Shown: positions 1 through 64,000 of the stretch, one piece after another | Layout of the letters: the number at the start of each line of letters is the position of its first letter | Numbering within the stretch: the first letter of the stretch is position 1 | DNA from: a virus | Taxonomy: Duplodnaviria; Heunggongvirae; Uroviricota; Caudoviricetes | IMG/VR virus record: IMGVR_UViG_3300027851_000011 | Length of the DNA: 64,000 nt | Reading direction: 5' to 3' (one strand) | Program-made: the position numbers and the translations under genes | Notes under the pieces: generated by a model | What the model was told of the DNA's origin: nothing | Seen by the model: only the letters and a program-made list of their open reading frames with translations | Database searches by the model: none

Positions 1-116
1 GTGGCCGTGATAGCGACGACTTCGACGTCTCCGTGATCGCCAAGCGCTTCGGCGGCGGCGGCCACAAGAAGGCAGCGGGCTTCTCTCTCCCGCTGAGTGC
101 AGCTGTCGAGATCTGA
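1..116 (+). CDS. 3' end of an upstream gene: DHH/DHHA1 phosphoesterase-like C-terminus (RecJ/NrnA family)
   Basis: Frame 3 reads ...DFDVSVIAKRFGGGGHKKAAGFSLPLSAAVEI then stop TGA 114-116. GGGHxxAAG resembles the DHHA1 signature. Confidence 0.4.
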   Translation, partial: GRDSDDFDVSVIAKRFGGGGHKKAAGFSLPLSAAVEI

Positions 117-140
117 AGCGAGCGTCAACAACAGAGATTG

Positions 141-169
141 TTGACAGCTAACACTTCTCGACCACACTG
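141..169 (+). promoter_or_regulatory. Candidate sigma70-like promoter: perfect -35 TTGACA with a weak -10, overlapping a CAACAA/TTGTTG inverted repeat
   Basis: TTGACA at 141-146 and a weak hexamer (ACACTG/CACACT) about 17 nt downstream. Lies in intergenic DNA upstream of the small basic ORF. Confidence 0.2.
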
Positions 170-203
170 ACCGACGAAAACGAGATCGAAAGGATCTCTG
201 ACC

Positions 204-296
204 ATGCCCAAGACCAAGACCGCCAAGGTGAAGTCCACCAAGGCCCCCACCACCGCCAAGGCGAAGGCCAAGGCCACCAAGCGCACCGCGCGCTGA
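204..296 (+). CDS. Small lysine/alanine/threonine-rich basic peptide (30 aa), histone-H1-like
   Basis: ATG 204 preceded by GAAAGGA. Translates MPKTKTAKVKSTKAPTTAKAKAKATKRTAR and stops TGA 294-296. Below the ORF track length cutoff. Confidence 0.35.
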   Translation: MPKTKTAKVKSTKAPTTAKAKAKATKRTAR

Positions 297-315
297 AAAC
301 GAGAAGGAACACACC

Positions 316-741
316 ATGCCCCGTGGCATCCCGAACAAGAAGCGTGCCGGCAAGGCCGCCAAGGTCTCCCCCGCCATCAAGGCCAAGGCCACCATCAAGG
401 CCCTGCGCGCCAAGCTGAAGGAGACCAAGGTCGACTTCCGCGTGACCGCCAAGGCGTCCCGCAGCGTCATGAAGCTGGCGAAGCGCGAGCAGCGCGCCGT
501 GGTCAAGGGCCTGAAGGCCGAGATCCGCGCCCAGGCGAAGGCCCTGAAGAAGGCCCTGCGCATCATCGCCCGCGCCCAGAAGGCCGCCGTCAAGGCTGCC
601 GACACCCTCGGCACCCCGGTCGTCGCGAAGGCCAAGGGCCGCGTCGCCAAGGTGAAGAAGGCCCGCGTCGCCAAGACCAAGTCGCCTCGCGTCGCCCGCA
701 AGGGCGCTGCGAAGCGCCGGGGGTCTCTTCACGCCGCCTGA
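316..741 (+). CDS. Histone H1-like / AlgP-like lysine- and alanine-rich DNA-binding protein
   Basis: 141 aa ORF with KAKA/AKKA low-complexity basic repeats and an RBS GAAGGAA upstream. Stop at 739-741 directly follows a G5 run. Confidence 0.65.
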   Translation: MPRGIPNKKRAGKAAKVSPAIKAKATIKALRAKLKETKVDFRVTAKASRSVMKLAKREQRAVVKGLKAEIRAQAKALKKALRIIARAQKAAVKAADTLGTPVVAKAKGRVAKVKKARVAKTKSPRVARKGAAKRRGSLHAA

Positions 742-990
742 CGCCAACCCCGTCGCGGTCGCTCTCCTGAGCGGCAAGAAGCCGCGCGTGGCTCGCGTCG
801 CCAAGGTTGTCGCGCCCGCCGCGCCGGCCTCCACCGACGTGATCCCGTCCACTGGCGCCGATGCGCCGCTGGCCAAGGCTCCGGCACCGGCTCCCGCCGC
901 GCCGGCCCCTGCGGCTCCCGCTGCCCCGGCTGCCGAGCCGGCAGCTGCCGCTGCCGTCTGACATCGCAACAGCCTGAAGCTGTTCGTAGC

Positions 991-1026
991 GCCCCGAGGC
1001 AGGTCTCCTGCCTCGGGGTTCTTCGT
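991..1026 (+). terminator. Rho-independent terminator hairpin with U-tract
   Basis: CCCCGAGGCAGG-tct-CCTGCCTCGGGG followed by TTCTTCGTT. Confidence 0.6.
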
Positions 1027-1027
1027 T

Positions 1028-1501
1028 ATGCCAAGCGGACAACACCGAAACTCCAGAGCAGCGGCGGCAACGATCAACTTCTCCCAACGGGAGCAGCAGA
1101 TCATCACGCAGCTACGGACAACAAACAGGCCGATGACGGATCGCGAACTCGCGGACACCATCGGGCTATTCGAACGGAACGGCGCCTCGCCGTGCATCAC
1201 AGACCTAATCCACTCGGGTGTGCTGTACGAGTTCGATGATGTCGTCTGTCCGACAACGAAAGCAGTCGTTCGACGCGTGTGGCTCCGACCCCAGCCCTGG
1301 ATAGCCAGGAAAGTCGTGACTGTGACGATCAAGCTCGTCGGCGGGACTTTAGATCTGTCTAAGATCCACGACAGCGCAGTCGAGTTTTCACGTGCCATCC
1401 ACACAGACGCCAGCGATACGGATCTAACAACGTCGATCCGATACCAAGACGGAAAAGAGTCGACCCGCGAAGAAGTGCTTCGACTACGTCCAACCAGATA
1501 G
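1028..1501 (+). CDS. Hypothetical protein with probable winged-helix DNA-binding region
   Basis: 157 aa ORF. REQQIITQLRTTNRPMTDRELADTIGL...ITDLIHSGVL resembles a MarR/wHTH helix-turn-helix. Confidence 0.4.
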   Translation: MPSGQHRNSRAAAATINFSQREQQIITQLRTTNRPMTDRELADTIGLFERNGASPCITDLIHSGVLYEFDDVVCPTTKAVVRRVWLRPQPWIARKVVTVTIKLVGGTLDLSKIHDSAVEFSRAIHTDASDTDLTTSIRYQDGKESTREEVLRLRPTR

Positions 1502-1507
1502 GAACCC

Positions 1508-2101
1508 ATGCACCTCACCAAGCTCACCGACCACGCTCACCGTGTGCACGCCTTCATGCTGCGCGCGAAGCAAACCACCCCGACTATGCCCACGCTGCCG
1601 GATGAGAAGACGCGCCTGCTGCGCGCCAAGCTCATCATGGAAGAAGCGCTGGAGACCATCGAAGCTCTCGGCGTCACCGTCGTCACGGATCAGACCGTCG
1701 ACGAAATGAAGCTCGTCTACGACATCGCGGCCGACGTCAGTCAGTCGAAGACCGAAGACGAACAGACGACCAAACTGCTCGCCTGGGTTCGCAAGCTCGC
1801 CCCGATGAAGGCCATCGACCGGAAGAAGCTCCAGTTCGCGCCCACCCACGCGCCGGATCTCATCGGCATCGTCGATGGCTGCGCCGACGTCTCCGTCGTC
1901 ACCATCGGCACGCTGCTTGCCTGCGGCGTCGAAGACAAGCCGATCCTCGAACTCGTCGACACCAACAACCTCGCCAAGTTCGGCCCCGGCCACAGCTACC
2001 GCGAAGACGGAAAGCTGATCAAGCCGCCCGGCCACCGGCCGCCAGACATCACCAAAGCCCTGATCCTTCAGGGACTCCCGCCGGTTCCGCAGCCGGCCTA
2101 G
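1508..2101 (+). CDS. Hypothetical protein, possibly all-alpha NTP pyrophosphohydrolase (MazG/HisE-like) fold
   Basis: 197 aa. RAKLIMEEALETIEALG resembles the EExxE metal-binding helix of MazG-type enzymes. Weak call. Confidence 0.35.
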   Translation: MHLTKLTDHAHRVHAFMLRAKQTTPTMPTLPDEKTRLLRAKLIMEEALETIEALGVTVVTDQTVDEMKLVYDIAADVSQSKTEDEQTTKLLAWVRKLAPMKAIDRKKLQFAPTHAPDLIGIVDGCADVSVVTIGTLLACGVEDKPILELVDTNNLAKFGPGHSYREDGKLIKPPGHRPPDITKALILQGLPPVPQPA

Positions 2102-2148
2102 CCTGCCCGGTCAACTGCTGTACCCTGAAGCAGTGACTGGAGGCAACC

Positions 2149-2592
2149 ATGAACAAGCCCGAGATCAGCACACGGCGTCTGTCCAAGCGCGTCCCCAAGG
2201 GGATGCGGGTATCGCTGTGCAGCGTCAAAGACCGCCTCGTCGAGCGCGTTGAACATCACGCGCTCGACTTCGAGGTTGAAGTGAACGCTCGGAAGTTCCA
2301 ACTGCACGTCGCGTTCTTCGATGTCGACAAGCCGGCCCTGCGAGCCGAGCACGACCGAAGCGCCGTTCTCAACATGTCGTTCACCGGGAAACTGACGCCG
2401 ACGCCGGAAGAATACGATGCTATCAAGCTCTTTGTAGCACGGCATCTCAAGCTGGCGCAGGCTGTGAAGGTCTACGACCCACACCCACACAACGAAAACG
2501 AAAACACGGAAGCATGCTCAGCCCTAAAGCCCAGGAAGGTCTTCAGCGACTCATCATCGCTCAAGTCCAAGAATCCATCGGAGACGCAGTAA
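2149..2592 (+). CDS. Hypothetical protein
   Basis: 147 aa ORF with an RBS-like GGAGG upstream, in the same orientation as its neighbours. Confidence 0.4.
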   Translation: MNKPEISTRRLSKRVPKGMRVSLCSVKDRLVERVEHHALDFEVEVNARKFQLHVAFFDVDKPALRAEHDRSAVLNMSFTGKLTPTPEEYDAIKLFVARHLKLAQAVKVYDPHPHNENENTEACSALKPRKVFSDSSSLKSKNPSETQ

Positions 2593-2597
2593 AGACG

Positions 2598-3335
2598 ATG
2601 TCCGTCAGCGCTGCGACCCAAGTACCCGTCACGCTCGACTCGCTCATCGACAAGCGCGTTCAGCATCATCTCAAGAGCGACTTCGGACGCGACGCTCTCG
2701 TCGACGCCGTCGAGGGGGCCGTCAACGACAGCCTCGACCAGAAGCTCGACGCAGCGCTCGACGAGAAGCTCGGCTCGGTTGTCGAAGAGAAGTGCGAAGA
2801 TCTCGTCGATGAAAAGATCGACAACATCGTCGAGAAAAAGCTCGATGACGTCGTCGCCGAGAAGATCGACGCCTCGGTCGACAACCGGCTGGAGAAGATC
2901 GTCGAGCAGCAGGTCGAACGCCAGATCGGCGACGAAGTCAGCTCGCGCATCGACAAGTGCGTCGAGGACGCTGTCGAGAACCATGACTTCGGCCAGCTCA
3001 TCAAGGACCAGTTCGACGTCGAAGGCATGATCGAAGAAGAGGTCCGTAGCCACAAGACGACCGAGATCATCCAGCAGTCTGTCGGCGAGCAGATCGAGCG
3101 CGCGACGCAGCGCGGCGTCATCAAGGACGCCATCGACGAAGAGCTGTCCCTCAAGATGCGGGACGTCTCTGAGACTGCGGCGGCGCTCGCCATCCGCATG
3201 GCTGCCGAAGCCCGCATCCAGTCGATCGGCCAGGACGAACTCAAGGCCATCGTCAGCAGCAACGTCACCACACAGATCACCGACGCCATCAACAGCGTCC
3301 TCGAAGCGCCAACCGCGCAGGAGAAGCCCAAGTGA
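2598..3335 (+). CDS. 11-residue tandem-repeat protein (amphipathic-helix repeats, LEA/apolipoprotein-like periodicity)
   Basis: The ORF track gives 2514..3335 with the first non-overlapping ATG at 2598. DNA shows a 33-bp period around 2690-2990. Protein repeats resemble DxxLDxKLDxxVxEK and VDEKIDNIVEKKLDDVVAEKIDASVDNRLEKIVEQQ. Confidence 0.55.
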   Translation: MSVSAATQVPVTLDSLIDKRVQHHLKSDFGRDALVDAVEGAVNDSLDQKLDAALDEKLGSVVEEKCEDLVDEKIDNIVEKKLDDVVAEKIDASVDNRLEKIVEQQVERQIGDEVSSRIDKCVEDAVENHDFGQLIKDQFDVEGMIEEEVRSHKTTEIIQQSVGEQIERATQRGVIKDAIDEELSLKMRDVSETAAALAIRMAAEARIQSIGQDELKAIVSSNVTTQITDAINSVLEAPTAQEKPK

Positions 3336-3517
3336 AGATCAGCTCCCTCATCTCCAAGCTCAAGCAGCTGGAGACCATCGCCCCGAACGCCGAGGTCGCT
3401 GTCGTCAGCGGCGAAGACGCCTTCGAGCTGAAGAACCTGAAGCTGGAGGCCGTCGTCGGCACCGAGGACGACTCGGTCACCACGATGGTCAGCATCAACG
3501 TCACCAAGGTGGCCTGA
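3332..3517 (+). CDS. Hypothetical small protein
   Basis: 61 aa ORF overlapping its neighbours by start/stop (GTGA and ATGA junctions). Confidence 0.4.
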   Translation: MKISSLISKLKQLETIAPNAEVAVVSGEDAFELKNLKLEAVVGTEDDSVTTMVSINVTKVA

Positions 3518-3999
3518 TGTCTTCTGAAGTCGCCCAACCGTCGGTCGGTGACTTCATCGTCAACCTGTTGAAGGAGAAGCAGCCGCGACTCACTGGAGAG
3601 GTCCAGGTCGCGGTTGCTGAAGCCTTCAAGAAGATGACGCCAGCGAAGACCAACAAAGAGCTTCAGCAACTCTTCGAGACCGGCGTGATCGTGAAGCGGC
3701 GCACCAAGGAACAGGATCAGGCAACCGGGAAATACTCGGACGTCTGGCACTTCCCAGGCGCCGACGACACTGTCACCTACGTTCAAGAAATCCAAGAACT
3801 CATCGACTCGAAGTGTCAGGAAACCGCCGTCGTCATCGGCACCCGGTTCCAGATGCTTCTCGCTGATCGCATCCGCAAGAGCGGTGCGCCCGACGACCTC
3901 ATCAACAAGATTCGCCCAACCCACCAGGAGCTGGTCGTTCTGATTCGCCGTTGCGTCGACGACGCTATCGCCAAGAACGAATGGCCCTGGAGCATGTGA
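3517..3999 (+). CDS. Hypothetical protein
   Basis: 160 aa ORF, tightly packed in the operon. Confidence 0.45.
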   Translation: MSSEVAQPSVGDFIVNLLKEKQPRLTGEVQVAVAEAFKKMTPAKTNKELQQLFETGVIVKRRTKEQDQATGKYSDVWHFPGADDTVTYVQEIQELIDSKCQETAVVIGTRFQMLLADRIRKSGAPDDLINKIRPTHQELVVLIRRCVDDAIAKNEWPWSM

Positions 4000-4005
4000 G
4001 AACAA

Positions 4006-4632
4006 ATGCGCACAACGATCTTCTTCGTGCTCGGGCCGACTAACGTCGGCAAGAGCACGCTTCTCGAACACGCAGCCAAGATCCCCAACGTCGGAGTCGT
4101 CGAAGTCGGCAAGATGATGCGGGCAAAGTACCTCGACCCCAAGTCGCCGCACTATGCCCCCGACCACTTCAAGGGACAGGCTGCCCCCACGCACACGGCC
4201 AACGAAGCGTGGCGCATGATGGAGGACGGCATCGAGAGCGCGATGCTGCACGGCTCAACCACGATCTTCGTGGACGGCCAGCCTCGTGACATCCAGCAGT
4301 GCGACGACATCTACACACACTTCGAGGCTCTGGCCGACAAGTTCAACGTGTGGTACGTCAATCTGTTCGCTCAGCTTGAAACTCGGAAGGCTCGCGCACA
4401 AGCACGCGACACGGATCCCGCCAAGCTCGACCTCTCGCTCCGCCGTATGGAAGGCGACTGCGTCAAGCTCTACGAGATCCTGGCACGCCTCCTGGCCCGG
4501 AACAGCAAGATCATCACGCTCGTGACTGATCACGGCTCGTTCACCCCATCTGACGCGGCAAAGCAGCTCGTCAGCAACGCCGGGCGTACGCGCACGGCAT
4601 ACATCGGGAACTACACGAACCAGGAAGTCTGA
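4006..4632 (+). CDS. P-loop nucleoside monophosphate kinase (adenylate-kinase-like), putative dNMP kinase
   Basis: Walker A GPTNVGKST at the N-terminus. VDGQPRD resembles the adenylate kinase xDGFPR motif. Confidence 0.6.
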   Translation: MRTTIFFVLGPTNVGKSTLLEHAAKIPNVGVVEVGKMMRAKYLDPKSPHYAPDHFKGQAAPTHTANEAWRMMEDGIESAMLHGSTTIFVDGQPRDIQQCDDIYTHFEALADKFNVWYVNLFAQLETRKARAQARDTDPAKLDLSLRRMEGDCVKLYEILARLLARNSKIITLVTDHGSFTPSDAAKQLVSNAGRTRTAYIGNYTNQEV

Positions 4633-4640
4633 AGGACCAC

Positions 4641-4874
4641 ATGCACATCGTCGACCAGATCAACCACATGGACATCGAGGCTGCCAGGAAAGTTCGTGTT
4701 CCTGACGGCCAGTACAAGGGGCGCACCGTAGCCGATGTCGGTCGCTCCAAGGCAGGACGCGAGTACCTGCACAATGCGCGCCAGTTGTATCCGGTCATGG
4801 AGAACGCGGACCCGACCAATCCGTCACAGGTCTTCGCGCTCGCCATCCGTGCGTATCTCGTGAAGACTGAGTAA
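4641..4874 (+). CDS. Hypothetical small protein
   Basis: 77 aa ORF. Confidence 0.4.
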   Translation: MHIVDQINHMDIEAARKVRVPDGQYKGRTVADVGRSKAGREYLHNARQLYPVMENADPTNPSQVFALAIRAYLVKTE

Positions 4875-4875
4875 C

Positions 4876-5502
4876 ATGAAAACTATCGAAGCGATGGCCC
4901 CTGAGTTCGAAGCTCAGGTGGCCACGAACTGGGATTGGCAGAAGGTCCACGCGACCTGCATGTCCAATGCCCAGAACGACCCGTCGCGTGTGGAGAACGG
5001 TGAAGCCGAGGGGCTCTGCTACCTCGGCTCGATCCTGAACATCTCCCCAAGCGGCAAGGTCTACACGCCTTGGGCCAACAGCAATGTGCGCGGCTGCCCG
5101 GCCTGCGTGGATGGGCATATGCCCTATCCACGTCGAGCCCGGCACCTGCGCAAGAAGCAGTTCAAGCGCCTCAAGCGCCGCGAAGCCCAGCTGTTCGATG
5201 ATGCCTCAAAACAGTTCGGTCTCTACATGGACTGGACGCCGCATCAACAGCGGAAGATCAAGGCAATCCGCAGCCGACTCAGCACGCTGGTGGAAACCAT
5301 GCACTGCGTCTACTGCAACGGCACAGGTAGCCGTGAAGCTGCGCTGGACGAAGTCTGGCGTGAAGCTCTCGAAGCCGAAGCCGCCAAGCACGGCCTCTTC
5401 ATCACTGGAAGCGACGGCGATGGCTGCGACGTGTGCGCAGCGATCGTGATCGACGTCCCGGAAGAAGAGGAAGAAAACCTCGAAACCACTTTACAGGAAT
5501 GA
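4876..5502 (+). CDS. Cysteine-rich hypothetical protein (CxxC pairs, one CxxCxGxG DnaJ-like zinc-finger motif)
   Basis: 208 aa. Contains CPACVDGH, CVYCNGTG and CDVCAA, with an acidic C-terminus. Confidence 0.45.
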   Translation: MKTIEAMAPEFEAQVATNWDWQKVHATCMSNAQNDPSRVENGEAEGLCYLGSILNISPSGKVYTPWANSNVRGCPACVDGHMPYPRRARHLRKKQFKRLKRREAQLFDDASKQFGLYMDWTPHQQRKIKAIRSRLSTLVETMHCVYCNGTGSREAALDEVWREALEAEAAKHGLFITGSDGDGCDVCAAIVIDVPEEEEENLETTLQE

Positions 5503-6203
5503 CCATGTCGCACGCTACCGTACTCGTTCTCACCCCACAGAAACCCGATGATGTCGACGATCTGCTCAGCGTCGCCATGGAGCCGTACAACGAAGACAAG
5601 GAAGTCGCGCCGTACACAGAGAAGTGCTTCTGTGTCGGTCGCATCGCTTCAAACGAGGCACACGCTGCTGAGAAGCCGGTGTTCGAGCTTCAGCGTGCCG
5701 CATACCACGCCAAGTACCCGGATGTCCGGCCATTCGAACAGTCGAAGGAGCAGCGTCGCGACTGGAAGAAAATCTGCGACGAGAGCGATGCACGGCAGCG
5801 CGAAGCCGAGAAGGCACACCCGCTGTTCGACAAGGTCGATCCGACATGCGAGGACTGCAAGGGAAGCGGGACGGTCATCTCGACCAGCAACCCGAAGTCC
5901 AAGTGGGACTGGTACTCGGTCGGTGGTCGCTGGGACAAGATGCTCCCCGGAGAGCGTAATGAGGCGCCGCTGTCTGAGATCATCGAATGGATCAAGACCG
6001 CAGTGGACGAAGAAGGCAAGCCGGACGCACGGACCTTCGCCCTCATGACGAGTGGTGAATGGCACGAGCGTGGACAGCTCGGCTGGTTTGGGTGCGTCTC
6101 GAACGAGAGCGACGACTGGGACACTAAGTACATCGCGCTCTGTGTCGACTACTTGGCTAAGAACCCGAACGCCTACGCCATCGTCGTCGACTACCACATC
6201 TGA
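5499..6203 (+). CDS. Hypothetical protein
   Basis: ORF track gives 5433..6203. The first ATG clear of the upstream gene gives MTMSHATVLVL..., with 4-nt ATGA-type overlap. Confidence 0.45.
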   Translation: MTMSHATVLVLTPQKPDDVDDLLSVAMEPYNEDKEVAPYTEKCFCVGRIASNEAHAAEKPVFELQRAAYHAKYPDVRPFEQSKEQRRDWKKICDESDARQREAEKAHPLFDKVDPTCEDCKGSGTVISTSNPKSKWDWYSVGGRWDKMLPGERNEAPLSEIIEWIKTAVDEEGKPDARTFALMTSGEWHERGQLGWFGCVSNESDDWDTKYIALCVDYLAKNPNAYAIVVDYHI

Positions 6204-6211
6204 AAAACAAC

Positions 6212-6239
6212 GGAGCCGGCAGCGATCGCTGCCGGCTCC
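6212..6239. terminator. Perfect 14-bp-stem palindrome between convergent genes; A-run on + side gives a U-tract for the minus-strand transcript
   Basis: GGAGCCGGCAGCGA/TCGCTGCCGGCTCC, preceded by AAAAACAA (reads TTGTTTTT on the minus strand). Confidence 0.5.
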
Positions 6240-6254
6240 GGTGTCAGACGCACG

Positions 6255-6611
6255 CTATTCCTTTACGTCGGGCGGCTGCTCTGGATACCGTTTCTTCAGC
6301 TCATCATCCGGGGCCAGTGTGCCTTCGAGTCGGTACTCGGCCCAAGCTACTTCGGCTTCCTTGCGGGTCATCGTTCCCCGTGCCACGTTGCGCTCGATGC
6401 AGATCTTGGCGTGCTCGCGTACACCAAGGTACAGCTTCAGCCCGAACGTCGCGGCCTTCACGTAGTTTGCCTCCCAGGTAGCCGCTGTCTTGTCATCCGG
6501 CAGCATGACCGGAATCTCAGGCATCGGAACCATCGGCAGGCGCTCGTAGACCATGCGGTTCTCGCAGCATCCGCTGAGCAGGATGGCGAGCAGGAGCACG
6601 AGGTATTTCAT
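6255..6611 (-). CDS. Outer-membrane lipoprotein, o-spanin (Rz1-like) candidate
   Basis: MKYLVLLLAILLSGCC has a lipobox LSGC with a proline-rich mature part. Its start overlaps the upstream i-spanin-like gene by ATGA. Confidence 0.55.
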   Translation of the reverse strand: MKYLVLLLAILLSGCCENRMVYERLPMVPMPEIPVMLPDDKTAATWEANYVKAATFGLKLYLGVREHAKICIERNVARGTMTRKEAEVAWAEYRLEGTLAPDDELKKRYPEQPPDVKE

Positions 6612-6982
6612 CGGTGTCCTTTCGTGGGAGCCCAGTGCGGGGCAGCTTGCTGCTGTTGCTGCTGGACGCCTTGCTGTTGCTGTTGCTGGATCTGCTGGTG
6701 CTGCTTCGACCGGATCTCGGTCAGCTGCTCGATCACCTCTGGATCCTTGGCCTTGGCCAGTTCGGTCTCGACGCCTTCAATGACGTCAGGACGCGTGAGC
6801 GTCTCGCCGTCCGCAGTCGAGAGATCCTGGAGCGACATGCCATCGGAGCCGATGGCGATGTTGTCGCTGATCAGGATCTTCAGGCTGATCGCCGTCAGCA
6901 CGAACAGGAGCCCGACCGAGATGATGATCCAGGCAGCCGCCGGCATCTTGGCGAGGTTCAGGTTGATGCCGGGGATCTTCAC
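6608..6982 (-). CDS. i-spanin (Rz-like) candidate: N-terminal TMD, periplasmic coiled coil, C-terminal poly-Q
   Basis: The hydrophobic segment AAAWIIISVGLLFVLTAISL is followed by a charged helical region and QQQQQQGVQQQQQQ. Confidence 0.5.
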   Translation of the reverse strand: MKIPGINLNLAKMPAAAWIIISVGLLFVLTAISLKILISDNIAIGSDGMSLQDLSTADGETLTRPDVIEGVETELAKAKDPEVIEQLTEIRSKQHQQIQQQQQQGVQQQQQQAAPHWAPTKGHR

Positions 6983-7215
6983 TTGGTCACCGCGTTCCAG
7001 GCAGCGGGCGACGACACGTCGTGCCCGAGGCGCATGGCCTCGTGAATGCGACGCTGAGCTTCAGCGTCCTCAGCGATCGAGCGCATCTTCGCTTCGAGCG
7101 CCTTCGTCTCTGCCTTCACGGCATTGCGCTCCTTGACGCCATCGACGGTCTTGCCGACGAGCAGCTCCAGGAGCGACTTCACGATGGGTCCGAAGAGGGT
7201 CAGCAGGAACGTCAT
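6979..7215 (-). CDS. Small membrane protein, possible holin/antiholin (single N-terminal TMD)
   Basis: 78 aa. MTFLLTLFGPIVKSLLELLV is hydrophobic and is followed by a charged amphipathic tail. Position in the lysis module supports the call. Confidence 0.3.
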   Translation of the reverse strand: MTFLLTLFGPIVKSLLELLVGKTVDGVKERNAVKAETKALEAKMRSIAEDAEAQRRIHEAMRLGHDVSSPAAWNAVTK

Positions 7216-7218
7216 GGC

Positions 7219-8046
7219 TTACCCCGCCTTCGCGCTGAGCTTCGACTGGATCTCGGCCTCGGCCTGCTTCTCCAGGTACTCCGTGAACTTCTTCGCACCA
7301 ACGTTCAGGCCGTACTTCACGGCCATCTCAGCGCCGCCCTCGACCAGGGCCTTGGCAGTCGGGTACTTCTGGAACGGGCTCATCTCGTCGACAGCGCTGC
7401 GGATCCAGCTCATGATCTGGTCCTCGCCGACCTCTTTGATGAGGTCGATGTCCTGGCCCTTGAAGTACACCACCACGTCGTTCAGCAGCATGGTTCCGAG
7501 CCCCTTCAGGCGCTCCTTCACGGTCGTGATGTCCTTCACCTGACCACGAGCGATGGCCTCACACAGCTCAGGCAGGTACTTCTGGTTGTAGTTCTCGACG
7601 CACCGCCAGACATATGTCTTCGCACGCGCAACAAGCCGCTGCTTGGCGTCGATGCCGGCAACCTCGGCCTCGGCCTCGGCCTTGGTGATCTGCGCACTGG
7701 TGTAGTCGTTGATCTTCTTGCGCAGCCAGACAGCCGCGAGGCCCGCCAGCATGACGATGATCTCGGTCCACCACGTCTTGGGCGCCTCTTGTGTCGTGCC
7801 AGCTACAGGCGAGGCCGGTTGTGTGGGGTGGACAGCCGGTTCACTAGAGACAACGGCCGGAGCCGCTGCCACCGGAGCCGGCGCCGCAGGCGCTGCGACC
7901 ACAGGAGCCGGCGCTGCCGGCACGGTGAAGGGATTGGCCTCGGCCGCGAACGCGGCACACGCCAGGAACAGCAGGAAGACGTACCGCATGGGATCTCCAG
8001 GGTTGGGTTGTCCCCTGAATGGTCCCCTAACACTCACGAAAAGCAA
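7219..8046 (-). CDS. Exported/membrane protein of lysis module (signal peptide, Pro/Ala-rich linker, TMD, 170-aa C-terminal domain)
   Basis: Signal-peptide-like MRYVFLLFLACAAFAAEA, then PAPVVAAPAAPAP and a TMD WWTEIIVMLAGLAAVWL. The overlapping + strand ORFs are low-complexity shadows. Confidence 0.4.
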   Translation of the reverse strand: MLFVSVRGPFRGQPNPGDPMRYVFLLFLACAAFAAEANPFTVPAAPAPVVAAPAAPAPVAAAPAVVSSEPAVHPTQPASPVAGTTQEAPKTWWTEIIVMLAGLAAVWLRKKINDYTSAQITKAEAEAEVAGIDAKQRLVARAKTYVWRCVENYNQKYLPELCEAIARGQVKDITTVKERLKGLGTMLLNDVVVYFKGQDIDLIKEVGEDQIMSWIRSAVDEMSPFQKYPTAKALVEGGAEMAVKYGLNVGAKKFTEYLEKQAEAEIQSKLSAKAG

Positions 8047-8057
8047 GGAAACGCTTC

Positions 8058-8651
8058 ATGTTCATCTCGAAGACCAGATTCTGGTCGGGCTACAACCGCG
8101 ACAGCGAACAGGTCGCTCGCGGCTTCTTCATGTACTGGCTCTCGATCTACAAGGATAGCTGGCTCTTCAACGAGAAGCCGGCCGATTATGTCGACATGGC
8201 CAGCACTGAACCGTTCTACACCCAGATTTACGCCACTGTACGGTATGTCCCGCTGCACCAACTCGGTCACTGGATGATGGGCCATGCTCGCGTCGGAGGT
8301 ATCAAGCTCTCTGCCAGCGGTTCGCTCGGCGGTGACGGCTTGCCACACACCACCGCTGAGATTGACCTCATCAAGCAACTCGGGTCGTTCACCAACCTTC
8401 GCACGTGGTTGGACAAACACTTCGAGGTCGTTCCTGAACCCGTGCATCTCGCATGGGCTAAGAGCGACGGACACAACACGTGCAACTCAACCGTCGTGCG
8501 CGACTATGGGGCTGACCTGTTCAAGCGCATGTACGAGAAGAAACGGGCTGGCAGCTGCTTCGGAGCTGCCCGCTACTGCATCAAGGACAAACCATGGGAT
8601 CTGCCGTTGCCGGCGCCTACTCCCGCATCGACTGTCTCTTCAGTTACCTGA
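8058..8651 (+). CDS. Hypothetical protein
   Basis: 197 aa ORF with RBS AAGGAAAC upstream. Confidence 0.45.
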   Translation: MFISKTRFWSGYNRDSEQVARGFFMYWLSIYKDSWLFNEKPADYVDMASTEPFYTQIYATVRYVPLHQLGHWMMGHARVGGIKLSASGSLGGDGLPHTTAEIDLIKQLGSFTNLRTWLDKHFEVVPEPVHLAWAKSDGHNTCNSTVVRDYGADLFKRMYEKKRAGSCFGAARYCIKDKPWDLPLPAPTPASTVSSVT

Positions 8652-8821
8652 AGAACGGTCGTGAGGTGTTCCACTTCGACTCACCTAAGGAGGCATACGA
8701 CTACGCCAACAAGCTGCGCGAACGCCTCTCAGTGGACGACAAGATCCGCTGCATGGTCTCAGCTGAAGGGCATCGTGTGATCCTCGCACATCGCGCATCG
8801 CAGAAAGACAAGAATGCCTGA
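8594..8821 (+). CDS. Hypothetical small protein
   Basis: 75 aa ORF overlapping the upstream gene end. Start is uncertain. Confidence 0.3.
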   Translation: MGSAVAGAYSRIDCLFSYLKNGREVFHFDSPKEAYDYANKLRERLSVDDKIRCMVSAEGHRVILAHRASQKDKNA

Positions 8822-9638
8822 AACAACCGAACCCGAGCTGCTCGACGACAAAAACGTCGACATCACGGAAAAGGACATCAAGGAAGCGCTCAAGGAACCG
8901 AGTAACTTCGCCTACTTCAAGTCGCGTGGCGAAGAGAAGATGTTCGACACCTGGGCACTCGGCCCGGTGATCCGCACACGGGATTCCGAATGCATCCAGC
9001 AGTCGAACGCCCGTGTGCTCATCAAGAAGCTGGAAAGCGACCCGACGCTCAAGGACGACTGGAGGATCACTGGATGCAGCCACTGGGCGTGCGGCTGGGT
9101 CGACCACCTGTCATTCCGTGCCGTCGAGGATGTCGATCCTGAGATCGTGAAGCAGATCGAGGTGCTCGACCGCCTCATCGAGACGCTCGAAAGCACCAGC
9201 AGCTCAGACGACCGGGCGATGGAGACCATCGTCCTCGAATCCCAGAGCACCGTCTGGAACGAGCTGCATTCGCTTGTGACACAGGTTCGCGAACGTCGCG
9301 AGGCCCTCGCTGAGACGCCACGCAAGCCGACGCGCATCTTCCGCTTCATCAAAGGCTGGTTCGACGGTCTCCGTGACTACGGGATCGCAGACGACGCAGA
9401 CTGCTCAGAACTCGCTGAAGAGCTGAGCCTCAAACACCTACCTTACATCTGCCGCAACTTACTCATCGACAATCCGCCCGAAGACTGGGCGAGTCAACTG
9501 TACACTGCACTCATCGAAGATGGCAACAACAGTACGATAGAAGAGCTTTACCCGAGCGAAGAGGAAGTACGTCCCCTCCTGAAAGAACTCGGCCTGCTCA
9601 AAGCAGATGAGGAAGAAGATGCCCCAGAGCCAGATTGA
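8814..9638 (+). CDS. Acidic hypothetical protein
   Basis: 274 aa, very acidic, overlaps the upstream stop. Confidence 0.45.
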   Translation: MPETTEPELLDDKNVDITEKDIKEALKEPSNFAYFKSRGEEKMFDTWALGPVIRTRDSECIQQSNARVLIKKLESDPTLKDDWRITGCSHWACGWVDHLSFRAVEDVDPEIVKQIEVLDRLIETLESTSSSDDRAMETIVLESQSTVWNELHSLVTQVRERREALAETPRKPTRIFRFIKGWFDGLRDYGIADDADCSELAEELSLKHLPYICRNLLIDNPPEDWASQLYTALIEDGNNSTIEELYPSEEEVRPLLKELGLLKADEEEDAPEPD

Positions 9639-10563
9639 AAACGACCACGATCACATCCGTAATCTCGCCCATACGCCGGCGATGCGCGAGATCGTTGACG
9701 ACTTCTTCAAAGTACTGAAGGAGCACAACAAGTTCAACTTCCGCGCCCTTATCAAGGTGTGCGAGATGGACATCACGGCAGTCGACATCAGCGACATGTC
9801 CTACGGCGAGGACTACGAGCTTGGCGCCTACTACAAGCCCGACGACGGTCCTGAGATCCGCGCTGATCGCATGGAAGATGCCATCGAAGCTGCCAAGGAG
9901 AAGCTCGACGAGGCTGACGACGCCGTCGGCGAGCAGGAAGACATCATCACCGAGATCGAAGACCACCCGACCATGCCCGAAGCTGAGAAGGCCATCGAGC
10001 TGGAGGCAGCCAAGGCCAAGCTCGCTGAGCTGGAGAAGGCACAGCGGGAGGCCGACGACTACCACGACGAGCTGAAGCGCTGCTATCGTCGTGGCCCCGA
10101 GACCAACGAGTGCATGTGGAACACGGTCTGGATCTACCGGCGCTTCGATGAGGATGCAGCCGAAGAGGCTGGCCTCGGCACCGGCCGCTTCCTCGACGGT
10201 GGCAAGTACGAGAGCGACGATAACTTCGTCCACCTGTTCGGCTGTGGCATGAACCTCTCGCCACACATCGCGGCCTATGAGGCGCTCGTCTACGGTGGCG
10301 TGCACCCTGATCGCGTAGAGCAGTTCAAGGACATCGGCTACTGCTCCAGCACCATGGGCGGCGACGCGCTCTTCGCCAAGGTCACCAAGATCCTCGGCAT
10401 CGACGGCTGCCTGAAGCAGATCGAGCAGGAGCAGAAGGAGCGCATGGCGGCCTTCGACGCTGCCTGCGCCAAGGCCCGGCAGATCCGCAAGGATCTCGGC
10501 GACGCCGATCCAGTGCTCGGCCAAATCGCGGCCATGGCCTGCCTGTCGCAACACCTGAAGTAA
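9607..10563 (+). CDS. Hypothetical protein (acidic, coiled-coil segment)
   Basis: 318 aa with diverse composition. The antisense 322-aa ORF is poly-Leu low complexity and is taken as a shadow. Confidence 0.45.
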   Translation: MRKKMPQSQIENDHDHIRNLAHTPAMREIVDDFFKVLKEHNKFNFRALIKVCEMDITAVDISDMSYGEDYELGAYYKPDDGPEIRADRMEDAIEAAKEKLDEADDAVGEQEDIITEIEDHPTMPEAEKAIELEAAKAKLAELEKAQREADDYHDELKRCYRRGPETNECMWNTVWIYRRFDEDAAEEAGLGTGRFLDGGKYESDDNFVHLFGCGMNLSPHIAAYEALVYGGVHPDRVEQFKDIGYCSSTMGGDALFAKVTKILGIDGCLKQIEQEQKERMAAFDAACAKARQIRKDLGDADPVLGQIAAMACLSQHLK

Positions 10564-10572
10564 CAAGGGGTA

Positions 10573-10679
10573 GGCGGGACTTCCATTCGGACGTCACAAG
10601 TCAAGAATAGTCGTCCCGCCGGCCAGCCCCTCCTGTCAGCTCCAGTCCTCTCCTGCCAGCTCCTGCCCTCTCCTGTCAC
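10573..10679. promoter_or_regulatory. Intergenic repeat region: 8-bp inverted repeat plus three CTCCTGYCA(G/C)C direct repeats at about 19-20 bp spacing
   Basis: GGCGGGAC at 10573-10580 pairs with GTCCCGCC at 10613-10620. CTCCTGTCAGCTCC at 10630, CTCCTGCCAGCTCC at 10649, CTCCTGTCACC at 10669, followed by TTGACT. Confidence 0.35.
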
Positions 10680-10710
10680 CTTCTTTCGTTGACTCACCCT
10701 GGAATACCCC

Positions 10711-11451
10711 ATGATACGAGCGAGTTCCTTCGTCGGGCTCTTAGCTGGCGCCACCAGCACTGAATACCCCCGAGTGCAGGCTCGGGGGTTTTCTTTCGAC
10801 TACCTGCGTGCAACTGCATGGCTGATCGCGGCCCTGGCCGTGGCAGCCACTACCTTCTTCTTCCTCGATCGCTTCGCCCGGCCCGAGCCGGCGCCGGTGA
10901 TCGTTGCAGCTGTCAAGAAGCAGGAGCCGGCCCCGCTGCCGGCAGTCGATGCAGCAGCGCTCTACGCGATGGTGCACACGCCGGTTGTCGAGGCACCGCC
11001 GGCTGCACCGGCTCCTGTTCTGAAGCCCGGCCAGGAGGTCTATGACGGCTACATCGGCCGCTGGGTCGATGTTGTCGCCACAGGCTACAGCCCGCATGAT
11101 CCCATCGACGGCAACTACCACGCCACGAAAGGTAAGTGGCGTTGGATCACCGCTGATGGTGAAACCAATGTGCTCGAAGAGCCGTACGGAATCGCAGTCC
11201 CGCACACGCGTGGCAAGCCCCGTTGGCGCTACGGCACCAAGATGATCGTCCCTGTTGAAAGCGGATACCTTAGCACGCGTACAAACCGCGTGTTCACTGT
11301 CGATGACACAGGCTCGACCATCAGTCGCAACACCCGGAATAAAGGAGTCGTTCACATCGACCTCCGATTCCGAACCACTGGTTGGGCACAGAAGTACGGA
11401 ACGCACAGCATCCGTGTCTTCATTGTCGAATCAGAAAACACCGGAGAATAA
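10711..11451 (+). CDS. Signal-anchored 3D-domain protein (MltA/YuiC-like cell-wall binding / lytic transglycosylase fold); endolysin candidate
   Basis: N-terminal TMD WLIAALAVAATTFFFL. The C-terminus IAVPHTRGKP...GTKMIVPV...TVDDTGSTI...GVVHIDLRF matches the 3D-domain pattern (IP.GTKV...DTGGAI...IDLFF). Confidence 0.55.
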   Translation: MIRASSFVGLLAGATSTEYPRVQARGFSFDYLRATAWLIAALAVAATTFFFLDRFARPEPAPVIVAAVKKQEPAPLPAVDAAALYAMVHTPVVEAPPAAPAPVLKPGQEVYDGYIGRWVDVVATGYSPHDPIDGNYHATKGKWRWITADGETNVLEEPYGIAVPHTRGKPRWRYGTKMIVPVESGYLSTRTNRVFTVDDTGSTISRNTRNKGVVHIDLRFRTTGWAQKYGTHSIRVFIVESENTGE

Positions 11452-12039
11452 ATGCTTGTAGCAGCAGATCTGATCAAACGCCAGTTCGACACTGGCGTCT
11501 GGAAGGCTTTCCGTCAAGACAAGCCAGTCGCCAGCTCGGACCTCAAGATCAATCCACACAGCATCGACGTGACGCTCGGTGACATCGTCACGGTCTTGCA
11601 GCCGAGGGGCAATGCCTTCCTCGACCCGCGTGACCCCGATAGCTTCACCGCCGTGCAGTTCAACGTCGACGGCTTGGTGGTTCACCCTGGCTCTTTCATG
11701 CTCGGCAGCGTTCGCGAGCGCTTCGACACGCGGAACTCGTTCATGTTCACCGGCTATCCGGTTTACGTGACGCAGCTCTACGACGGTCGCAGCACGGTCG
11801 GTCGCCTCGGCATCCAGTCGCACATGACGGCAGGCTATGGCGACTACGGCTTCCATGGGTATTTCACCCTGGAAATCGCCGTGCAGATGTCTGTCAAGCT
11901 CTACGCTGGCATGCGCATCGGTCAGGTGAGCTTCGTGCCACTCCTGACCTCGCTCACGCCGCCGGCTGCATATGATGGAGTGTACACCCAAGGGCAGCAG
12001 GGGCCGTCCGTCCCTGTCCTCGGGTCCAACCGCTTCTGA
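11452..12039 (+). CDS. dcd: dCTP deaminase / dUTPase-superfamily enzyme (Dcd-like)
   Basis: INPHSIDVTLGD matches Dcd INPxSxDLRLG. DGRSTVGRLGI matches the GRSSLARLGL motif. LEIAV...GMRIGQVSFVPL matches LEF.N...G.LIGALSFEPL. Confidence 0.65.
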   Translation: MLVAADLIKRQFDTGVWKAFRQDKPVASSDLKINPHSIDVTLGDIVTVLQPRGNAFLDPRDPDSFTAVQFNVDGLVVHPGSFMLGSVRERFDTRNSFMFTGYPVYVTQLYDGRSTVGRLGIQSHMTAGYGDYGFHGYFTLEIAVQMSVKLYAGMRIGQVSFVPLLTSLTPPAAYDGVYTQGQQGPSVPVLGSNRF

Positions 12040-12051
12040 AAAGGTAGCCAC

Positions 12052-12696
12052 ATGAAAGCTCTCCGTCTCGTTTCCAACCGCGTCGTGACTGCCGGTGATC
12101 CGCCCTTCGAGGGCTTCTTCACCCTAGAGATGGCTGAAGCTCTGATGCGCGATGATCCTGATCGGGCCATCGACATTATGACGAACCTGACGCCCAAGTC
12201 GGCGTCGCAGCTGATGACCATGATCCGCCTCGACAAGAAGCTGAAGGCCCGCTACGAGGAACTCGTCGCTCACTCGAATGCCAAGCGCCCGAAGCCGTCG
12301 AAGAATGCTCCGTTCAAAATCGAAGACATCCTCGACGAAGTTTTCGTCTTCTGCCCGCCCATCGCCTCGATTCTGTTCCTGACCGACGGGCGCCGACTGA
12401 TCCGTGAAGATCCTGACGACCTCGCTCAGACGATCACCGTCGCTGAGTACGAGAAGAAGTACGGTGAGACCGTGGACCTCGCGCTTGAGCGCATCCACGC
12501 GCAGAAGGTTGCGATCCTCGAACGTGCCATGTACCTGATGAAGGCACAGCCGCGCAAGATGGTCGTCAGCCTCGCCAACAGCGATGCTGTCTTCGACAAG
12601 ACTATCATCGCCTACGAACGCGACCAAGTCGGTGCGTTCGCCTCCCGCCTCAACACCACAGTCCTCGGCATCGAGGAAGAAGCACCAACCACATGA
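12052..12696 (+). CDS. Hypothetical protein
   Basis: 214 aa ORF. Confidence 0.45.
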   Translation: MKALRLVSNRVVTAGDPPFEGFFTLEMAEALMRDDPDRAIDIMTNLTPKSASQLMTMIRLDKKLKARYEELVAHSNAKRPKPSKNAPFKIEDILDEVFVFCPPIASILFLTDGRRLIREDPDDLAQTITVAEYEKKYGETVDLALERIHAQKVAILERAMYLMKAQPRKMVVSLANSDAVFDKTIIAYERDQVGAFASRLNTTVLGIEEEAPTT

Positions 12697-13760
12697 GCAA
12701 GATGAAGATCTACCACGCGGATCGCGACGTCGTCGCGAACGACCGCGCGTCCTCCGCGATGGCCGCCAACGGCCCGCAGTCTCCCTTCAATGGCGTCGCG
12801 CGTGATGCGCGCGGCACCCACACCGCTGCCGAGGTCATGGAGAAGTCCAACCTCGACTGGCGCGTCGATCAGCACGAGCTGTTCACCAAGGACGGCATCG
12901 CGATCCCCACGCACAAGGCCCTGCTGCGCAGCGACACCAACGCGCTGCTGGGCGTGGTGGGCGACGGCTACACCCCGCTCCAGAACGCCGAGGCATTCAG
13001 CTTCGCTGACAGCCTCGTCGACACCGGCCGCATGGAGTTCCTGAGCGCTGGCCAGTTCAGCGACGGCAAGCGCATCTTCATCCAGTGCAAGCTGAACGAC
13101 AAGGACGGCGGCCTGGGCGCGACCGAGATCGCTCCAGGTGATACGGTGCAGCCCTACTTCCTGCTCGCCAACGGCCACGACGGCTCCCTGGCTGTGCGCG
13201 TCATGCTGACCAGCATCCGCGTGATCTGCCAGAACACCTTCGCTGCTGCGATCAGCCGCGACGGCAAGAAGCGCGAGACCAGCAGCTCGATCAAGCACAC
13301 CAGGAATCTCCAGGAGCGCCTGGAAGCGACCCGCAGCCTGTTCACCTGGGCCGGTGAGACCTTCAACGAGTTCGTCAGCACCAGCCGCGTCCTGACCCGC
13401 AAGCAGGTCGGCAGCGAGACCATCCTGAAGAACTACTTCCGCAGCGTCTTCGATGTCGAGGGCGACGCCGATACCTTCAGCACGCAGCTGAAGAACCGTG
13501 AGGAACGCCTCATCGAGCTGTTCCAGGTCGGCTACGGCAATGCCGAGAAGAGCGTGCGCGGCAGCTACTGGGCTGCGGCCAACGCGGTCACCCAGTACCT
13601 CACCCACGAGAGCCGCACGGCAATCAAGGGCGTGGACACCAAGAAGATCGGCCAGGACGAGCGCGTCACGCTGGAGCGTGCCAAGCGCCTGGAGAGCAGC
13701 CTCTTCGGCGGCAACCAGCGCATCACCGAGCGCGCCCTTCAGCTCGCCATCGCGTCGTAA
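12693..13760 (+). CDS. DUF932-like phage/plasmid protein
   Basis: LLANGHDGSLAVRVMLTSIRVICQNT matches the N(S/G)HDGS...RxVCxN signature recalled for DUF932 (TIGR03299). The antisense 595-aa ORF is a shadow. Confidence 0.5.
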   Translation: MSKMKIYHADRDVVANDRASSAMAANGPQSPFNGVARDARGTHTAAEVMEKSNLDWRVDQHELFTKDGIAIPTHKALLRSDTNALLGVVGDGYTPLQNAEAFSFADSLVDTGRMEFLSAGQFSDGKRIFIQCKLNDKDGGLGATEIAPGDTVQPYFLLANGHDGSLAVRVMLTSIRVICQNTFAAAISRDGKKRETSSSIKHTRNLQERLEATRSLFTWAGETFNEFVSTSRVLTRKQVGSETILKNYFRSVFDVEGDADTFSTQLKNREERLIELFQVGYGNAEKSVRGSYWAAANAVTQYLTHESRTAIKGVDTKKIGQDERVTLERAKRLESSLFGGNQRITERALQLAIAS

Positions 13761-13788
13761 CCTCGACGCTGTTCGTAAACACAAGAGA

Positions 13789-13823
13789 CAGCCGGCGTCG
13801 CAAGACGCCGGCTGTTTCGTTTC
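13789..13823 (+). terminator. Rho-independent terminator
   Basis: CAGCCGGCGTC-gcaa-GACGCCGGCTG followed by TTTCGTTTCC. Confidence 0.6.
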
Positions 13824-13835
13824 CACGGAGCAACC

Positions 13836-14276
13836 ATGAACCGTCAACAGAAGTGGATCAACTATGGTGGCGTCGGCGAAGTCCCGCCGAACAGTGATCT
13901 GGTCAACCAGGGGCTTCCGCCTCTGTACGACGATGACATGCCCGAGCTGTACCTCGTCGATGCGCGCGTCAAGCACGTCAGTTCCGGTTCCTTCATGGGA
14001 CGTGACGACGGCTACGTGACCTATGAGGACACCATCTACTGCATCGAAGGCCGGGCAGCCCTGGAGACGACGCTGCGTGCCGACCACATCGAGGTGAAGC
14101 AGATCCGCCGCGTGCTCACGACGGAGCCGGTGGCTGTGAAGCCGTCCGAAGTTCGCGCAGTTCGCGAAGAGGCGATGCGCAGCTACGCCGAGAAGTGCAA
14201 GGCCGAGCACCTCCGAGAACTGGAAGCGAAGAAGCGGCGCATCGACGCTGAGATCGCTCGGCAGAGGGCTTCGTGA
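13836..14276 (+). CDS. Hypothetical protein
   Basis: 146 aa ORF with RBS GGAG upstream. Confidence 0.45.
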   Translation: MNRQQKWINYGGVGEVPPNSDLVNQGLPPLYDDDMPELYLVDARVKHVSSGSFMGRDDGYVTYEDTIYCIEGRAALETTLRADHIEVKQIRRVLTTEPVAVKPSEVRAVREEAMRSYAEKCKAEHLRELEAKKRRIDAEIARQRAS

Positions 14277-14509
14277 GCATCCAGATCCTTCGCATCTCAG
14301 ACAGACCGGATGGTCTGATCGCCAGACGCATCTGCGACACATGCAAGCGCGTGCTCGACGAGCGGCCAGCTGGCCCAGGCGAGCACGAAGGCACGACACT
14401 GATGGTCAACAACGTCTGTGTTCCGTGCTGCAAGCGTGCATTCCCGAAATATGACCCGCCTAACTGTCCTACCATCCCGAACCCGCCAGCCAAGACAGGA
14501 CCACTGTGA
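14273..14509 (+). CDS. Small zinc-ribbon protein
   Basis: 78 aa with CDTCKR and CVPCCKR cysteine pairs. Confidence 0.4.
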   Translation: MSIQILRISDRPDGLIARRICDTCKRVLDERPAGPGEHEGTTLMVNNVCVPCCKRAFPKYDPPNCPTIPNPPAKTGPL

Positions 14510-15387
14510 GCACCGCAACTCTCGAAAAGCCTGCCATGCAGGCGCATCACTTTGACGTCGACACGTTCACCATCGAGCCGAATGACCGCCTGTGCATCGA
14601 CGCCAAGTCGTTCACAGCCAGCATGTACGAGCTGCTGCCGTGGCTGAAGAACCACAAGCCGCTGTCGAGTTCGTCGGCGTGGGGCGAGGCCATCAGCCTG
14701 GGCGACCGCAAGAAGTTCGGTCTGCGTCCGTTCCCGACGGCTGGCAAGCACTTCCGCCATCGCTTCGACTTCACGGGCTACGACGCGCAGAACACTCTCG
14801 ACGTCTACCCCGGCGGCCGTCGAGCCTGTGTCTACTTCGATGCCGAGGTGAACATCCCGGTGATCGCGGACAACGGCGACGTCGTCATGTCCTACACGCC
14901 GATGGAGATCCTCTCCATGCGTCAGGGCTGGAAGCGTGCCAGGGGGCATGTACTCGTCGGTGGCCTCGGCCTCGGCATCATCGCCCGAAAGGCACTGATG
15001 AAGAAGACCGTGAAGCACGTCACCGTCGTCGAGATCGACAAGGCCGTCATCGACCTCGTCGGCCCATCGCTGAAGGAGGACTTCGGCGATCGTGTCACCA
15101 TCCTCCACAGCGACGTCTACCGTGTCCTCACGGGGCTGACGGACACGCTGCTGGCCGATGCACTCGGAGCGATCACGCAGCGCTCTGGCTATCTGCGCCG
15201 GCAGGCAGTGAAGACGGTCCCGCCCACGCTCTGGGACCCGGCGACCAAGTACGACTCCGTGCTGCTCGACATCTGGAATGGCGTCAGCGGCAAGTACGAC
15301 GACGGCGGCATCTTCGAGCACCTCTCCGCGACGCACAAGCACGTCTGGGGTTGGGGCTACAAACTCTACAACAACTCAAGGTACTGA
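14506..15387 (+). CDS. Class I Rossmann-fold SAM-binding protein, spermidine-synthase-like (aminopropyltransferase or methyltransferase)
   Basis: VLVGGLGLGIIARKAL (GxGxG) then VTVVEID and ILHSDVY. Resembles the spermidine synthase GGGDGG...VEID layout. Confidence 0.4.
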   Translation: MSTATLEKPAMQAHHFDVDTFTIEPNDRLCIDAKSFTASMYELLPWLKNHKPLSSSSAWGEAISLGDRKKFGLRPFPTAGKHFRHRFDFTGYDAQNTLDVYPGGRRACVYFDAEVNIPVIADNGDVVMSYTPMEILSMRQGWKRARGHVLVGGLGLGIIARKALMKKTVKHVTVVEIDKAVIDLVGPSLKEDFGDRVTILHSDVYRVLTGLTDTLLADALGAITQRSGYLRRQAVKTVPPTLWDPATKYDSVLLDIWNGVSGKYDDGGIFEHLSATHKHVWGWGYKLYNNSRY

Positions 15388-15647
15388 TGACTGACCTCAG
15401 CACATTCAGTGAAGACGAACTCCAGCGCGAACTCGATCGTCGGCACAACCAGCGCATCGACGAGATCATCGAAGAGCGCATCATCGTTCAGAAGTTCGTC
15501 GCAGCCAACAAAGAAGCCTTCATTCACTTCTTCCGGGTTGGTGGATGCACCTACCCGGAGGATGCGGTGAACGCGATCGCCAACGACATCAACTACCGGC
15601 CCGAAGCCCAAGCGCTTCGCGTCGACCTTCCCGAGAAGCGGCTCTAA
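15387..15647 (+). CDS. Hypothetical small protein
   Basis: In-frame ATG at 15387 gives MTDLSTFSEDELQ...; the longer 14592 ORF upstream is Arg-rich shadow. Confidence 0.4.
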   Translation: MTDLSTFSEDELQRELDRRHNQRIDEIIEERIIVQKFVAANKEAFIHFFRVGGCTYPEDAVNAIANDINYRPEAQALRVDLPEKRL

Positions 15648-16456
15648 TGGGATACACCACCAACTTCGAGGGCAACCTCGTGCTGTCGCCAAAGCTGAGC
15701 GACGCACAGGCTGCCTTCATCAACAAGCTCGCCGACACCCGCCGCATGAAGCGTAGCTTCATGCGGCTCGTCGGCGTTCCTGATCCGATTCGTGAAGCCG
15801 TCGGGCTTCCGCCCGGTGACGAGGGCGAGTTCTTCGTCGGCGAACCCGGCGACTTCGGCCAGGGCGACCACTTCAAGTCAGTCCTCGACAACAACCGCCC
15901 ACCGGGCACGCAGCCCGGCCTCTGGTGTCAGTGGATCATCGACGATGACGGCGATCTCGTCTGGAATGGCGGCGAGAAGTTCTACAAGTACACCGAGTGG
16001 CTCGAATACCTCATCGAGAAGCTCTTCAAGCCATGGGGCATCAAGGCCAACGGCCAGTTCATCTGGCAAGGCGAAGAGACCGGCGACGTCGGCACGATCG
16101 TCGTCGAAGACAACGTCGTGACGGTGCACAAGAACGTGCAGCTCAAGGCTGACTCCGATACGACGATGACGTTCAATGCCTACGCACAGGGCGTCCCGAA
16201 GCTGCCGAACACTGCGCTCGGGTCGCTCGGCTATAGTGCGCTCGGCCTCGCCGGTAAGTCCGGTGAGATCGCGTCCCTCATCAAGAAAGCCACGCGCGAC
16301 GCCAACGGCATCCCGAAAGACGTTCTGTGCGTCGAACTCGGCAACGCATTGTTCTACCTCAATGCCGTCGCCATCAGCGCCGGCCTCACCCTCGATGAAG
16401 TCGCTGGAGCCAGTCTCAAGCGTCTCGCTCAGAAGTACGGAAATCACCATGTCTGA
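15647..16456 (+). CDS. Protein with C-terminal MazG-like nucleotide pyrophosphohydrolase domain
   Basis: GKSGEIASLIKKA...VLCVELGNALFYLNAVAISAGLTLDEV...LKRLAQKYG resembles the MazG EExxE/helix core. Confidence 0.5.
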   Translation: MGYTTNFEGNLVLSPKLSDAQAAFINKLADTRRMKRSFMRLVGVPDPIREAVGLPPGDEGEFFVGEPGDFGQGDHFKSVLDNNRPPGTQPGLWCQWIIDDDGDLVWNGGEKFYKYTEWLEYLIEKLFKPWGIKANGQFIWQGEETGDVGTIVVEDNVVTVHKNVQLKADSDTTMTFNAYAQGVPKLPNTALGSLGYSALGLAGKSGEIASLIKKATRDANGIPKDVLCVELGNALFYLNAVAISAGLTLDEVAGASLKRLAQKYGNHHV

Positions 16457-17102
16457 ACTCGCATCTGTCCCCACTGCAACGTCCGGCGCCTATGGCATCG
16501 CCTACGACTTCGAGACCGGCGGCCTCAGCCCGGAGAAGAATCCGCCGCTCCAGCTCGCCATGGTCGTCGTGACTGCTGCGCTCGACGAGATCGACGCGCT
16601 CAGCGTGAAGATCAAGCCGGTGCCCGGCCTCATCATCGAGCCCGGAGCTGCTGCTGTGAACGGCTACACCGAAGCTGGCTGGGCGAACGCCATGCCGCTG
16701 AAGGAAGCCGAAGTCTTCTTCGCGAAGTACATCCGGCAGTGGTTCCCCGACCAGAAGCCCGTCAGCATCGGGCACAACATCCGTCGCTTCGACGTGACGT
16801 TCCTCCAGAAGTTCTTCCCGATGTGCGCGATGATGTTCTCACCGGACATGGTCGACACCCTCGTCGAGTTCAAGGAGTGGCGCAAGAAGAACAACATGCT
16901 GAAGGTGCGCGATCCGGCAACGGGCGCACTCGTGAACGGCAAGAACAACCTCGGCACGCTCGCGAAGTACGCGGGCTACAACATCGAGAAGGCTCACGAC
17001 GCGAAGTACGACTGCCGCGCTTCAATCGCTGGGCTCAAGTGGATGCTCAGCGGCGAAGGCATGCGCGCAGCGCCTGCGGACGATGGAGCAGACCGCGAAT
17101 AG
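16449..17102 (+). CDS. DEDDh 3'-5' exonuclease (DnaQ/epsilon-like)
   Basis: Exo I YDFETGGL and Exo III HDAKYD motifs. Start ATG overlaps the upstream stop (ATGTCTGA). Confidence 0.65.
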   Translation: MSELASVPTATSGAYGIAYDFETGGLSPEKNPPLQLAMVVVTAALDEIDALSVKIKPVPGLIIEPGAAAVNGYTEAGWANAMPLKEAEVFFAKYIRQWFPDQKPVSIGHNIRRFDVTFLQKFFPMCAMMFSPDMVDTLVEFKEWRKKNNMLKVRDPATGALVNGKNNLGTLAKYAGYNIEKAHDAKYDCRASIAGLKWMLSGEGMRAAPADDGADRE

Positions 17103-17165
17103 CCGGAATATAGGCCAATACACGGCAATAGCGGGCAATACCAGGGAATGCAGCGTAATGCACGC
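17103..17165. repeat. Six tandem 10-bp repeats G(C/G)AAT(A/G)nnn(g), helically phased
   Basis: AATA at 17107, 17117, 17127 and 17137; AATG at 17147 and 17157; spacing exactly 10 bp. Starts immediately after the exonuclease stop. Confidence 0.55.
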
Positions 17166-17321
17166 GTGCTACCCGTGGTGGTCTGCACTTATGACGCCAC
17201 AACATGTGGCGGCTTGACGGCCTTGCCCATCAGCTAGGCTTACAGGTCCCGGCAGCACACACTGCCCGCTATCCAAAGCCGGCTTGGCCTCCGGCTTCTC
17301 ACCCGACGAAGGAAAAACTCA

Positions 17322-20144
17322 ATGAATGCCGTGAACACGGTGCCGGAACCGGCACCAAGTGGCGAACCCGTCATCAAGCACCCGGATGATTACACCGGCC
17401 CGATGTTCAGCCGGGAAGTGATCGAAGAGTTTCAGAAGTTCTCGAAGGAGCCCTGGCTCGCTGTTGTTCGTCGTGCCTCGACATGGCACTACCACACGCA
17501 GCAGAACCCCACGCTCCCGAAGGTCGAAGAGCTGACGCCGTTCGATGTTCCGGCTGTGCGCGCCATTCGCGGAATCAGCCCAGGCGAGACCTGGGAACAG
17601 TTCGCGAAGAAGTGCAACCTGAACCTCTCGCGTCGTCTCGATGAGACCAACCCGTGGCTGCCGGGATTCGTGAATAAGAGCGATGATCGCCCGACGTCAT
17701 GGAACCGTAGCAACGCTGGATCTCCACTCGCTGACAATGCAGGATGCCAAGAGGCATTCGTCAAGATGCTCAAAGAGGACTGCCCATTCGGCGCCTCAAC
17801 AGGTCTCGGAGCTGCTGGCAACACGCTGGCACACTCCGCGATCGGCACGATGGTGACTGAAGACATCGTGACACTCGGAGAGATCGTCGACCAGCTCGCC
17901 AAGCTCCATCGCTTCTGGTTCAAGCCTCTCGGCGCCGAGTATCTCGACGCCGAGTTTCGTTATGGGAAGCATCTGTGCCTGCTCACGGGCCTCGGCTTCG
18001 GTGTCGTTCGTGCTGTCGCAAGCCGGCTGAAGGACTACTACGAGGGCCTCGACTTCTGGGAGACCTGCCACGAAGACCAGCTGCGTGAGTCCGCTATGGT
18101 CGCACGCCGAATCCATGGCTACCCCATGGGTCTGCTGCGCGTCGACGGTGCAAAGCTGACTGCGTTCCTCGAACGCCGTTCGTGTGCTCCCGGTGACTGG
18201 TTCACGCTCGTCATCCTCACGCACATCCTGAAGTACGCGCGGTTCAGCCATGTCAGTGACCGTGGCTGCCCCGTCGTGCAGGTGATCCGCGACGGGCGTC
18301 GCAACCTGTTCTACCTCGACGCAACACAGCTGCGGGCATCGTTCGGTATGTCGCAGAACACCAAGCTGCGCATCGACGTTCTCAAGGCCCTCGGCCTGCC
18401 GACGTCAGTCAATGCTGACTTCCCGCCGCCGTCGACGAGCGTCCTGGGCATCTTCGACATGCTGCGCCCGACTGATCTGTGCGAGCTTCGTTCGCTCGAT
18501 GATCTGATTCACCTCGCTGTTCCACGGGCTGTCGAACTGGTCCCCACCATGAAGTACATCGGGGAATACATGTTCGTCGATTACGGCATCGGCGCGACCA
18601 ACGTCGCACACATCGACTACGACAGCGGAAAGGTCGTGATCGAAGAGATCCTCACGGGTCTCGACATCGGTGCGATCCAGTGGCCTGAAGGCGCGCTCAC
18701 GAAGTCCGAACTCATGACCTGGAAGTCCTGTCTCCCGAAAGAGGTGAAGCCGATGCTCCCGTCCGAAACCGTCTTCAAGTACATCCGCAACTGCAATGAC
18801 CTGGGCATGGTCCGGGCACGCAACGCGATCTTCGACACCTGGATCCTGCTGAATCTGGCTCGCCCCAAGCTGGCTGGTACGAAGCTCGGCAACTCCATGG
18901 TGAACGAGTACCCTATCGGCATGATCCTCCCCATGGGTCATACGAAGGAAGAGACGACCAATCAGGGCAAGACCAATCTGGGCCGCATCATGCTGCACAC
19001 GATCTGCCCGAACGTTCCTGTCATCATCCCGTCGCGCTCGTCGAGCGCACCTGCTCAGCGCGCTGCGGCTTCGCCGCTCGACGACTACGGCACCGCGATC
19101 TACGACGAGTTCCAGCTGCCGTCGAGCCATGAGCACTTCCTGGCTCAGGCCGGACTCCAGTCGCTGGCAACGGGTGGCACGGTCACGCCGGGCCGCGCCA
19201 TGGAAAACAGCAAGGGCGTCAAGCTCAAGCACTCCATGGTCATCTGCGCGAAGATCAGCGCGTTCCCTGTCGACATCCGCAACCGTTCGTTCTGCTTCTT
19301 CATGGACACTATCGACGACAAGTCGCGGTGCACCGACGAAGAGCTGACGATCATCGGCACTGGCGTCGCTGCCAGCACCGTGCGCATGAACGCGCTCGCG
19401 TGGATGGACCGCATCGGCTTCGTCGAGAAGCTGAACACCATCGTCCCGAAGGCCAGCAAGCACAACCGCTTCTCTGCGTTCATCGCAGTTGCCGTGGCTC
19501 TGTGTCAGGCTGCTGGTGGCACTGAGAAGGAGGTCTACGACTACTTCGAGGCATGTGCCAACAAGTGTGAGGACCAGCATCTCAAGGCCACCGAAAGCGG
19601 ACTGGCTGATGAGATCGGTGCGAACGGCGAGTTCTCGGCCCGCCACTTCTTCAGCCAGTGCACCGTCAGCACGCTGGAGATCATCGCTCGCAACGATGGC
19701 AAGATGTGGGGCGCTGCCGAAATGCTGCGCAAGATGGTCGAAGACCAGGATCAGCGCCGCTATTCCGACGTTCTCCGCGAGTACCACATCAAGGAGAGCA
19801 CGGCGGTGCAGAAGTTCTGCAACGCTGTGAAGGACGGCAAGATGGTGATCGACGGTTGGAAGATCGAGTCGTACCACGACCCGCGCTCCCCGACCGAGAA
19901 GCGCCGCTACTACCGCATGGTGCGCGGCAACTTCAACTGTGATCCCACGGCTCCGTCTGCTGAGGAACTGAACGCGCACTTCAAGGCCGGCGAAGCCCCC
20001 GTGGCCGCACAGGCTCCGACTGGAACGCAGGCCGACGTCATCAAGGACAACCTGAAGCGCGACACGGCCTCAGACATCAAGGACGTGGCGCAGAACCCCG
20101 ACAAGTACGGCAGCGACAAGCCGCAGCCGAACCGCAACAAGTAA
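17322..20144 (+). CDS. Large (940 aa) protein of unknown function in the replication module
   Basis: Long + ORF with RBS GGAAAAACTCAATG. No Walker/helicase or polymerase motifs recognised. The antisense 524-aa ORF is a shadow. Confidence 0.5.
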   Translation: MNAVNTVPEPAPSGEPVIKHPDDYTGPMFSREVIEEFQKFSKEPWLAVVRRASTWHYHTQQNPTLPKVEELTPFDVPAVRAIRGISPGETWEQFAKKCNLNLSRRLDETNPWLPGFVNKSDDRPTSWNRSNAGSPLADNAGCQEAFVKMLKEDCPFGASTGLGAAGNTLAHSAIGTMVTEDIVTLGEIVDQLAKLHRFWFKPLGAEYLDAEFRYGKHLCLLTGLGFGVVRAVASRLKDYYEGLDFWETCHEDQLRESAMVARRIHGYPMGLLRVDGAKLTAFLERRSCAPGDWFTLVILTHILKYARFSHVSDRGCPVVQVIRDGRRNLFYLDATQLRASFGMSQNTKLRIDVLKALGLPTSVNADFPPPSTSVLGIFDMLRPTDLCELRSLDDLIHLAVPRAVELVPTMKYIGEYMFVDYGIGATNVAHIDYDSGKVVIEEILTGLDIGAIQWPEGALTKSELMTWKSCLPKEVKPMLPSETVFKYIRNCNDLGMVRARNAIFDTWILLNLARPKLAGTKLGNSMVNEYPIGMILPMGHTKEETTNQGKTNLGRIMLHTICPNVPVIIPSRSSSAPAQRAAASPLDDYGTAIYDEFQLPSSHEHFLAQAGLQSLATGGTVTPGRAMENSKGVKLKHSMVICAKISAFPVDIRNRSFCFFMDTIDDKSRCTDEELTIIGTGVAASTVRMNALAWMDRIGFVEKLNTIVPKASKHNRFSAFIAVAVALCQAAGGTEKEVYDYFEACANKCEDQHLKATESGLADEIGANGEFSARHFFSQCTVSTLEIIARNDGKMWGAAEMLRKMVEDQDQRRYSDVLREYHIKESTAVQKFCNAVKDGKMVIDGWKIESYHDPRSPTEKRRYYRMVRGNFNCDPTAPSAEELNAHFKAGEAPVAAQAPTGTQADVIKDNLKRDTASDIKDVAQNPDKYGSDKPQPNRNK

Positions 20145-20154
20145 CGGAGCATGC

Positions 20155-22437
20155 ATGCTGACTGAACCGACCACGGTGCAAACCGTGGCCTCGGTCACGT
20201 GCGCCCGTCGGCGCTACGCGACCGAGGGACCACTGTCGACGCTGATTCCAGTCTTCGTCGACGTTGAAACGTACATGAATGAGCGACGCGGCATCTCGCT
20301 GTCGTCGATGACGCTCAGGCAGTACATCAAGAACAGCTATCTCACGTCAATCGCTGTTGCCATTGCAGACAGCGCGACTGAGGTGTGGCTGACGCCGAAC
20401 GGTGAGGCGCCCAAAGACCTCATCGCGCTACTCACTGAGCTGGCTAAGGACCCGCGCTACGTCTTCGTCTGTCACAATGCGGCCTTCGACATTCGTGTGC
20501 TCCGCTTCATGCTGGGCATCCCGCAGCCGAAGAACGTGTGGTGCACCGTCGAGGGCGCTATGGGTGCGTGGCCTGAGTGCGTTGGTGGCTACAGCCTGAA
20601 GGCGCTCGGCGCGTTCCTTCAGCTTCCTGTCCACATGCTGAAGATCGACGTCGAAGAGGCTTTTGGCAAGACGCTGGAGCAGCTGACTGGTGCCGAAATG
20701 GCCCAGTACAACACCCGCGACGTCGATTCGATGCGAGAGATCTACTACTACCAGATCGCCTGCCTCTCTGCACGGGAGCAGGAGATCGCACTGATGACGC
20801 ACCACGTCCGTCAGTTCAACTTCGTCGTAGATCCAGATGCGCTCGTGAAGCTCATTGAGAAGCTGGACTTGAATGCCAACGATGCTCAGGAGAACGCGTC
20901 CGAACTGCTCTCTATGGAGCAGCTCGCAGAAGTGTTCAACCGCAACACGGGCGACGGGTCCCTCCGTTCCGTACGTGTTCAGCGCCTGAGCAAGCTCATC
21001 ACCGAGAAGTGGAACGTCACGCTTCCGACGACGAGCCTGAAGAAGCTCAGCCCGATCCTCCAGGCCAAGTACCCGGAGGTGACGAACCTGCTGAAGCAGA
21101 CCAGCCGTGCCAACAAGATGATCAGCCACGGTCGTCGATCCAAGATCTTCCGTGGCGTTCCTGAAGTCGACGTTGAGCTTGGCTTTGCCCGTGCTCACAC
21201 GTTCCGCTTCAGCTCTCCATCATCTGGCAAGGGCCTGAACCTGCACAACGTGCCGAAGCACGACAAGTCGGTTGCTGAACCGATCCGTCGCGTGTTCCGC
21301 ATGCCGCCAGACAAGTGTCTGGTGCGTGGTGACCTCGCGAACGTCGAGTTCCGCGTCGAAGGATGGCTGACGGACTCCAAGAATGTGTTCAAGATGTTCG
21401 ACCCTGCCCTTGGCGGCGACATCAACAACGATCCGTACTGCATGACGTGGAAGGCCATGACGTCGATCGCGATCACCAAGAAGGATCCCGTTCGTCAGGT
21501 CGCCAAGTCTGCTGTGCTCGGCCTCGGCTACTGCATGGGTGCCGCAGGCTACGCAAACGTCCTACTGGGCGTTCTCGCGGACAAGAAGAGCAAGGTGACT
21601 GAAGAGAAGTTGAATGAGATGCGTCTGTCTCTTGGGTGGGAGAAGAGCAAGCGGCTCAACTACATCATGGAGAAGACCAACTGCACCGAGATTACAGCTC
21701 TCGCTGCATATCACATTCACCGTCTGTTCAACGAAGCGTACCCCGAGTACACCCGCGTGGCTGATTGGCTGCTCCGCTTGGTTGAGAACGTCTCTGCGTG
21801 CGGCGACAGTGCTGCCAACGCACAGTACGAAATCGACCGGATGTACCAGTCGCACTATGCTCCTGATCGAAACAAGATCGGCATCGAACTCGATCCCGAC
21901 GAAACAACAGGAGTTAGCCTTCGCGTTCGTTGTGGCCCGTGGACTCCGACGGTGTGCTGGCGTCAGCCGCTCGTCCGTTCGATCTTCACGAACAACCACT
22001 CGGAACCAAGGCTCACCATCCTCAAGGCGACCGGCGAAGAGAAGCCGTTCACCAAGCAGCTCGCGATTGAGAACGTCACCCAGTCGGCAGCGCGCAACGC
22101 GCTCTGCTACGGGCTTCTCGAACTCAAGAAGCGCGGCGTCGTGGACATCCTGCACATCCACGACGAAGTCATGATCATCACCGATCGGAAGCGTGAGGCT
22201 GTGCTCCAGGCACGGCAGCACCTCATCGACGTCTTCGGGCCTGGGAACAACCACCCGATGAACTGGGCTATCCTCATCAAGCCTGAAGAGATCACGGTCA
22301 CCGAGTCCATGTACGAAGACGAGATGGACGTCGCTGTGCCCAAGCTGAACAAAGAAACCGGAAAGATGTCCGAAGGCAACGATCGCTGGGGTAAGATCCT
22401 GCGCAACGAGCCCGACATGTTCCTCAACCTCACCTGA
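20155..22437 (+). CDS. Family A DNA polymerase with N-terminal 3'-5' proofreading exonuclease domain
   Basis: Exo motifs FVDVETY and HNAAFD. Pol motif A DLANVEFRV, motif B RQVAKSAVLGLGYCMG, motif C LHIHDEV. Confidence 0.8.
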   Translation: MLTEPTTVQTVASVTCARRRYATEGPLSTLIPVFVDVETYMNERRGISLSSMTLRQYIKNSYLTSIAVAIADSATEVWLTPNGEAPKDLIALLTELAKDPRYVFVCHNAAFDIRVLRFMLGIPQPKNVWCTVEGAMGAWPECVGGYSLKALGAFLQLPVHMLKIDVEEAFGKTLEQLTGAEMAQYNTRDVDSMREIYYYQIACLSAREQEIALMTHHVRQFNFVVDPDALVKLIEKLDLNANDAQENASELLSMEQLAEVFNRNTGDGSLRSVRVQRLSKLITEKWNVTLPTTSLKKLSPILQAKYPEVTNLLKQTSRANKMISHGRRSKIFRGVPEVDVELGFARAHTFRFSSPSSGKGLNLHNVPKHDKSVAEPIRRVFRMPPDKCLVRGDLANVEFRVEGWLTDSKNVFKMFDPALGGDINNDPYCMTWKAMTSIAITKKDPVRQVAKSAVLGLGYCMGAAGYANVLLGVLADKKSKVTEEKLNEMRLSLGWEKSKRLNYIMEKTNCTEITALAAYHIHRLFNEAYPEYTRVADWLLRLVENVSACGDSAANAQYEIDRMYQSHYAPDRNKIGIELDPDETTGVSLRVRCGPWTPTVCWRQPLVRSIFTNNHSEPRLTILKATGEEKPFTKQLAIENVTQSAARNALCYGLLELKKRGVVDILHIHDEVMIITDRKREAVLQARQHLIDVFGPGNNHPMNWAILIKPEEITVTESMYEDEMDVAVPKLNKETGKMSEGNDRWGKILRNEPDMFLNLT

Positions 22438-22460
22438 ACCCATCCGTTCGAAAGGAACGC

Positions 22461-22925
22461 ATGTCCATTCCCAAAGCCAAGTCCCCCAAGGCGAAGCTCG
22501 CTGCGCTGAAGCGTGAGCAGAAGAAGAAGCCGAAGGTCAAGCTCGTCGCTCCCATCATGGACGCCGAGACGGCCTGCCTCATCCAGCGCCTCAACGACCG
22601 CATCACCAAGCTGGAGGCCGAGCGCTCGAAGCCCAAGTCGCTCCGCGACTTCCTGGCCGAGCGCATGAGCAACAGCCACACCCACTTCCAGCTCGGCCAC
22701 ATCAGCTACGACGCCAAGAACCACGGCGCCCGCTGGGACTACAATGCCGATCAGAGCCTCTGCTCGAAGTTCCAGTGCGGCAACAAGGATCTCGTCGTCC
22801 TCGGCAAGATGTTCGGCCGCACCCCGTTCGCGGTCTTCGCCCACCTCGTCAAGCTCGGTCAGATCAACGAGACCGACTGCTACGAGCTGTGGGCCGGCGT
22901 GACCGACAAGGCGCGGGGTCTCTAA
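22461..22925 (+). CDS. Hypothetical protein with basic N-terminus
   Basis: 154 aa, begins KAKSPKAKLAALKREQKKKPK. Confidence 0.45.
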   Translation: MSIPKAKSPKAKLAALKREQKKKPKVKLVAPIMDAETACLIQRLNDRITKLEAERSKPKSLRDFLAERMSNSHTHFQLGHISYDAKNHGARWDYNADQSLCSKFQCGNKDLVVLGKMFGRTPFAVFAHLVKLGQINETDCYELWAGVTDKARGL

Positions 22926-23323
22926 TGGCCGACGAGCCTGTCAGCATGTCGGGAGACGAAGTCCTGAAGGAAGTCCCGACGCCGCGCACGATCCGCCGGA
23001 TCGAGCGTTTCATCGACAACATGGGCCGCATGATCGAGGTCTTCACCGAGTTCGATCCGGCGGCTCCGTTCGGCATGTCGGTGTCGATTCCCGACTACGT
23101 CGGACAGGGCTTCGTAACTGGCATCGTGAACACCCCGCAGGGTGCACGCCGCCAGGAGCAGCCCTTCCGCTTCAAGATCGAAGCCACCAATCTCGCCGAA
23201 GCCTTCGACCGCTTCGACGAATCGGCCCAGGCCGAGATCAAGAACATGGAAGAAGCACAGCGGAAAGCCATGCTCGCGGCCGGTGGCCGCGTGATGCTCC
23301 CGCCCAACGGCCACAAACACTGA
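22925..23323 (+). CDS. Hypothetical protein
   Basis: In-frame ATG at 22925 (MADEPVSMSG...) overlapping the upstream stop. Confidence 0.4.
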   Translation: MADEPVSMSGDEVLKEVPTPRTIRRIERFIDNMGRMIEVFTEFDPAAPFGMSVSIPDYVGQGFVTGIVNTPQGARRQEQPFRFKIEATNLAEAFDRFDESAQAEIKNMEEAQRKAMLAAGGRVMLPPNGHKH

Positions 23324-23334
23324 AGGAGACGAAC

Positions 23335-23841
23335 ATGAGCGATGATCCCGAGAGCGACAACGTCGAACGCGAGGCCCAGTCGGACCTCGCCAAGATGATC
23401 GCCGGAGCTGAGGCAGCCATGAAGAAGCGTGCCCAGGAAGAGATGGCTAAGCGCGAAGCAGCCATGGCTGCTGAGGCGTCGCTGACGCGCACCCTGAACA
23501 CGCCCGAGGCCCTCGACGCGATGGCACGGACCTACTTCACCAACCCCGAACCGTTCCAGCAGTACGACGTCGTGGATTGGAAGGGTGAGATCTTCAAGGA
23601 TCGCCGCTCGTACGGTCCCTTCATCGTGCTGAAGGTTGTCGAACGCATGAAGGGCCACGTGCTGTCCTCAGCGGACGGCGACAACTTCGAGCCCGGCACC
23701 CCGCTGTGGGGACAGGTTCTCGATCTCTGTGTGGCCCAGATCGCATCCGACAAGAGCATGCGCGTGATGTGGGTCGACAGCTACCGCATGACGAAGTACA
23801 CCGCTCCGGCGGTTCGCAACGAGTCGACCAAGCCAGCCTGA
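23335..23841 (+). CDS. Hypothetical protein
   Basis: 168 aa ORF with RBS GGAGACG upstream. Confidence 0.45.
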   Translation: MSDDPESDNVEREAQSDLAKMIAGAEAAMKKRAQEEMAKREAAMAAEASLTRTLNTPEALDAMARTYFTNPEPFQQYDVVDWKGEIFKDRRSYGPFIVLKVVERMKGHVLSSADGDNFEPGTPLWGQVLDLCVAQIASDKSMRVMWVDSYRMTKYTAPAVRNESTKPA

Positions 23842-23849
23842 ACAACGCA

Positions 23850-23873
23850 CCCTGCCGGCGAAAGCCGGCAGGG
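23850..23873 (+). terminator. GC-rich hairpin (terminator-like, no clear U-tract)
   Basis: CCCTGCCGGC-gaaa-GCCGGCAGGG. Confidence 0.35.
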
Positions 23874-23895
23874 ACCTTCCAACGAAAACGAAAAC

Positions 23896-25278
23896 ATGAC
23901 CGCATCTAACGACATCGAAGTGACGATGGAGAAGCTGAAGATCCAGGTGCGCGATCTTCAGATGACCAACGAGAGACTGGCGCATGAGCTGGAGCAGGAG
24001 AAGCAGACCAGCAAGACGCAGCGCGAGCTGACGGGTCAATCGCATGATGCCAAGGTGGCAGTCGAGCGCCTCAACACCGAGCTGCGTGCCAAGCTGGTGA
24101 AACAAGACGAGTTCATCGCACATCTCCAGAAGCGATGCAAGGACGAGTCCGACGCCAACGACCGGATTCACGACAACCTGAAGGAACTCGCGAAGACCTG
24201 CGATGGCCTGCGCGCGGAGCTGCGGGACTACAACCCGTCGTTCATCGAGATGGAGAAGGCCGCGTACGAGACCCTCAAGGTGCTCGGCATCGACTCTCCG
24301 TTCACGCAGACCAAGAAGGAGACGATTCTGGAGGCGTTCAAGCGCATCCAGGCATGGCAGTGCCAGACGGAGCACCGCACCATCTCCGGTGTCATGATCG
24401 ACACGGCTCGCAGCATCGTGACCCGGTTCGACCTGCCAATCCAGTACGACATCTCACGGCCTGTGCGCGAGTTCATCCTCCATACGCTCACGGCGCTCGA
24501 CGAGAAGCTGCGCAAGAACATCGAAGACCGCAAGTTCGCGGATCTGAAGTTCGTCAAGGACATGGCCTCGACGAACACACAGCTGCTCGGCAAGGCACTC
24601 GTCACGGAGACCAATCATCCGCGCGACAACCTGCGCCTGCTGTTCGGTCAGCTGCATGACGCGATCCGTGCCAGCTTCAAGACGATTGAGAACAAGGACG
24701 CTCGCCTCGACGCGCGAGTCAGGACGATAGAAGAGGTCGTTGCCGAGCGCGATCGCCTGCGCGAAGAGCTGGAGTTCGAGCGCGAAGGCTGGGGAAAGCT
24801 CGGCATCGCGTTCTTCAACGACGAGACCAAGACGATGGAGGACTGCCTCATCGAAGCCAACCGCATCGCTGCACAGGGACGGAAGCAGGCCGAGTTCACC
24901 ATCAACATGGACGTGTTCACCGACAGCTGCCGCACGCACGCTGGCGATGGGCTGAATGATCTCGGATGGCCGACCGTGAAGACGGCTGGCACGCTGCTGA
25001 CGTCGATCAAAGCGAGCTGTGAGGCACTGCGCGCCTACCGCTCGACACTGATCAAGATCCAGTGTGCTGTCAAGGGCTCCACCAAGCTCAAGACGCTGGA
25101 CTACCACTGCAAGGTTGGTGATCTCGACCAGCTCGTCGAGGCCGTCAATGACTGCATCAGCATCGAGGCAAGCAACACGCGTGTGGTCGTCCGTGACGCC
25201 ATCGCGATGATCGAGAAGATCGAGAACACGGGTATGGACGCGCGCCGTCGCCTCCAGGCCCTCATCCCCAAGGGGTAA
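23896..25278 (+). CDS. Coiled-coil hypothetical protein (460 aa)
   Basis: Long heptad-like charged helical sequence. Confidence 0.45.
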   Translation: MTASNDIEVTMEKLKIQVRDLQMTNERLAHELEQEKQTSKTQRELTGQSHDAKVAVERLNTELRAKLVKQDEFIAHLQKRCKDESDANDRIHDNLKELAKTCDGLRAELRDYNPSFIEMEKAAYETLKVLGIDSPFTQTKKETILEAFKRIQAWQCQTEHRTISGVMIDTARSIVTRFDLPIQYDISRPVREFILHTLTALDEKLRKNIEDRKFADLKFVKDMASTNTQLLGKALVTETNHPRDNLRLLFGQLHDAIRASFKTIENKDARLDARVRTIEEVVAERDRLREELEFEREGWGKLGIAFFNDETKTMEDCLIEANRIAAQGRKQAEFTINMDVFTDSCRTHAGDGLNDLGWPTVKTAGTLLTSIKASCEALRAYRSTLIKIQCAVKGSTKLKTLDYHCKVGDLDQLVEAVNDCISIEASNTRVVVRDAIAMIEKIENTGMDARRRLQALIPKG

Positions 25279-25281
25279 CCA

Positions 25282-27195
25282 ATGGGACTACCGGCTATCA
25301 TGATCGACCCGCATCGGGCTTGGCCCGAGGTGCCGTCGAAGATTCAGAGCTGTCAGGATGCCACGAGGCCGGTAGCTGTTCTCACCCTGTACGCGGCGTA
25401 CCTGCTGTCAGGTACGCCGCTGACAGGGCCGGCAGCTGACTACCCGATGGAGACGCTCACGCAGAAGCTCGAAGAGGGCTGCAAGGAACACGGCGTCGAT
25501 GTGCAGCGGGTGCTCGACTGGGCCGAATCCATCAACCTCGAATACACGACCATGACCGACCCGCTCGGTCTCGTGCCGTCGTTCCTCGAATACAAGGGCT
25601 TCACGCTCCGACCGTACCAGCACGAGTCCGCAGTCTGGTCGGCATCCAGGCTTGGCTCGATCCTGGCGCTCTCCTGTGGCGTCGGCAAGACGCTCACGGC
25701 GACCGCAGCGGCCATCGGTGCCGCCAAACTGGGCAAGTGCAGCACTGACCGCTGCTACATCTTCGCGCCGCTCAATGCCATGGGGACTTGGGAATCCTAC
25801 TGCGCTGATCTGCGCACGGTCTACAAGGACGTGAAGATTCTGTCGATCGACAGCGCACACCGCTGGACTGGGCTGCCTCGCCATCTTGGTGGCGCCATGA
25901 TCATCGACGAGCTGCACAACACGAAGGGCGAAGAGCGCCGCCGCTCGCAAGCGATAGCCAAAATCCGTGCAGCCTTCCAGTGGTGCGTCGGCCTCACTGG
26001 CACGCTGCTCCATGCAGGCCCCGAAGGCATCCTCCAGGTGCAGGACATTGTTCTGCCCGGTTCATCCCGCTTCTTCGATAAGTGGGCATTCGGCGATGCC
26101 TTCAACTGCATTGTCGAGACGAAGTTCGGCAGGCAGAAGAAGAAGTCCCTCGTCATCCCGCCCGCAGATAAGCAGGGACCGTTCTGTAGCTACATGGCTC
26201 GGTTCGTGAAGTCGCTGTCCGAGTCGTCGCCCGACGTCGCCGACGTTCTCAAGCTGCCCGGTCTGACGTCTATCGGCGTCGACACCTGGGAAGAGCCCAA
26301 GTGGATCACCGATCTCCGGGCTACCATGCTCAAAGAGAACAGTGACAACCGCGTCTGGTGGCCTGGGAACCTCACAGGCAACGCTGCTCGTCTCTATATC
26401 GGTGCTTTCACGCTCGCCCTCGCTCAGCAGATCGAGGACACCGAAGAGCCCGACAGTGAACCGACGGAAGCTGAGAAGGCCGAAGCAGAACAGTACCGTG
26501 CTGACGCTGGCATTCCGCTTGGCGTTGAAGGCGAAGGCGGTCCTGAGCTGCCGTCGCTGGCCCGCGTGCTGAGCGCGCTCCGCAAGGAAGGCATCTACGA
26601 TCGTTGCATCGTCAAGACTCTGAAGTCTGACGGCATGCCGCACTACGAGTTCCGGTACGCCAACAACGACCCGCTCGCGCCACCGATCGGCCCGAAGATC
26701 ACGTGGGTGCTCAACTGGCTGCGGGATAACCCGGATGAGCCGCTCGTCGTCGCTGCCTACCACAAGGAGACTGTTCAGCTCATCTCTGACCAGTTCACCA
26801 AGCTCGGCATCAAACACCGCATCATCCGTGGCGGGACACCGCGACAGGATCGCAAGACGTTCATCGCCGATTTCCAGGAAGGGCGTGCTCGCGTGATGCT
26901 CATGCAGCAGCGCGCTGGCTCCGAATCCATCGAACTCACACGCGCTGCGAACTCCATGCTCGTCGAGCATGCGTGGATTCCGGCGACCTACACGCAGTTC
27001 ATGGCTCGTACGTATCGCGGAGGCCAAGAGCGGCCCTGCAACCACTACGACCTCATGTTCGGCGAGTTCCAACTGCACATGGTCCGCAAGCTGATCCGTG
27101 GCGAGGGCTTCGACGCCGCCGTCCGTCAGCAGCTGGAGAACATGTGGAAGTTCCAGACCACCGTCCATAACGCCGTCCTTGGCGTAGAAGGATAG
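25282..27195 (+). CDS. Superfamily-2 helicase, SNF2-like
   Basis: Motif I SCGVGKTLT, motif II IIDELHN, motif VI QFMARTYRGGQ. Confidence 0.65.
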   Translation: MGLPAIMIDPHRAWPEVPSKIQSCQDATRPVAVLTLYAAYLLSGTPLTGPAADYPMETLTQKLEEGCKEHGVDVQRVLDWAESINLEYTTMTDPLGLVPSFLEYKGFTLRPYQHESAVWSASRLGSILALSCGVGKTLTATAAAIGAAKLGKCSTDRCYIFAPLNAMGTWESYCADLRTVYKDVKILSIDSAHRWTGLPRHLGGAMIIDELHNTKGEERRRSQAIAKIRAAFQWCVGLTGTLLHAGPEGILQVQDIVLPGSSRFFDKWAFGDAFNCIVETKFGRQKKKSLVIPPADKQGPFCSYMARFVKSLSESSPDVADVLKLPGLTSIGVDTWEEPKWITDLRATMLKENSDNRVWWPGNLTGNAARLYIGAFTLALAQQIEDTEEPDSEPTEAEKAEAEQYRADAGIPLGVEGEGGPELPSLARVLSALRKEGIYDRCIVKTLKSDGMPHYEFRYANNDPLAPPIGPKITWVLNWLRDNPDEPLVVAAYHKETVQLISDQFTKLGIKHRIIRGGTPRQDRKTFIADFQEGRARVMLMQQRAGSESIELTRAANSMLVEHAWIPATYTQFMARTYRGGQERPCNHYDLMFGEFQLHMVRKLIRGEGFDAAVRQQLENMWKFQTTVHNAVLGVEG

Positions 27196-27199
27196 TTCT

Positions 27200-27350
27200 A
27201 TGAGCGACAAGCAATGGGGACATGGCTACAACACCGGCAAGGCCGAAGCCGAGAAGAAGGCTGAGGCTGTCATCGTCGTCGTAGCAGCCGCAGCGGTTGC
27301 CGTCGGCGTCGCCGGCAAGTGGGCCTATGACAAGTGGATCAAGAAGTGAA
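27200..27350 (+). CDS. Small membrane peptide (about 50 aa)
   Basis: Translates MSDKQWGHGYNTGKAEAEKKAEAVIVVVAAAAVAVGVAGKWAYDKWIKK. Below the ORF-track cutoff. Confidence 0.3.
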
Positions 27351-27618
27351 GCACATCAACGTCTACCACACGGATCGTGAGCGCTTCACGGTCAGCGGCT
27401 TCGGCGACGTCCGCACCTACAAGTACGTCGAAGATCTCGCAGAAGCCCTGCTGTTCATCAAGGGGATGATCAGCGGGTCGGCTGAGCAGGACGATGATGT
27501 CATCGTCTATGTTGATCAGCACCGCGAGGGAAACGACTACAAGAGCTGCGCTGGCTATGACTCGACGGACATCGCACTCATGATCGGCGAGATGCGGGAG
27601 GCGCGCAATAATGGCTAA
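27346..27618 (+). CDS. Hypothetical small protein
   Basis: GTG at 27346 overlaps the upstream TGA (GTGA). The ORF track lists 27334..27618. Confidence 0.35.
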   Translation: MKHINVYHTDRERFTVSGFGDVRTYKYVEDLAEALLFIKGMISGSAEQDDDVIVYVDQHREGNDYKSCAGYDSTDIALMIGEMREARNNG

Positions 27619-28081
27619 ACGTAAGACGAAGGATGCCGTCGAAGAAGTCGTTGAGAACGATTGGAAGCTCGCGGAAGGCAGTGATGGCCCGTTCAAGGCC
27701 AGCATCTCGCGCGTCCGCTGCAATCCATACCGCTATGGACCGAGCGGTGACATTGACTTTCAGGTCGAACTCCTGTTCGACAGCGGGAATGGCACAGAAG
27801 GCATGAAGCCGCTCCCGTTCTACATGGACTGGTCGTCAATAAAGCCAGCGCCAACGGTCAGCGACATCATCGACTTCATGGTCACCAAGATTGTCGCTGT
27901 CGGCGCTTCAGCAGAGGCTAAGGCCCTCCCGATCCAGGCGCCTGGGAACGACAAGTGGGAGCGCTGGTTCCATGTTCGTCACTGCAAACGACTGACGTCA
28001 GAGTTCAAAACCATGATTGGCGATGACATGTTCAGCGCCATCGCAGCACCGGATGTGCCCAATGAGCCAGCAAGCACCTGA
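27611..28081 (+). CDS. Hypothetical protein
   Basis: 156 aa ORF. Confidence 0.45.
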   Translation: MAKRKTKDAVEEVVENDWKLAEGSDGPFKASISRVRCNPYRYGPSGDIDFQVELLFDSGNGTEGMKPLPFYMDWSSIKPAPTVSDIIDFMVTKIVAVGASAEAKALPIQAPGNDKWERWFHVRHCKRLTSEFKTMIGDDMFSAIAAPDVPNEPAST

Positions 28082-28427
28082 TGACGAAAAGACCTCGCTC
28101 TTCGAGATCGAGGTTGCACCACTGCTGACCAAGGCCGCTGCCATCTGCAAAAAGCACAACATCAGCTTCGCGGCCTTCGTCGAGCTGACCAACAACACGG
28201 CCGAAGCCAGCTACTACACAAAGGATATGACCTTTGCGTTCCAACTCGGCGCTCTGGCTTTCCGGTGCGGCGGCAACATCGACGCTCTGACCGTGAAGCT
28301 GATCGAGATCGCCAAGAAGAACGGACACAAGTCTGCATACCTGAAGGCCCTCGGGATTCCTGAGGTGCCTGAAGCACCGACTGTACCACCTGTACCACCT
28401 GACACATCCAACACCACAGGACCATGA
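28062..28427 (+). CDS. Hypothetical protein
   Basis: In-frame Met within ORF 28017..28427. Start is uncertain. Confidence 0.35.
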   Translation: MSQQAPDDEKTSLFEIEVAPLLTKAAAICKKHNISFAAFVELTNNTAEASYYTKDMTFAFQLGALAFRCGGNIDALTVKLIEIAKKNGHKSAYLKALGIPEVPEAPTVPPVPPDTSNTTGP

Positions 28428-28918
28428 CCATGTTCAACACACACCAGTTCATGATGCCGATCACGCCCGACGATCCCGACGGCTATGGACTGATCCCCGA
28501 ACACACGCTGTACTCGCTGCGCATGTACATCGCCGAGGGGCAACCCCTCGGCGGCTTTCTCGAAAAGGTCGTCTCTGGTGACGCGACGAGAGCGTCGACT
28601 GACGCCGACCTCGAAAACAAGCGAGGCTTCCACGCTATCTGTCGCTGGATCGCAGTCCGTGCTCCGATGTGCTGCTATGGCAGCGCCTTCAAGTACGACC
28701 TGTGGCTCACTATCGGCGGCCTGAAGCACTATGCCGAGTACGACGCTGCTCGCATGGGACGCGCGAGTGATCTCGATCCCGAGATCATCGAGCGGCTGCG
28801 TCGGCTGCATGCCGACTATGCCAAGAAGTTCCGCGAGCAAGCCCAGGAACACACTGACTGGCAGATGCAGCTCGGCATGAGCAAGACGGCTGTTCCTGAG
28901 GTGGCCCATGGGCGGTAA
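28424..28918 (+). CDS. Hypothetical protein
   Basis: 164 aa ORF. Confidence 0.45.
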   Translation: MTMFNTHQFMMPITPDDPDGYGLIPEHTLYSLRMYIAEGQPLGGFLEKVVSGDATRASTDADLENKRGFHAICRWIAVRAPMCCYGSAFKYDLWLTIGGLKHYAEYDAARMGRASDLDPEIIERLRRLHADYAKKFREQAQEHTDWQMQLGMSKTAVPEVAHGR

Positions 28919-29948
28919 TGCTCTCGCCCACCTCGGTGTCGGCAGAGCCGACACCAGGACCGTGATCAACCTCTACAACCGGATCTGCCGGCTCGGCGCC
29001 CTCTACGGGATGCGACTGCATCTCGTTCCGTGGGTCGAAGAGAAGGATGACCATGGTGACATCGACGTGCTCACCGACTACGTCCCAGGTGGCGTGGCGT
29101 GCTTCATGAAGCACAACTTCGGAATCGCTGAGAACGAGATGAGCACCAACGGCAACGTCATCAGCGTGGCCGTGCCATACGATTCCAAGCTGAAGATCCA
29201 GGTCGATTTCATCACGACGCCAGACGAGGACATGCCGTTCTCGATGTTCTACTATGCTGGCGGCGACCTCGGCTCGCTCGTTGGTCGCATCGCGGCTGCA
29301 AAGGGTTATACCTTCGCGACCAACGGCTTCCGACTGCGTGCTGATCATGAACGCGGGATTCTCGAAGACATCAAGCTCCCGGTGAAGATGGTGCGGGCGC
29401 TGGATCTGCTTGGCTTCAAGACGATGCCAGATGCTGAGACGTTCAAGACGTACCACAACATGTGGACCTACGTCATGTCGTCAGAGCTGGTGCACCCGGC
29501 GATGTTCATGCCGGACGCGACGAACTCTGAGAATCGCAGCCGCGACAAGCAGCGGCGGATGATCGGCAAGTTCCAGGACTGGATTCGCAGCCAGTATCCC
29601 GATGACTGCGAGAAGCTCGGTGACTACCAGCGCTTCACCGGCGCTGAACGCCTGCACTGCATGCCCGAGGATCTGAGCACGCATGCTCAGAAGGTTCTGG
29701 CACAGCGCGAACGCGACGAAGAGAACCGTGCAGGACGCTCTGCCTGTTATGGCCGAAAGGCCGTGTTCGAAGTCTTTGGAACACTCAGCAATGAAGACAT
29801 GGGAGCTATCATCCGTGAGATGCAGCCGCTGCTGCCGACCAAGAATGACCGCGAGGATCTATGGAAGCTGAACAAGGACATGGCACTGATGCTGTCGAAG
29901 AATGCAGCGCGAGCCGCTGGACTCAAACTCGGGTTCAATCCGCGCTAG
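28908..29948 (+). CDS. Hypothetical protein, possible nucleotidyltransferase-fold enzyme
   Basis: 346 aa. HLGVG...DDHGDIDVL loosely resembles the Pol-beta-like NTase G[SG]...DxD pattern. Weak call. Confidence 0.4.
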   Translation: MGGNALAHLGVGRADTRTVINLYNRICRLGALYGMRLHLVPWVEEKDDHGDIDVLTDYVPGGVACFMKHNFGIAENEMSTNGNVISVAVPYDSKLKIQVDFITTPDEDMPFSMFYYAGGDLGSLVGRIAAAKGYTFATNGFRLRADHERGILEDIKLPVKMVRALDLLGFKTMPDAETFKTYHNMWTYVMSSELVHPAMFMPDATNSENRSRDKQRRMIGKFQDWIRSQYPDDCEKLGDYQRFTGAERLHCMPEDLSTHAQKVLAQRERDEENRAGRSACYGRKAVFEVFGTLSNEDMGAIIREMQPLLPTKNDREDLWKLNKDMALMLSKNAARAAGLKLGFNPR

Positions 29949-29959
29949 ACGAAGCACAG

Positions 29960-30451
29960 AACGCGTACCTGCCGCTGGTTCGTTTCCGATTCCTCGGTAA
30001 CGGCCACGCGGCAGGTGTCACCGGGCACATGCACATATCGTGGGATCCAGACGCTGAAGTCTGGACCATCAAGTATTGGCGAAAAGCTGATGCGATGCAT
30101 GAGTTCGACGAAGGCAGCGAGCCACACGATGGCGGCGCACGTTTCGTCGAACAGCTCGGAACGTTCTGGAGTGAATGGCGACAGAAACAGCAGGCTGCCA
30201 TCGACGACAACTACAAGCGGTCACGGGTTCTCAAGCCAGACGACAAGTTCGTCCGTCCTGGGTTCCGCCCGATACCGCTGTGGAAGAACTGGCAGGAGTA
30301 TGAGCGCGGCGTCGTGAAAGAAGCTGCTCTCATTGAACAAGACGTGCAAGCAACTCTCGCCAAGCTCTGGCGAGGGAAGTGGTGCGTCGAAGAACCCAAG
30401 CTGACGATCCCACAACTCGTGTTCCTCAACCCATGGGGACAGAAAGGCTGA
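29960..30451 (+). CDS. Hypothetical protein (start uncertain)
   Basis: ORF 29861..30451 overlaps the upstream gene. The true start is probably just after 29948. Confidence 0.35.
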   Translation, partial: NAYLPLVRFRFLGNGHAAGVTGHMHISWDPDAEVWTIKYWRKADAMHEFDEGSEPHDGGARFVEQLGTFWSEWRQKQQAAIDDNYKRSRVLKPDDKFVRPGFRPIPLWKNWQEYERGVVKEAALIEQDVQATLAKLWRGKWCVEEPKLTIPQLVFLNPWGQKG

Positions 30452-30452
30452 G

Positions 30453-30638
30453 ATGGCTGACAAGACGTTCAAGATCAAGCTCACCAACCCCGACGGCGCC
30501 AAGACTGGGTGCCGGTTCATGACCCTGAGCATCAAGGCAGCCGATCGCAAGACAGCGCAGGCTGTGGCTCTGGCGCATGCGCACAAGACGAACCCCGTCT
30601 GGCGCCTGCACGACGACGACGAGCAGCAGAAGTCATGA
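30453..30638 (+). CDS. Hypothetical small protein
   Basis: 61 aa ORF. Confidence 0.4.
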   Translation: MADKTFKIKLTNPDGAKTGCRFMTLSIKAADRKTAQAVALAHAHKTNPVWRLHDDDEQQKS

Positions 30639-31021
30639 TCTACGATCCGAACAAGCCGATCTTCATTCTCGTGCTGAACCCCATGCAGGGGAACACCGAG
30701 AACCGCTGCATCGTGGCCTGGAGCCACAGCAAGGAGGCTCTCGAAGCCTTCTGTGCAGCAGAGACTGTCGAGCCGTACCGTGACGATGGCCCCGACGCCT
30801 TCGAGCGCGGCGCCTCGAAGAGCTACTACAAGACCTACCGCAAGGGCGGGCCTCTGGAGTGGTTCAACCGGCACGATGATCCGATCTATTGTGGCGAGAA
30901 CCACGATCAGGGCGGCATCATCGAACAGCTCCCACTCGCAACCATTCGTGCGCAAGCCGCAGACGCTGCGGAGATGCGCTACGACAACTGGCTCAACCAG
31001 GGCCAGTACATCTCAGGCTGA
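30635..31021 (+). CDS. Hypothetical protein
   Basis: ATG at 30635 overlaps the upstream stop (ATGA) and gives MIYDPNKPIFILV... Confidence 0.45.
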   Translation: MIYDPNKPIFILVLNPMQGNTENRCIVAWSHSKEALEAFCAAETVEPYRDDGPDAFERGASKSYYKTYRKGGPLEWFNRHDDPIYCGENHDQGGIIEQLPLATIRAQAADAAEMRYDNWLNQGQYISG

Positions 31022-31030
31022 AAGGAGCCA

Positions 31031-31285
31031 ATGCGCAACATCCTCATGTTCGTGCTGATCTTTGTCCCGCTTCTCATCGGCATCCTGGTGGTCTACACCA
31101 AGATGTTCAAGAAGCATGCACTGCCGCCGGAGGCCCCGAAGCCGCCGACGCGCCACGACGAGCTGCTGAAGCTGCGTGCTGAACTCAACCAGAAGCTGAC
31201 CGAGCTGTCGGACGAGAAGGAGATCCGTGATCTCCGGTATCGCCTGAACGAAGTCGAGCGACAGATCACGTCCAGCGGTTTGTAG
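31031..31285 (+). CDS. Small membrane protein with C-terminal coiled coil
   Basis: A TMD ILMFVLIFVPLLIGILVVY is followed by a charged helix. Lies directly upstream of the SPFH gene. Confidence 0.45.
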   Translation: MRNILMFVLIFVPLLIGILVVYTKMFKKHALPPEAPKPPTRHDELLKLRAELNQKLTELSDEKEIRDLRYRLNEVERQITSSGL

Positions 31286-31435
31286 CCCGTGGCTACGAAC
31301 AGAGGCCCAGACGGGCGCTTCAAGTCGGGGGCCAACTGGCCCTTCGACGAAGGCCCTGTGCGGCGATCGCCGCCACGGCCACCACAACCACCTGAGCCGC
31401 CACCCTGGCGGCCTCATCGTCCCGAAAGGACACCC

Positions 31436-32719
31436 ATGGAACTGTCAGGCAAGGCCCTCATCTTCATCATTGGAGTCATACTCTCCATCATCGCCGCGTT
31501 CGTGGTGACCACGAACATGTACGAGTACGTCGATGCGGGTACTTACCACATCACCCAGTCCCCGTTCGGCAGCTCAGTGCGTGCACAGATGCAGCCCGGA
31601 TCGTACCAGCAGAACTTCCACAACATCACGGTGTGGCCTGTCGGCGAGTCCTACGAGTTCACCGATCCTGACAAGGACGGCCCGCAGGACGATCGCATCA
31701 CCGTCACCTTCAATGACGGTGCGACCGCTCAGCTGTCCGGCACCATCCGCATCGACCTTCCCCGTTCGGAGAAGGAAGCTGTGGATCTCGTCGTGGATCA
31801 CGGCTTCCGCACGTTCGATCAGCTCGAATCCAAGCTGATTCTGCGGTCACTGCGCAACGCGCTGAACATGACGGCCAACCTGATGAGCAGCCGCGACTCG
31901 TACAGCGAGCGCCGTGCTGACTTCCTCCGGCTGGCAAAGGATCAGATCGAGAACGGCGTCTACGTCACCAAGGACGAAGCCGTCAAGGAGACCGATCCCG
32001 TCAGCGGCCAGGAAGTCACCAGGATCAAGAAGGTCCCGGTGGTCGACAAGGACGGCAAGCCGCAGCGCGAACCGAGCCCGTTCACCCAGTTCGGCCTCCG
32101 TGCCTACGGCCTGGAGATCAAGGACTGGCACTACGAGGAACGCGTCGTCAACCAGATGAAGGCCCAGCAGGAAGCCGTGATGGCTGTTCAGACCGCGAAG
32201 GCCAAGAGCCTTCAGGCCGAGCAGGAAGCCAAGACCATCAAGGCACAGGGCGAGGCCAAGGTGATGACGGTCAAGTACGAAGCCGAGCAGGTGAAGGAGA
32301 AGGATACGGTCAACGCACAGCGTGAAGCCGCCGTCGCCAACATCGCTGCTCAGAAGGAAGTCGACGTCGCCAAGCTCGGTGCCGAGCAGGCCAAGGTCAA
32401 GGGCGAGCAGCTCAAGATGGTCGCGCAGTTGGAACTGGATGCTGCGAAGCTCCAGGCCGCTCGCACGCTGGAGCTGGCGCAGGCCGAAGCCAAGAGCCGC
32501 GAGCTGATCCTCGCTGCTGACGGCGCGCTCGACAAGAAGCTCGAAGCATTCAAGGATGTGAACGCGAAGTGGGCTGACGCCTATGCTCGCCAGAACGTCC
32601 CTGGTGTGATGATGGGCGGTGCTGGCCGTGACAGCGCTGCAACGGTGATGGACTTCATCGGCATCAAGGCAGCCAAGGAGATGGCCCTCGATCCGCACGT
32701 CCAGGCGCCGAAGAAGTAA
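31436..32719 (+). CDS. SPFH/band-7 (prohibitin/flotillin/HflKC-like) membrane protein
   Basis: N-terminal TMD ALIFIIGVILSIIAAFVV, then a globular domain and a long Ala/Glu/Lys-rich coiled coil. The Pro-rich N-terminal extension in ORF 31289 is probably not translated. Confidence 0.55.
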   Translation: MELSGKALIFIIGVILSIIAAFVVTTNMYEYVDAGTYHITQSPFGSSVRAQMQPGSYQQNFHNITVWPVGESYEFTDPDKDGPQDDRITVTFNDGATAQLSGTIRIDLPRSEKEAVDLVVDHGFRTFDQLESKLILRSLRNALNMTANLMSSRDSYSERRADFLRLAKDQIENGVYVTKDEAVKETDPVSGQEVTRIKKVPVVDKDGKPQREPSPFTQFGLRAYGLEIKDWHYEERVVNQMKAQQEAVMAVQTAKAKSLQAEQEAKTIKAQGEAKVMTVKYEAEQVKEKDTVNAQREAAVANIAAQKEVDVAKLGAEQAKVKGEQLKMVAQLELDAAKLQAARTLELAQAEAKSRELILAADGALDKKLEAFKDVNAKWADAYARQNVPGVMMGGAGRDSAATVMDFIGIKAAKEMALDPHVQAPKK

Positions 32720-32728
32720 CAACAACGG

Positions 32729-32764
32729 CGCCGGCAGTGAAAGCTGCCGGCGCCACCTTTTCCA
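32729..32764 (+). terminator. Rho-independent terminator
   Basis: GGCGCCGGCAG-tgaaa-GCTGCCGGCGCC followed by ACCTTTTCC. Confidence 0.55.
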
Positions 32765-32772
32765 AGGACAAC

Positions 32773-33336
32773 ATGAGAATCTACCTCGACATGGACGGTG
32801 TGATCGCGAACTGGGTGAACGGCGTCATGTCAGCCTTCAACATGAAGGATGTCGACGAAGCCAACTTCACCAACTCGCGCGTCGATGACTACCTCGGCTA
32901 CAGCTACCGCCAGTTCTGGGACATTCTCAACCTGAAGGGCGAGAGCTTCTGGACTGGGCTGAAGCGATACCCGTGGAGCGACGCTGTCGTCGACATCTGC
33001 CACTCGTTCGATCCCAGCTTCCGTTTTCTGACCTCGCCGTCCGAGAGCCCGCTGGCCTGTTCGGGCAAGCTGAAGTGGCTGCAAGCCTACTACCCAGAGC
33101 ATGCCAATCGCTACATCTTCACCAAGCGCAAGGAAGACCTCAGCGGCCCTGGCCGTGTGCTCATCGACGACAGCGAGCACTACGAGGACGACTGGGCTGA
33201 AGCCGGCGGCTGCTTCATCCTGTTTCCACGGCCCTGGAACCGGCTGCGTGCCAACGCTGACCCAAACGAGATGGTCTTCTATCTGCGCGCACACCTGCGT
33301 GCGCACGACGACCGCATCAGCGGCGTGAAGCTGTGA
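32773..33336 (+). CDS. HAD-superfamily 5'(3')-deoxyribonucleotidase-like
   Basis: MRIYLDMDGVIANW carries the DxDGV motif I and resembles the NT5C family N-terminus. The start lies downstream of the terminator. Confidence 0.55.
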   Translation: MRIYLDMDGVIANWVNGVMSAFNMKDVDEANFTNSRVDDYLGYSYRQFWDILNLKGESFWTGLKRYPWSDAVVDICHSFDPSFRFLTSPSESPLACSGKLKWLQAYYPEHANRYIFTKRKEDLSGPGRVLIDDSEHYEDDWAEAGGCFILFPRPWNRLRANADPNEMVFYLRAHLRAHDDRISGVKL

Positions 33337-33569
33337 GCGAAGAGATAGACCCTGAAGATGTCTTCACAGCGCTACGACGGCCCATGCCGCCACGGAGCGT
33401 CTCGAAGAACGACATCATGTCGCTGACGCGCAAGATGCACAGCCTGCAACAACTCGGCCTCGATTATGTCAATCGTGGCAATGGAGACGACTACATGCTC
33501 CGCGTGGAGATGCTCGGCCTCCAACAACACCTCGAAGAGATCCTGAAACGATCGGAGAAACCCAAGTGA
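33333..33569 (+). CDS. Hypothetical small protein
   Basis: 78 aa ORF. Confidence 0.4.
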   Translation: MSEEIDPEDVFTALRRPMPPRSVSKNDIMSLTRKMHSLQQLGLDYVNRGNGDDYMLRVEMLGLQQHLEEILKRSEKPK

Positions 33570-34660
33570 ACACTCTCACCGACCCGGTGACCGGCGACCA
33601 GATGGTCGACGTCCTCGCTACCATCGCGCCTGAGCTGCTGAACCAGAAGTGCCTGGACCACGGCTTCGTCAAGATCCTGGACTGCATGCCGCGCCTCGTG
33701 CCGCTGCCAAAGGTCGACGGCGGAGGCCCCAACGACAACGGCGTGCCGTCCTGCGACTTTGCCATCGCTGACGCCGCTCGCATCAGCTACCAGAAGGGCA
33801 CCCGCAAGGTCAGCGCTGATGCTGGCCTGATCGACCACCTCATCCGCAACCAACACACCAGCCCAATCGAGATGGGCGAGCTGAAGTTCCACATCCGTCT
33901 GCCGATCTTCGTGATGCGGCAGCACGTGCGTCACCGCACGGCGAGCCTGAACGAAGAGTCCGCGCGCTACAGTGAGCTGGCCTCTGACTTCTACATCCCG
34001 GATGCCAAGGACTGGGCGCTGAACACGGCAGCTGACAAGCAGGCAACCGTCAAGTACAGCATCTCGCCGCTCCAGGCGCAGTGCCTGCACGACATGCTGA
34101 AGAAGCACAACGACCTGTCCTACAGCCTCTACCAGCAGTTCCTCGAAGGGTCGCTCGACGGCGAACTCGGCGATTCGCGCTATGGCGGTTCCAGCAACGC
34201 GCAGCCGTTCAACGGCCAGAGCCCGCTCGATCAGCTGCTCGCCAAGGTGCCGATCGCCCGAGAGCAGGCCCGTGCCGTGCTCGGCGTCAACATCTACACG
34301 CAGTGCGTGTGGAAGATCGACCTGAAGAACATGCTGCACTACCTGAAGCTGCGCACCGACAAGCATGCCCAGTACGAGATCCGCGTCTTCGCCGACGCCA
34401 TGGCCCGTGTGGTCGACGCCCTGTTCCCGCGCAGCTGGGAGAGCCACAAGGACAACTTCATCGACGGGGTGAACTTCTCCGGCAAGGAGCTGATCGTCCT
34501 CAACGGCATACTCAACGGCTTCGAACTCAACGCTGTGACGAGCAGCGGGTGGACCAAGCGCCGCTTCGACGAGTTCGCTGGCAAGCTGCGCCGCAGCAAG
34601 CTGGTGAGCGACGAGAAGATCGTCAACATCATCCACGAAGTCTGGCCGTCGGCAGTCTAA
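33566..34660 (+). CDS. thyX: Flavin-dependent thymidylate synthase ThyX
   Basis: ThyX signature RHRTASLNEESARY (RHR-x7-S). Confidence 0.8.
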   Translation: MNTLTDPVTGDQMVDVLATIAPELLNQKCLDHGFVKILDCMPRLVPLPKVDGGGPNDNGVPSCDFAIADAARISYQKGTRKVSADAGLIDHLIRNQHTSPIEMGELKFHIRLPIFVMRQHVRHRTASLNEESARYSELASDFYIPDAKDWALNTAADKQATVKYSISPLQAQCLHDMLKKHNDLSYSLYQQFLEGSLDGELGDSRYGGSSNAQPFNGQSPLDQLLAKVPIAREQARAVLGVNIYTQCVWKIDLKNMLHYLKLRTDKHAQYEIRVFADAMARVVDALFPRSWESHKDNFIDGVNFSGKELIVLNGILNGFELNAVTSSGWTKRRFDEFAGKLRRSKLVSDEKIVNIIHEVWPSAV

Positions 34661-35229
34661 TGGCTAACAACTACATGCTGTCGTCGTCGAGCATCGACAT
34701 CGGCGGCGCCGACCAGAACGCGATCCTGGCTGCTATGATCATGATCGAGAAGGCTCACGAACTCTACGGGACTGGCGACCCGGACGACAAGTCCGTCGAC
34801 GATGTCGATGCGTTCATTAAGAGCCTCGAACCTCCCGGCGACAAGCCGCTCCTGTTCGACAACCTCGACACGAAGAAGCGCGCTCAGCGCGTCATGAAGG
34901 TCGTGAAGAGCTGGAAGCTCGAATGGGAATACCTCGGATTCGACTGGCAGCTCGACGCCAAAGACATCTGGGTGAAGGCTGACGAGAGCATCGACGTCGA
35001 CTCTGCTGTCCGCTGCCTCCAGCTCCTGGCTACCGTCGTTCCCGAGATGCAGTCAGCTGCGCCCTGGTACATGACCTGGGCGTGCACGTGCTCCAAGATG
35101 CGCGTCGACGAGTTCGACGGTGGCGCTGTCGTGTTCACGCACCGCCGCGCCAAGTGGATGAACTCAAGCAGCTGGGCGAGCCGCACCGTCGAACAGTTCA
35201 AGAAGCAGATGAAGAAGGGAAAGAAGTAG
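34660..35229 (+). CDS. Hypothetical protein
   Basis: TAATG overlap with thyX, giving MANNYMLSSSSIDIGG... Confidence 0.45.
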   Translation: MANNYMLSSSSIDIGGADQNAILAAMIMIEKAHELYGTGDPDDKSVDDVDAFIKSLEPPGDKPLLFDNLDTKKRAQRVMKVVKSWKLEWEYLGFDWQLDAKDIWVKADESIDVDSAVRCLQLLATVVPEMQSAAPWYMTWACTCSKMRVDEFDGGAVVFTHRRAKWMNSSSWASRTVEQFKKQMKKGKK

Positions 35230-35559
35230 ATGGGCTACCGCTCACAGGTTGTCGTCGCCCTGAAGCCGGAGGTCGAAGTACCTCCGGCTATCCTCAAGCA
35301 CCTGCGCAGTCTCTTCAGCCACGCTGACGAAGGCCCAGACGGCAAGCTGTTCTTCGATAAGCACCTGAAGTGGTACATCGACGAGCCCGATTACTTCCCG
35401 GAGTGTCGTGCGATCCACGAGTACCTCCTGGATCTCGACGACGATCTGTACTACTTCGTTCGTGTCGGCGAGAACACTGCCGATGTCGACACGGCAGGTA
35501 GCTGGCACGAAGGCTTCGAAATCGACGTCTGCACACGCATCACGTTCAAAGGACAATAA
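35230..35559 (+). CDS. Hypothetical protein
   Basis: 109 aa ORF. Confidence 0.45.
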   Translation: MGYRSQVVVALKPEVEVPPAILKHLRSLFSHADEGPDGKLFFDKHLKWYIDEPDYFPECRAIHEYLLDLDDDLYYFVRVGENTADVDTAGSWHEGFEIDVCTRITFKGQ

Positions 35560-35730
35560 CCGTGCTCATCAGCGACTGGACAGCCATTACGCTGTCGCTC
35601 ACCACGCACTGGCGCATCGTCAGTCGTGGGTCTCAGATCATGTGGGTCACCCCACATCGCATCTGCGGCAGCTGGCTCGTCCAGTCGCCGACGCCCATCA
35701 TCCCCTGCTATGCCCACGAAGGAGACTGAC

Positions 35731-36129
35731 ATGCCGCCTATCGCAGAGACCGTCGACCGGCACAACAACCTCGTCACCGCAGTCGACGAGTTCCTGACCC
35801 AGATGACGGCGTACCTGCTGCTGCCGTCGCTTGGCTTCAAGCCAGACCCGAAGGACAGCCCACTCCGCAAGAAGGTCTACCAGGACATGATCGCGGCGTG
35901 CCACCATGCCAAGAGCTTCAAGCCGTACGACGACGCGCGTGTCCGTGGGCTCGATACCGAAGTCGAGACGCTGCGCACCTGGGGGAACAAGGACTGCACA
36001 GCCATGGCTGACAGCCAGGGCGGCCTCGACGCGTTCCACAAGAATCTGGAGATGCTGGCGCTCCAGTGCGAAGACGTCGATGACCTCTCGGTCGCCGATC
36101 CCGACGAGAACACGCCATGCTCCGGCTGA
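35731..36129 (+). CDS. Hypothetical protein
   Basis: In-frame ATG at 35731 with GGAGACTGAC upstream. Confidence 0.4.
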   Translation: MPPIAETVDRHNNLVTAVDEFLTQMTAYLLLPSLGFKPDPKDSPLRKKVYQDMIAACHHAKSFKPYDDARVRGLDTEVETLRTWGNKDCTAMADSQGGLDAFHKNLEMLALQCEDVDDLSVADPDENTPCSG

Positions 36130-36473
36130 ACATCGACCATCCCGTGGTCGAAACGCTCGTCGACACGCTGCTCACCATCAAGGTGACGGCTGACCGAGCG
36201 CCGAGCCACGTGCCATACGTGAAAGCCTTCTCGAAGAAGGCAGAAGAAGCCATCGCTGCCTATCGCGCCGAGCGCGACAAGGTCAATGGCGCCAAGGTCC
36301 GCACATCGAAGGAGTTGATCGACGGTCTCCAGAACCTCGTCAATGCCTTCGACACCGCTGCCCATCTCGTGAAGCTGGGCGGTTCCAACGAAGAGGCTGC
36401 GCTCTTCAAGCTCGATCAACAAACCCTCATCGGAATCATCCGAGAACTGAAGGTCCATCATGGGCTCGGATGA
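36117..36473 (+). CDS. Hypothetical protein
   Basis: 118 aa ORF. Confidence 0.4.
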   Translation: MLRLNIDHPVVETLVDTLLTIKVTADRAPSHVPYVKAFSKKAEEAIAAYRAERDKVNGAKVRTSKELIDGLQNLVNAFDTAAHLVKLGGSNEEAALFKLDQQTLIGIIRELKVHHGLG

Positions 36474-37233
36474 GGACGAGAAAGCGAAGAACGAACGACT
36501 TCTCCAGAAGCTGCGTGAGTATGGGACGAAGCATCCGATGCAGCGTCCTGCTGATCCTCTTCCGTATTTCAGTGAAAAGCTATATATCGAGTACATCGTT
36601 CCGAAGCTGAAGCAGTGGTTCACGGTCTATACACAGGTGAATGCCTTCCACTACTCTGGCCGTAGCTTGAGGTACGATCTGCTCGTCATTCCGACCGACG
36701 AGGCCGTCGGTCGTGTTTGCCAGTTTCCTTGGTTCGTCATCGAGACGAAGTTAGACATCTACAACAACAAATACAAGGAAATCAGCGAAGCATACATGCA
36801 GGCGTACGAGTACCGTAACACGGTTGTCAACGACACGCGATTCGTTGGCACTCCGCTTCATGGCGTTCGCCCACCAGCAGTCATGCTGTGCTCTGACATA
36901 ACGGGCAGGCTCTTCAAAGACGAAGGGCGCCGTGAGTGGGACTGGATCAGCCGGACATTCGGACGACGCGGTGTGTACTCGTTCTACGTCGACGACGCCA
37001 CAGCTATGGCTTTCACGCACCATGGTCACGTCTTCAACTACATGGGACAGCGACTCTGTAACATGAAGAATCATTCTGCCCTCCGCTTTAGCGGCGGGAT
37101 AGCTGACTGGTCCTCGTTCAAGTTACTTCTGACGTCAGACGGAGAATACCGAGAGATGACGGAAGAACTCATGACCATTGCTCGTGAAACGCAGAAACCA
37201 CCCGAAACCCCCGATGCCTGTCTAGGCAGTTAG
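36460..37233 (+). CDS. PD-(D/E)xK-like nuclease candidate in a low-GC stretch
   Basis: DLLVIPTDE...FVIETKL fits the D...ExK core. Codon usage is visibly AT-richer (aaa, tta, ata codons) than its neighbours. Confidence 0.45.
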   Translation: MGSDEDEKAKNERLLQKLREYGTKHPMQRPADPLPYFSEKLYIEYIVPKLKQWFTVYTQVNAFHYSGRSLRYDLLVIPTDEAVGRVCQFPWFVIETKLDIYNNKYKEISEAYMQAYEYRNTVVNDTRFVGTPLHGVRPPAVMLCSDITGRLFKDEGRREWDWISRTFGRRGVYSFYVDDATAMAFTHHGHVFNYMGQRLCNMKNHSALRFSGGIADWSSFKLLLTSDGEYREMTEELMTIARETQKPPETPDACLGS

Positions 37234-37243
37234 GAACATCACC

Positions 37244-37651
37244 ATGGCATTCCGTAAGTCCGGCCAGTACTACTGGTCAGATCCTGACGCCGGCAGCTGC
37301 TCTGCCGACGTCTTCGTCGTCAAGGAAGACGGCGAGAAGGTCACCGTCACCCACAAGCTGAAGAGCAAGTGCGCTGAAGGCGAATACACCGAGTTCGAGG
37401 TGCTCGCCAGCGAGCTATGTGCTATCAGCCAGTCCAACAAGCCGCGCTACGTGATCGCTGGCGTCAACCAGATCGACAGCGACACCGGCGAGCCGAAGTT
37501 CTGGTCGACGGAGCACGGCTGGACCAAGCTGGTCAAGGCCGACGCGCTGTCGATCCGCACCTACGACAACCTGAAGGCCGGTCGTGGCACCGTTGCTGGT
37601 GACTACGTCGTCCTCCAGCTGCCGGCTGACGTCGTCATCGCCCTCGCGTGA
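37244..37651 (+). CDS. Hypothetical protein
   Basis: 135 aa ORF with RBS GGAACATCACC upstream. Confidence 0.45.
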   Translation: MAFRKSGQYYWSDPDAGSCSADVFVVKEDGEKVTVTHKLKSKCAEGEYTEFEVLASELCAISQSNKPRYVIAGVNQIDSDTGEPKFWSTEHGWTKLVKADALSIRTYDNLKAGRGTVAGDYVVLQLPADVVIALA

Positions 37652-37815
37652 AGAAGCTCAAGCTGCTGAAGAAGAACGTCATCAAGCTCCCGCCGAAGGC
37701 ATTCAAGCAAGTCCTCAAGATCATCAACGATCCGAAGCCACCGAACGCGGCACTGAAGCGCGCAGCGCGGAAGTACCGTGACGAGGTGAAGGCCGGAAAG
37801 CTGAAAAGCACATGA
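37650..37815 (+). CDS. Small basic protein (about 54 aa)
   Basis: GTG start overlaps the upstream stop. Translates VKKLKLLKKNVIKLPPKAFKQVLKIIND... Confidence 0.25.
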
Positions 37816-38387
37816 ACATCATCCTCCGGGCCGCCAAGTTCGCTGAGATCGCCCACCATGGGCAGAAGCGGAAGGGCATGGACCTTCCGTACATCATCCA
37901 CCCTGGCCGCGTCGCTGCACGCATCTCGCGCCTCGACAACGCCACCGAAGAGATGGTCGCTGCCGCGTGGTGTCACGACATTCTCGAAGACACCACCGTC
38001 CCGGCCAACGACATCGGCAACAGCCTCAACTTCGGAACCATGCAGCTGGTTCTCGAACTGACGAACCCGTCGCACAAGCCCGAGAACAAGGCTCTGAATC
38101 GTGCTGCCCGCAAGCAGCTCGATCGAGAGCACCTGTCAAAGGTCAGCCTCGAAGCCAAGTGCATCAAGCTCGCGGACAGGGCTGATAACCTGCGCGAGAT
38201 GGGGCACTTCGCTGATTCATTCAAGCGTCTGTACGCGTCCGAGTCCCGGCTGCTGTACAACGCTCTCAGTGAGGACAACGGCATCACGTCGTCTGCCGTT
38301 TCGAGCCTCGCAACCATGCCGCTCTTTGACGAACTCGATGCTGCCATCCGGTGGCTCGAACAGACCATCGACCCCGAGCACTACTGA
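37812..38387 (+). CDS. HD-domain phosphohydrolase of the RelA/SpoT (Mesh1/SAH-like) type, putative (p)ppGpp hydrolase
   Basis: HHGQKRKGMDLPYIIHPGRVA...AAWCHDILEDT matches the SpoT hydrolase HxGQxR...PYxxHP...HDxxED pattern. Confidence 0.6.
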   Translation: MNIILRAAKFAEIAHHGQKRKGMDLPYIIHPGRVAARISRLDNATEEMVAAAWCHDILEDTTVPANDIGNSLNFGTMQLVLELTNPSHKPENKALNRAARKQLDREHLSKVSLEAKCIKLADRADNLREMGHFADSFKRLYASESRLLYNALSEDNGITSSAVSSLATMPLFDELDAAIRWLEQTIDPEHY

Positions 38388-38397
38388 AAGGCTCACC

Positions 38398-38700
38398 GTG
38401 AACATCTTCAAGTACATCATCCCCCACAAGAACCGCTCTGTCGTGCAGATGCCGGCCGGCGCCAAGATCACCCACGTGGCCCCGCAGGTCAACGCGGAGA
38501 CCGGCGAGACCCAGATCTGTGCCTGGGCGCTCGTGCCCGAGAACGTCGAGGGCGACTGCGCCGAGGTGAAGTTCCAGATCGTGGGCACCGGCGGCAAGGC
38601 GCCCGCTGGCTACACCTACGCTGGCATCCTGATCCTTCACAACACCACGATCATCCAGCACGTCTTCTTCGACAGCACCGCGCCCATCGTCAAGATCTGA
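38398..38700 (+). CDS. Hypothetical protein
   Basis: GTG start within ORF 38101..38700 after the upstream stop. Confidence 0.35.
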   Translation: MNIFKYIIPHKNRSVVQMPAGAKITHVAPQVNAETGETQICAWALVPENVEGDCAEVKFQIVGTGGKAPAGYTYAGILILHNTTIIQHVFFDSTAPIVKI

Positions 38701-38701
38701 C

Positions 38702-38917
38702 ATGGCCAAGCGGCGCTTCGTTGAGCTGACGCTGGCCGATCCCCGGCCAGTGGCAGCTCCTGGCCGCGCTGTGATGGTGGTCCGGCGTCACGTCCTGTAC
38801 GTGACGCCGGCTCTTCACCCACTGCGGCGAGACAAGGTGAGCACCATCGTGATGCGCGACAGCGTGAGCATCGACGTCGAAGGCAGTGCTATCGACGTAG
38901 CAAAGAGGCTGGAATGA
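38702..38917 (+). CDS. Hypothetical small protein
   Basis: 71 aa ORF. Confidence 0.35.
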   Translation: MAKRRFVELTLADPRPVAAPGRAVMVVRRHVLYVTPALHPLRRDKVSTIVMRDSVSIDVEGSAIDVAKRLE

Positions 38918-39777
38918 CAACTTCGACCACGACACGCAAGCTCTACTTCACGATCCATGGCGAGTGGCTGACGAACTTCTGCCGCTCCCGGTGGGCCGAT
39001 GAAGACGAGCCGTTCCACGCTGTGAAGGTGCTCACCTCGGCTTTCCCCGAGTTCAGCATGCAGCGCATCTTCCAGATCCTGACGGGTTCTCTGAAGCTCG
39101 CAGGCAAGTCGAGTGGCCCCGACTCCGACATGCACCTCGAAGATGACAACGTCACAGTGAGCGAGCATGGCAACTTGCTGTCGTTCTCTGACGTGATGTC
39201 CAAGACGCTGACGCGCATGATCGACAAAGCCGCCGAGAAGCGGCTGGCCGAGCCGCTGCGTCTGCTCAGCATTGCCATCGAAGAAGAGGACGAGAGACGG
39301 CGTGACCAGCGCGTGCGCATGGCCATCCAGTTCGCTGACCAGTCGGTGGCAGAACCCAAGCTCGATAGCTTCAGAATCGGCGGAGCCCTCGTTCCGCGTG
39401 AGATCCTGAAGGATCCGAACGCCATGTTCTTCATGCAGTACATGGGCGCTACGGCTGAAACCGTCAAACCAGAGCCAGGGCCACTGAAGGGCAACTGGTG
39501 CGGTTGGATCAAAAAGGACGGGGTCTTCTTCCCGTGCAAGTACTTCCAGCACGACGCACTCGCTGATGCGCTGGGGTACAAGAACGGTGACGAGATGCTC
39601 AAACAAGGATGGGTGAAAGTCCAGGAAGCAAACCAGGGCCTCATCAAGAAGCCTGCTGACCTCTATTGGCACACCAAGCCAACCCAGTCGCAGATCGACA
39701 CGATCTGGGATTGGTGCAAAGACAACAACCGTGAGTTCCCAAAGGACCAACTCGATGAGTACCAAGATCATCCCTGA
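38914..39777 (+). CDS. Hypothetical protein
   Basis: 287 aa ORF. Confidence 0.45.
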   Translation: MTTSTTTRKLYFTIHGEWLTNFCRSRWADEDEPFHAVKVLTSAFPEFSMQRIFQILTGSLKLAGKSSGPDSDMHLEDDNVTVSEHGNLLSFSDVMSKTLTRMIDKAAEKRLAEPLRLLSIAIEEEDERRRDQRVRMAIQFADQSVAEPKLDSFRIGGALVPREILKDPNAMFFMQYMGATAETVKPEPGPLKGNWCGWIKKDGVFFPCKYFQHDALADALGYKNGDEMLKQGWVKVQEANQGLIKKPADLYWHTKPTQSQIDTIWDWCKDNNREFPKDQLDEYQDHP

Positions 39778-40162
39778 AACCATCATCAAGCGCGGCTACG
39801 TCACCACTGACGAGTACGAGGCGATGAGTGCCAGCAAGAAGCTGGAGAAGGTGAACCTCGGCAAGCGAAAGGCCGGCTCCGACGAGCAAGAGGATGTCGA
39901 AGGCATCTGGGTCTACCCGCTCGAATCGACCGACACGCCTGGAACGAAGTTCCACTTCGTCCTCTTCAACGACCCGGTCTTCACGCGGGGCCCGCGTCCA
40001 CTCGCTGGCATGGTCGGCGTCGGCCACGCCACGGGCAGGGACTCGCGTGGCCGGGCCTACACCGACGAGTGCATCGAACTCTTCAAGAAGGCTGGTCAGG
40101 CGGCCATCGACTACCACAACTCGGTCGTCGCGGCCGAGAATGCCAAGAAAGAGAAGAACTGA
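39755..40162 (+). CDS. Hypothetical protein
   Basis: In-frame Met within ORF 39731..40162. Confidence 0.4.
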   Translation: MSTKIIPETIIKRGYVTTDEYEAMSASKKLEKVNLGKRKAGSDEQEDVEGIWVYPLESTDTPGTKFHFVLFNDPVFTRGPRPLAGMVGVGHATGRDSRGRAYTDECIELFKKAGQAAIDYHNSVVAAENAKKEKN

Positions 40163-41422
40163 ATGGTCGATGTCATGCCGGACAAGGTCGTCATCGTGTG
40201 CGTGAGCACTGAGGCGACCTCAACGTCTAAGAACAACAGCAACAAGTTCCATAAGTGGGAGAAGCAGGCCGACGGCCAGTTCCTCCACAGCTATGGACGC
40301 GTCGGTGACCCCGGCGTCACGCATCTCGTCAGCGAGAGCAAGGCACGCGCGAAGCTGAAGAGCGCGCTGAAGGACGGCTACAAGGAGGTGGCGATCGCTG
40401 GTGCAGAGCCAGCACAGCCGCAGACCAAGGGCGCTGCTACGGCGAAGACCGCCGTCGACGAGATCGCTAAAGGCGATCCGACCATCGCCAAGCTGGTTAC
40501 CTTCCTCAGCGAGCAGAACGTCCACAACATCTCGTCGGCTACTACGCTGAAGTACGACAAGGTGTCGGGCCTGTTCAGCACGCCGCTCGGCATCGTCAGC
40601 CAGGACTCGATCGACGAAGCACGCGAGCGTCTCGCGGAGATTCAGCATGTGCTGACAGCGCCGGGTATGGTAGTGGAAGCTGATGTCAACAAGCTGGCTG
40701 CTGCCTACATGATGCTCATCCCGACGGACATAGGCCGTGACCGGCCGACGTTCAATCGGATGTTTCCGAACCTCGACGCTGTGCAGAAGCAGAACGACAT
40801 CCTCGAATCCCTCGAAGGTTCGCTGGAGATGGCTGCCAAGCCAGTGAAGAGCAAGAAGGCACCGAAGGCACCTCGCGTGTGGGACATTGACATCAAGAAG
40901 ATGCTCGACACGACCGAGATCGAGCGCATCCGCACCAAGTTCAAGAAGACCTACGAGTACGGACGCCCCGACATGGATGTTCGCAACGTCTACGACGTGA
41001 CGATCAACCATATGAAGAAGGCGTTCGACAAGGAGGGCAAGAAGATCGGCAACGTCGAAGAGATGTGGCACGGCACCAGCGTCGGCAACGTCCTCTCCAT
41101 CTTCGCCAAGGGCCTCATCATCCCTGCCCACTGCTCGAACGGTCGCAACTTTGGCAACGGCGTCTATGCCAGCCGCCAGAGCCACAAGAGCATGAGCTAC
41201 GCCGGGCAGTTCCGCTCGTCGGTTCGTCGCAGCTGCTACATGTTCCTGGTCGAAGTCGCGATGGGCAAGGGCTTCATCCCGAAGTCCCGCGTCCAGAGCC
41301 CGCCTGCGGGCTACGATTCTGTCGACGTCGTCCCAGGCGCCGCCGGATTCAGCGCGCATGAAGCGATCGTCTACAAGACGAGCCAGACCAACGTGGTTCG
41401 TCTGATCGAGTTCGCTGCGTGA
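40163..41422 (+). CDS. PARP-family ADP-ribosyltransferase with N-terminal WGR domain
   Basis: WGR region KWEKQADGQFLHSYGRVGDPG. Catalytic H-Y-E elements MWHGTSVGNVLSIFAKGL, GNGVYASRQSHKSMSYA and YMFLVEVAMG. Confidence 0.7.
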   Translation: MVDVMPDKVVIVCVSTEATSTSKNNSNKFHKWEKQADGQFLHSYGRVGDPGVTHLVSESKARAKLKSALKDGYKEVAIAGAEPAQPQTKGAATAKTAVDEIAKGDPTIAKLVTFLSEQNVHNISSATTLKYDKVSGLFSTPLGIVSQDSIDEARERLAEIQHVLTAPGMVVEADVNKLAAAYMMLIPTDIGRDRPTFNRMFPNLDAVQKQNDILESLEGSLEMAAKPVKSKKAPKAPRVWDIDIKKMLDTTEIERIRTKFKKTYEYGRPDMDVRNVYDVTINHMKKAFDKEGKKIGNVEEMWHGTSVGNVLSIFAKGLIIPAHCSNGRNFGNGVYASRQSHKSMSYAGQFRSSVRRSCYMFLVEVAMGKGFIPKSRVQSPPAGYDSVDVVPGAAGFSAHEAIVYKTSQTNVVRLIEFAA

Positions 41423-41718
41423 GGAACAAGTTCCCAGGCCGCTGCCTCCGCTGCGATGCAGAGGTGGCAGCGGGCCAGGGGTTCTTCGAGAAGGTCGACG
41501 CGACCAACGAACACGCGGCGCTCCATGTAAAAATGAAGCGCCGCAAGTGGGCGATACGCTGCATCAACTGCGTTGGCAAAGGCCACTCGCATCACCCTGG
41601 AAAGGCACCAGATGCTCCTAGTCATCTATCAACACTCTGGCAGCAAGTACGTCAGCAAAGAGAATGCGACCCAGCAGGACCTCGCGAACTGGATTTCACG
41701 GAAGACGAAAGACGATGA
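41419..41718 (+). CDS. Small zinc-ribbon protein (C-terminal extent uncertain)
   Basis: CLRCDAE...CINCVGKG. The ORF overruns the likely start of the next gene. Confidence 0.35.
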   Translation: MRNKFPGRCLRCDAEVAAGQGFFEKVDATNEHAALHVKMKRRKWAIRCINCVGKGHSHHPGKAPDAPSHLSTLWQQVRQQRECDPAGPRELDFTEDERR

Positions 41719-41842
41719 TGACTGGGACATCGACTGGAACGGCCCGAACGAGTGCGAGATCACCCACCCCAACCTAGCGTCCGGCTTCAAGGCAAAACTT
41801 CGCCCTGACGACTGGCCGATCACGAACGGAGAACCAGCATGA
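41612..41842 (+). CDS. Hypothetical small protein
   Basis: MLLVIYQHSGSKYVSKENATQQDLANW... within ORF 41573..41842. Confidence 0.35.
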   Translation: MLLVIYQHSGSKYVSKENATQQDLANWISRKTKDDDDWDIDWNGPNECEITHPNLASGFKAKLRPDDWPITNGEPA

Positions 41843-43218
41843 GTACTTCATCACCAGCGTCAGACGCACCGCTACTGAACTCGGTGCTACAGAAACTGCT
41901 CGATTCGTCGGGCGACGCGAACCTCGATCTCGTGGCATCGACATTCGGGCTTCCCCGGATGTCCGAGATGCCGCGACCCGGACTCGTCAGGGCCTGGGAC
42001 TTCGACGAGTGGAAGGCATGGGCAGAACCGTACGGCCTCGTGGAACTGCCGAGAACAACGCACAGCTACGTGCTGTGCCACCCGAAGCTGAAGATGCTTC
42101 GCGTCGCCATGTCCTCGTCGACCGGCGATGTGAAGTCACGACTCAACCTCGGAAGTGACGTCAGGCAGGCATTCCGATTCGAATACTCACGTATCGCAAA
42201 CTACTGCTGCCACCTCGTCGACAGGTACATCCAGAGGCACGAGGATCGCACTGCGTTCAACAACGAGCAGGAGATCATGCTCGCACTCCGAGACGAGGTG
42301 CTGGAGACCCGTCACACCGACAAGTATTCGGAGCGGCCAGATGGCAAGGACGCTCGTGATCGTATCGAAGCCGTCGAAGACCTGATCGGAGCGCCGAAGG
42401 CCAAAGCCGCGTCGCTGAAGCGGCTGCTGATGAAGGCATCGGACGTCACAGGCCAGCCAGCACGAAGTGTCGTGAAACGGCTCGTGGCTCTGTCGATGTC
42501 TGACATCGACGCAGGCGATCCAGCGTCACGCGAGAAAGTCGCTGAGCGTGTCTACAAGGTCATCATCGACGAACTCGGTGTGCGGCACTCGTCGTGCGAG
42601 CTGTTCATGGATGCCCTGAAGGACATCATCGAGACCCACGAGGCCATCGAAGAAGAACAGAAGCGAGCCAAACTCGAAGCTCGTGAAGCTGCGCGTGCCG
42701 AGCGTCAGAAGGTCAGCAAGCAAGATGCGCAGGCTCTCGTCACTGACGATCCTGCTGCCTTCGCCAAGGCCATGGCTGACATCCGTGGATCGTTCCTGAA
42801 GCATACCGGGCCGCTGCTGACTACGATGAACGAGGCAATGACGCAAGTGCGAGCACTCGCCGAGCACTCGGCGAGCTTCCCGTCGCCGTCGTACCCAACA
42901 GCCAAGCTGGCTGAACTCGGGACTGCCAACGCCATGCTGTTCGAGAGGGCGTCGTCCCTCGAAGACCAGCTCGAAGACATGAAGACCGCCAAGGATGCGG
43001 TCGATGTCGAACTGAAGCGGCTGAAGGATGAGCACGCCATTGCAGAGCAAATGCTTGCCGAAGCCGGCACGCACTCTGACTGGCGAGGCGCATACGCCGA
43101 ACTTGTCACCACGCTGGACGCTGCTCTCGCGAGCAGTGACTTCCTCCAGCTGGCTGTCGGTGTGCAAACAGCACGGCAGGCCCTTGTCGCTGCCAAAGCA
43201 AAGATCGCGCAGTCATGA
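41839..43218 (+). CDS. Coiled-coil hypothetical protein (459 aa)
   Basis: Long ORF whose C-terminal half is helical and charged. Confidence 0.45.
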   Translation: MSTSSPASDAPLLNSVLQKLLDSSGDANLDLVASTFGLPRMSEMPRPGLVRAWDFDEWKAWAEPYGLVELPRTTHSYVLCHPKLKMLRVAMSSSTGDVKSRLNLGSDVRQAFRFEYSRIANYCCHLVDRYIQRHEDRTAFNNEQEIMLALRDEVLETRHTDKYSERPDGKDARDRIEAVEDLIGAPKAKAASLKRLLMKASDVTGQPARSVVKRLVALSMSDIDAGDPASREKVAERVYKVIIDELGVRHSSCELFMDALKDIIETHEAIEEEQKRAKLEAREAARAERQKVSKQDAQALVTDDPAAFAKAMADIRGSFLKHTGPLLTTMNEAMTQVRALAEHSASFPSPSYPTAKLAELGTANAMLFERASSLEDQLEDMKTAKDAVDVELKRLKDEHAIAEQMLAEAGTHSDWRGAYAELVTTLDAALASSDFLQLAVGVQTARQALVAAKAKIAQS

Positions 43219-43520
43219 GCTTCTACCGTGAGAAGCTGGTCCTCACGAAGAAACCGCACCGCTGCTTCGGCTGCTGGCGGAAGTTCCCGGAGAAGACCAA
43301 GCTGTGGTATGTGACGGGGATGGGGGAGGAAGGCTTCTGCGCCAACTACGAATGCCCCACATGTCACGAGATCTTCAAGACCATGGACCAAGACGAATGT
43401 GCGGAAACCTCACCCGGAGATCTTCTCGATCTCGCACTCAAGAAAGAAAACGAGCATGTCACTGCGCTGCCTGTTGGGCTTCCACAAGTTCCGAGTGCTG
43501 ACGAAGGAACACGGGTTTGA
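43215..43520 (+). CDS. Small zinc-ribbon protein
   Basis: CFGCWRK...CPTCHEI. Confidence 0.4.
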   Translation: MSFYREKLVLTKKPHRCFGCWRKFPEKTKLWYVTGMGEEGFCANYECPTCHEIFKTMDQDECAETSPGDLLDLALKKENEHVTALPVGLPQVPSADEGTRV

Positions 43521-43770
43521 TCTGAAGGTCGGAGGTCTCGACGACGAGATGGACCCGTCACAGTACTTACACATGGAGGGCTGCGACCGATGCGGGAAGT
43601 TGAACGCACGTGTTTCAGAACGGTACTGGACCGATCGCAACGAGACGCTCTTCATGCGAATGCCGACTCTCGACGAGGTCATTCAGGGCCTCGTCGAAGT
43701 CGATCACGACTTCTGGCTCGAACACATCAAAACCATCAAGGAACAATATGGAAACGCCAATGCTGAGTGA
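43456..43770 (+). CDS. Hypothetical protein
   Basis: In-frame Met (MSLRCLLGFHKF...) within ORF 43399..43770. Confidence 0.35.
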   Translation: MSLRCLLGFHKFRVLTKEHGFDLKVGGLDDEMDPSQYLHMEGCDRCGKLNARVSERYWTDRNETLFMRMPTLDEVIQGLVEVDHDFWLEHIKTIKEQYGNANAE

Positions 43771-44398
43771 ATCAAAGTGCTGCGAGCCGTCGAAGCCGAC
43801 CAAGTTCGGCCTCAGCAGCGATGAACGCAACCAGATGTACTGGGGACGAAACCCGGACATGGTCGCACCGACGCGTCAGGTCATCATCAACCGCGATGGT
43901 GTCACCATCGAGCTATGGGACGCTTCGTTTGTCCGTGCGACCGTACTGGTCGCTCGTGAAGGTGCGCTCGGCACCATCAACGCCGAGTACGATTCGAATC
44001 TCATGGGTGATGGGCTGCCGCGCTGCTACCTGCTTTGGCAGGCGCTCACCGGCGGCAAGGGCAGCTTCTGCTACATCAGTGATCTGTGGGTCGCCCGCGA
44101 GTTCCGTCGCAAGGGCCTCGGATCTTGGATGCTCAAGCAGATCCTGAGCGGTTCCCCGTTCCAGCGCATCTACCTCGCGTCGAACTCGCACGGTGCGATG
44201 AGCAACTACGAGCTGTACACGTTCTACGAGAAGCACGGCTTCCGCCGTGTCGACAGCGATGTTTCGCTCATGGAATATGTGCGTGGCAACGAACCGAAGA
44301 TCAAGCCCACTGGGCTGGCTGAGGTCGCGTGTCAGCTCGACTCGGTCATCAATGCGAAGAAACAGGATTCTGTGGGGATGGCATGCCGCGCACCATAG
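43760..44398 (+). CDS. GNAT-family N-acetyltransferase
   Basis: Motif A ISDLWVAREFRRKGLGSWMLKQIL with YEKHGF near the C-terminus. Confidence 0.55.
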   Translation: MLSESKCCEPSKPTKFGLSSDERNQMYWGRNPDMVAPTRQVIINRDGVTIELWDASFVRATVLVAREGALGTINAEYDSNLMGDGLPRCYLLWQALTGGKGSFCYISDLWVAREFRRKGLGSWMLKQILSGSPFQRIYLASNSHGAMSNYELYTFYEKHGFRRVDSDVSLMEYVRGNEPKIKPTGLAEVACQLDSVINAKKQDSVGMACRAP

Positions 44399-45096
44399 AA
44401 GTGACTCTGTTCACCTACAAGGAGCTGACAGGCAAAGCCAAGGAACGCGCGAAGGAGTGGATGAACGAACGGTATACGGATAGCAGCGATGATCTGCACC
44501 ACTGCTTCATCGCCTACCTGCATGAGTGGGGCTATCCAACGTGCGACATTGGCTTCCGGTACAGTTACAGCCAGGGTGATGGCATGGCCTTCTACACCGG
44601 CAGTCGCTGCGCTCCTGACTTCTCGAAAGGCAAGGACAGTCGGCTTGACTGGGCATGGCACTGCCACGGACCAGACAAGGCGAGTTCGTGCGTGAACCTG
44701 GAGAAGGTGTGGTGGCGTCGTGGCCTCTGGAAGAACTACACCAAGGACGAGCGGAAGCAGATCTATCGGCTGTACAACACGTACCTGAATGACGGCTTCG
44801 AGCTTGAGATCAGCATCACCAGGAACAGCTACGGGTCGCATTATTCACACTACAACACGATGTCCGTGTCGCTCTATGCGCGCGTGTACAACGGGGTGCC
44901 AGAAGAAGATGCGAATCTCATCGAATCCTTCGCTGACCGCGTCGAACGAGATCTCCAGGACGACGTTCGCGATGCTTCGAAGGAACTGGATGTCGAAGCC
45001 GACAAGATCATCGAGAGCAAGCAAACGGATGCATACTTCGATGAACTGGCTGAGTCCAACGAGTTCGAGTTCACTGAGACAGGAGACCCCGCATGA
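44383..45096 (+). CDS. Hypothetical protein
   Basis: In-frame Met (MPRTIEVTLF...) in ORF 44329..45096. Confidence 0.45.
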   Translation: MPRTIEVTLFTYKELTGKAKERAKEWMNERYTDSSDDLHHCFIAYLHEWGYPTCDIGFRYSYSQGDGMAFYTGSRCAPDFSKGKDSRLDWAWHCHGPDKASSCVNLEKVWWRRGLWKNYTKDERKQIYRLYNTYLNDGFELEISITRNSYGSHYSHYNTMSVSLYARVYNGVPEEDANLIESFADRVERDLQDDVRDASKELDVEADKIIESKQTDAYFDELAESNEFEFTETGDPA

Positions 45097-45320
45097 CGAC
45101 AGCGACTGTCGAAGTCGTGACCGACGGAGGCCCAGACATGGTCTGGGCCTCTGACCTTGAGACAGTCCCGGTGGTCGAACTGATCAAGGCTAAGGAAGCC
45201 TTCGCGCTTACCAAAGTGTGCAGCTGTTCGACGAAGCGCCGCTTCATAATCGACACGCCGGGGTATCCGTACGATCTGCGTGATTGCGCAGTCTGTGGGC
45301 GCAGCCTGGGCTCTGTATGA
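45093..45320 (+). CDS. Small zinc-ribbon protein
   Basis: CSCSTKRR...CAVCGRS. Confidence 0.4.
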   Translation: MTTATVEVVTDGGPDMVWASDLETVPVVELIKAKEAFALTKVCSCSTKRRFIIDTPGYPYDLRDCAVCGRSLGSV

Positions 45321-45634
45321 CGCCACGCTACACGCACGACTGTCCGGCCTGTTTATTCATGGGCAGGCATGGACAGTATGACACCTACTTCTGTCCGAAG
45401 TCACAAGGTGATGGCGACTCAGGTTCGGTCATCGCCCGATACGGCAACGAAGGACATGAGTACGCCAGTTCACCAACGAGCTGTGCGCTCGCATGTGATC
45501 TGAACCTCGAAGAACACAAGGATGCTGCCCATGTGGCCTATGTCCGGCTGGCGCGTCGCCTGCTGCACGAGGGCTACTTCAACCTGACGGTGAACGCCAC
45601 GCGCGTTGCCGAACGAAAGAGCTGGGACACATGA
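45317..45634 (+). CDS. Cysteine-containing hypothetical protein
   Basis: ATGA overlap; MTPRYTHDCPACLFMGRHGQYDTYFCPKSQ... Confidence 0.4.
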   Translation: MTPRYTHDCPACLFMGRHGQYDTYFCPKSQGDGDSGSVIARYGNEGHEYASSPTSCALACDLNLEEHKDAAHVAYVRLARRLLHEGYFNLTVNATRVAERKSWDT

Positions 45635-45797
45635 ACTACATCATCATCGAGGCGATCGGCACCAAGCTGCTCGCCGAGAAGGTCAACGAGGCCATGCTCT
45701 GCGGCTTCTGTCCGATCGGAGGACCGTTCTACGTCCATGGCGGCGAACGCGGCGACTTCTGGTACGGCCAAGCCATGATCAAGAAACCTGTCTGACG
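45631..45797 (+). CDS. Small protein (about 54 aa)
   Basis: ATGA overlap; MNYIIIEAIGTKLLAEKVNEAMLCGFCPIGG... Confidence 0.3.
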
Positions 45798-45837
45798 TCC
45801 TAACCACTTTACTCCCTGTACTCTAAGGAATCATACC

Positions 45838-46533
45838 ATGCCCACCGGCTACACCGCTGCACTCGCCAAACGCAACTACAACATCAAGACGTGGTTGCTC
45901 AACGACGTCGTCAGAGCCATCGGCGTCTGCGTCATGCTCCGCGATGAGAGCAACGACCTCAACTGCAACCAGATCCGTGCCAAGCTGGTCGAACACGTCG
46001 AATACGCTGAAAAGCAGAAGGCCAAGCTCACCGAAGCTGTCGAGCGGCATCAGCAGTACCAGAACATGTCCAACGCAGCGTGGCAGACGTCATTCGTCGC
46101 TGACGCCGAGCGCGTCCGCAAGGAGAATGAAAAGCGTCGTCAGGAGTTCGAGGCTGGCGAACGCGCCCATCGTACAGCGCTGAACAAGCTGCGTCACATT
46201 CGCGACGAAGCGAATCACGAAGTGACCGTTGGCGTCTTGAAGTTCGCTATCGAGCAGGTCAACAGTGCCATCGGATTCGATTTCAACAGCTGCTACCAGG
46301 AGAAGGAATACGACAGCGTTGAGTCGTACCGCGCTGCCAAGCTCGAAGATGCTGCACGCGAGATCAAGTACTCGAAGGAAAATGCAGACGAATGCCTCAA
46401 CCGTGCTGTCGAACGCCTCAAGGCATTCGATGCCTATGTCGACGAGATCGACAAGCTGATCCCTGGCGAAGTTGAGAAGTCGATGTCCAAACCCATCAAG
46501 AAGGCGACGAAGCCAAAGAAAGGCAAGAAGTGA
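45838..46533 (+). CDS. Hypothetical protein with lysine-rich C-terminal tail
   Basis: 231 aa, preceded by a 40-bp AT-richer intergenic region and RBS AAGGAATC. Confidence 0.45.
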   Translation: MPTGYTAALAKRNYNIKTWLLNDVVRAIGVCVMLRDESNDLNCNQIRAKLVEHVEYAEKQKAKLTEAVERHQQYQNMSNAAWQTSFVADAERVRKENEKRRQEFEAGERAHRTALNKLRHIRDEANHEVTVGVLKFAIEQVNSAIGFDFNSCYQEKEYDSVESYRAAKLEDAAREIKYSKENADECLNRAVERLKAFDAYVDEIDKLIPGEVEKSMSKPIKKATKPKKGKK

Positions 46534-46838
46534 AGCGCGCGTTCACCCTCATCGAACTGATGATCGTCATCGCGATCATTGCCATCATCGCTGCCATCGC
46601 CATGTCGAAGTTCGACAAGATGAAGGTCGGCGCGACGGTCTACGTCTCGGCGACTGGGCAACAGGTCGTTATCATGCGCGAGGAAGCGCAGGGCGGCCAG
46701 CTCATCTACAGCTGCCGGGTCGACAACGGCCCGGAAGCCAAGGAGCGCTTCACCGAAGTGCGATTCTTCAGGTCCGAACTGGTCCTGGAGCTGCCGGCAG
46801 CGAAGAAGCCCTGGTCGCCGGACGTCGAACGGCGATGA
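46530..46838 (+). CDS. Type IV pilin-like / pseudopilin-like protein (class III prepilin signal)
   Basis: MKRAFTLIELMIVIAIIAIIAAIAM matches the prepilin leader plus FTLIELMIV N-methylation/TM consensus. Confidence 0.5.
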   Translation: MKRAFTLIELMIVIAIIAIIAAIAMSKFDKMKVGATVYVSATGQQVVIMREEAQGGQLIYSCRVDNGPEAKERFTEVRFFRSELVLELPAAKKPWSPDVERR

Positions 46839-47119
46839 GCCGGCACACCATCCCGCGAAACAGGAAGCTCGGAAAGTTGATCGTCGGCTATGACAGGCCG
46901 CTGCGCGAGTTCTTCTGTCAGGTATGGTCCAGGGCTGGGCGCATGTCCCAGTCTTGGACCACCAAGAGCATCGACGAACTGTTCATCGGCATCGGTGTCT
47001 GCAACGCCGATGCACCGAAGGGTCTCTACCAGCGTCTCGAAGATGAGACGCTCGGAAAGGCTCCGACGAATGTCCTGGTCGACTGGTCCACCAACCCACC
47101 CACGGAGCACACGGTATGA
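46835..47119 (+). CDS. Hypothetical protein
   Basis: ATGA overlap; MSRHTIPRNRKLGKLIVGYD... Confidence 0.4.
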   Translation: MSRHTIPRNRKLGKLIVGYDRPLREFFCQVWSRAGRMSQSWTTKSIDELFIGIGVCNADAPKGLYQRLEDETLGKAPTNVLVDWSTNPPTEHTV

Positions 47120-47613
47120 GATCCAACAACCCGCTCGCTGACGACATCGAGAAGGTCGTCTCGGCCTACGCTGACGTCAAGAACTCCGAAGCCTCCCGCA
47201 AGGACGATGTCATCGCTGGGCTCAGGGCGCTGAAGCCCGAACAGCTTGTCGCGCTTGCCTATGATGCCTGCCAACTCATCGACGAACTCGACACGCAGGG
47301 TTTCGACTATTCCGTCGCCATGCTGGAGCAGCATGTCGAACGCCCCGGTGACACCCGCTGCATGTGGGTCGTGTCGCAGGGCGACGTCAACGGTGCCTTC
47401 AACAAGATGGAAAAGTCGTTCGGCGCCACGTGCGAACCACGCGGTGAGGACGGCCCGAAACTGTCTGTCCATCTCGCGGTCTTCCACACCTGGGAAGCTG
47501 CGAAGGGCTTCCTGGACGCTCAGCCTGTCGGCTGCGCCGCGAACCGTATCTACCCAGTCGTCGTGATCGCTGGCCGCGAGCCGCGTACGACGCCACCACT
47601 GAGCAAATCATGA
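47116..47613 (+). CDS. Hypothetical protein
   Basis: 165 aa ORF. Confidence 0.45.
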   Translation: MRSNNPLADDIEKVVSAYADVKNSEASRKDDVIAGLRALKPEQLVALAYDACQLIDELDTQGFDYSVAMLEQHVERPGDTRCMWVVSQGDVNGAFNKMEKSFGATCEPRGEDGPKLSVHLAVFHTWEAAKGFLDAQPVGCAANRIYPVVVIAGREPRTTPPLSKS

Positions 47614-48125
47614 CCAACCTCGCTGCACAGACGATGGTCGGCCTCCCGCCGGAGGCCGTCTACAAGACGATCTTCACCGAACTGCCCGATGGCACCAAGC
47701 TCCCGCAGCTCTTCCAGCTCGTCCGCTACCCGGATGGCTCTGAGAAGTGGGAGCTGACCAGCGAACGCATCCGTGCGTTCGAAGAATCGTTTGGTGACAC
47801 CAAGACGATCCCAGCGAACTGGAGCGCACCGGATACCGAGGTGCTCAGCCGCAATGATCCGATCACGACGTCGCGCGAGACCATCGACACGGTCAAACTC
47901 GGCGGCATGACGCGCATCGACCTGCGCCGCATCCTGATCCTGAACCTGGGCGATCCCCAGGCCATCATCAGGCAGAAGGGGCTCGACAGCCAGCGGCTGG
48001 CGCGCTTCGAGAAGGACAAAGCGTTCTTCACAACGCTGTGCATGATGGCCCATGAGCACGGCGGCGAATGGCGCAAGGCGCGCGAGTTCCTGCATCCGGC
48101 CTATCCTGACACGGGTGCGACGTGA
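47610..48125 (+). CDS. Hypothetical protein
   Basis: 171 aa ORF. Confidence 0.45.
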   Translation: MTNLAAQTMVGLPPEAVYKTIFTELPDGTKLPQLFQLVRYPDGSEKWELTSERIRAFEESFGDTKTIPANWSAPDTEVLSRNDPITTSRETIDTVKLGGMTRIDLRRILILNLGDPQAIIRQKGLDSQRLARFEKDKAFFTTLCMMAHEHGGEWRKAREFLHPAYPDTGAT

Positions 48126-48319
48126 AGTTGCGTCGCCTCGTGTCGAGGACGCTGCTGCGTATCGCATTCGGCACGCAGCCGCCGCCTATCGACCCATACA
48201 AGAAGTTCGCGCAGCATGTGTATGCACGGACGCCCGGCAAGTCGACCACGCTCGCTGCTGCCCGCGTCATCAAGAAGCACGAAGCCCTCGCCATGGGCTA
48301 CGGCGGAGGTGGCAAGTAA
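48122..48319 (+). CDS. Hypothetical small protein
   Basis: 65 aa ORF. Confidence 0.35.
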   Translation: MKLRRLVSRTLLRIAFGTQPPPIDPYKKFAQHVYARTPGKSTTLAAARVIKKHEALAMGYGGGGK

Positions 48320-48573
48320 TGTACGGCTGCACCGTCTGCGGCAAGACGATCCACGATCCCGACGAGGATCGTCTCTGCACCTCCTGCGTGAACAAGGCGA
48401 TCATCGCCTACATCGACGCTCACAAACCCAAACCCAAGAAGGAAACCGATGGACATCGTAGCTCTGACGGACGATCTGGCGAAGCTGGACGGCCTGCCTC
48501 CGCACGACAAGCCCTCAAACCCGTGCTTGGGCGACGGCTACTTCGCGGCTTCGATCCAACGGAAGTACGGTAA
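48319..48573 (+). CDS. Small zinc-ribbon protein (3' end uncertain)
   Basis: MYGCTVCGK...CTSCVNK. GC3 drops after about 48450, where another ORF with high GC3 begins. Confidence 0.3.
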   Translation: MYGCTVCGKTIHDPDEDRLCTSCVNKAIIAYIDAHKPKPKKETDGHRSSDGRSGEAGRPASARQALKPVLGRRLLRGFDPTEVR

Positions 48574-48652
48574 GCCGATTGAAGCGCTCCGCGAAATCCG
48601 TGACCGCGAGGTCGGCGTCCCCACCAAAACATTCGAATACAAGAAAGGCTGA
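48449..48652 (+). CDS. Hypothetical small protein
   Basis: 67 aa with high third-position GC. Confidence 0.4.
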   Translation: MDIVALTDDLAKLDGLPPHDKPSNPCLGDGYFAASIQRKYGKPIEALREIRDREVGVPTKTFEYKKG

Positions 48653-48653
48653 C

Positions 48654-49211
48654 ATGTCGAAAGAAACGCTGTTTGCCAACGAACTCGTCGAAGCACACAA
48701 GAATGGAAAGATCGACCTGAACACGCTTCCGAAGGCGCGGCGTGCCATCGTCGATGCAGGTGTGAAACTCCCCGACGGTCTCGAACCGCCGGTTTACACC
48801 CATGACTTCGACGTGGTCGCTTCACTCGTGTCCAAGCACGAGAACTTCGACGATGTTCCGTTCCTCGAACGGTTCAATGCGATGCAGAAGCGGCTGCGCG
48901 GCCTCGCTGGTAAGCCGGAAGAGAGCGGCGATGCCTTCGGGCATGTCGGCACCAATGACGGCAACGTCGATGGTCGTGCACTCGAAGCCGACTCTGATGA
49001 TGATGGCACAGATCCACTGTGCCCACACTGTCAGAAGCCGTTCCCGATCCCGGAAGTTGTGCGTGCAAACCACGACAACTACCAGAACTATGGGTTCACG
49101 CTCCGTCATGCGTGTGGCAAGATGGTTCGCATGTGTCTCACAAGGACCGTGACCGCTGAGTGCTTCGTCGCGCCGGACTCAGCCCAAGACGACTTCGACG
49201 GGAGGCACTGA
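48654..49211 (+). CDS. Hypothetical protein with CPHC/C...C cluster
   Basis: In-frame ATG at 48654 right after the upstream stop, giving MSKETLFANE... Confidence 0.45.
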   Translation: MSKETLFANELVEAHKNGKIDLNTLPKARRAIVDAGVKLPDGLEPPVYTHDFDVVASLVSKHENFDDVPFLERFNAMQKRLRGLAGKPEESGDAFGHVGTNDGNVDGRALEADSDDDGTDPLCPHCQKPFPIPEVVRANHDNYQNYGFTLRHACGKMVRMCLTRTVTAECFVAPDSAQDDFDGRH

Positions 49212-49212
49212 C

Positions 49213-49536
49213 ATGGGCCGCCCGAAGTACCGCGTGAAGATCATCTGCCACGCGCCGCCGCAGCACAACGTCTACATCCCGCAGTACCGCGTGTGGTGGT
49301 GGCCGTTCTGGCAGGACACAGCAACGAGCATGAACGAAGGTGGCGGCGTCACGTCGCACACCTGCGGCAGCTCGAAGGACGCGTGGAAGGTCAACCTTGA
49401 CCACCTGCGCAAGCTCAAGACTCCGACCGTCGAGATCGAGAACGAGTGCGACTTCAACCACCACTATGCTGAAGAGGCCATGGAGAAGGATGAAGATCCT
49501 GACGCCAGCCCGCTCAGCCCTGAAAAACGCTACTGA
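49213..49536 (+). CDS. Hypothetical protein
   Basis: 107 aa ORF. Confidence 0.45.
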   Translation: MGRPKYRVKIICHAPPQHNVYIPQYRVWWWPFWQDTATSMNEGGGVTSHTCGSSKDAWKVNLDHLRKLKTPTVEIENECDFNHHYAEEAMEKDEDPDASPLSPEKRY

Positions 49537-49545
49537 AAGGATCAC

Positions 49546-50070
49546 ATGGACCCGCATGGACTGATGAAGAGAGAACATACCTGTCTCTGCTGCGGCACCG
49601 AGCGCCTGATGGTCACGGAGATGGGTGTCGGCATGCACGGCAAGCGAACAACCAAGTTCAAGTGCCAGAACCCGGCGTGCGAGGCAAAGGGCCAGATCTC
49701 GAACATGCCTCCGTGGCGTGGCTACGAGCTGTCCAAGAAGAAGCTGGAGGCCATCTTTGAGATGGCGGGCATCCGAATCCTCGACGTGCGCGAACTCAAG
49801 AACCAGTACTGGGGTGATCTGCCTGATGGCGCATACCCCTGGTGGTTCGTGAAGACCGAAGTCGGCTGGATCGAGATCGGCTGGCGCAAGCGCGTCATCT
49901 CCATTGACTGGAGCGACACGTCGATCCGGCACGTTGTGACCACCGAAGAAGTGACCAAGAGCACGTCGTGCGTCCACGCGTGGTCTGAAGAGAAGGCCAT
50001 CGAGTACCTGAAGGTGCTTGGTGAGCAGCTCAAGCTCGTCAACAAGCCTGTTCCCACCAGCGCGTTCTGA
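49546..50070 (+). CDS. Hypothetical protein with zinc-ribbon motifs
   Basis: CLCCGTERL...CQNPACEAKG. Confidence 0.45.
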   Translation: MDPHGLMKREHTCLCCGTERLMVTEMGVGMHGKRTTKFKCQNPACEAKGQISNMPPWRGYELSKKKLEAIFEMAGIRILDVRELKNQYWGDLPDGAYPWWFVKTEVGWIEIGWRKRVISIDWSDTSIRHVVTTEEVTKSTSCVHAWSEEKAIEYLKVLGEQLKLVNKPVPTSAF

Positions 50071-50086
50071 GAAAAGGAACAGCACC

Positions 50087-50476
50087 ATGATGTACAAATG
50101 CTCGTCGCTGATCACGGCACAGGCGATCATCGAGATCGCCATGCAGATCATCAACAGCGATGAAAACATGCCTGCTGAACTGTACACCAAGGAACATTCA
50201 GACTTTCGCATCTGCATCGAATGCTACCAGAATGGACGAGAACACGGTTTCCTGGCGTGGCCGATGTTCAAGTCAGACACTGCGTACTACATCTGTGAAG
50301 CGCGGCGATCAGATTCGCCGTGCATCTACAAGGGTGACTACGCGATGCAGAGCATCTCTGAAGATGCGTACACGCACTCGAATACGTTTGACAGTGTTCA
50401 CGATGCTGCCGTTTGGCTCGTCACAGACCTGATCGAACTCTACAACGCGGTGCAGATCGCGAAGGAGAAGAAGTAA
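50087..50476 (+). CDS. Hypothetical protein
   Basis: MMYKCSSLITAQAIIEIAMQ... with CIECYQ. Confidence 0.45.
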   Translation: MMYKCSSLITAQAIIEIAMQIINSDENMPAELYTKEHSDFRICIECYQNGREHGFLAWPMFKSDTAYYICEARRSDSPCIYKGDYAMQSISEDAYTHSNTFDSVHDAAVWLVTDLIELYNAVQIAKEKK

Positions 50477-50889
50477 TGGGCGGAGTCAACGTGGCATGTC
50501 AGGATTGCGACTGGACGGGCACAGAGAGCCAGTGCAAGGAGATCGACGATTTCCACGAGCGTGTGAGCGCAGGCGAGATCATGCCGTATGGCCAGTGCCC
50601 TGAATGTGGGGCGCTGTGCCACGCGGAAGCGCCGGACTACGTGCCGACAACGCTCTACCTGTCAGCAGCCGACCATGTGAGGACTGGGAAGACGAAGACG
50701 TTCGCGATGGAACTCTGCCACGAACCATCGAGCCTGAAGATCGCGCTCCCAGGACTCTACGTCGGCTTCGTCGTCTGCATCAACAACTATGATGGCGTTC
50801 CCTCTCTAGCTGTGTTCAGTGACCCGAAACAGACTGCTGCAACCATCCGCATGGACCTGCGTGGCGGCAAGAAGAAGAAGAGGGGTTGA
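50476..50889 (+). CDS. Hypothetical protein with zinc-ribbon motifs
   Basis: TAATG overlap; CQDCDW...CPECGALC. Confidence 0.45.
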   Translation: MGGVNVACQDCDWTGTESQCKEIDDFHERVSAGEIMPYGQCPECGALCHAEAPDYVPTTLYLSAADHVRTGKTKTFAMELCHEPSSLKIALPGLYVGFVVCINNYDGVPSLAVFSDPKQTAATIRMDLRGGKKKKRG

Positions 50890-50890
50890 T

Positions 50891-51124
50891 ATGGCTGTGT
50901 CGAAGAAGACCAAAGACGCGTTCATCACGCGTTGGATCGTCATCTATTCACGCGGACCATACTGGTACACAGCGCACTTCGAACGGCGCGAGCGAGCCAG
51001 GACTGAAATCCGCTTCCTGAAGCGCGACTGTACTGACAAGAACATCGACAACATACAACTCCATCGCGTGGTCCTATGGCCGCGCACAACCACACGGAAA
51101 ACCAATGCCCGCTGCAACCGTTGA
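50891..51124 (+). CDS. Hypothetical small protein
   Basis: MAVSKKTKDAFITRW... Confidence 0.35.
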   Translation: MAVSKKTKDAFITRWIVIYSRGPYWYTAHFERRERARTEIRFLKRDCTDKNIDNIQLHRVVLWPRTTTRKTNARCNR

Positions 51125-51743
51125 AACCCCACGCTCTGGTGTCCTGCCGCGCACTGGGCTTCCTGATCTGGTCCTGTTCAAGAACCAGTACGGAAAGCAC
51201 CGCCTCGGCGAGATCGAGACGTACCCCGAAGACGATGTGAACCGTGCCTACGCGCAGAACTGCTACATCATCACCGACATCATCACTGGCTCGCCCTACA
51301 AGATGCGCATCGGTGCCGTGCAGGAGATCAAGCCGCCGAAGGGCGCCTTCGGCGAGAAGAGCTACATGCCGGAATACATGGTCATCACCGACGCGTGGCG
51401 TGACCACTGGCTGAGCAAGGCCATCGAGATCGACAATGAGCTGAAGGAGTTCGGCGTCGGCTCACACTTCACGGTGCCTGTCGGCGATGGCGCTGCCCAC
51501 TACGTCGTGACGGCGATGAAGAAGACCACCTGTACCGTCGAGTGGCGCGGCTTCAGCGCTGACAACTGGAGCGACCAGCGCCTCGGCGGTGGTGGCAGCT
51601 TCCGCATCAAGGACATCGCTCCGCTGTGCGGGCGCTACCCAGTCCCGGCAACCCACCGTATGGCCCGCCGGCACTCGCCGTTCTTCAAGACCTGGGCCGA
51701 AATCGAGGCGACCGGGCTGGTGCCGAAGGGCATGGTCGATTGA
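51105..51743 (+). CDS. Hypothetical protein
   Basis: 212 aa ORF. Confidence 0.45.
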   Translation: MPAATVETPRSGVLPRTGLPDLVLFKNQYGKHRLGEIETYPEDDVNRAYAQNCYIITDIITGSPYKMRIGAVQEIKPPKGAFGEKSYMPEYMVITDAWRDHWLSKAIEIDNELKEFGVGSHFTVPVGDGAAHYVVTAMKKTTCTVEWRGFSADNWSDQRLGGGGSFRIKDIAPLCGRYPVPATHRMARRHSPFFKTWAEIEATGLVPKGMVD

Positions 51744-51879
51744 CGCCTGACCAACGCCGCGAGCTGATCAAGGCGAACATCGCCAAGCAGCTCGCGGCAG
51801 CCAAGAAGGCTGCTGCGACTGGCGCGAAGCGGCCGATGAAACGCGAGACGATTCACCCACATCCGAACATAGGAAAACC

Positions 51880-52368
51880 ATGAGCGCTGTACTCGACGCC
51901 CTCGAAGTCCTCAAGACGCACATCGTTCCGTCAGAAGAGAAGCTCCAGCAGTACCGCGACGCCATAAACCGCCACTGCGACGAGAAGTCGAGCTGGCGGC
52001 AGCGAGCCGAGACAGCTGAGAAGCAGGTCGCGACTGTCACAGCTGCGTTGAACAAACTCGGCTACAACCATCCGGCATACACAATCGGTGAACTCGGCTA
52101 CCGAGTCGAATGTGCGATTACGGAGTCGCGCCGAAACCTGGAACACGAGTTGAAGAAGGCACGCGAGCTTTGGCAGGCTCGTGACAGGGCACGAGAAGAC
52201 CTCCGACATCATGCCACGTGCCTGTGCAAGCTCTACAACAAGGCTGCTGGCCACGTGCTGTTCAAGCTCGGCGCCGAGCCTGATCTGTTCGAGATCCGCA
52301 CGGCCATCGACGCTGCCATCGAAGCCGCAGTCCAAGAACGACTCAACACCATGAAGGAAACCACGTGA
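51880..52368 (+). CDS. Hypothetical protein
   Basis: 162 aa ORF. Confidence 0.45.
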   Translation: MSAVLDALEVLKTHIVPSEEKLQQYRDAINRHCDEKSSWRQRAETAEKQVATVTAALNKLGYNHPAYTIGELGYRVECAITESRRNLEHELKKARELWQARDRAREDLRHHATCLCKLYNKAAGHVLFKLGAEPDLFEIRTAIDAAIEAAVQERLNTMKETT

Positions 52369-52811
52369 AGAAGCTCGACGTCAAGCTGCGTGAAGCCGCT
52401 GAGGCCATGCAGTCGCACATGACCAACTACAAGGAAGAGTGCGAAGCCGGCTGGCGCCACGAGGTCAACAAGCGGCTGCTGCACGAGAAGATGGACACGC
52501 AGGGCCGTGAGGTTGCCAACACCATCGCCAAGCGCATCCGTTCCAGGATCAGCACAGCGTTCATCGGCGTCGAGGTGCGCTGTTCGTCCAGCGTCGATCA
52601 CCGTGACTACACGGTGAAGCCGTTCCTGAACATCAAGATCACCGGCCAGTGCCGCCGCATCAGCGGACTCGGGAAGCTCGAAGCCTTCGGGTCATTCGAG
52701 GCCGAGTGGCGTCTCAGCGATCCGTCGATCTACAAGATCGAAGAGGCCATCGACATGGCCGTCACCACCGCCCGGCTCATCGCCGGCCAACACCACCAGG
52801 AGTGCACATGA
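52365..52811 (+). CDS. Hypothetical protein
   Basis: 148 aa ORF with GTGA overlap. Confidence 0.45.
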   Translation: MKKLDVKLREAAEAMQSHMTNYKEECEAGWRHEVNKRLLHEKMDTQGREVANTIAKRIRSRISTAFIGVEVRCSSSVDHRDYTVKPFLNIKITGQCRRISGLGKLEAFGSFEAEWRLSDPSIYKIEEAIDMAVTTARLIAGQHHQECT

Positions 52812-53233
52812 ACATCCACGACTACGTCGCCAAGCACACCCAGCAGGGCGAGTGCATCTGTGGCAAGTGCCTGCCGATCCCTGACGCCGGAACGTCGAAG
52901 TTCTACATGCAGCAGGGACGACACACCATCAACATGGAGTTCTTCAAGGTCGCCATCGTCGGCGAGCCGAACAAGGACGAGTACCTGAAGCTGATGGCTG
53001 AACACAAAGGCCACCACTGCGACTGCAACCCGATCGACGGTGGCGAACACGGCTACATGGAGCTGGGCGGCTGGATCGGCGACCAGGGCGAGGCGATGTG
53101 CTTCATGGCCCTCGGCGTCCACCTCGGCGTCTTCAAGCTCTTGACGCCCAACACCGTCATGCCGCACCTCCCTGACGATCTGAAGAAGCAGATGATCGGC
53201 GCCGGCTTGGTCTGCGTGCAGAAGGCAGCCTGA
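52808..53233 (+). CDS. Hypothetical Cys/His-rich protein
   Basis: ATGA overlap; MNIHDYVAKHTQQGECICGKC...HHCDCNP. Confidence 0.45.
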   Translation: MNIHDYVAKHTQQGECICGKCLPIPDAGTSKFYMQQGRHTINMEFFKVAIVGEPNKDEYLKLMAEHKGHHCDCNPIDGGEHGYMELGGWIGDQGEAMCFMALGVHLGVFKLLTPNTVMPHLPDDLKKQMIGAGLVCVQKAA

Positions 53234-53235
53234 CC

Positions 53236-53754
53236 GTGCCCAACGAGAACTGCCTCGAAGGGTTCCGCTGCCCCGAATGTGGGCATGAAGACGACTTCAT
53301 GATCGACGGCACGACGACGTTCAGCGTTGAAGACGCTGGAACGGGCGACACGCAGGACGTTCACTGGGACGATCATTCGTTCTGCGCATGCGGCGACTGC
53401 CAGCACAGTGGAATCGTGAAGGACTTCCAGATCGACACGCAAGTCGTCGAGCCTGGAATCCCATGTGACCCGATCGACGCTGTGGCGCCGAAGATCGAGT
53501 CAGTTGCCGCGCTACTCTACGACTACCTTGTGCAGCGGGATCTTACGTCTGACGCGAAGGAAGAGGTCGAAGCTGGCACCAAGGATGTCCTGCATGCCCT
53601 CAAGCACACGAACGGTGATCCGCTCGCGATGTGCTTGTACCTGTACAAGATGTGTGACTGGGGCATCGACAACGATGTCTACGCAGCACTCCAACTCGTC
53701 CCACACTTCCGCTACATTGCCCGGCGCAAGGAGCGGTGCATTCTGAAAGTCTGA
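53236..53754 (+). CDS. Hypothetical protein with zinc-ribbon motifs
   Basis: FRCPECGHE...CACGDCQH. Confidence 0.45.
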   Translation: MPNENCLEGFRCPECGHEDDFMIDGTTTFSVEDAGTGDTQDVHWDDHSFCACGDCQHSGIVKDFQIDTQVVEPGIPCDPIDAVAPKIESVAALLYDYLVQRDLTSDAKEEVEAGTKDVLHALKHTNGDPLAMCLYLYKMCDWGIDNDVYAALQLVPHFRYIARRKERCILKV

Positions 53755-53755
53755 C

Positions 53756-54565
53756 ATGACTGCATGCAATACGCTGGAACTGATCGCCGCAGCCTACGAA
53801 AAGGCTGTGGCGACACTCCAGAAGCACTGTCTCGCCAAGAACACGGCGAAGGCCAAGATCGAAGAGCTGAAGGCAGACAAAACCAGGGTTGGAACGTCTA
53901 TCTTCCGCTCGCTCACCGAAGCATACTCCTACTACGCGCGCCAGCATATCCATCGCAAGGGCGTCGACGAGAAGGTGCGCGACGGCGAAATCGCTATCCA
54001 ATACCACCCGGAGGGAGTTGGCGCGTTCGATTCGGATGGTCGCTGGCACAAGAACTACAACGACGCGCAGATCCAGGCGCTCATGCTCGAAGCGTCAGAC
54101 GCTGCGAATGCTGAGTACCACGCGGAGCAGCGCTGCCGCGAGCTGTGCCTCGCTCGCGACGTAATCTTCCGCGTGAACCACGCTACGGTCGAGACCATCA
54201 GCTTCACGTCCAAGGCAGCACTTGAGCGGACGATCCGCGAGTGCTTCACGATGCGCTGGAACACGCTCGATGAGTGGTACTGTGGCCGTGGCCAGCCTCT
54301 CTACACCAGCGAGCACTTCGAGAAAGTGCACAAGGACCCACGGAACAATCGCGTGAAGGTCTTCGTTGACAAGTCCGGTGTCCACCACACGGTGGCGTTC
54401 CTGCACAAGATCGGGCCTTCGACAGACATCCACTGGGGTATGCGCAGCCTCGGAACGAACATGTACTACATCGGTGACGAAGTCGAGCAGATGTTCTCCA
54501 TGCGCGAACTCGTTGAGAGGATCACCAATGGGAAACCCACACCCGACGCGCAGCAAGCCGTGTAA
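53756..54565 (+). CDS. Hypothetical protein
   Basis: 269 aa ORF. Confidence 0.45.
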   Translation: MTACNTLELIAAAYEKAVATLQKHCLAKNTAKAKIEELKADKTRVGTSIFRSLTEAYSYYARQHIHRKGVDEKVRDGEIAIQYHPEGVGAFDSDGRWHKNYNDAQIQALMLEASDAANAEYHAEQRCRELCLARDVIFRVNHATVETISFTSKAALERTIRECFTMRWNTLDEWYCGRGQPLYTSEHFEKVHKDPRNNRVKVFVDKSGVHHTVAFLHKIGPSTDIHWGMRSLGTNMYYIGDEVEQMFSMRELVERITNGKPTPDAQQAV

Positions 54566-54731
54566 AATCGGACGGAAGCACACGGGTGCTCCGCGCGAGA
54601 AAGAGAAGGCGCGGAAGCGCCAAGCCCAGAAGATCCACCTTCGCATCAAAGTCGCTCGTCGACGGAAGCGCAACGCAGAGATCGCGAAGTACTTCCGTGG
54701 CGAGCGACCTTACCACCCGGAGAAACAATGA
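54528..54731 (+). CDS. Small highly basic protein
   Basis: MGNPHPTRSKPCKIGRKHTGAPREKEKARKRQAQK..., overlapping the upstream gene end. Confidence 0.3.
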   Translation: MGNPHPTRSKPCKIGRKHTGAPREKEKARKRQAQKIHLRIKVARRRKRNAEIAKYFRGERPYHPEKQ

Positions 54732-54919
54732 GCAGATCCAAGCGCGGGGCCAAAGGCCCTGGCTACGAGTACTGGACTGCTCGCCCCGGCAACAAGCAGG
54801 GCGGGCAGCCAGGGAAGGCGACGAAGAAGGCGACACATAAGGCTGAGCGCCGGCTCGCCAAGCCACACACGACTGGGCACCTCGTGCGCCGGTTCGGACA
54901 ACGGGAGGACGAAACATGA
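54728..54919 (+). CDS. Small basic protein starting MSRSKRG
   Basis: 63 aa. Its first 14 nt (atgagcagatccaa) are identical to the start of the ORF at 55277. Confidence 0.4.
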   Translation: MSRSKRGAKGPGYEYWTARPGNKQGGQPGKATKKATHKAERRLAKPHTTGHLVRRFGQREDET

Positions 54920-55275
54920 TAGACATGTCAGATGCAGCTAGTTGCAAACGACTCACACAGCGAGCTGTTGCCGAGTTGTTTCCATCCTTTGGCCGCTGGA
55001 TCATAGGTCGTGGTTGGACGAAGAAGAACATCGAGATAATCCGTGGACTACTGAGGTCTGGCCCGCTTACTGCTGAAGAGGCTCGTCGTGTTCGTCTCGC
55101 CATCTGGCACAACCACTACGGCTGTCGGTATGACATAGCATACCACATCACGGGTCATCCATTCTGTGACGCCGTTCGTGCTCGAAACGTATTCAACGGT
55201 TACGTTTTTCATATTCTCGACATGCATGCAAAAGAGATGCTCGAATATACCGGAAGGCCGAAGGACTATTACTAG
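54916..55275 (+). CDS. Low-GC gene: HTH-containing protein, possible freestanding homing-endonuclease-like ORF
   Basis: Composition is markedly AT-richer than its flanks. IEIIRGLLRSGPLTAEEARRV is HTH-like and WHNHYGCRYDIAYHITGHPFCD is His/Cys-rich. Confidence 0.4.
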   Translation: MIDMSDAASCKRLTQRAVAELFPSFGRWIIGRGWTKKNIEIIRGLLRSGPLTAEEARRVRLAIWHNHYGCRYDIAYHITGHPFCDAVRARNVFNGYVFHILDMHAKEMLEYTGRPKDYY

Positions 55276-55276
55276 C

Positions 55277-55420
55277 ATGAGCAGATCCAACAACAGCCGC
55301 CGTGGTTCGACGAATAAACACGGCAAGCGCCACAAGCAGTGCGGGGATCGCAACTGCGAATACTGTGCGCGCAACTTCCACCACTCCACTGAGAAGCAGA
55401 AAGAACCACGTGAACGATAA
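55277..55420 (+). CDS. Small basic Cys-containing protein starting MSRSNNS (47 aa)
   Basis: Paralogous start to the 54728 ORF; contains CGDRNCEYC. Confidence 0.3.
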   Translation: MSRSNNSRRGSTNKHGKRHKQCGDRNCEYCARNFHHSTEKQKEPRER

Positions 55421-55805
55421 GATCATCCAGTTCCCTGGCTCCGGCCGCCACGTCAAGAAGCCCGATGCTGTCGAGGTTAAGGCCGCTGAGCCGTCCCCGG
55501 AGCCTGCACCGACTGACGAACAGCTGGTGCAGGCTGCCACCGATCCGGCTGACCCGAACGGTGAGAAGGTCGCCATGGTCATGCAGCGGCCCGACGGAAC
55601 TACCGTCGAGATGACGCCTGCACAGCAGAAAGCGTTCCAGCTACTCGTCAGCGGCATGACCTTCGTCATGGTCGGCATCCGGCCTGGACCGACTGGCGCC
55701 GACTTCTTCACTGCGATCCACGGAGATCACACCGATCTGCGCAACGCGCAAGATCACCTGCCTGACATCATCAACCGCGCCTATGGGCGAGAGGGCATCT
55801 CATGA
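55410..55805 (+). CDS. Hypothetical protein
   Basis: GTG start within ORF 55302..55805 after the upstream gene. Confidence 0.4.
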   Translation: MNDKIIQFPGSGRHVKKPDAVEVKAAEPSPEPAPTDEQLVQAATDPADPNGEKVAMVMQRPDGTTVEMTPAQQKAFQLLVSGMTFVMVGIRPGPTGADFFTAIHGDHTDLRNAQDHLPDIINRAYGREGIS

Positions 55806-56263
55806 TCGAGGCATTTTCGGCGTCCAGCATGTTCGATCAGGCATTCGGCACGCACGAGCACCACCGTACGGTGATGCAGCAGGTCAACGCCGATGCGAAA
55901 CGTGGCGATGTCAGCACGGTCCTCTGGCGGTGCCTTGTCGCCAAGGACATCAGCGCTCGCGACTCGCAGTTCGAGTACACCAAGGAACTCGGCTCGGGCA
56001 CCATCGACGACATCCTGCACAAGCGGCCGGTGTCGTGTGACAAGAGCCTCGCCTTCTACTTCCCAGAACGATACATGTCGCCGTGGGAACAGCAGCGGTT
56101 CACGTGGTGCATCGCCAAGCACCCACAGTTCGCGGGCCTCGGCCTCTGCGTCGACATCCTGACCGGAAGCCCGCTCATCGTGGGCAGCTTCCGTCGTGAA
56201 GAGGTCCGAATCCTTCAAAACGATGAACTGCGAGCTGCCCAAGTCGCAGCATGGGGGAGCTGA
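55802..56263 (+). CDS. Hypothetical protein
   Basis: 153 aa ORF. Confidence 0.45.
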   Translation: MIEAFSASSMFDQAFGTHEHHRTVMQQVNADAKRGDVSTVLWRCLVAKDISARDSQFEYTKELGSGTIDDILHKRPVSCDKSLAFYFPERYMSPWEQQRFTWCIAKHPQFAGLGLCVDILTGSPLIVGSFRREEVRILQNDELRAAQVAAWGS

Positions 56264-56445
56264 TGGACTCTGGACCGACCGATGAAGAATGGCTCCGCGC
56301 CAGCGCCTCCAACGTGCGCGGACCACAGCGCATGATGATCGACGCTCAGATCGCCCAGTTCGAGGCGATGAAACAGATGAACCGGGCCAACGAGAAGGCC
56401 CTCTACGCACAAATCCAAGCTGCCATCGCTATGGCAAAGGCATAA
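56251..56445 (+). CDS. Hypothetical small protein
   Basis: 64 aa ORF. Confidence 0.35.
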   Translation: MGELMDSGPTDEEWLRASASNVRGPQRMMIDAQIAQFEAMKQMNRANEKALYAQIQAAIAMAKA

Positions 56446-56447
56446 CC

Positions 56448-57176
56448 GTGAGCACCCCATACACCTACTATCGCATCATCCCCGGCAGCCCGGCTGCTGA
56501 GATCGTCAAGACCTACATCGCTGCGCGCGAGAAGCAGCGCAAGGCGGCGAAGAAGTTCGGCGACACGTGGCTCCCGACCAAAGACTACCACCTCGTCTCA
56601 AACGATGCCTACATCGTCGGCTTCGCGCCGAAGGATCTGTCCTGGCAGAACTTCCGCGCTGCACTCGGCGAGAAGGCTGCTCTCTGGGTCGAGAAGGAAG
56701 ACAAGAACGTTCGCTGGATTCGCCCGCGTGCGAACGTCGCTGGTAACCCTGACTCGATCAAGATGAACGACGAGTGGGCCAAGCTCCCGGTCCTCGAAAC
56801 CTGGGATGCCATCGCTGTGAAGATGTTCGGCATGAGCCGCTTCATGGACGGCCTGCGCATCTACGGCATGGTCGCCAGCTGGAACAAGAAGAACAACATC
56901 GTCGGTGTCCCGTGGCTGGCTGCACAGGGAGCCCTCACCGACTTCAATGGTCGCCCCGACTTCAAGCCCATGGAAGGTCTGAAGGCGATCCCGATCGAAG
57001 AGGCGCTGCACATCATGTACGATGAGCGCATCAAGAAGGACAAGGCCGCGATCGCCAAGAAGGCAAAGGAGCGCGTGGCCTACGAGAAGAAGCGTGAGAA
57101 GGAACGCAAGGAGATGGCAGCGAAGACCGCTGCTGATCTCCGCCAGAAGGCGATGACGGCGCCGAAGAAGCCGTGA
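56448..57176 (+). CDS. Hypothetical protein with lysine-rich C-terminus
   Basis: GTG start after the upstream stop, giving VSTPYTYYRIIPG... Confidence 0.45.
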   Translation: MSTPYTYYRIIPGSPAAEIVKTYIAAREKQRKAAKKFGDTWLPTKDYHLVSNDAYIVGFAPKDLSWQNFRAALGEKAALWVEKEDKNVRWIRPRANVAGNPDSIKMNDEWAKLPVLETWDAIAVKMFGMSRFMDGLRIYGMVASWNKKNNIVGVPWLAAQGALTDFNGRPDFKPMEGLKAIPIEEALHIMYDERIKKDKAAIAKKAKERVAYEKKREKERKEMAAKTAADLRQKAMTAPKKP

Positions 57177-57469
57177 GCCGTACGCGCATCTTCATCTTCG
57201 ATCTGCTGTGCCTGATCGGCTTCGTGCTCATGATCTTCGGGTCGGCCTTCGGTGAGAAGGTCGGCCTGACGATCGGAGCGCAGTGGTACGTCATCGCAGC
57301 CTTCTGGCTCGGTTTCGGCCACCACGTCTTCCAGCGGAAGGCCATCGAAGCCCGCTGGATGGGGCACAACAAACCCGGCACTGCCACGGACACGTCGTCG
57401 ACGTTCGCAGAGCTGGCAGAACTGCGCAAGCAGTACAACGGGGAGAAACAAGAACATGGGCCTCGCTGA
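57173..57469 (+). CDS. Small membrane protein
   Basis: GTG start; two hydrophobic segments IFIFDLLCLIGFVLMIF and WYVIAAFWLGF. Confidence 0.4.
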   Translation: MSRTRIFIFDLLCLIGFVLMIFGSAFGEKVGLTIGAQWYVIAAFWLGFGHHVFQRKAIEARWMGHNKPGTATDTSSTFAELAELRKQYNGEKQEHGPR

Positions 57470-57620
57470 ATACCTCATGGCCGCGCCATGGTGGCACTGG
57501 CTGTTCTTCTTCCTGATCGCCATCGCACTGTCGCGGTGGCGCCCGTTCAAAATCATCAAACGCAACGAGACACACACGCATGAGCACCGACACGTCCACA
57601 CCAAAGAGTCCAGCGACTGA
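57456..57620 (+). CDS. Small membrane peptide (about 54 aa)
   Basis: Translates MGLAEYLMAAPWWHWLFFFLIAIALSRW... Confidence 0.25.
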   Translation: MGLAEYLMAAPWWHWLFFFLIAIALSRWRPFKIIKRNETHTHEHRHVHTKESSD

Positions 57621-58197
57621 GGCTGCTGAGCGCCAGATCTGGGATCGTGCACTTCAGAGCCTGCCGGCGACACACCGGCAGGCTCTTCTGTGTTTTGCAG
57701 ACCGTGCCAACTGGGGCCGCATCAACGACAAGAACGGCTGCCACTGGACCTGGAAAGGTATCGTGGTTCCGCCGTACGAGCTGGCGCAGCACGCTGTAGC
57801 CGGCCCGATCAGCGCTGCGACGCTGCGCACCTTCAACCCGAAGGCGTCGCTCGATCTGACTGATGCCTTCATCAAGGAACGTTGGTGCCCGCCTGGGCAC
57901 GATCGCCTCGGCTGGGACATCTTCGACCTCGACAGCACAGGTGTGCTAGAGATCGAGCGCATCGACGAAGACTCGGAGAAACCGAATGGCTTCCATACGG
58001 ATAAAGAGGCTGCGCACCACGTTACCCGTGTTGCCGCAGAGAACTCACCTCCCGAGGCTCTCGCGCTGCTGCATCTCTTTTCGAAAGTGCTCGCCGATGT
58101 CATCCAGGACGCACAAGCGGTCTCGGACGGCGAACGCCTCACGTACACGTTCAATGCCGAAACAACCCAAACCATCAAGCGCATGAGGTACTGGTGA
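57580..58197 (+). CDS. Hypothetical protein
   Basis: 205 aa ORF. Confidence 0.45.
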   Translation: MSTDTSTPKSPATEAAERQIWDRALQSLPATHRQALLCFADRANWGRINDKNGCHWTWKGIVVPPYELAQHAVAGPISAATLRTFNPKASLDLTDAFIKERWCPPGHDRLGWDIFDLDSTGVLEIERIDEDSEKPNGFHTDKEAAHHVTRVAAENSPPEALALLHLFSKVLADVIQDAQAVSDGERLTYTFNAETTQTIKRMRYW

Positions 58198-58463
58198 GCA
58201 ACCAAAACGAAGAGAACGAAGACGTCCTCGAAGCTCTCATCTGCGCAGTAGACGCAGCTGAGGGCGCAGGACACTTCGAACTGACGCGTCGTCTGCGCTT
58301 CGAGACGGCGCAGTTCGTGTACGCGAACAAGATCCCGATCACGCGGTACGAGGCCATCGCACGCAAGTGTGGATGGGAGTGGGACGGCAAAGCCTCCCCG
58401 CTGAAAGACATCGCCCATTCACTCGGACTCGCGAAGTCCCATGTCCAGGAGCACTGCAAGTGA
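58194..58463 (+). CDS. Hypothetical protein
   Basis: 89 aa ORF. Confidence 0.4.
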   Translation: MSNQNEENEDVLEALICAVDAAEGAGHFELTRRLRFETAQFVYANKIPITRYEAIARKCGWEWDGKASPLKDIAHSLGLAKSHVQEHCK

Positions 58464-58792
58464 AGATCACTATCAAAGATCCCATCGTCTCTGTCGGCAT
58501 CGGTCAGGTGCAGCCGGGCGAGTTCTTCCGTTTCACCAATGGCAAGGAGACCGAGTCGGCGTTCATCGCCATCTCGCGAACCAAGGAGGGTTACAACACC
58601 ATCCTGCTGTGCCGTGACCTCGGTGCGAACAAGCTGCGTCGCCTCTACGTGAACACACGCAAGGAGCGACAGGTCAACTTCCTTGTCCCGGAAGAGATCG
58701 TCTTCCGCGACATCATGCCGCCGCTGGAGGCCCAGGTGCCCGTCGAAGACGATGAGGTGCCAGAGAACAAAGACCAGCCGGAGGCCCGGTGA
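58460..58792 (+). CDS. Hypothetical protein
   Basis: GTGA overlap start, giving VKITIKDPIV... Confidence 0.4.
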   Translation: MKITIKDPIVSVGIGQVQPGEFFRFTNGKETESAFIAISRTKEGYNTILLCRDLGANKLRRLYVNTRKERQVNFLVPEEIVFRDIMPPLEAQVPVEDDEVPENKDQPEAR

Positions 58793-59310
58793 ATCCTGAA
58801 CTGAAGCTGAAGCGCGTCAAAGTCAGCTACGACATCCTGATGCCGGTCGACGACGTCGTCGGTGACATGGACCTCGATGGTATCTACCACGAGTGCATGC
58901 ACGGCAGCTGGTCTGGGCGCAACCTCAAGATCGAGAGCGAAGAGATCCTCACGGACCTCACCAAGATCCAGGCGGCCTGCCACGAGCACGCGACTGACCT
59001 GGAGTTCTTCTTCGACGAGGACGACCTCTGCGAGCTGATCCACCGCGTCATCGCGATCGACTTTCCGCTCGATGAACAGATCAAGAACCAGGACGAACTT
59101 GCACGCATCGTCGGCGCCAACGGCAACGGCGATCGTCGCAAGGAGATCTCGGAAGTGATCTTCAACAACACGGACATTGGACTGACCTGCCAGTACGAGA
59201 ATGACACGTTCAAGATCATGAACGTCGACGACATCGAAGAACTCACCTATCCGTTCACCGTGATGCAGCTCTCCAAGGCGCTGCTTCGCTTAGACCAGGA
59301 ACCGAAATGA
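58789..59310 (+). CDS. Hypothetical protein
   Basis: 173 aa ORF. Confidence 0.45.
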   Translation: MNPELKLKRVKVSYDILMPVDDVVGDMDLDGIYHECMHGSWSGRNLKIESEEILTDLTKIQAACHEHATDLEFFFDEDDLCELIHRVIAIDFPLDEQIKNQDELARIVGANGNGDRRKEISEVIFNNTDIGLTCQYENDTFKIMNVDDIEELTYPFTVMQLSKALLRLDQEPK

Positions 59311-59975
59311 ACGAACCGAACGACGCCTATCCGGCGCGCAGCGACGTCTACATCAAGAAGCCGGACCTCATCGTCCGTGGCATCTACAAGCTCAAGGCAC
59401 GCAATCTCGTCACGGGCGTCTGGGACGGCAAAGCCTTCCTCGGCTCCCGCTCGAAGTTCGACAGCACGTTCGTCGACAGTGAGTTCCACTGGGACGACGA
59501 TCATGGCTGTGCCACCGTGCAGCCGAAGACGCTGATCGGCATGCTGGATGTGAGCGTCGCCCTCGACGAGCGCATCCCGTACACCCCGCCGAACCCGCGT
59601 CCGAGCACCATCTATGGGTTCGACAACGTCATGCTGCGCTACGCGCTGAGCGAAGCGTACAAGGCATGGCTTGATGCCGCACAGCCGGCGTCGATGTCCG
59701 ACATCAAGACCTACGACGGCGAGACCGAGAAGCGCCGCGTGATCAAGACCAGCGGCATCATGCACAAGTACGTGGTCCTCAAGGGCGACGGAACGCCCAA
59801 AGAGGAAGGCGCCGAGTACTTCGTGCTCCGCCTCGACGAGGGCGGCAGTGACAAGCGGCACATCTCGGCGTGTCGCGACGCGATTATCACGTATGCACTC
59901 CGCATCCGTGACCACCTGCCGAAGCTCGCCGAAGAGCTACTGGCCAAGTACGGAAAGGACGATGCACATGGGTAG
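59307..59975 (+). CDS. Hypothetical protein
   Basis: 222 aa ORF. Confidence 0.45.
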   Translation: MNEPNDAYPARSDVYIKKPDLIVRGIYKLKARNLVTGVWDGKAFLGSRSKFDSTFVDSEFHWDDDHGCATVQPKTLIGMLDVSVALDERIPYTPPNPRPSTIYGFDNVMLRYALSEAYKAWLDAAQPASMSDIKTYDGETEKRRVIKTSGIMHKYVVLKGDGTPKEEGAEYFVLRLDEGGSDKRHISACRDAIITYALRIRDHLPKLAEELLAKYGKDDAHG

Positions 59976-60627
59976 CATGCTGTCGACGCTCCAGGCAAAG
60001 CAGAGCGAACACGCGGCTAAGGTCCAGCTCAACATGGCCACGCTCGCCCGCCGGGCAGCGGTCCTGGACGAGCGGTACAAGGCACTCGCGCCGTTCATCG
60101 ACGAGTTCAACGATCTGCGCTACGAGCTGAAGAGCACGGTGGCGCTCGACACCTACTGCCACCTCAACCGTGTGGTGTGCAACAACGGCGCACCGCTGGA
60201 GCTGCGCTCGTACCTGCTCTGGGATCCGGCACCGTGTGAAGGATGCTCGGTGTCGCTGTACGTCGTGTACAATAGCCTCGATGCCATCCAGGACAGCCTC
60301 GCGGCCAATCACCCGGAGATCTTCACTGGGATGCCGAAGTTCATGTCGGTCGAACAGACCCGCATGATCCTGAAGAAGATGTACGAGACGACAAAGCACA
60401 TGGTGATGTCGTCGAAGTTCTCCAAGCGGCTGTTCTCAATCGAAACGGATGGTCGCTTCAAGCACTGGGAGGACTATCGCAAGCTCGAACCGACGTTCTT
60501 CCCCGACGAGGCGATGAACTGGGTCGCTGACGAACTGTTCCGGCACATGATCCTGCGGCCAGATCCGCAGGCTGTTGCCAGCGGCGATGCCATGCTCGCA
60601 GGCAAGGGTCGCCGGAAGAAGTCGTGA
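59968..60627 (+). CDS. Hypothetical protein
   Basis: In-frame ATG overlapping the upstream stop, giving MGSMLSTLQAK... Confidence 0.45.
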   Translation: MGSMLSTLQAKQSEHAAKVQLNMATLARRAAVLDERYKALAPFIDEFNDLRYELKSTVALDTYCHLNRVVCNNGAPLELRSYLLWDPAPCEGCSVSLYVVYNSLDAIQDSLAANHPEIFTGMPKFMSVEQTRMILKKMYETTKHMVMSSKFSKRLFSIETDGRFKHWEDYRKLEPTFFPDEAMNWVADELFRHMILRPDPQAVASGDAMLAGKGRRKKS

Positions 60628-60869
60628 GGTGCTGCGACTGCGATGCCGATGTTGGTGACCCCGACATCGGCGACCCACACCAGGGCGGCACACCTGTAGC
60701 TATCGGCTGCGTGGTGTGCCGCTCGTGCCTCGAAGAACGAAACCGTCGTGATCGTGCGCGTCTCGAAGCTGAGGAAGCAGAGGACGCGCGCAACCAGTTC
60801 ACCATCAACTTCGGCGGGACCACCGTTCTCTGCGATGACAGAGACGACACGCCGGCACACCTGGAGTAG
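60624..60869 (+). CDS. Small zinc-ribbon protein
   Basis: CCDCDAD...CVVCRSC. Confidence 0.4.
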   Translation: MRCCDCDADVGDPDIGDPHQGGTPVAIGCVVCRSCLEERNRRDRARLEAEEAEDARNQFTINFGGTTVLCDDRDDTPAHLE

Positions 60870-60872
60870 CAC

Positions 60873-61118
60873 ATGGACCTCGAAGATCCCGATGCCCGTG
60901 ACCGTGAAACCAAAGCGGCAGGGCTCATCAAAGGCGTGAGCGCCTGCAATCGCCGCGCCTGCCAGACCCCGCTGACCGTCGGCCTGCGGTGGTTCAACGT
61001 GTCGACGCGACAGTGGTACTGCGCGTCATGCGCCCGGCGCATCAACGACCCGTTCAACAACACAGAACAGATCTGCTTTCCCGAAGGGAGCGTTCCATGC
61101 CATCAGGCCCAGCAGTAG
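60873..61118 (+). CDS. Small zinc-ribbon protein
   Basis: CNRRAC...CASCARR. Confidence 0.4.
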   Translation: MDLEDPDARDRETKAAGLIKGVSACNRRACQTPLTVGLRWFNVSTRQWYCASCARRINDPFNNTEQICFPEGSVPCHQAQQ

Positions 61119-61345
61119 AAGAAGAGTACTGCAATGTCACCTTCGACATCTCGCAGAAGTCGACAACCCACCTGTCCATCACGTGCAAAGTCCCGGTGTC
61201 TGTCGCGCAGAAGGGCGACGATGCCGTGGCGCGCTGGCTGAAGCGCAATGACTGGAAGGACGACGAACAGGAGGTCACTGAGACCACCTATGGCTCGTAC
61301 GACTTCAAGACCCTGCACGTCACGTACAACGAGAAGGCACCATGA
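61097..61345 (+). CDS. Hypothetical small protein
   Basis: MPSGPAVEEEYCNVTF... Confidence 0.35.
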   Translation: MPSGPAVEEEYCNVTFDISQKSTTHLSITCKVPVSVAQKGDDAVARWLKRNDWKDDEQEVTETTYGSYDFKTLHVTYNEKAP

Positions 61346-61629
61346 GCGACGAAATCACGTTCGACGAGGCCGTGAAGCTGCTCCAGAAAGCCGACGTCGT
61401 TGTCATCTACCCGCAGAACGATGCACCGACCAAAGCCGACTTCGTCGGCTGGGAAGAAGAGGGCAACGAGAACTCGGACTTCATCGTTGGTGCCGACGGC
61501 TTCGACGATCTGTACATCTGCCGTCCAAAGCAGGATGGCGATGATCCGATTGTCGGAACCTTCGTTGCAGGGCGCCTGTTCACAGCCGGGAACTGCCCGA
61601 TCGGGCTCTACGTGAAGATGGAGCGCTGA
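61342..61629 (+). CDS. Hypothetical small protein
   Basis: 95 aa ORF. Confidence 0.4.
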   Translation: MSDEITFDEAVKLLQKADVVVIYPQNDAPTKADFVGWEEEGNENSDFIVGADGFDDLYICRPKQDGDDPIVGTFVAGRLFTAGNCPIGLYVKMER

Positions 61630-61631
61630 TC

Positions 61632-61883
61632 ATGAGCGCGTCTGATGCACAGAAATGTACGACAGACGAGCTGATCACTGAGCTGTCTCGTCGAGGTGTC
61701 CAGCTTGTTGCGCGCGTCCCCGGATTCGACGGGCACATCGTAACACCGCCCGGATCGCCGCTCGGATCCGTGACAGTCAGTGGTCCAGATGGCTTGAAAC
61801 TCTTCGAACACATCAACAACAGCCCGTCAGCGATCGACGTTGGCACTGTGAAAGGAGCACTCGATGCCAAAGTTCCGAGTTGA
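61632..61883 (+). CDS. Hypothetical small protein
   Basis: 83 aa ORF. Confidence 0.4.
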   Translation: MSASDAQKCTTDELITELSRRGVQLVARVPGFDGHIVTPPGSPLGSVTVSGPDGLKLFEHINNSPSAIDVGTVKGALDAKVPS

Positions 61884-62052
61884 GATGACCACGCTCGCAC
61901 GCATGCGTGGCTTCATCATCGTCGATGCTGACGACGCGTGCCACGCCGAAGACAAAGCCCTCGAACGCGCAGGAGACGTGTCCTGGAAGTACGAGGGCAC
62001 CTGTGATAGTCACGACGGCCCGCAGGTTCACCACGTCAACCAAGAAGGATAG
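61864..62052 (+). CDS. Hypothetical small protein
   Basis: 62 aa ORF. Confidence 0.35.
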   Translation: MPKFRVEMTTLARMRGFIIVDADDACHAEDKALERAGDVSWKYEGTCDSHDGPQVHHVNQEG

Positions 62053-62056
62053 GACT

Positions 62057-62368
62057 GTGCCACAAATACCAACGGTACGAATCCAGTACCAGCGGCTGAC
62101 GGACCAGATCAAGTCGATTGCGAATCTTCGCGATAGCATTGCGAAGGTTCCAGTAGCCCCAGAAGACAAAGAGGCATCGGACAGCGCCATCGAGTCTCTC
62201 GAATACGCGCAGGCGTTCATGACGAGCATCCTGCTCCATGCCGTTGGTGCTCTGACAAACGAGCACGGCGTCGAAGAAGAGAAGGCTGCCGTTGCAGCCT
62301 GGATGGCAGCACAGAAGCCCACAGGGCAGCTCATGCTGCGTCCTGTTTCTGTTGTCATCACACCCTAG
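62057..62368 (+). CDS. Hypothetical protein
   Basis: GTG start within ORF 61907..62368. Confidence 0.35.
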   Translation: MPQIPTVRIQYQRLTDQIKSIANLRDSIAKVPVAPEDKEASDSAIESLEYAQAFMTSILLHAVGALTNEHGVEEEKAAVAAWMAAQKPTGQLMLRPVSVVITP

Positions 62369-62496
62369 CCCATCACCTCACACCGAGGTTGCCAAGAGAA
62401 CAGACCGGAGCTTAGACCCCGGCGCGTCGCGGCAGTAAGTGGGAACACGCAAGAAGTTGCTGGCCTCTTTCGGACGAAAGTCCAAAGGAGCCAGTC

Positions 62497-63159
62497 ATGG
62501 CTGATTACGTTCTGTACATCCAACACGTCTACGGCAATGCCACTGACAACCACCTCGCACTGCGCGCGGCGGCAAAGAAGACGGAAGACCCGCTTCAGCG
62601 TAAGTGGCTGAACCCGTGGAAGATCCCGACCGAGATCCTGACGAAATGCGGCGGCCTCATGGTCGACCGCGAGTTCGTCGCCCGTCAGCGCGGCCACGGT
62701 GACTGGAGCTACAGCTCTGGTCGCTCTGGCTACGGCTGCCGTGGTTGGATCGAAGTCGAGATCGAGGTCGACGATCTGTCGGTGTCGCACACCGAACTCG
62801 ATCTCTCGATCGACAACAAGTGGAGCCTCTGGTCTCGCTGGGGCCTTGATGGCGGTTACGACTTCGTCGAGCCACTGTTCAAGTGCATGCCCATCGGATC
62901 AGTGATCCACACGCGACTCGCCTGCTGGAAGGAAATCCGGTACGGGTCGTTCAACATCTTCCGCAACAAGAGCGGATGGCACTGTGCTGGCGAGATGCAC
63001 ACCTGCTGGGACGACGATTCGATGACGGAGCACTGCTTCGACTGGAATCGCCGAGCTGTGAAGCACGTCATGAAGCAACTGGATCACGAAGAAGACCACC
63101 TGCTGAAGATGGACGCGCATCGGTCGAAGACCGAACCCATGGTCGAAGACGACGAATAA
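62497..63159 (+). CDS. Hypothetical Trp/Cys-containing protein
   Basis: 220 aa, preceded by a 125-bp intergenic region and RBS AAGGAGCC. Confidence 0.45.
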   Translation: MADYVLYIQHVYGNATDNHLALRAAAKKTEDPLQRKWLNPWKIPTEILTKCGGLMVDREFVARQRGHGDWSYSSGRSGYGCRGWIEVEIEVDDLSVSHTELDLSIDNKWSLWSRWGLDGGYDFVEPLFKCMPIGSVIHTRLACWKEIRYGSFNIFRNKSGWHCAGEMHTCWDDDSMTEHCFDWNRRAVKHVMKQLDHEEDHLLKMDAHRSKTEPMVEDDE

Positions 63160-63172
63160 CCACTAACAACAT

Positions 63173-63198
63173 CCTGCGGCAGTGAACGCTGCCGCAGG
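63173..63198 (+). terminator. GC-rich hairpin downstream of the 62497 gene
   Basis: CCTGCGGCAG-tgaacg-CTGCCGCAGG. Confidence 0.35.
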
Positions 63199-63214
63199 GC
63201 ATTGAAAGGACCAC

Positions 63215-64000
63215 ATGAAGACGCCGAGACCACACCAGAAAGAAGCCATCGAGGCTGTCGTGAACGGGTTCAAAGCCCACAACCGAGGCAAGCTCATCAT
63301 GGCTTGCGGAACTGGCAAGACGCTCGTCGCGAACTGGGTTCGGGAGGGACTGTCGGCTGTACGAACCATCGTTTTTGTTCCGTCGATAGCGCTGATAGCA
63401 CAAACGATACGTGAATGGACAGCTGCATGCTCAGATAACTTCGAGGCACTGGCTGTTTGTTGTGACGCGACAGTAGCCGATTCAGGAACGTCGACAGTCG
63501 ACGGCGACGAAGATGAATCAACAGCTAATGTGGAAGCTGCTGTCACTACTGATTATCGTTCCATATCGGCGTTCCTTCAGAAGCCTGGGCATCGTGTCGT
63601 CTTCTCGACGTATCAATCATCAGAGACTGTAGCAGAGGCACTTAGCCTTGCTGGTACTCCGCAGTGTGATCTAGTAATCGCAGATGAAGCACACAGAACG
63701 GCTGGAGCACTCGGCGGCCTATTCACTACTGTTCTCGACGACAACCGAGTTCCATCGGTGCATAAGTTGTTCATGACTGCAACGCCACGGCTGTATCATG
63801 AAAACTCAGATACTCCAATAGCTTCGATGGATGACGAGAAACTATATGGTCCTGAGTTCCATCGTCTTGATCTCGCAGATGCAGTAGCCCGTGGACTTTT
63901 GTCAGACTACGAGATTCTCATAGTATTTGCCACGACGAAAGAGGCCAGGGACCTCCTGAAGAAGAATCCGCGTCTACGCGTTCGTGATCGCGCATTACAG
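63215..64000 (+). CDS. Superfamily-2 DEAH helicase, 5' portion, running off the window end; low-GC composition
   Basis: Not in the ORF track because no stop falls within the window. Translation gives MKTPRPHQKEAIEAV... with motif I MACGTGKT, motif II DLVIADEAHR and motif III LFMTATP. Local GC is clearly lower. Confidence 0.6.
   Translation, partial: MKTPRPHQKEAIEAVVNGFKAHNRGKLIMACGTGKTLVANWVREGLSAVRTIVFVPSIALIAQTIREWTAACSDNFEALAVCCDATVADSGTSTVDGDEDESTANVEAAVTTDYRSISAFLQKPGHRVVFSTYQSSETVAEALSLAGTPQCDLVIADEAHRTAGALGGLFTTVLDDNRVPSVHKLFMTATPRLYHENSDTPIASMDDEKLYGPEFHRLDLADAVARGLLSDYEILIVFATTKEARDLLKKNPRLRVRDRALQ

Follow-up and report, generated by a model that had tools for sequence, protein, structure and literature searches.

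We find that a non-coding gap between an exonuclease gene and a replicative-helicase gene in an uncultured large phage begins with AAT(A/G) repeated six times at exact 10-bp steps (17107-17159), and that a 10-bp array also stands just 3′ of the exonuclease stop in two independent relatives, the loci L040 and L006. Positions refer to the window, by which we mean the whole 64-kb stretch of DNA that was analysed. The phased array is a real, conserved element for which a function can be proposed. In the two relatives an array is retained at this position although sequence and copy number have shifted, which makes it a probable docking site for a protein of replication or regulation. The reading that we favor, with a probability of roughly 40%, takes the array for a site of iteron type at which the helicase assembles, or for its origin, perhaps with a role in autoregulation too. 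The features of the region are as follows.

16449-17102, plus strand: DnaQ/RNase T-type 3′-5′ exonuclease gene, 217 aa (Pfam RNase_T, phrog_192)
17098-17101, plus strand: extra AATA overlapping the exonuclease stop codon, probably outside the array
17101-17137, no strand: 5′ arm of an end-to-end inverted repeat, blocks AGCCGGA, GGCCAA, CGGC and ATAGCGGGCA, interleaved with array units 1-3
17104-17163, plus strand: array of six direct 10-bp units with AAT cores, consensus GGCAATACAG
17168-17182, plus strand: small hairpin GCTACC-cgt-GGTGGT, kept in the window, L040 and L006 with G.U wobble pairs
17195-17211, no strand: palindrome CGCCACA-aca-TGTGGCG, not conserved
17214-17240, plus strand: promoter-like element TTGACG-N15-TAGGCT, kept in L040; TTGACG-N15-TAGAGT in L006
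17214-17321, plus strand: conserved leader, 96-97% identical to L040, with GGTCCCGGC, a pair of local hairpins and AGGA (17309-17312) as ribosome-binding site
17263-17296, no strand: 3′ arm of the inverted repeat, blocks TGCCCGCTAT, GCCG, TTGGCC and TCCGGCT, ending just before the helicase ribosome-binding site
17322-20144, plus strand: gene for a 940-aa protein, predicted from its AlphaFold2 model and Foldseek matches to be an SF3 (D5/Cch-type) replicative helicase of an uncharacterised family
20155-22437, plus strand: family-A DNA polymerase gene with a 3′-5′ exonuclease domain

A preliminary description of this DNA had noted six AAT(A/G) motifs phased every 10 bp directly 3′ of the exonuclease stop, and the sequence reads exactly so: positions 17100-17166 are TAG ccgg AATAtaggcc AATAcacggc AATAgcgggc AATAccaggg AATGcagcgt AATGcacgcg, with AAT cores starting at 17107, 17117, 17127, 17137, 17147 and 17157. 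AAT occurs 253 times in the window, where the array is the sole run of at least three AAT with a period of 7-13 on either strand; the number of six-unit runs expected by chance is 64000 x (253/64000)^6, or ~2e-10. Three adjacent fully conserved columns arose in 0 of 20,000 random arrays of the same composition. The genome-wide search for the 10-mer family that had been proposed was run on the 64-kb window and found the array to be unique, with no second cluster of units there by a position-weight matrix built from them; blastn-short found no second copy of the intergenic region in the window, and a MITE or repeated mobile element was rejected on this single copy. The AATA at 17098 was considered as a seventh unit and left out of the count because it lies 9 bp from the first unit and reads AGTA in L040. 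The gap at 17103-17321, described earlier as non-coding and upstream of the 940-aa gene, is both, and measures 219 bp. Coding by the minus-strand ORFs 16994-17188 and 17047-17205 or by the plus-strand ORF 17204-17389 was rejected because L040 shows an indel of 10 bp and L006 runs into a stop after 12 codons.

Whether the repeats are conserved in relatives was the point on which the preliminary description had asked to be judged, and the array lies at the same place in L040, with another number of units, and in L006, with another unit sequence. L040 carries seven AAT-type units (368-437 of that locus) and L006 six units of the form CGTCRAAC (1129-1188), next to the six of the window, and the spacing is exactly 10 bp in 16 of the 16 intervals, the turnover going by whole 10-bp units. 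The comparison covers these three arrays only, and the helicases of L040 and L006 were compared by their N-termini, which are 81% and 52-56% identical to that of the window, respectively; the read sets for these two phages are SRR27012972 and SRR19430216. Identity of the core triplet is 100% in the window and ~90% in L040, as against 27-67% pairwise identity at the other positions. No longer word is shared by the three arrays as well as their A-rich triplet, AAT, AAA or GAA, at strict 10-bp phase; in L006, C3, T5 and C10 of the unit are each 100% conserved as well. The array is the fastest-evolving part of the intergenic module, being 68% identical between the window and L040 next to a leader at 96-97%. 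Thus the core triplet is kept as the remainder of each unit turns over fast, a pattern that points to selection on a short core and its phase, as expected of short iterons.

Fast turnover would also be seen in a neutral minisatellite, that is, a slippage-prone 10-bp tandem repeat without function. The exact period throughout, the extra unit of L040 and the identical neighbouring units of L006 are signatures of replication slippage and concerted evolution, to which the array's rate of change within the module can be added. We nevertheless hold this explanation to be very improbable, since the decay is not uniform (the window shows no variation in its three core columns and L040 keeps them at ~90%, with the others near random), and since the array persists across lineages at 52-64% protein identity. 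Moreover, a phased-triplet detector run over all scanned DNA fired only at the three arrays and at one unrelated 20-bp tandem repeat; in the 64 kb it finds just one other phased array.

The phased-triplet scan found no such arrays in the five further relatives L001, L002, L003, L041 and L042, which indicates that the array tracks the exonuclease-helicase junction and not the helicase itself. The helicase of L001 is 80% identical to that of the window, and nearly identical in the winged-helix region up to about residue 855, with no AAT array over 12.8 kb; L001 has a cluster of GGTGTC x3 / GACACC x3, which the window lacks. Array, promoter-like element and leader occur together in 3 of 3 loci and are jointly missing in the other relatives. 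In two more distant exonuclease homologues (L043 and L044) the contigs end at the exonuclease gene. Elsewhere relatives are scarce: INPHARED phages gave no match by a near-identity DNA search or by tblastn of the 940-aa protein, PLSDB plasmids none to that protein by tblastn, and IMG/VR no relatives by helicase, polymerase, exonuclease or a 14-sequence helicase alignment. GTDB held only two helicase loci, 30% identical, in Planctomycetota MAGs and both without arrays. The leader pattern GGTCCCGGC-N25-55-GACGAAGGAAAA found nothing in IMG/VR, and 32 metagenome loci matching it (L008-L039) were discarded as chance matches without homology.

The genes around the array belong to nucleotide metabolism and replication. 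The exonuclease probably starts at 16449 (217 aa) and not at 16176, and an independent contig carries a gene call with the identical product of 217 aa. The 940-aa protein has no Pfam or PHROG match, ten distant members of its family are likewise without a Pfam match, and PDB sequences did not match the helicase profile. Its confident AlphaFold2 model (pLDDT 89.5) has as best Foldseek matches SCCmec Cch (5dgk), PriRep of SaPI5 (PriRep5, 7ola) and PriRep1 (7pds), and also matches NrS-1, the ASFV primase-polymerase, poxvirus D5/E5, AAV Rep68 and phage helicases and primases. Walker A and Walker B motifs are conserved, and the family comprises 201 clusters in a representative library (~200 at 50% identity). 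On this model the protein belongs to the self-loading SF3 helicase class, with a probable C-terminal winged helix at ~795-870; the secondary structure there, a helical part at 798-837 and strands at 846-868 within the full-length model, fits such a fold. No primase-polymerase domain was identified in the 940-aa protein. The polymerase that follows has homologues in L002 (83% identical) and L041 (50%); in L041 it lies directly 3′ of the helicase homologue, as in the window, and in L002 upstream of an HTH_17 gene and the helicase. The matches to SF3 helicase models and the neighbouring family-A polymerase bear out the earlier view of the 940-aa gene and the polymerase as replication genes.

The preliminary description had offered three readings without choosing among them: iterons or origin-binding sites, bent activating DNA, and an arrayed operator. 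Our computations do not tell an origin from an operator. In the reading that we favor, the array would work as double-stranded DNA. It would offer 6-7 weak, similar sites, one per helical turn and in one orientation, on which a protein could assemble cooperatively along one face of the helix, bending the DNA. The likeliest binder would be the product of the next gene, the self-loading SF3 helicase with its C-terminal winged helix, and the array would then be the origin or helicase-loading site of an exonuclease-helicase-polymerase module. Binding could also autoregulate the helicase gene, since the array sits 50-110 bp upstream of a conserved promoter-like element. We infer binding of a protein to the array, the helicase as that protein and a replication start at the array from an array that is beyond chance, unique, exactly phased and in the same gap in three phages, from the predicted fold of a self-loading helicase class, and from an inverted repeat present in three phages. 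The different unit of L006, CGTCRAAC, next to a more diverged helicase, is compatible with co-evolving specificity. Against an origin we count that all units point in the same direction and that the 80%-identical L001 helicase comes without an AAT array. There is no AT-rich unwinding element in the gap: GC over 30 bp falls no lower than 0.43, a minimum reached at the ribosome-binding site, with ~0.5 for the array. Cumulative GC skew has no inflection at 17 kb.

The closest structural parallel is found in staphylococcal elements. SaPI Rep helicases use a C-terminal winged helix to read 6-12 penta- or hexanucleotide iterons beside the gene that encodes them, and their specificity varies by element; in SaPI origins opposed iteron sets, at least two per side, flank an AT-rich center, and the iterons lie downstream of the gene (PMC9371898). 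The predicted helicase shares its structural class with Rep, PriRep and Cch of SaPI and SCCmec, and 6-7 short units (3-6 bp core) adjoin its reading frame. In contrast to these elements, however, the repeats here are all direct, keep a strict 10-bp period and lie upstream of the gene, with neither an AT-rich center nor opposed sets. Furthermore, sequence comparison detects no homology between the helicase and Rep or Cch, Pfam and PDB sequences both being without a match, and its binding to the array is putative. The likeness to classical iterons (RK2, P1, lambda ori, RepA_N) consists of direct repeats near an initiator-type gene. Classical iterons are 17-22 bp long, usually about two turns apart, next to an AT-rich unwinding region and read by Rep or winged-helix initiators, in keeping with PMC4980987, whereas each unit here measures 10 bp, of which 3-4 bp form the core, and there is no AT-rich stretch. 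Plasmid and phage iterons of this direct-repeat kind, by the initiator gene, are used both in initiation and in autoregulation (for examples, see PMC4980987 and PMC7145576).

If the array is a helicase assembly site, 60 bp of DNA and one protein would provide a cheap handle on start-site recognition by a self-loading helicase, in a large, GC-rich environmental phage. The family has ~200 clusters and no Pfam model, and its member in the window has no match among the phage and plasmid reference collections or in IMG/VR. As natural specificity variants, the three arrays would lend themselves to swap experiments. The origin architecture would also be unlike that of the SaPI and plasmid models, with strict one-turn direct repeats, no AT-rich region and an enclosing inverted repeat. 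If the array is a Cox/Apl-like operator or a bend instead, it would be an ordinary regulatory device, whose value lies in annotating the control region of a replication operon.

Such an operator, or activating array upstream of the promoter, would serve a small regulator of the Xis/Cox/Apl type with a winged helix or HTH. Its monomers would bind cooperatively, bending the DNA or wrapping it, and so turn the helicase-polymerase promoter on or off; the array would have no direct role in initiation. Apl of phage 186 binds 7 and 5 direct repeats 10-11 bp apart, with weak single sites, cooperativity, bending and flexible recognition (PMC7498355), and P2 Cox binds at least six cox-boxes at 10-11 bp and, where these lie upstream of the P4 promoter PLL, activates that promoter (PMC3936717). 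The architecture of the present array is close to these and to that of lambda Xis, in that direct repeats carrying little information per site follow each other one turn apart. It differs in that the spacing of the known arrays varies between 10 and 11 bp and is exactly 10 bp here, and in that the known arrays serve integration or lysogeny switches; here the array lies in a replication module, and the window yielded no protein of this type. The position directly upstream of the helicase gene is taken in L001 and L002 by a gene of the HTH_17 (excisionase) family, which would suit a regulator; the same two loci, however, show no phased array. No homologue of their HTH_17 proteins was detected in the 64-kb window, which leaves about 137 kb of its 200,781-bp source contig uncovered, so that this explanation has no candidate binder from the window.

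In favor of such a regulator, the array lies upstream of the promoter-like element. The TTGACG that the preliminary description had placed after the palindrome is present at 17214-17219 and conserved, and the element that it begins is the single match to TTGAC-N14-18-TAnnnT on both strands of the 64 kb, always found with the array and leader and lost with them. The assignment as a promoter is weak, the spacer to TAGGCT being 15 nt: a standard scan for sigma-70 -35/-10 pairs with a 16-18-nt spacer returned none in 16800-17600 and thus misses this pair. There is, moreover, no overlap of the array with the -35-like hexamer, from which its end is ~48 bp away. Weighing both sides, we consider an operator for a small regulator possible, though unlikely.

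Alternatively, the array could be static, intrinsically curved DNA, in which a phased A/T-rich triplet in a GC-rich background stimulates the promoter or attracts a host nucleoid protein without a dedicated binder. Bacterial and phage promoters with upstream curved DNA carry A4-6 tracts phased once per turn. The array resembles these in having A/T-rich elements one per turn upstream of a -35-like hexamer and a high predicted bend, and departs from them in that its cores are AAT, AAA or GAA and its end is some 48 bp from the hexamer. An A-rich triplet at strict 10-bp phase is indeed what the three arrays keep, and the distances from the last core to TTGACG (57, 66 and 80 bp) agree modulo 10.5 within about +/-1.75 bp. 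The curvature prediction that had been suggested as a check was made with a wedge model, which scores any 10-bp periodic sequence as curved. Over 60 bp it bends the array of the window by 56 degrees, that of L040 by 65 and that of L006 by 85, and none of these values falls below the 99.8th percentile of the window. They are therefore not independent evidence, and we dropped curvature as a discriminating test, as it follows automatically from the periodicity. AAT is a poor A-tract, and selection for curvature would favor A4-A6 tracts; the L006 units also keep their C3, T5 and C10, which are not confined to A/T, and seven other places in the window, inside genes, reach a similar predicted bend. 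We find static curvature a doubtful explanation, and a rather improbable one.

The array is one part of a module of ~220 bp (220-260 bp across the phages). In the distant relative L007 the exonuclease and helicase genes overlap by ATGA, and the module is a lineage-specific insertion between genes that overlap there. An end-to-end inverted repeat closes the module in all three phages, significantly: complementarity between two stretches of 45 nt, one located at the exonuclease stop and the other preceding the helicase ribosome-binding site, has z = -7.2 in the window (against 500 shuffles), -3.95 in L040 and -2.9 in L006. In the 5′ arm the AATA segments stay unpaired. The block TGCCCGCTAT at 17263-17272 is the only inverted partial unit, and both it and its partner in unit 3 are 100% conserved in L040. 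The arms lie 125-190 nt apart and differ in sequence in L006; across these three sequences, the L040 changes are uncompensated. Neither the insertion of the module nor the role of units 1-3 as an arm of an inverted repeat was part of the preliminary description.

If the array is the assembly site that we favor, the closing inverted repeat could give an extrudable stem-loop, like one proposed for replication proteins that join primase, SF3 helicase and winged helix. Proteins of the pRN1 ORF904 type have been proposed to assemble at a gene-side stem-loop that is conserved in structure and not in sequence (PMC4234260), and here, likewise, a large inverted repeat beside a replication gene may keep its structure but not its sequence. 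The pRN1 stem-loop is, however, ~100 nt long, lies downstream and contains no iterons, whereas here arms ~125-190 nt apart enclose the array and the promoter-like element. One could go further and see the 220-260-bp segment as a portable, self-contained origin cassette inserted between formerly overlapping, coupled genes. The 6-7 repeats would then match the subunits of a helicase ring or lock-washer, each winged helix docking one repeat so that the ring assembles on or wraps the DNA, and the inverted repeat would serve both as an extrudable DNA stem-loop and as an mRNA helix restoring the coupling. We give this extended version little credence.

Such a helix in the mRNA is at the center of a further explanation, in which the element works as RNA: a long-range helix from the exonuclease stop to the helicase ribosome-binding site would keep translational coupling, and an RNA-binding factor would dock on the repeats, which would be looped out or form bulges. 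The ATGA overlap in L007 indicates that coupling is probably ancestral, the end-to-end complementarity is significant in three phages, and the intergenic region folds better than shuffled sequences in the window (z = -4.2) and L006 (z = -3.5). The small hairpin, in addition, keeps its pairing through G.U wobbles, which work on the plus strand only. Yet the fold of L040 reaches only z = -1.8, and the changes in its units 1 and 2 are uncompensated. Nor does the array take one consistent place in the folds: some of it pairs in the window and L040, whereas in L006 it sits in an open multiloop. Folding of the minus strand is almost as good (z = -3.1), and the long-range stems consist of Watson-Crick pairs throughout, which suits an inverted repeat in DNA just as well. 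It is also not obvious what a period of exactly 10 nt would mean in RNA, and Rfam 15 gave no gathering-score match in the whole window and none at E <= 1 on 17000-17420. An RNA element accordingly seems to us improbable. No tRNA was found in the window, and a common Rho-loading (rut) site was discarded, since C exceeds G in L006 but does not do so in the window or in L040, where G is as frequent as C or more so.

Two smaller structures in the gap differ in their conservation. The palindrome CGCCACA-aca-TGTGGCG noted earlier exists, but at 17195-17211 and not at 17198-17214, and it is degraded in L040 and missing in L006, on which grounds it was rejected as a functional part. The small hairpin takes the form CCACTAC-ccaacct-GTGGTGG in L040 and ACTACC-act-GGTAGT in L006. 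The leader as a whole is more alike between the window and L040 (96-97%) than the flanking coding DNA (90% and 75%), and within it the hairpin before the ribosome-binding site shows one compensatory pair change.

We find that the six AAT(A/G) repeats reported in the preliminary description, spaced by 10 bp after the exonuclease stop codon, are a real, conserved element. The stop codon TAG (17100-17102) and a ccgg are followed by six units headed by AAT(A/G), at 17107, 17117, 17127, 17137, 17147 and 17157, with the consensus GGCAATACAG. All three AAT columns are invariant, against 27-67% pairwise identity in the remaining columns; because the units have little in common outside this core, the array registered only weakly in Tandem Repeats Finder, split into two short rows. 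The 64-kb window has 253 AAT in total, and the array is the sole place where three or more of them follow one another at any period of 7-13 on either strand; the chance expectation for a six-unit run, computed from the window's AAT counts, is about 2e-10. The array is also unique in a window-wide search, as a position-weight matrix built from its units found no further unit clusters and blastn-short no second copy of the intergenic region. An extra AATA at 17098 overlaps the exonuclease stop codon, lies 9 bp off and is not kept in the closest relative.

The window has a GC content of 60%, is transcribed almost wholly from the + strand and holds phage-like nucleotide-metabolism and replication genes. 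A 200,781-bp contig carries a protein identical to the 940-aa protein encoded after the array, and the window therefore probably derives from a large uncultured phage. An independent gene call gives the exonuclease 217 aa, so its true start is probably 16449, with an 8-nt overlap with the end of the upstream gene; the mechanical ORF 16176-17102 (308 aa) overlaps the MazG-like ORF.

Features of the window (+ strand coordinates)
In the window: DUF932 gene
In the window: methyltransferase-like gene
15545-16456: MazG-like gene
16449 (probable start) to 17102: DnaQ/RNase T exonuclease gene
17104-17163: phased array
17168-17182: small hairpin
17214-17321: leader, from TTGACG to ATG
17322-20144: gene for the 940-aa protein
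20155-22437: family-A polymerase gene
In the window: SNF2-type helicase gene
In the window: thymidylate synthase gene

The collections searched yield only a handful of relatives, and those with the exonuclease-helicase junction are the informative ones. One locus (L005) is the same phage, recovered in another read set, with an identical intergenic sequence. In L040, an independent phage whose helicase N-terminus is 81% identical to that of the window, seven units with exact 10-bp spacing lie directly past the stop codon: GATATGGGCG AATACGCGGC AATAGCGGGC AATGTAGGCG AATGCAGGCG AAAACAGCGT AATACGACGT. In L006 (exonuclease 64%, helicase N-terminus 52-56% identical), six units of a different word begin about 30 nt past the stop: CATAAAACC ACGTCAAACC ACGTCAAACA GCGTCGAACC GCGTCGAACC GCGTCAAACC. 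Both phages thus keep a 10-bp array in this position, contrary to the lack of conservation in relatives that the preliminary description had named as part of a refutation. The other helicase homologues (L001, 80%; L002, 63%; L003/L004, 52% identity) each lie behind other genes and lack the phased array. A phased-triplet detector, set to accept no fewer than 5 identical triplets out of 7 with a period of 10 or 11 bp and run on the window and nine loci, responded only at the arrays of the window, L040 and L006, at the L005 copies of the window's two arrays, at one unrelated 20-bp tandem repeat and, in L001, at a run of CGC at position 4259 with period 11. The exonuclease and helicase genes of the distant relative L007 share an ATGA overlap and have no gap between them; the 220-260-bp gap is therefore a lineage-specific insertion into a translationally coupled gene pair.

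Comparison with L040 indicates how the segment evolves.

Nucleotide identity between the window and L040
Exonuclease 3' coding DNA: 90%
Array: 68%, with one unit more in L040
Array to TTGACG: 63%, with indels
Leader: 96-97%
Helicase 5' coding DNA: 75%

The array turns over fast, by gain or loss of whole units and by substitutions outside the core. Neutral slippage would account for the exact period and the change in unit number but leaves the invariant core unexplained, and we consider it very unlikely. Each of the 16 array intervals measures exactly 10 bp, and the A-rich core is retained; that phase and core are kept despite the turnover speaks against a purely neutral repeat and points to selection acting on a short contact and on helical register. 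The leader, by the same comparison, is more constrained than the flanking proteins. It holds TTGACG-N15-TAGGCT (TAGAGT in place of TAGGCT in L006), which a standard sigma-70 scan did not call because of its 15-nt spacer. No other TTGAC-N14-18-TAnnnT exists on either strand of the 64-kb window, which points to a scarcity of host-type promoters in this phage.

Units 1-3 of the window array double as the 5' arm of a long inverted repeat, in which the blocks AGCCGGA, GGCCAA, CGGC and ATAGCGGGCA (17101-17137) pair in order with 17263-17296 and the AATA segments stay unpaired. When the 45 nt at the exonuclease stop were paired with the 45 nt before the helicase Shine-Dalgarno, the duplex energies lay far beyond those of dinucleotide shuffles in three of three phages (z = -7.2 in the window, -3.95 in L040 and -2.9 in L006). 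In L006 the arm sequences differ, and the 5' arm precedes the array instead of lying within it. Within the array region L040 matches the window perfectly only in unit 3 and its inverted partner TGCCCGCTAT, and the changes in its units 1-2 are uncompensated. As the stems are wholly Watson-Crick, the repeat could equally be an extrudable DNA stem-loop, a stop-to-start mRNA helix or the remnant terminal repeats of an insertion. Whole-region RNA folds gave z = -4.2 (window), -3.5 (L006) and -1.8 (L040), and -3.1 for the window minus strand. The small hairpin is conserved and contains G.U wobbles on the + strand, and the palindrome CGCCACA-aca-TGTGGCG of the preliminary description (17195-17211) is not conserved in relatives. 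An RNA role for the array itself seems quite unlikely, since its structural role is inconsistent among the three sequences. A shared Rho-loading site is ruled out by the base composition of the three arrays.

The 940-aa protein has no Pfam or PHROG match and no match in INPHARED, PLSDB or IMG/VR. Its family comprises about 201 clusters at 50% identity in a library of 1.84 billion proteins; none of ten tested members matches Pfam. Walker A and B motifs are conserved, and an AlphaFold2 model from 58 family members is confident (pLDDT 89.5, pTM 0.80). The solved structures best matching it are SCCmec Cch, the ASFV primase-polymerase, poxvirus D5/E5, NrS-1, SaPI5 PriRep, PriRep1 and AAV Rep68, and the matching viral models are phage helicases and primase-helicases. 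These matches identify the protein as a self-loading SF3-type (D5/Cch-type) replicative helicase. In the model the N-terminal 480 residues form a helical and a beta-rich domain, and towards the C-terminus the helices at 798-837 and the beta-hairpin behind them (846-868) resemble a winged helix. Among GTDB genomes, homologues occur in only two Planctomycetota MAG contigs (L041, Phycisphaerae, and L042; 30% identity), and in L041 the polymerase (50% identity) lies directly downstream. As the L041 contig, at 200,168 bp, is close in length to the window's source, the two contigs may come from related large phages that were binned with bacteria, and may point to the host group.

We suggest that the array acts as DNA, offering weak sites at one per turn along a single helix face, which would be occupied by a cooperatively binding, DNA-bending protein, most likely the adjacent helicase. 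The array would then constitute origin or helicase-assembly iterons, to which we assign a probability of roughly 0.4. SaPI Rep/PriRep and Cch helicases, the structural class of the window helicase, recognise 6-12 short iterons beside their own gene through a C-terminal winged helix, with a specificity that differs between elements (PMC9371898), and for pRN1-type primase/SF3-helicase/winged-helix proteins, assembly is proposed to take place on a stem-loop next to the gene that is conserved in structure (PMC4234260). The window has both ingredients, and the unit sequence has changed in L006, the lineage with the most diverged helicase.

Several observations speak against an origin. No AT-rich unwinding element was found, GC skew is featureless at the array, and the units all have one orientation, whereas SaPI origins have opposed sets. 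L001, whose helicase has a winged-helix region nearly identical up to about residue 855, is without an AAT array. It carries three direct GGTGTC and three inverted GACACC around a ~45-bp AT-richer spacer (8096-8200). The surrounding non-coding region spans 1.3 kb, and the cluster lies 1.4 kb upstream of the helicase gene; it has the classic two-opposed-sets layout of SaPI origins and is absent from the window. The putative recognition helix differs between the two helicases at 4 of 13 residues, as does the wing, so that a change in DNA specificity is possible.

Arrays of the Apl, Cox and Xis type, with 5-7 or more direct repeats 10-11 bp apart that are weak sites bound cooperatively with bending, activate a promoter if they are placed upstream of it (PMC7498355, PMC3936717). 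This architecture fits the window array equally well, and array and promoter-like element always occur together, but no Apl/Cox/Xis-type protein was found in the 64-kb window, and we regard a regulator array as the second most likely reading, though not a probable one. In L001 (9158-9445) and L002 (3049-3327), the place of the window's repeat module, directly upstream of the helicase homologue, is taken by a small gene of the excisionase family (HTH_17) and, after it, a hairpin with a 19-bp stem; L002 also has the polymerase ahead of the helicase instead of after it. For the bent DNA considered in the preliminary description, a wedge model of our own predicts bends over 60 bp of 56 (window), 65 (L040) and 85 (L006) degrees, none of them below the 99.8th percentile; such a bend follows automatically from the periodicity and does not discriminate, and a purely static bend is unlikely. 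The little probability left falls to other roles, such as a packaging or partition site. Helically phased direct-repeat binding arrays in control or origin regions are already known as a class; new here are the particular sequence, the partner helicase family and the enclosing inverted repeat.

A second 10-bp-phased array of the window, the 20-bp tandem repeat CCAGCCCTCTCCTGTCAGCT (2.8 copies, 10623-10678; also in L005 at about 2156), lies about 11 bp upstream of a TTGACT (10690). A strong hairpin followed by a T-run (about 10768-10796) falls inside or just past the start of ORF 10711-11451, and 10610-10800 could be a further regulatory region or encode a small RNA.

What the first reader, a model, noticed from the sequence alone, without database searches (positions are those of the whole stretch)
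36460..37233. Low-GC PD-(D/E)xK nuclease-like gene, a candidate mobile or defence-related insertion
Base composition over this ORF drops visibly (codons such as aaa, tta, ata, ttt) relative to the flanking 60-65% GC genes. The protein has a D...ExK core (IPTDE...FVIETKL). Freestanding nucleases with deviant GC in phage genomes are often homing endonucleases or acquired anti-defence or defence genes.
Basis: seen in the sequence. Interest (0 to 1): 0.55.

Follow-up and report, generated by a model that had tools for sequence, protein, structure and literature searches.

The report
New phage restriction-fold nuclease, persistently low-GC
This gene in a large uncultured phage encodes a previously unclassified DNA-cutting enzyme of the restriction-enzyme fold; it comes and goes and changes position among related phages and is GC-poor wherever it occurs, but it is not a fresh insertion here and nothing ties it to defence.

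Summary
The ORF is real (36460-37233, +, 257 aa). It has the lowest GC of 80 coding-like ORFs in the window (0.531 vs 0.601; GC3 0.65 vs 0.77), and the low-GC segment matches the ORF boundaries.

No sequence library recognises it (Pfam, PHROGs, NCBIfam, PADLOC, PDB, GenBank phages). An exhaustive HMMER search of 1.84 billion representatives found five relatives, and one more search added another: seven sequences in all, on phage-like metagenome contigs.

The gene is accessory: collinear in one relative, in a different slot in another, absent from the region in a third. It is 5-8 GC points below its flanks in all six loci. Here it is translationally coupled, has no insertion scars, and lacks the phage's avoided palindromes.

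Verdict: a new small family in a known superfamily, probably an active nuclease. The role is unresolved; a selfish homing-type endonuclease is my leading guess (about 0.3). Recent insertion is unlikely and a defence role has no support.

The parts
36460..37233 (+). ORF of 257 aa (P0001): founding member of a seven-sequence phage family of PD-(D/E)xK-fold nucleases
   Evidence: ORF. Relatives P0002-P0007 at 35-51% identity. No Pfam, PHROG, NCBIfam, PADLOC or PDB sequence hit.
36556..36903 (+). Residues 33-148: restriction-endonuclease-like core (helix 39-50, strands 54-64, 69-78 and 92-97, helix 105-118, strand 141-145)
36574..36576 (+). Codon of E39, an invariant acidic residue in the first helix (probable auxiliary active-site residue)
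   Evidence: Invariant in the five full-length members of alignment A2. The role is inferred from the usual PD-(D/E)xK layout.
36676..36678 (+). Codon of D73 (in YDLL, strand 2): inferred metal-binding aspartate of the D...ExK motif
Evidence: Conserved in all 6 sequences that cover it.
36742..36750 (+). Codons of E95-T96-K97: the (D/E)xK motif in strand 3
   Evidence: E95 and K97 are invariant in 7 of 7 sequences. They lie in predicted strand 92-97.
36799..36813 (+). Codons of Q114-A-Y-E-Y118: invariant QxxxY in the helix after the ExK strand
   Evidence: Q114 and Y118 are invariant in 7 of 7 sequences and lie in helix 105-118. The resemblance to the RecB/Cas4-type motif is from my own knowledge and was not tested.
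36868..37035 (+). Further invariant motifs of unknown role: R137-P-x-A...C144-S-D146, R165...F-G-R-x-G-V-Y173, F-T186-x-H188-G189-x-x-F192
   Evidence: Invariant columns. Model confidence here is mixed: pLDDT 72-80 for 171-190, below 50 for 149-162.
36449..36473 (+). Shine-Dalgarno-like GAAGG (36449-36453), ATG at 36460, and a 14-nt overlap with the stop of the upstream ORF 36117-36473 (translational coupling)
   Evidence: Read directly from the sequence. No promoter-like site in 33000-40500, and no terminator bracketing the gene.
36405..37282 (.). Low-GC segment (0.526 against 0.612 outside)
   Evidence: Maximum-likelihood two-changepoint fit and minimal-sum segment.
37244..37651 (+). Context: 135-aa downstream neighbour, also immediately downstream of the nuclease in L009 (43% identity)
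   Evidence: tblastn. No family hit. No other homolog found.
38338..38700 (+). Context: DUF7352 gene, a synteny anchor shared with L009 and L010
   Evidence: Gene call with PF24043 (L001 11879-12241, which is window 38338-38700). PHROG hits phrog_3848 and phrog_31149. tblastn.
40163..41422 (+). Context: PARP-like gene (PARP_reg + PARP), a synteny anchor. The nuclease lies 0-3 kb upstream of it in the window, L008 and L009, but not in L010

Best explanation
The ORF encodes a metal-dependent DNA endonuclease of the restriction-endonuclease-like (PD-(D/E)xK) fold. Its inferred active site is E39 (first helix), D73 (strand 2) and E95-x-K97 (strand 3), backed by Q114/Y118 in the following helix.

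It is the founding member of a very small phage-only family that no current library holds. It is transcribed and translated as part of the + strand replication and nucleotide-metabolism operon.

It is an accessory gene that has been shuffled among related large phages: present, absent, or in another slot. It has been resident in this lineage for some time and is not a new arrival.

For its biological role I commit to the reading I consider most likely, though only narrowly: a free-standing, selfish homing-type endonuclease. It would cut a site in nuclease-less relatives during co-infection and be copied in by recombinational repair.

What is shown: the fold, the residue conservation, the variable presence and position, and the family-wide GC deficit. 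What is inferred: catalysis, the substrate and the homing role.

My layered confidence is: fold 0.9, active nuclease 0.75, accessory or shuffled gene 0.65, homing-type role about 0.3.
For: Fold:
- AlphaFold2 on the family alignment gives core pLDDT 70-95 with alpha-beta-beta-(alpha)-beta-alpha-beta order. [quoted passage not shown]
- BFVD hits include an Mrr-domain viral protein, E 1.7e-4.

Active site:
- D73, E95, K97, Q114 and Y118 are invariant in every member that covers them. 27 columns are invariant across 7 sequences at 35-50% identity, which indicates purifying selection.

Accessory and shuffled:
- Seven sequences among about 15 billion proteins.
- None in GenBank phages, IMG/VR or GTDB genomes.
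- Collinear with its neighbours in L009. In L008 it sits between the 287-aa gene homolog and the PARP-like gene, where the window has an unrelated 143-aa ORF. It is absent from the polymerase-DUF7352-PARP region of L010, whose PARP-like protein is 74% identical.
- GC is 4.7-8.4 points below the flanks, and GC3 is 9-31 points below the other genes, in 6 of 6 loci.

Homing expectation: free-standing phage HEGs are sporadic and cluster near essential replication and nucleotide-metabolism genes (PMC10448857). HEGs with this fold exist, such as I-Ssp6803I and the Vsr-like I-Bth0305I (PMC3424549).
Against: - There is no biochemical evidence.
- The model is weak outside the core: mean pLDDT 67, and residues 196-233 are below 50.
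- No separate DNA-binding module was recognised that would give the long target site typical of homing enzymes.
- No empty-site allele with conserved flanks was found, so homing is not demonstrated.
- No degenerate copies were seen, which the homing cycle would predict, although the sample is only seven.
- The gene is tightly coupled to its neighbours, like an ordinary operon gene.
- The nuclease tree is star-like at 35-50% identity, so transfer cannot be separated from saturation.
- Variable position could reflect ordinary rearrangement of a plastic region.
Confidence: 0.35

Rival explanations
1. A nuclease that benefits the phage by degrading host or competitor DNA (an orphan, restriction-enzyme-like endonuclease). 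It would feed the phage's nucleotide-salvage module or shut down the host, with the phage genome escaping because it lacks the target sites.
For: - It lies among nucleotide-metabolism genes: ThyX, a deoxyribonucleotidase-like gene, an HD phosphohydrolase and a MazG-like gene. ThyX is also within 1 kb in L002.
- It is a single-domain PD-(D/E)xK protein of about 250 aa forming a tiny, fast-diverging family, as type II restriction enzymes do. The superfamily's high sequence dissimilarity is noted in PMC3424549.
- The window lacks many palindromes completely: AATT 0 vs 78 expected, CTCGAG 0 vs 45 and others.
Against: - Distribution among relatives is sporadic, with the gene absent near PARP in L010. 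That fits poorly with a core host-takeover function.
- No methyltransferase or DNA-modification gene was found among the neighbours tested.
- The many avoided sites are explained more simply by host restriction systems.
- Avoidance sets differ between nuclease-bearing loci, and L002 avoids none of them.
Confidence: 0.22
2. A recombination, repair or replication-associated structure-specific nuclease (junction resolvase, flap or mismatch endonuclease of the NucS, Hjc or RecB-like kind) that serves phage DNA replication and packaging.
For: - It is located in the replication module, with DNA polymerase, helicase and exonuclease subunits.
- The invariant QxxxY after the ExK strand resembles RecB/Cas4-type nucleases (motif recalled from my own knowledge).
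Against: - A replication or recombination nuclease should be broadly conserved at a fixed position in related phages. This one is missing or moved and absent from IMG/VR and GenBank phages.
- No Pfam, PHROG or NCBIfam match to any recombination nuclease family.
- No conserved partner such as an annealing protein or helicase across loci.
- Only two cysteines are conserved, so there is no Cas4-type four-cysteine Fe-S cluster.
Confidence: 0.15
3. One reading: a recently inserted foreign cassette, possibly a defence or anti-defence gene, betrayed by GC that has not yet drifted towards that of the phage.
For: - It has the lowest GC and GC3 of 80 ORFs, with boundaries matching the ORF.
- Structural neighbours include defence nucleases: Shedu SduA, Can2/Card1, HamA, Cap4 and NucC.
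Against: - The same deficit is seen in 6 of 6 loci whose proteins are only 35-50% identical, so it is an old family trait.
- The gene is collinear with its neighbours in L009.
- It contains 0 of this phage's lineage-specific avoided palindromes against 4.9 expected (P = 0.004).
- There are no flanking repeats beyond chance, no tRNA, and no promoter or terminator of its own.
- No PADLOC model matches any member.
- No conserved partner genes as in multi-gene defence systems.
Confidence: 0.07
4. A non-catalytic or regulatory derivative of the nuclease fold: a DNA-binding factor like XisH, annotated as an excision-controlling factor rather than a cutting enzyme.
For: - Many PD-(D/E)xK-fold proteins have lost catalysis (my own knowledge).
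Against: - All canonical catalytic positions (D73, E95, K97) are invariant across the family. Inactive derivatives usually lose them.
- No Pfam XisH match.
Confidence: 0.07

Closest known systems
AF1548 (PDB 1Y88) and the Mrr_cat family (PF04471; catalytic domain of type IV restriction enzyme Mrr)
XisH (PF08814; PDB 2OKF), fdxN element excision controlling factor of cyanobacteria
   Different: No Pfam hit. XisH is about 130 aa and mostly cyanobacterial (PMC3424549), whereas this protein is 257 aa and found on phage-like contigs. XisH works together with XisI (reference 115 in PMC3424549), and no conserved partner exists here.
Free-standing homing endonucleases of phages (T4 seg/mob genes) and homing enzymes with this fold (I-Ssp6803I, PF11645; Vsr-like I-Bth0305I)
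   Same: A stand-alone nuclease gene in a replication and nucleotide-metabolism region. It is sporadic among relatives and occupies different slots. HEGs cluster near essential genes (PMC10448857), and a PD-(D/E)xK homing enzyme is a known precedent (PMC3424549).
NucS/EndoMS and RecB/Cas4-like nucleases
   Different: No Pfam or NCBIfam hit. It has no NucS N-terminal DNA-binding domain and no Cas4 four-cysteine cluster. It is not conserved the way a repair enzyme would be.
Nuclease effectors of defence systems (Shedu SduA, Can2/Card1, Cap4, NucC, HamA)
   Different: No PADLOC model matches. It has no sensor domain (CARF, SAVED) and no partner genes. It is encoded in a lytic-type operon of a large phage, not in a defence island.

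Membership tests
PD-(D/E)xK phosphodiesterase superfamily (restriction endonuclease-like fold) | [quoted passage not shown] | tested here: met
PD-(D/E)xK phosphodiesterase superfamily (restriction endonuclease-like fold) | Conserved D ... (D/E)xK active-site residues on strands 2 and 3 | tested here: met
   D73 is conserved in 6 of 6 sequences and E95/K97 in 7 of 7, on the predicted strands 69-78 and 92-97. The 3D geometry was not inspected.
PD-(D/E)xK phosphodiesterase superfamily (restriction endonuclease-like fold) | Metal-dependent phosphodiester cleavage | not testable with these tools
   Needs biochemistry.
Mrr_cat (PF04471) | Match to the family profile above its threshold | tested here: not met
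   No Pfam hit for any of the 7 members at E <= 10. hhalign of the family profile against E. coli Mrr gives probability 0.5%.
Mrr_cat (PF04471) | Structural similarity to a family member (1Y88) | tested here: met
XisH (PF08814) | Match to the family profile | tested here: not met
RecB/Cas4-like nucleases | Match to the PDDEXK_1 / Cas_Cas4 profiles | tested here: not met
   No Pfam or NCBIfam hit.
RecB/Cas4-like nucleases | QxxxY motif in the helix after the ExK strand (recalled from my own knowledge) | tested here: inconclusive
   Q114 and Y118 are invariant and helical. Whether they are equivalent to the RecB motif was not tested structurally.
RecB/Cas4-like nucleases | Four conserved cysteines binding an Fe-S cluster (Cas4, AddB) | tested here: not met
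   Only C87 and C144 are conserved.
Free-standing homing endonuclease genes | Presence/absence and positional polymorphism among related genomes | tested here: met
   The window and L009 share one slot, L008 has another slot, and the gene is absent from the region in L010. It is absent from IMG/VR relatives. The relatives are distant (PARP-like 64-74% identity), so this is suggestive, not decisive.
Free-standing homing endonuclease genes | Membership of a known homing family (LAGLIDADG, GIY-YIG, HNH, His-Cys, I-Ssp6803I-like, EDxHD) | tested here: not met
   No Pfam or PHROG hit.
Free-standing homing endonuclease genes | Site-specific cleavage of the endonuclease-less allele, and super-Mendelian inheritance | not testable with these tools
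   Needs enzyme assays and mixed infections. No empty-site allele with conserved flanks was found.
Known anti-phage defence systems (PADLOC-DB) | Match to a defence protein model and co-located partner genes | tested here: not met
   No meaningful PADLOC hit in 7 members. No conserved neighbour across loci.
Type II restriction-modification system | Adjacent cognate DNA methyltransferase | tested here: not met
   None of the ten neighbouring ORFs scanned between 33566 and 40159 has a methyltransferase domain. The Pfam marks on the called genes of L002-L004, L008 and L009 show none either.

The most novel reading that the evidence does not exclude
The enzyme is an orphan, restriction-enzyme-like endonuclease that needs no methyltransferase, because the phage protects itself by lacking the site. 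The 64-kb window has completely lost AATT and a dozen six-base palindromes. Under this reading, one of those is the nuclease's own target, so it shreds host or competitor DNA while the phage genome is invisible to it. This has not, to my knowledge, been described for a phage nuclease. A second unexcluded variant is a functional pairing with the nearby PARP-like enzyme, which is adjacent and overlapping in L008: DNA breaks would activate ADP-ribosylation.
Probability: 0.07. Interest if true: 0.7.

Novelty: new member of a known kind. Interest (0 to 1): 0.3.

Why it matters
It adds a new sequence family, unrecognised by Pfam, PHROGs, NCBIfam and PADLOC, to the largest nuclease superfamily. It also gives the family a defined set of catalytic and family-specific residues that can be tested.

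The more general lesson concerns method. A GC dip confined to one gene is usually read as recent horizontal acquisition. Here the same dip is carried by six copies that have diverged to 35-50% identity, and the copy in the window already carries the resident phage's own site-avoidance signature. So the low GC is a stable property of the gene family, either selected or maintained by continual shuffling in a lower-GC pool. It is not a time-stamp.

If the enzyme proves to be a site-specific homing or restriction-like nuclease, it could be a useful reagent. It would also be a marker of genetic exchange among a poorly known group of large, roughly 60% GC phages.

Tried and rejected
- **Single-sequence library searches.** Pfam, PHROGs and PDB sequences returned nothing. 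Per-member scans of Pfam, PADLOC, NCBIfam and PHROGs gave only chance hits. A family profile against PDB sequences gave only a spurious melanotransferrin hit, E 0.58.
- **GenBank phages.** megablast of 6 kb and tblastn of the protein found no match.
- **Word-indexed search of 5.8 billion clusters.** It found only the query. The exhaustive HMMER search was needed to find relatives.
- **Single-sequence AlphaFold.** Unusable, pLDDT 34.
- **Foldseek against PDB.** No hit with E < 1e-3, though the list is thematically consistent. AFDB50 was not available.
- **Scans for family members.** None found in IMG/VR, GTDB genomes or JGI metagenomes.
- **Search for an empty site through the flanking genes.** The 118-aa and 135-aa neighbours have no relatives in IMG/VR. 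The 135-aa protein has none in the word-index search. The PARP-like protein has none in IMG/VR, alone or as an alignment.
- **Conserved partner gene.** An all-against-all comparison of the first four loci (L001-L004) found none. The 114-118-aa ORFs upstream in each locus are unrelated.
- **Insertion scars.** There are no significant flanking direct or inverted repeats, no promoter-like site, no bracketing terminator and no tRNA.
- **Nuclease phylogeny against phage relatedness.** The tree is star-like at 35-50% identity, so the test is uninformative.
- **Whole-window minimal-sum segmentation.** It failed because the second half of the window is slightly GC-poorer. I replaced it with local changepoint fits.
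- **Linking one avoided palindrome to the nuclease.** Avoidance sets are not shared across nuclease-bearing loci.
Full report
**1. The observation**

An ATG-initiated ORF of 257 aa lies exactly at 36460..37233 on the + strand. Its composition stands out:
- GC is 0.531. Seventy-nine other coding-like + strand ORFs in the window average 0.601 (sd 0.025). This ORF is the lowest, with z -2.8 (z -3.3 against ORFs of at least 150 aa).
- GC3 is 0.651 against 0.772, also the lowest. A codon-adaptation index built from the other genes is 0.535 against 0.696, the second lowest.
- Only 0.5% of 774-bp windows are this GC-poor.
- A two-changepoint likelihood fit places the low-GC segment at 36405-37282. 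It coincides with the ORF to within about 50 bp at each end.
- About one third of the deficit comes from amino-acid composition (the protein is rich in Tyr and Phe and poor in Ala). About two thirds is synonymous codon choice, and on that component the ORF again ranks lowest of 80.

**2. What the genome is**

The window matches nothing in GenBank phages at the DNA level. The protein occurs on three assemblies, including a contig of 200,781 bp.

The surrounding genes are a replication and nucleotide-metabolism module on one strand. It includes a DNA polymerase, helicase, exonuclease subunit, ThyX, a deoxyribonucleotidase-like protein, an HD phosphohydrolase, a MazG-like protein and a PARP-like protein. 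Most other ORFs have no family assignment.

This is a large, poorly sampled phage. I did not look for structural genes, so "phage" rests on the PHROG matches and on IMG/VR relatives of ThyX.

**3. The family**

No library recognises the protein: Pfam, PHROGs and PDB sequences, and no tblastn hit in GenBank phages. The word-indexed search of 5.8 billion clusters found only the protein itself.

The exhaustive HMMER scan of 1.84 billion representatives found five relatives at 38-51% identity, all with E below 1e-43. A profile search added one more. That makes seven sequences in about 15 billion proteins. IMG/VR, 185,579 prokaryotic genomes and the JGI contig collection gave no further members. 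Scanning all seven members against Pfam, PADLOC, NCBIfam and PHROGs gave only chance hits.

The alignment has 27 columns invariant in all seven sequences and 47 in the five full-length ones. They include E39, D73, E95, K97, Q114, Y118, R137-P138, C144-S145-D146, R165, G168-R169-x-G171-V172-Y173 and T186-x-H188-G189.

The only invariant acidic residue between strands 1 and 3 is D73, in (Y/F)D(L/F)(L/V).

**4. The fold**

A single-sequence AlphaFold model was useless (pLDDT 34). With the seven-sequence alignment the model reaches pTM 0.63, and pLDDT is 70-95 over residues 33-148. The order of elements is helix 39-50, strands 54-64 and 69-78, a short helix, strand 92-97, helix 105-118 and strand 141-145. 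[quoted passage not shown]

- **1Y88:** it is filed under Mrr_cat, and its D38/E51/K53 align with restriction-enzyme catalytic residues (PMC3424549; PMC1874628).
- **Foldseek against PDB:** no individually significant hit, but the same families appear at the top.
- **Foldseek against BFVD:** an uncharacterised Caudovirales protein (E 5.9e-5) and a viral Mrr-domain protein (E 1.7e-4, rmsd 3.5 A).

D73 sits in strand 2, E95/K97 in strand 3, E39 in the first helix and Q114/Y118 in the helix after the ExK strand.

The nuclease-fold claim is therefore well supported. Catalysis is inferred from conservation. Membership of Mrr_cat, XisH or RecB/Cas4 is not supported at the sequence level. This is a separate family within the superfamily.

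**5. Is it an insertion?**

Locally, there is no sign of one:
- The ATG lies 6 nt after a GAAGG Shine-Dalgarno-like site.
- The ORF overlaps the stop of the upstream ORF by 14 nt, and the next gene starts 10 nt after its stop.
- There is no promoter-like site in 33.0-40.5 kb, no bracketing terminator, no flanking repeat above chance and no tRNA.

Comparatively, six loci carry a family member. All are dense arrays of mostly same-strand small genes.

| Locus | Relationship to the window | Where the nuclease is |
|---|---|---|
| L009 | Nuclease 51% identical; PARP-like 74% | Collinear: nuclease, homolog of the 135-aa neighbour (43%), DUF7352, PARP-like |
| L008 | PARP-like 64%; 287-aa gene 61% | A different slot: starts in the last 14 nt of the 287-aa gene homolog and overlaps the PARP-like start by 4 nt; the window has an unrelated 143-aa ORF there |
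| L010 | PARP-like 74%; DNA polymerase 54% | Order is polymerase, DUF7352, PARP-like; no family member within 8 kb upstream |
| L006, L007 | ThyX 60%; IMG/VR jumbo contigs | None within 10 kb of ThyX; IMG/VR as a whole has no member |
| L002-L004 | Share few or no other genes with the window | Nuclease present, with unrelated neighbours |

The gene is therefore accessory and positionally variable among related phages.

**6. What the low GC means**

In all six loci the nuclease gene is 4.7-8.4 GC points below its flanks. It is 9-31 GC3 points below the other called genes, and it ranks lowest or near-lowest in each locus. The six proteins are only 35-50% identical to each other, so synonymous sites have long been saturated. 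The deficit is thus a stable family property, not DNA that has yet to drift towards the resident composition.

An independent test agrees. The window shows extreme, lineage-specific palindrome avoidance. AATT occurs 0 times against 78 expected. Twelve of 40 six-base palindromes with expectation of at least 8 are absent, against 14 of 2,601 non-palindromes. The nuclease gene contains none of the avoided sites, where synonymous-codon shuffles of the gene give 4.9 (P = 0.004). The other loci have different avoidance sets. Strong selection could purge a handful of sites quickly, so this excludes only a very recent arrival.

Either selection keeps the gene GC-poor (for instance, low expression of a toxic enzyme), or the family keeps moving within a slightly GC-poorer gene pool. 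I cannot distinguish these.

**7. Function**

What is shown is the fold, the conserved catalytic residues, operon embedding, sporadic and shifting occurrence, and the family-wide compositional deficit.

- **Homing-type endonuclease (about 0.3).** I commit narrowly to this reading. It explains the sporadic presence, the slot change within one neighbourhood, the fast divergence with preserved catalytic residues, and the location in a replication and nucleotide-metabolism region, where phage HEGs cluster (PMC10448857). Homing enzymes of this fold are known (PMC3424549). Against it, there is no recognisable extra DNA-binding module, no empty-site allele, no degenerate copies and tight operon coupling.
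- **Host or competitor DNA degradation (about 0.22).** A restriction-like nuclease tied to nucleotide salvage.
- **Structure-specific recombination or repair nuclease (about 0.15).**
- **Recent foreign or defence cassette (about 0.07).**
- **Non-catalytic XisH-like factor (about 0.07).**

No partner gene is conserved across loci. The recurring proximity to the PARP-like gene in the window, L008 and L009 is most simply shared ancestry. L010 has the PARP-like gene without the nuclease nearby, and L002 and L003 have the nuclease without a PARP-like gene within the available flanks.

**8. Novelty and verdict**

This is a new, very small family within a well-known superfamily: a new member of a known kind. 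The finding is solid but moderately ordinary.

The family-wide GC deficit and the window's striking palindrome avoidance are the more unusual observations. Interest is 0.3.

Noticed in passing
window 1-64000 (whole window): Extreme palindrome avoidance. AATT is 0 observed against 78 expected (16 by maximal-order Markov), TTAA 2/29, CTAG 14/97. Twelve of 40 six-base palindromes with expectation >= 8 are completely absent: CTCGAG 0/45, GAGCTC 0/42, CCGCGG 0/34, CTGCAG 0/32, TCCGGA 0/21, ATCGAT 0/20, CCCGGG 0/14, ACCGGT, AGGCCT and GAATTC 0/12, GCTAGC 0/10, CAATTG 0/9. By contrast, 14 of 2,601 non-palindromes are absent. The non-palindromic GAGGAG/CTCCTC (0/25-30) and GAGAGT (0/21) are also absent. 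This looks like a strong anti-restriction signature and suggests the DNA is not protected by modification at these sites.
   Followed up: partly
L002, L006, L007, L008 (whole loci): Related phage contigs have different avoidance sets. L007 lacks CTCGAG, GAGCTC, CTGCAG, CCGCGG and TTAA. L006 lacks CTCGAG, GAGCTC, CTGCAG and ATCGAT. L008 lacks AATT and TTAA. L002 keeps all of them. Avoidance is lineage-specific, presumably tracking the hosts' restriction systems.
   Followed up: partly
window 40163-41422 (+); L008 1158-2447; L009 2080-2625; L010 8001-9260; L011 8001-9293: A phage-encoded PARP-like protein of 419 aa, with Pfam PARP_reg + PARP and phrog_23333. It is conserved at 44-74% identity in five metagenomic phage contigs, including a 34% GC contig of 151 kb. 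In L008 its start overlaps the stop of the nuclease by 4 nt. Its function in phage infection is unknown.
   Followed up: partly
window 37648-37815 (+): A 55-aa ORF two genes downstream of the nuclease matches the TacA antitoxin-like family: PF08681, E 4e-5, 24 bits against a cutoff of 21. No adjacent toxin was identified. A GNAT acetyltransferase lies 6 kb away at 43610-44398.
   Followed up: no
window 33566-34660 (+) and 33384-33569 (+): ThyX is unusually long at 364 aa, with the Thy1 domain at residues 65-288. It is preceded by a 61-aa ORF whose homolog in L002 sits immediately downstream of the nuclease there (E 8e-9). The nuclease lies within 1-3 kb of ThyX in both phages, but on opposite sides.
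   Followed up: partly
window 62900-64000: This is the only other stretch of the window as GC-poor as the nuclease gene: 774-bp windows reach a minimum GC of 0.516 at about 63201. It has no convincing long + strand ORF after 63159. It may be an intergenic or regulatory region.
   Followed up: no
window 17322-20144, 23896-25278, 41839-43218 (+): Three large ORFs (940, 460 and 459 aa) in the replication module have no Pfam or PHROG match. The 940-aa protein has a 35%-identical homolog next to the DNA polymerase in L010, so it is probably a conserved replication component of unknown type.
   Followed up: no
window 37812-38387 and 38338-38700 (+): The HD-domain phosphohydrolase gene (PF13328, E 1.9e-13) and the DUF7352 gene overlap by 50 nt in different frames. 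L009 and L010 keep DUF7352 but lack the HD gene at this position.
   Followed up: no

Follow-up and report, generated by a model that had tools for sequence, protein, structure and literature searches.

What does a giant and very divergent phage do with a RelA/SpoT-type hydrolase of its own, and on which nucleotide would the enzyme act? The locus that raises this question lies in the window, by which we mean the whole stretch of 64,000 nucleotides analysed here, part of an uncultured phage genome of ~200 kb and 60% GC. An earlier note on this DNA had read one open reading frame (ORF) of the phage as a stand-alone SpoT/Mesh1-type HD hydrolase and a candidate small alarmone hydrolase (SAH). Both the peptide that it quoted and the 191-aa ORF are present, and the gene and its motifs are as follows.

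37812..38387, + strand: SAH gene; ORF and translation of 191 aa with an ATG start and a single RelA/SpoT-type HD domain.
37854..37874, + strand: HHGQKRK motif (H15-K21) of the SAH, in which R20 and K21 are predicted contacts to the phosphates and base of the substrate.
37887..37904, + strand: PYIIHP motif of the SAH, with Y27 and with H30 as the predicted first metal-ligand histidine.
37974..37994, + strand: HDILEDT motif of the SAH, with predicted metal ligands H55-D56 and predicted catalytic residues E59-D60.
38166..38195, + strand: KLADRADNLR motif of the SAH, with K119, predicted metal ligand D122, and N126.

The ORF was confirmed as real, with a profile match far above chance; its GC3 of 0.80 is typical for coding frames of a window of 60% GC. 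Pfam HD_4 (PF13328) matches over profile positions 1-155 of 156 (E = 1.9e-13, 50.9 bits against a cut-off of 27.2), whereas the generic HD model (PF01966) reaches only E = 2.4e-5, eight orders of magnitude below HD_4. The sole other Pfam match with E < 1 is a weak one to Replitron_HUH (E = 0.035, below cut-off). The N-terminal hydrolase part of TIGR00691 (spoT_relA, positions 2-151) matches with E = 6.7e-18 and PHROG 990 with E = 6e-25. Sequence matches in the PDB were led by Drosophila Mesh1 (4e-12), with human MESH1 at 1e-10, and also included Rel, SpoT and SAHs. The assignment in the earlier note therefore stands, as HD_4/RelA-SpoT is the best profile and no generic HD or dNTPase model outscores it. 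The Pfam search found no RelA_SpoT synthetase domain in the 191 residues, and the HD fold spans the full length; the protein is a hydrolase-only, single-domain short RSH without synthetase, TGS or ACT domains. Longer HD_4 homologues carry extensions without any Pfam domain.

The nucleotide-binding motifs are present as G17-Q18-K19-R20-K21 (GQxR(K/R)) and P26-Y27 (PY), and HDxxED is found as HDILED (residues 55-60), followed by D122-x-x-x-N126. Among 28 clade members, H15, Q18, R20, Y27, H30, H55, D56, E59, D60, K119, D122 and N126 are invariant, with G17 and K21 almost so. The signature GQxRK...PY...HD..ED...D..N aligns residue for residue with MESH1: the metal tetrad H30, H55, D56 and D122 falls on MESH1 H35, H61, D62 and D122, E59-D60 on E65-D66, and R20 on R24 of human MESH1 (native numbering, HMMER alignment), while KLADRADNLR aligns with KLADKLYNLR, so that D122 and N126 are numbered alike in both proteins. 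The metal-binding and catalytic roles of these residues are established in MESH1 and RelSeq. An AF2 model was obtained with pLDDT 92.8 and pTM 0.89, residues 150-170 being partly of low confidence (pLDDT about 67). Foldseek returned 216 matches in the PDB, of which the best 50 are all RSH-family (TM 0.72-0.82) and include ppGpp-bound Thermus Rel, MESH1, Pseudomonas SAH and SpoT, with RelH (7qod, TM 0.82) at the top of these 50. The protein is a member of the RSH hydrolase family by fold, has a complete active site, is without a synthetase domain, and is encoded in a phage context that includes DNA polymerase A, an SNF2 helicase, ThyX, DUF932 and PHROG matches.

In being a stand-alone, phage-encoded single-domain RSH hydrolase with no adjoining synthetase, the window SAH resembles PaSpo of phage SSU5 and PbcSpo of phage PVP-SE1. 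Identity to PaSpo of Salmonella phage SSU5 (SSU5_099) is 34% over 166 residues (E = 1e-16), and all motifs are common to the two; SSU5_099 has 213 aa and reads KLADLLDN at the D-x-x-N motif, whereas the window SAH has 191 aa and reads KLADRADN. The phage lineages are unrelated, the 103-kb SSU5 being enterobacterial. PaSpo, PbcSpo and Mesh1 are among the SAH subfamilies of Jimmy et al. 2020, with SSU5_099 a PaSpo member. Of the solved structures, metazoan MESH1/Mesh1 (3nr1, 5vxa, 3nqw) come closest in sequence, and they are also top fold matches among the best 50 of 216 (TMq 0.72-0.75), with identical metal and catalytic residues. Identity to MESH1 is 25-26%, the window SAH has a longer, partly low-confidence C-terminal segment, and the proposed cellular substrate of MESH1 is NADPH. 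Size class and fold are also those of the bacterial SAHs RelH (7qod), P. aeruginosa SAH (6yvc, 6z3n) and Listeria Lmo0812 (4yf1), the last aligning across SAH residues 10-182; Corynebacterium glutamicum RelH gives the best superposition of the best 50 of 216 (TMq 0.82, rmsd 2.5 Å). Identity to these proteins is 22-28%, and they are chromosomal housekeeping enzymes whereas the window SAH is phage-borne. Aph1 of a Bacteroides prophage (7smg, (p)ppApp-specific) is likewise a phage-encoded HD-domain alarmone hydrolase, but the match to it is poor (sequence E = 0.0076, TMq 0.51): Aph1 is without two helices and has D24 where the window SAH has R20, R119 being another mark of its type, and it adjoins its toxin, which the window SAH gene does not. 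The position equivalent to R20 is Arg (R43) in the guanine-binding Thermus Rel and Asp (D24) in Aph1, and a D24R change broadens Aph1 towards ppGpp (PMC10083569). Assignment as an Aph1-type (p)ppApp-specific hydrolase was rejected on the R20 at the D24 position and the weak 7smg match.

Phage SAHs are already known and are very common accessory genes. Relatives of the window SAH were found in 206 GenBank phage records and in more than 500 IMG/VR contigs, and the identical protein is present on a 200,781-bp contig. The window SAH is an ordinary new example, and the novelty that had been attached to it was overrated, since phage SAHs, and even pairs of SAH and MazG, have been described before. 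What it adds is a well-supported and apparently active SAH from a very divergent giant phage, and it confirms alarmone hydrolases as common phage accessory genes; taken alone, it raises no new question. A search of GenBank phages with 16 kb of nucleotide sequence flanking the gene gave no match, and the DNA polymerase is only ~25% identical to that of any cultured phage, which left no close relative with annotation to work from. No tRNAs were found in the 64-kb window; the host is possibly a member of the Planctomycetota, for which there is a hint only.

The SAH gene sits in a co-directional string of overlapping phage genes and is flanked by genes for a 135-aa protein, a 55-aa TacA-C-like protein and DUF7352. 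Promoter and terminator scans near the gene gave no signal above shuffled expectation, and PADLOC models matched none of nine neighbourhood proteins. Three neighbouring genes bear on the discussion below.

37648..37815, + strand: 55-aa gene, predicted TacA/KacA-type antitoxin C-terminal module (Pfam TacA1, PF08681).
38398..38700, + strand: DUF7352 gene (Pfam DUF7352, E = 5.3e-16), 10 nt 3' of the SAH stop.
40163-41422: gene with PARP catalytic and regulatory domains, 1.8 kb downstream of the SAH gene.

The 55-aa antitoxin-like gene directly upstream of the SAH gene is the most interesting side observation. It has a GTGA overlap with the gene upstream and an ATGA overlap with the SAH start, an arrangement from which it is predicted to be translationally coupled to the SAH gene. 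TacA1 matches the protein at profile positions 42-79 of 80 (E = 4e-5, 24 bits, cut-off 21). Six relatives were found among 1.84 billion representatives, and TacA1 matches six of the seven members of the family (best E = 1e-12). The pattern VIKL-PPKAFKQVLKIIND-PKPPN-AALKRAARKY fits the betaB-alphaC-PPAP-alphaD toxin-wrapping region of KacA (PMC6698736). The protein is a stand-alone TacA/KacA C-terminal toxin-wrapping module from which the RHH DNA-binding half is absent; it may be an antitoxin mimic, and its presence raises the question of whether phages use truncated antitoxins against GNAT toxins. The peptide was rejected as a conserved partner of the SAH, since two phages of the same lineage (L002 and L003) have an unrelated small ORF upstream of SAH, and a homologue of the peptide (P0038) stands alone without an SAH. 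Also rejected was the GNAT gene at 43610-44398 as a TacT-type toxin paired with the peptide: it encodes 262 aa, lies 5.8 kb away and has no specific PDB match.

On the other side of the SAH gene, the GTG start of the DUF7352 gene at 38398 agrees with the N-termini of homologues, and the SAH-DUF7352 order is kept in L002 and L003. DUF7352 did not occur in any of 80 IMG/VR loci and 80 genome loci, making it a conserved immediate neighbour only within the source phage lineage; a literature search on DUF7352 found nothing. The PARP gene remains downstream of SAH in L002 and L003, both of which also have a class II RNR near SAH. The HD-DUF7352-...-p287-PARP synteny was rejected as a functional linkage, being present in two same-lineage phages only and in 0 of 160 other loci.

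We lean, with modest confidence, towards the reading that the SAH is a catalytically competent RSH hydrolase that keeps host alarmone levels low for the phage. What follows on the bound metal, on substrates and on physiology is inferred. An Mn2+ ion would be held by H30, H55, D56 and D122, and the nucleotide by R20, K21 and Y27, while E59 and D60 would activate a water so that the 3'-diphosphate leaves (p)ppGpp; (p)ppApp would probably be cleaved likewise. Expressed within the tightly packed co-directional gene string, the enzyme could lower alarmones such that, until the phage had replicated, the stringent response would be unable to halt transcription, translation and the supply of nucleotides, and suicide pathways that depend on alarmones would not be set off. 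Alarmone removal is taken as a benefit to the phage because of two precedents: the portal protein of T7 is an inhibitor of both RelA and SpoT, and the phage MazG enzyme Atd1 depletes (p)ppGpp and saves phages from a TIR defence (bioRxiv 10.1101/2022.06.09.495361). The proposal for the window SAH is like that for Atd1, namely depletion of (p)ppGpp by a phage enzyme to stop alarmone-dependent host suicide; Atd1 is an analogue and no homologue, having an all-alpha MazG fold instead of HD and cleaving a different bond. With these precedents, the suggestion of the earlier note that the SAH might blunt the host stringent response is a reasonable one. Its further suggestion, that cyclic-oligonucleotide defence messengers might be degraded, found no support, as nothing ties RSH hydrolases to such substrates.

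In the literature searched, no report turned up of a phage SAH directly aiding infection, and the genes beside the window SAH, conserved only within the lineage, are uninformative on its role. RSH hydrolases are promiscuous, MESH1 acting also on NADPH and SAHs also on (p)ppApp and pyrophosphorylated tRNA, and therefore sequence alone cannot fix the substrate. The question common to all phage SAHs is whether the substrate during infection is (p)ppGpp, (pp)pApp, pyrophosphorylated tRNA or NADPH: (p)ppGpp would tie the enzyme to the stringent response, and (pp)pApp or pyrophosphorylated tRNA to toxSAS defence.

A more tentative account, to which we give a minor share of our belief, is that the same enzyme was selected for counter-defence against abortive-infection toxins of the toxSAS type (CapRel, FaRel, FaRel2, PhRel). 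The SAH would then hydrolyse (pp)pApp, or strip the toxin-added 3'-pyrophosphate from the CCA end of tRNA, and translation would be restored. In agreement with this, the stand-alone phage SAHs PaSpo of SSU5 and PbcSpo of PVP-SE1 neutralise all five toxSAS families that were tested with them (PMC7229694), FaRel2-modified tRNA regains aminoacylation through the SAHs ATfaRel and MESH1 (bioRxiv 10.1101/2021.04.30.441581), and CapRel is an anti-phage system whose purification made use of the SSU5 SAH (PMC9712102). However, de-pyrophosphorylation of tRNA is known for those two SAHs only, both of them non-phage (bioRxiv 10.1101/2021.04.30.441581). The coupled 55-aa module would fit a small anti-toxin cassette, but it is not kept beside SAH in the closest relatives, and its homologue P0038 occurs without one.

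A more novel reading, which we consider improbable, joins the 55-aa protein and the SAH, whose genes share the ATGA overlap, into a two-gene cassette for counter-defence, aimed at toxins that inactivate the acceptor end of tRNA. The 55-aa mini-antitoxin would wrap and block GNAT aminoacyl-tRNA acetyltransferases (TacT/KacT/AtaT-type), while the SAH would act on the products of toxSAS/CapRel-type toxins, undoing the pyrophosphorylation of CCA ends or breaking down (pp)pApp. If true, phages would encode, in TacA-C mini-proteins without the RHH half, a new class of antitoxin mimic.

The similarity to Mesh1 invites a different view, in which the SAH is a MESH1-like NADP(H) 2'-phosphatase that raises NAD(H), either for a PARP-like enzyme or against NAD+-depleting defences. 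Drosophila and human Mesh1 are the best PDB sequence matches, MESH1 in complex with NADPH (5vxa) ranks second by fold (of the best 50 of 216), and the PARP gene lies downstream here and in L002 and L003. We regard this as doubtful in the extreme: the 25-26% identity to MESH1 is at family level and bacterial Rel and SAH reach the same value, no residues specific for NADPH were recognised, and the PARP synteny is expected from common descent (50-65% identity, co-directional genomes) and is absent from the 160 other loci.

SAHs are also known in the role of type IV antitoxin or immunity protein, in some cases within temperate phages, and the window SAH could be such a partner of an alarmone-synthetase toxin of the phage itself, as in Aph1/MuF-Apk2 and ATfaRel/FaRel. 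This is very unlikely, since none of the genes called in the 64-kb window (of the ~200-kb genome) matched RelA_SpoT synthetase, the genes on either side (135 aa, 55 aa, DUF7352) are no synthetases, and the match to Aph1 is poor (TM 0.51) with its specific Asp replaced by Arg.

Beyond the SAH, two NTP-PPase genes elsewhere in the window had been read together with it as a 'multi-pronged attack' on host nucleotide signalling. Both ORFs exist.

1508..2101, + strand: all-alpha NTP pyrophosphohydrolase gene, DR2231-like (Pfam PRA-PH, phrog_671, PDB DR2231).
15647..16456, + strand: gene for a two-part protein with a ~160-aa uncharacterised N-terminal domain and a ~100-aa weak MazG-like tail.

The first of these matches Pfam PRA-PH (4.7e-7, above cut-off), phrog_671 (2e-20) and DR2231 in the PDB (2e-7), with EEALE and DGCAD aligned to the acidic helices of DR2231. 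The depositors of DR2231 named it a 'MazG-like nucleoside triphosphate pyrophosphohydrolase'; we take it to be a dUTPase. By these matches, 1508-2101 is a convincing NTP pyrophosphatase candidate, and the sole one of the two. The product of 15647-16456 is mostly an unrelated domain that is conserved and widespread: it matches phrog_38666 at residues 90-178 and the 'MazG-like' phrog_229 at residues 167-264 (5.6e-11), and had no match in Pfam, NCBIfam or the PDB. Its homologues, more than 2357 of them, cover the N-terminal 60% only, and the MazG-like tail is not conserved in the longer ones. Canonical MazG acidic motifs have the form ExxE...ExxD; on direct reading the tail has KSGE...ELGN, keeping two of the four acidic residues. 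With a pyrophosphohydrolase at 1508-2101 and a degenerate MazG-like tail at 15647-16456, the case for a concerted attack on nucleotide signalling is weak. The window also has ThyX, dCTP-deaminase-like and NT5C genes, and together with the DR2231-like gene these make dNTP-pool metabolism the simpler reading. That the SAH itself is a generic HD phosphohydrolase (a dNTP triphosphohydrolase or 5'-nucleotidase) serving these genes, as they and the class II RNR near SAH in the relatives might suggest, is the least probable reading of all, given the far poorer score of the generic HD model, the invariance of the RSH-specific GQxRK, PY and ED motifs, and a best 50 of 216 Foldseek matches in which no dNTPase or YfbR-type enzyme appears.

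There is a real open reading frame at 37812-38387 (+). It has an ATG start, codes for 191 aa and includes the peptide quoted in the earlier note, and its GC3 of 0.80 matches the remaining coding frames of the window (GC 60%). The gene lies within a co-directional string in which stop and start codons overlap, as GTGA between a 135-aa gene (37244-37651) and a 55-aa gene, and as ATGA between the 55-aa gene and the HD gene. The motif coordinates were checked directly.

37648-37815, +, 55-aa lysine-rich protein, TacA/KacA C-terminal module without RHH (Pfam TacA1)
37854-37874, +, HHGQKRK motif of the HD gene
37887-37904, +, PYIIHP motif of the HD gene
37974-37994, +, HDILEDT motif of the HD gene
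38166-38195, +, KLADRADNLR motif of the HD gene
38398-38700, +, DUF7352 gene (phrog_3848, function unassigned), GTG start 10 nt past the HD stop

The GTG at 38398 as the DUF7352 start is backed by homologues; one public gene call places the start 60 nt earlier, inside the HD gene. A literature search found no paper mentioning the DUF7352 family.

Pfam HD_4 (PF13328), the RelA/SpoT N-terminal hydrolase domain, aligned with the HD protein over profile positions 1-155 of 156 (E = 1.9e-13; 50.9 bits, cut-off 27.2). NCBIfam TIGR00691 spoT_relA matched through its hydrolase part (E = 6.7e-18); PHROGs 990 (6e-25) and 32047 (4e-17), both ‘phosphohydrolase’, also matched. The top PDB sequence match was Drosophila Mesh1 (4e-12), with Listeria Lmo0812, human MESH1, Rel and SpoT hydrolase domains and bacterial small alarmone hydrolases (SAHs) among the other leading matches. 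The AlphaFold2 model, built from a 28-sequence alignment, was confident (pLDDT 92.8, pTM 0.89), and the best 50 of its 216 Foldseek PDB matches were all RelA/SpoT homologue (RSH) structures, including MESH1, ppGpp-bound Thermus Rel, Pseudomonas SAH and Corynebacterium RelH, with a top superposition score (TMq) of 0.82 at 2.5 Å rmsd. Since the HD_4, TIGR00691, PDB and Foldseek matches are all RSH-type and the generic HD Pfam model reached only 2.4e-5, the leading profile is not a generic HD or dNTPase domain lacking the signature, and a generic HD nucleotidase is unlikely. The fold takes up all 191 aa, with no synthetase or regulatory domain, and the protein therefore falls within the definition of an SAH.

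Twelve residues are invariant across 28 relatives (35-54% identity): H15, Q18, R20, Y27, H30, H55, D56, E59, D60, K119, D122 and N126. HMMER alignment to human MESH1 gave these pairs, in native MESH1 numbering:

SAH R20, MESH1 R24
SAH H30, MESH1 H35
SAH H55-D56, MESH1 H61-D62
SAH E59-D60, MESH1 E65-D66
SAH D122, MESH1 D122
SAH N126, MESH1 N126

In MESH1 and RelSeq, residues at these positions bind Mn2+, form the catalytic acidic pair or contact the nucleotide. Sequence and model together identify the product as a phage-encoded RSH hydrolase whose catalytic machinery is complete and which is predicted to be active. The (p)ppApp-specific signature of Aph1 is absent: the SAH has Arg20 where Aph1 has Asp24, a position occupied by Arg43 in guanine-binding Thermus Rel (PMC10083569), and it matches Aph1 poorly (E = 0.0076, TMq 0.51).

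Most likely the enzyme would take the 3′-diphosphate off (p)ppGpp, and probably also off (p)ppApp, in a Mn2+-dependent reaction, and infected cells would then have less alarmone. Two published cases support this reading: T7 escapes stringent-response restriction through its portal protein, an inhibitor of RelA and SpoT, and the phage MazG Atd1 blunts TIR-driven suicide by depleting (p)ppGpp (bioRxiv 10.1101/2022.06.09.495361). In the chief alternative, selection would have favoured activity on what toxSAS defence toxins, which are of alarmone-synthetase type, produce. Two stand-alone phage SAHs, PaSpo of SSU5 and PbcSpo of PVP-SE1, neutralise CapRel, PhRel, PhRel2, FaRel and FaRel2 (PMC7229694), the window SAH shares 34% identity with the SSU5 enzyme, and SAHs are described in the literature as able to remove pyrophosphate from tRNA CCA ends. 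Alarmone lowering and toxSAS counteraction are inseparable by sequence and not mutually exclusive. No called gene of the 64-kb window has an alarmone-synthetase domain, so the SAH shows no sign of serving as the antitoxin or immunity protein of such an enzyme; a role as an immunity protein is unlikely, as is a MESH1-like NADPH phosphatase. Degradation of cyclic-oligonucleotide messengers, raised in the earlier note, found no support for an RSH hydrolase.

Phage-encoded SAHs are documented and common. Relatives occur in 206 GenBank phage records, many of which already carry a polyphosphate hydrolase or (p)ppGpp hydrolase annotation, and on at least 500 IMG/VR contigs, and a phage with an SAH plus MazG was discussed in a 2025 paper (PMC12846349). 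The window SAH is a new divergent example.

The window resembles phage DNA, of a very divergent kind. Nucleotide search with the 16 kb around the HD gene against GenBank phages gave zero matches, and the DNA polymerase of the window (family A, with an exonuclease domain) shares only ∼25% identity with its counterpart in any cultured phage. The window also encodes an SNF2 helicase and a GNAT protein, and a pooled scan of the window added an NT5C 5′-nucleotidase and an N_methyl (pilin-like) protein. Other genes are:

11452-12039, +, dCTP-deaminase-like
12693-13760, +, DUF932
31289-32719, +, SPFH/Band-7
33566-34660, +, ThyX
40163-41422, +, 419-aa PARP-like protein (Pfam PARP regulatory 9.5e-10, catalytic 3.6e-18)

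An identical HD protein is found on a 200,781-bp contig. The phage is ∼200 kb long with 60% GC; the 64-kb window holds no tRNA genes. In two related phage contigs (L002 and L003) the HD protein is 51-54% identical, and the order HD, DUF7352, small genes, 277/278-aa protein, PARP is kept. Neither this order nor DUF7352 beside the SAH gene occurs in any of 160 other loci with HD relatives, and the synteny thus reflects shared ancestry; a functional module was rejected. The nearest homologues in species-representative genomes (47-51% identity) come from contigs assigned to Planctomycetota MAGs (Pirellulaceae, Planctomycetaceae). One such contig (L090) shares a second gene with the window (28908-29948, 37% identity). 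This is no more than a hint of a Planctomycetota host.

The 55-aa protein matched Pfam TacA1 (DUF1778 antitoxins) above threshold in the C-terminal half only (positions 42-79 of 80, E = 4e-5). Six relatives were all that a full HMMER search against 1.84 billion representatives recovered; they have in common LSPxAFxxLxKIIDDPSPPxxALxxAAxxYRDEV; TacA1 matches six of the seven family members (best E = 1e-12). Some relatives are C-terminal tails of longer proteins, and one (P0038) stands alone in 150-kb phage-like contigs. Directly after P0038 is 1.4 kb without a called gene (4166-5576 of its locus, L165). The short strand, helix, proline-rich linker and helix follow βB-αC-PPAP-αD of KacA, the part that wraps around the GNAT toxin (PMC6698736). 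The RHH DNA-binding half is missing. From its sequence, the protein is plausibly a phage antitoxin mimic against GNAT toxins. That its gene immediately precedes that of a ‘pan-antitoxin’ SAH is suggestive; however, because the pairing is not kept in the nearest relatives, we consider it very improbable that the two genes form a cassette.

The earlier note read the SAH and two pyrophosphatase genes as a multi-pronged attack on nucleotide signalling. Its core, a SpoT/Mesh1-type phage hydrolase, stands, and the broader proposal holds only in part.

1508-2101, +, all-alpha NTP pyrophosphohydrolase
15647-16456, +, protein with a weakly MazG-like tail
15647-16130, +, its N-terminal ∼160-aa domain, an uncharacterised, strongly conserved family

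The first is genuine (Pfam PRA-PH 4.7e-7, phrog_671 2e-20). Among solved structures it is closest to Deinococcus DR2231 (2e-7), a dUTP pyrophosphatase (dUTPase-type MazG). Taken with the genes for ThyX, NT5C and the dCTP-deaminase-like protein, this likeness makes dNTP-pool metabolism the simpler reading. A ∼60-aa insertion separates its two acidic helices. In the second, only the last ∼100 aa resemble MazG, by PHROG only (5.6e-11) and with no Pfam, NCBIfam or PDB match; the first ∼160 aa are unrelated. The tail reads KSGE...ELGN, with two of the four acidic residues of the canonical motif replaced, and longer homologues do not share it. The N-terminal family has >2357 matches (∼55% identity) and the motifs MGYTT, QPGLWCQW and GGEKFY, with MGYTT, TRR, QPGLWCQW, EKFY and W.GE invariant; it has no Pfam family, its sole profile being phrog_38666 (‘unknown’). 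Homologues are mostly stand-alone, ∼165 aa, on phage-sized contigs, and their C-terminal extensions differ.

Other observations concern three loci, the GNAT gene among them:

6255-8046, -, four-ORF block (GC3 0.76-0.85)
36460-37233, +, 257-aa protein, no family match
43610-44398, +, 262-aa GNAT-domain protein (acetyltransferase domain, residues 125-217)

The block resembles a true gene cluster on the minus strand, the rest of the window being plus-strand. By eye, the 257-aa protein has a PD-(D/E)xK-like pattern (YDLLVIP...FVIETK) and may be a nuclease. The N-terminal half of the GNAT-domain protein had no match, and a TacT-type toxin was rejected, there being no specific similarity to such toxins. 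The top PDB match of the PARP-like protein is human PARP3 (1.3e-15), and this single PARP3 alignment places the candidate H-Y-E residues in WHGT, GVYAS and LVEVAMG. Its homologues in the two related phages (L002 8960-10249, L003 9429-10715) are 64-65% identical, and a eukaryote-like PARP within a giant phage merits separate attention.
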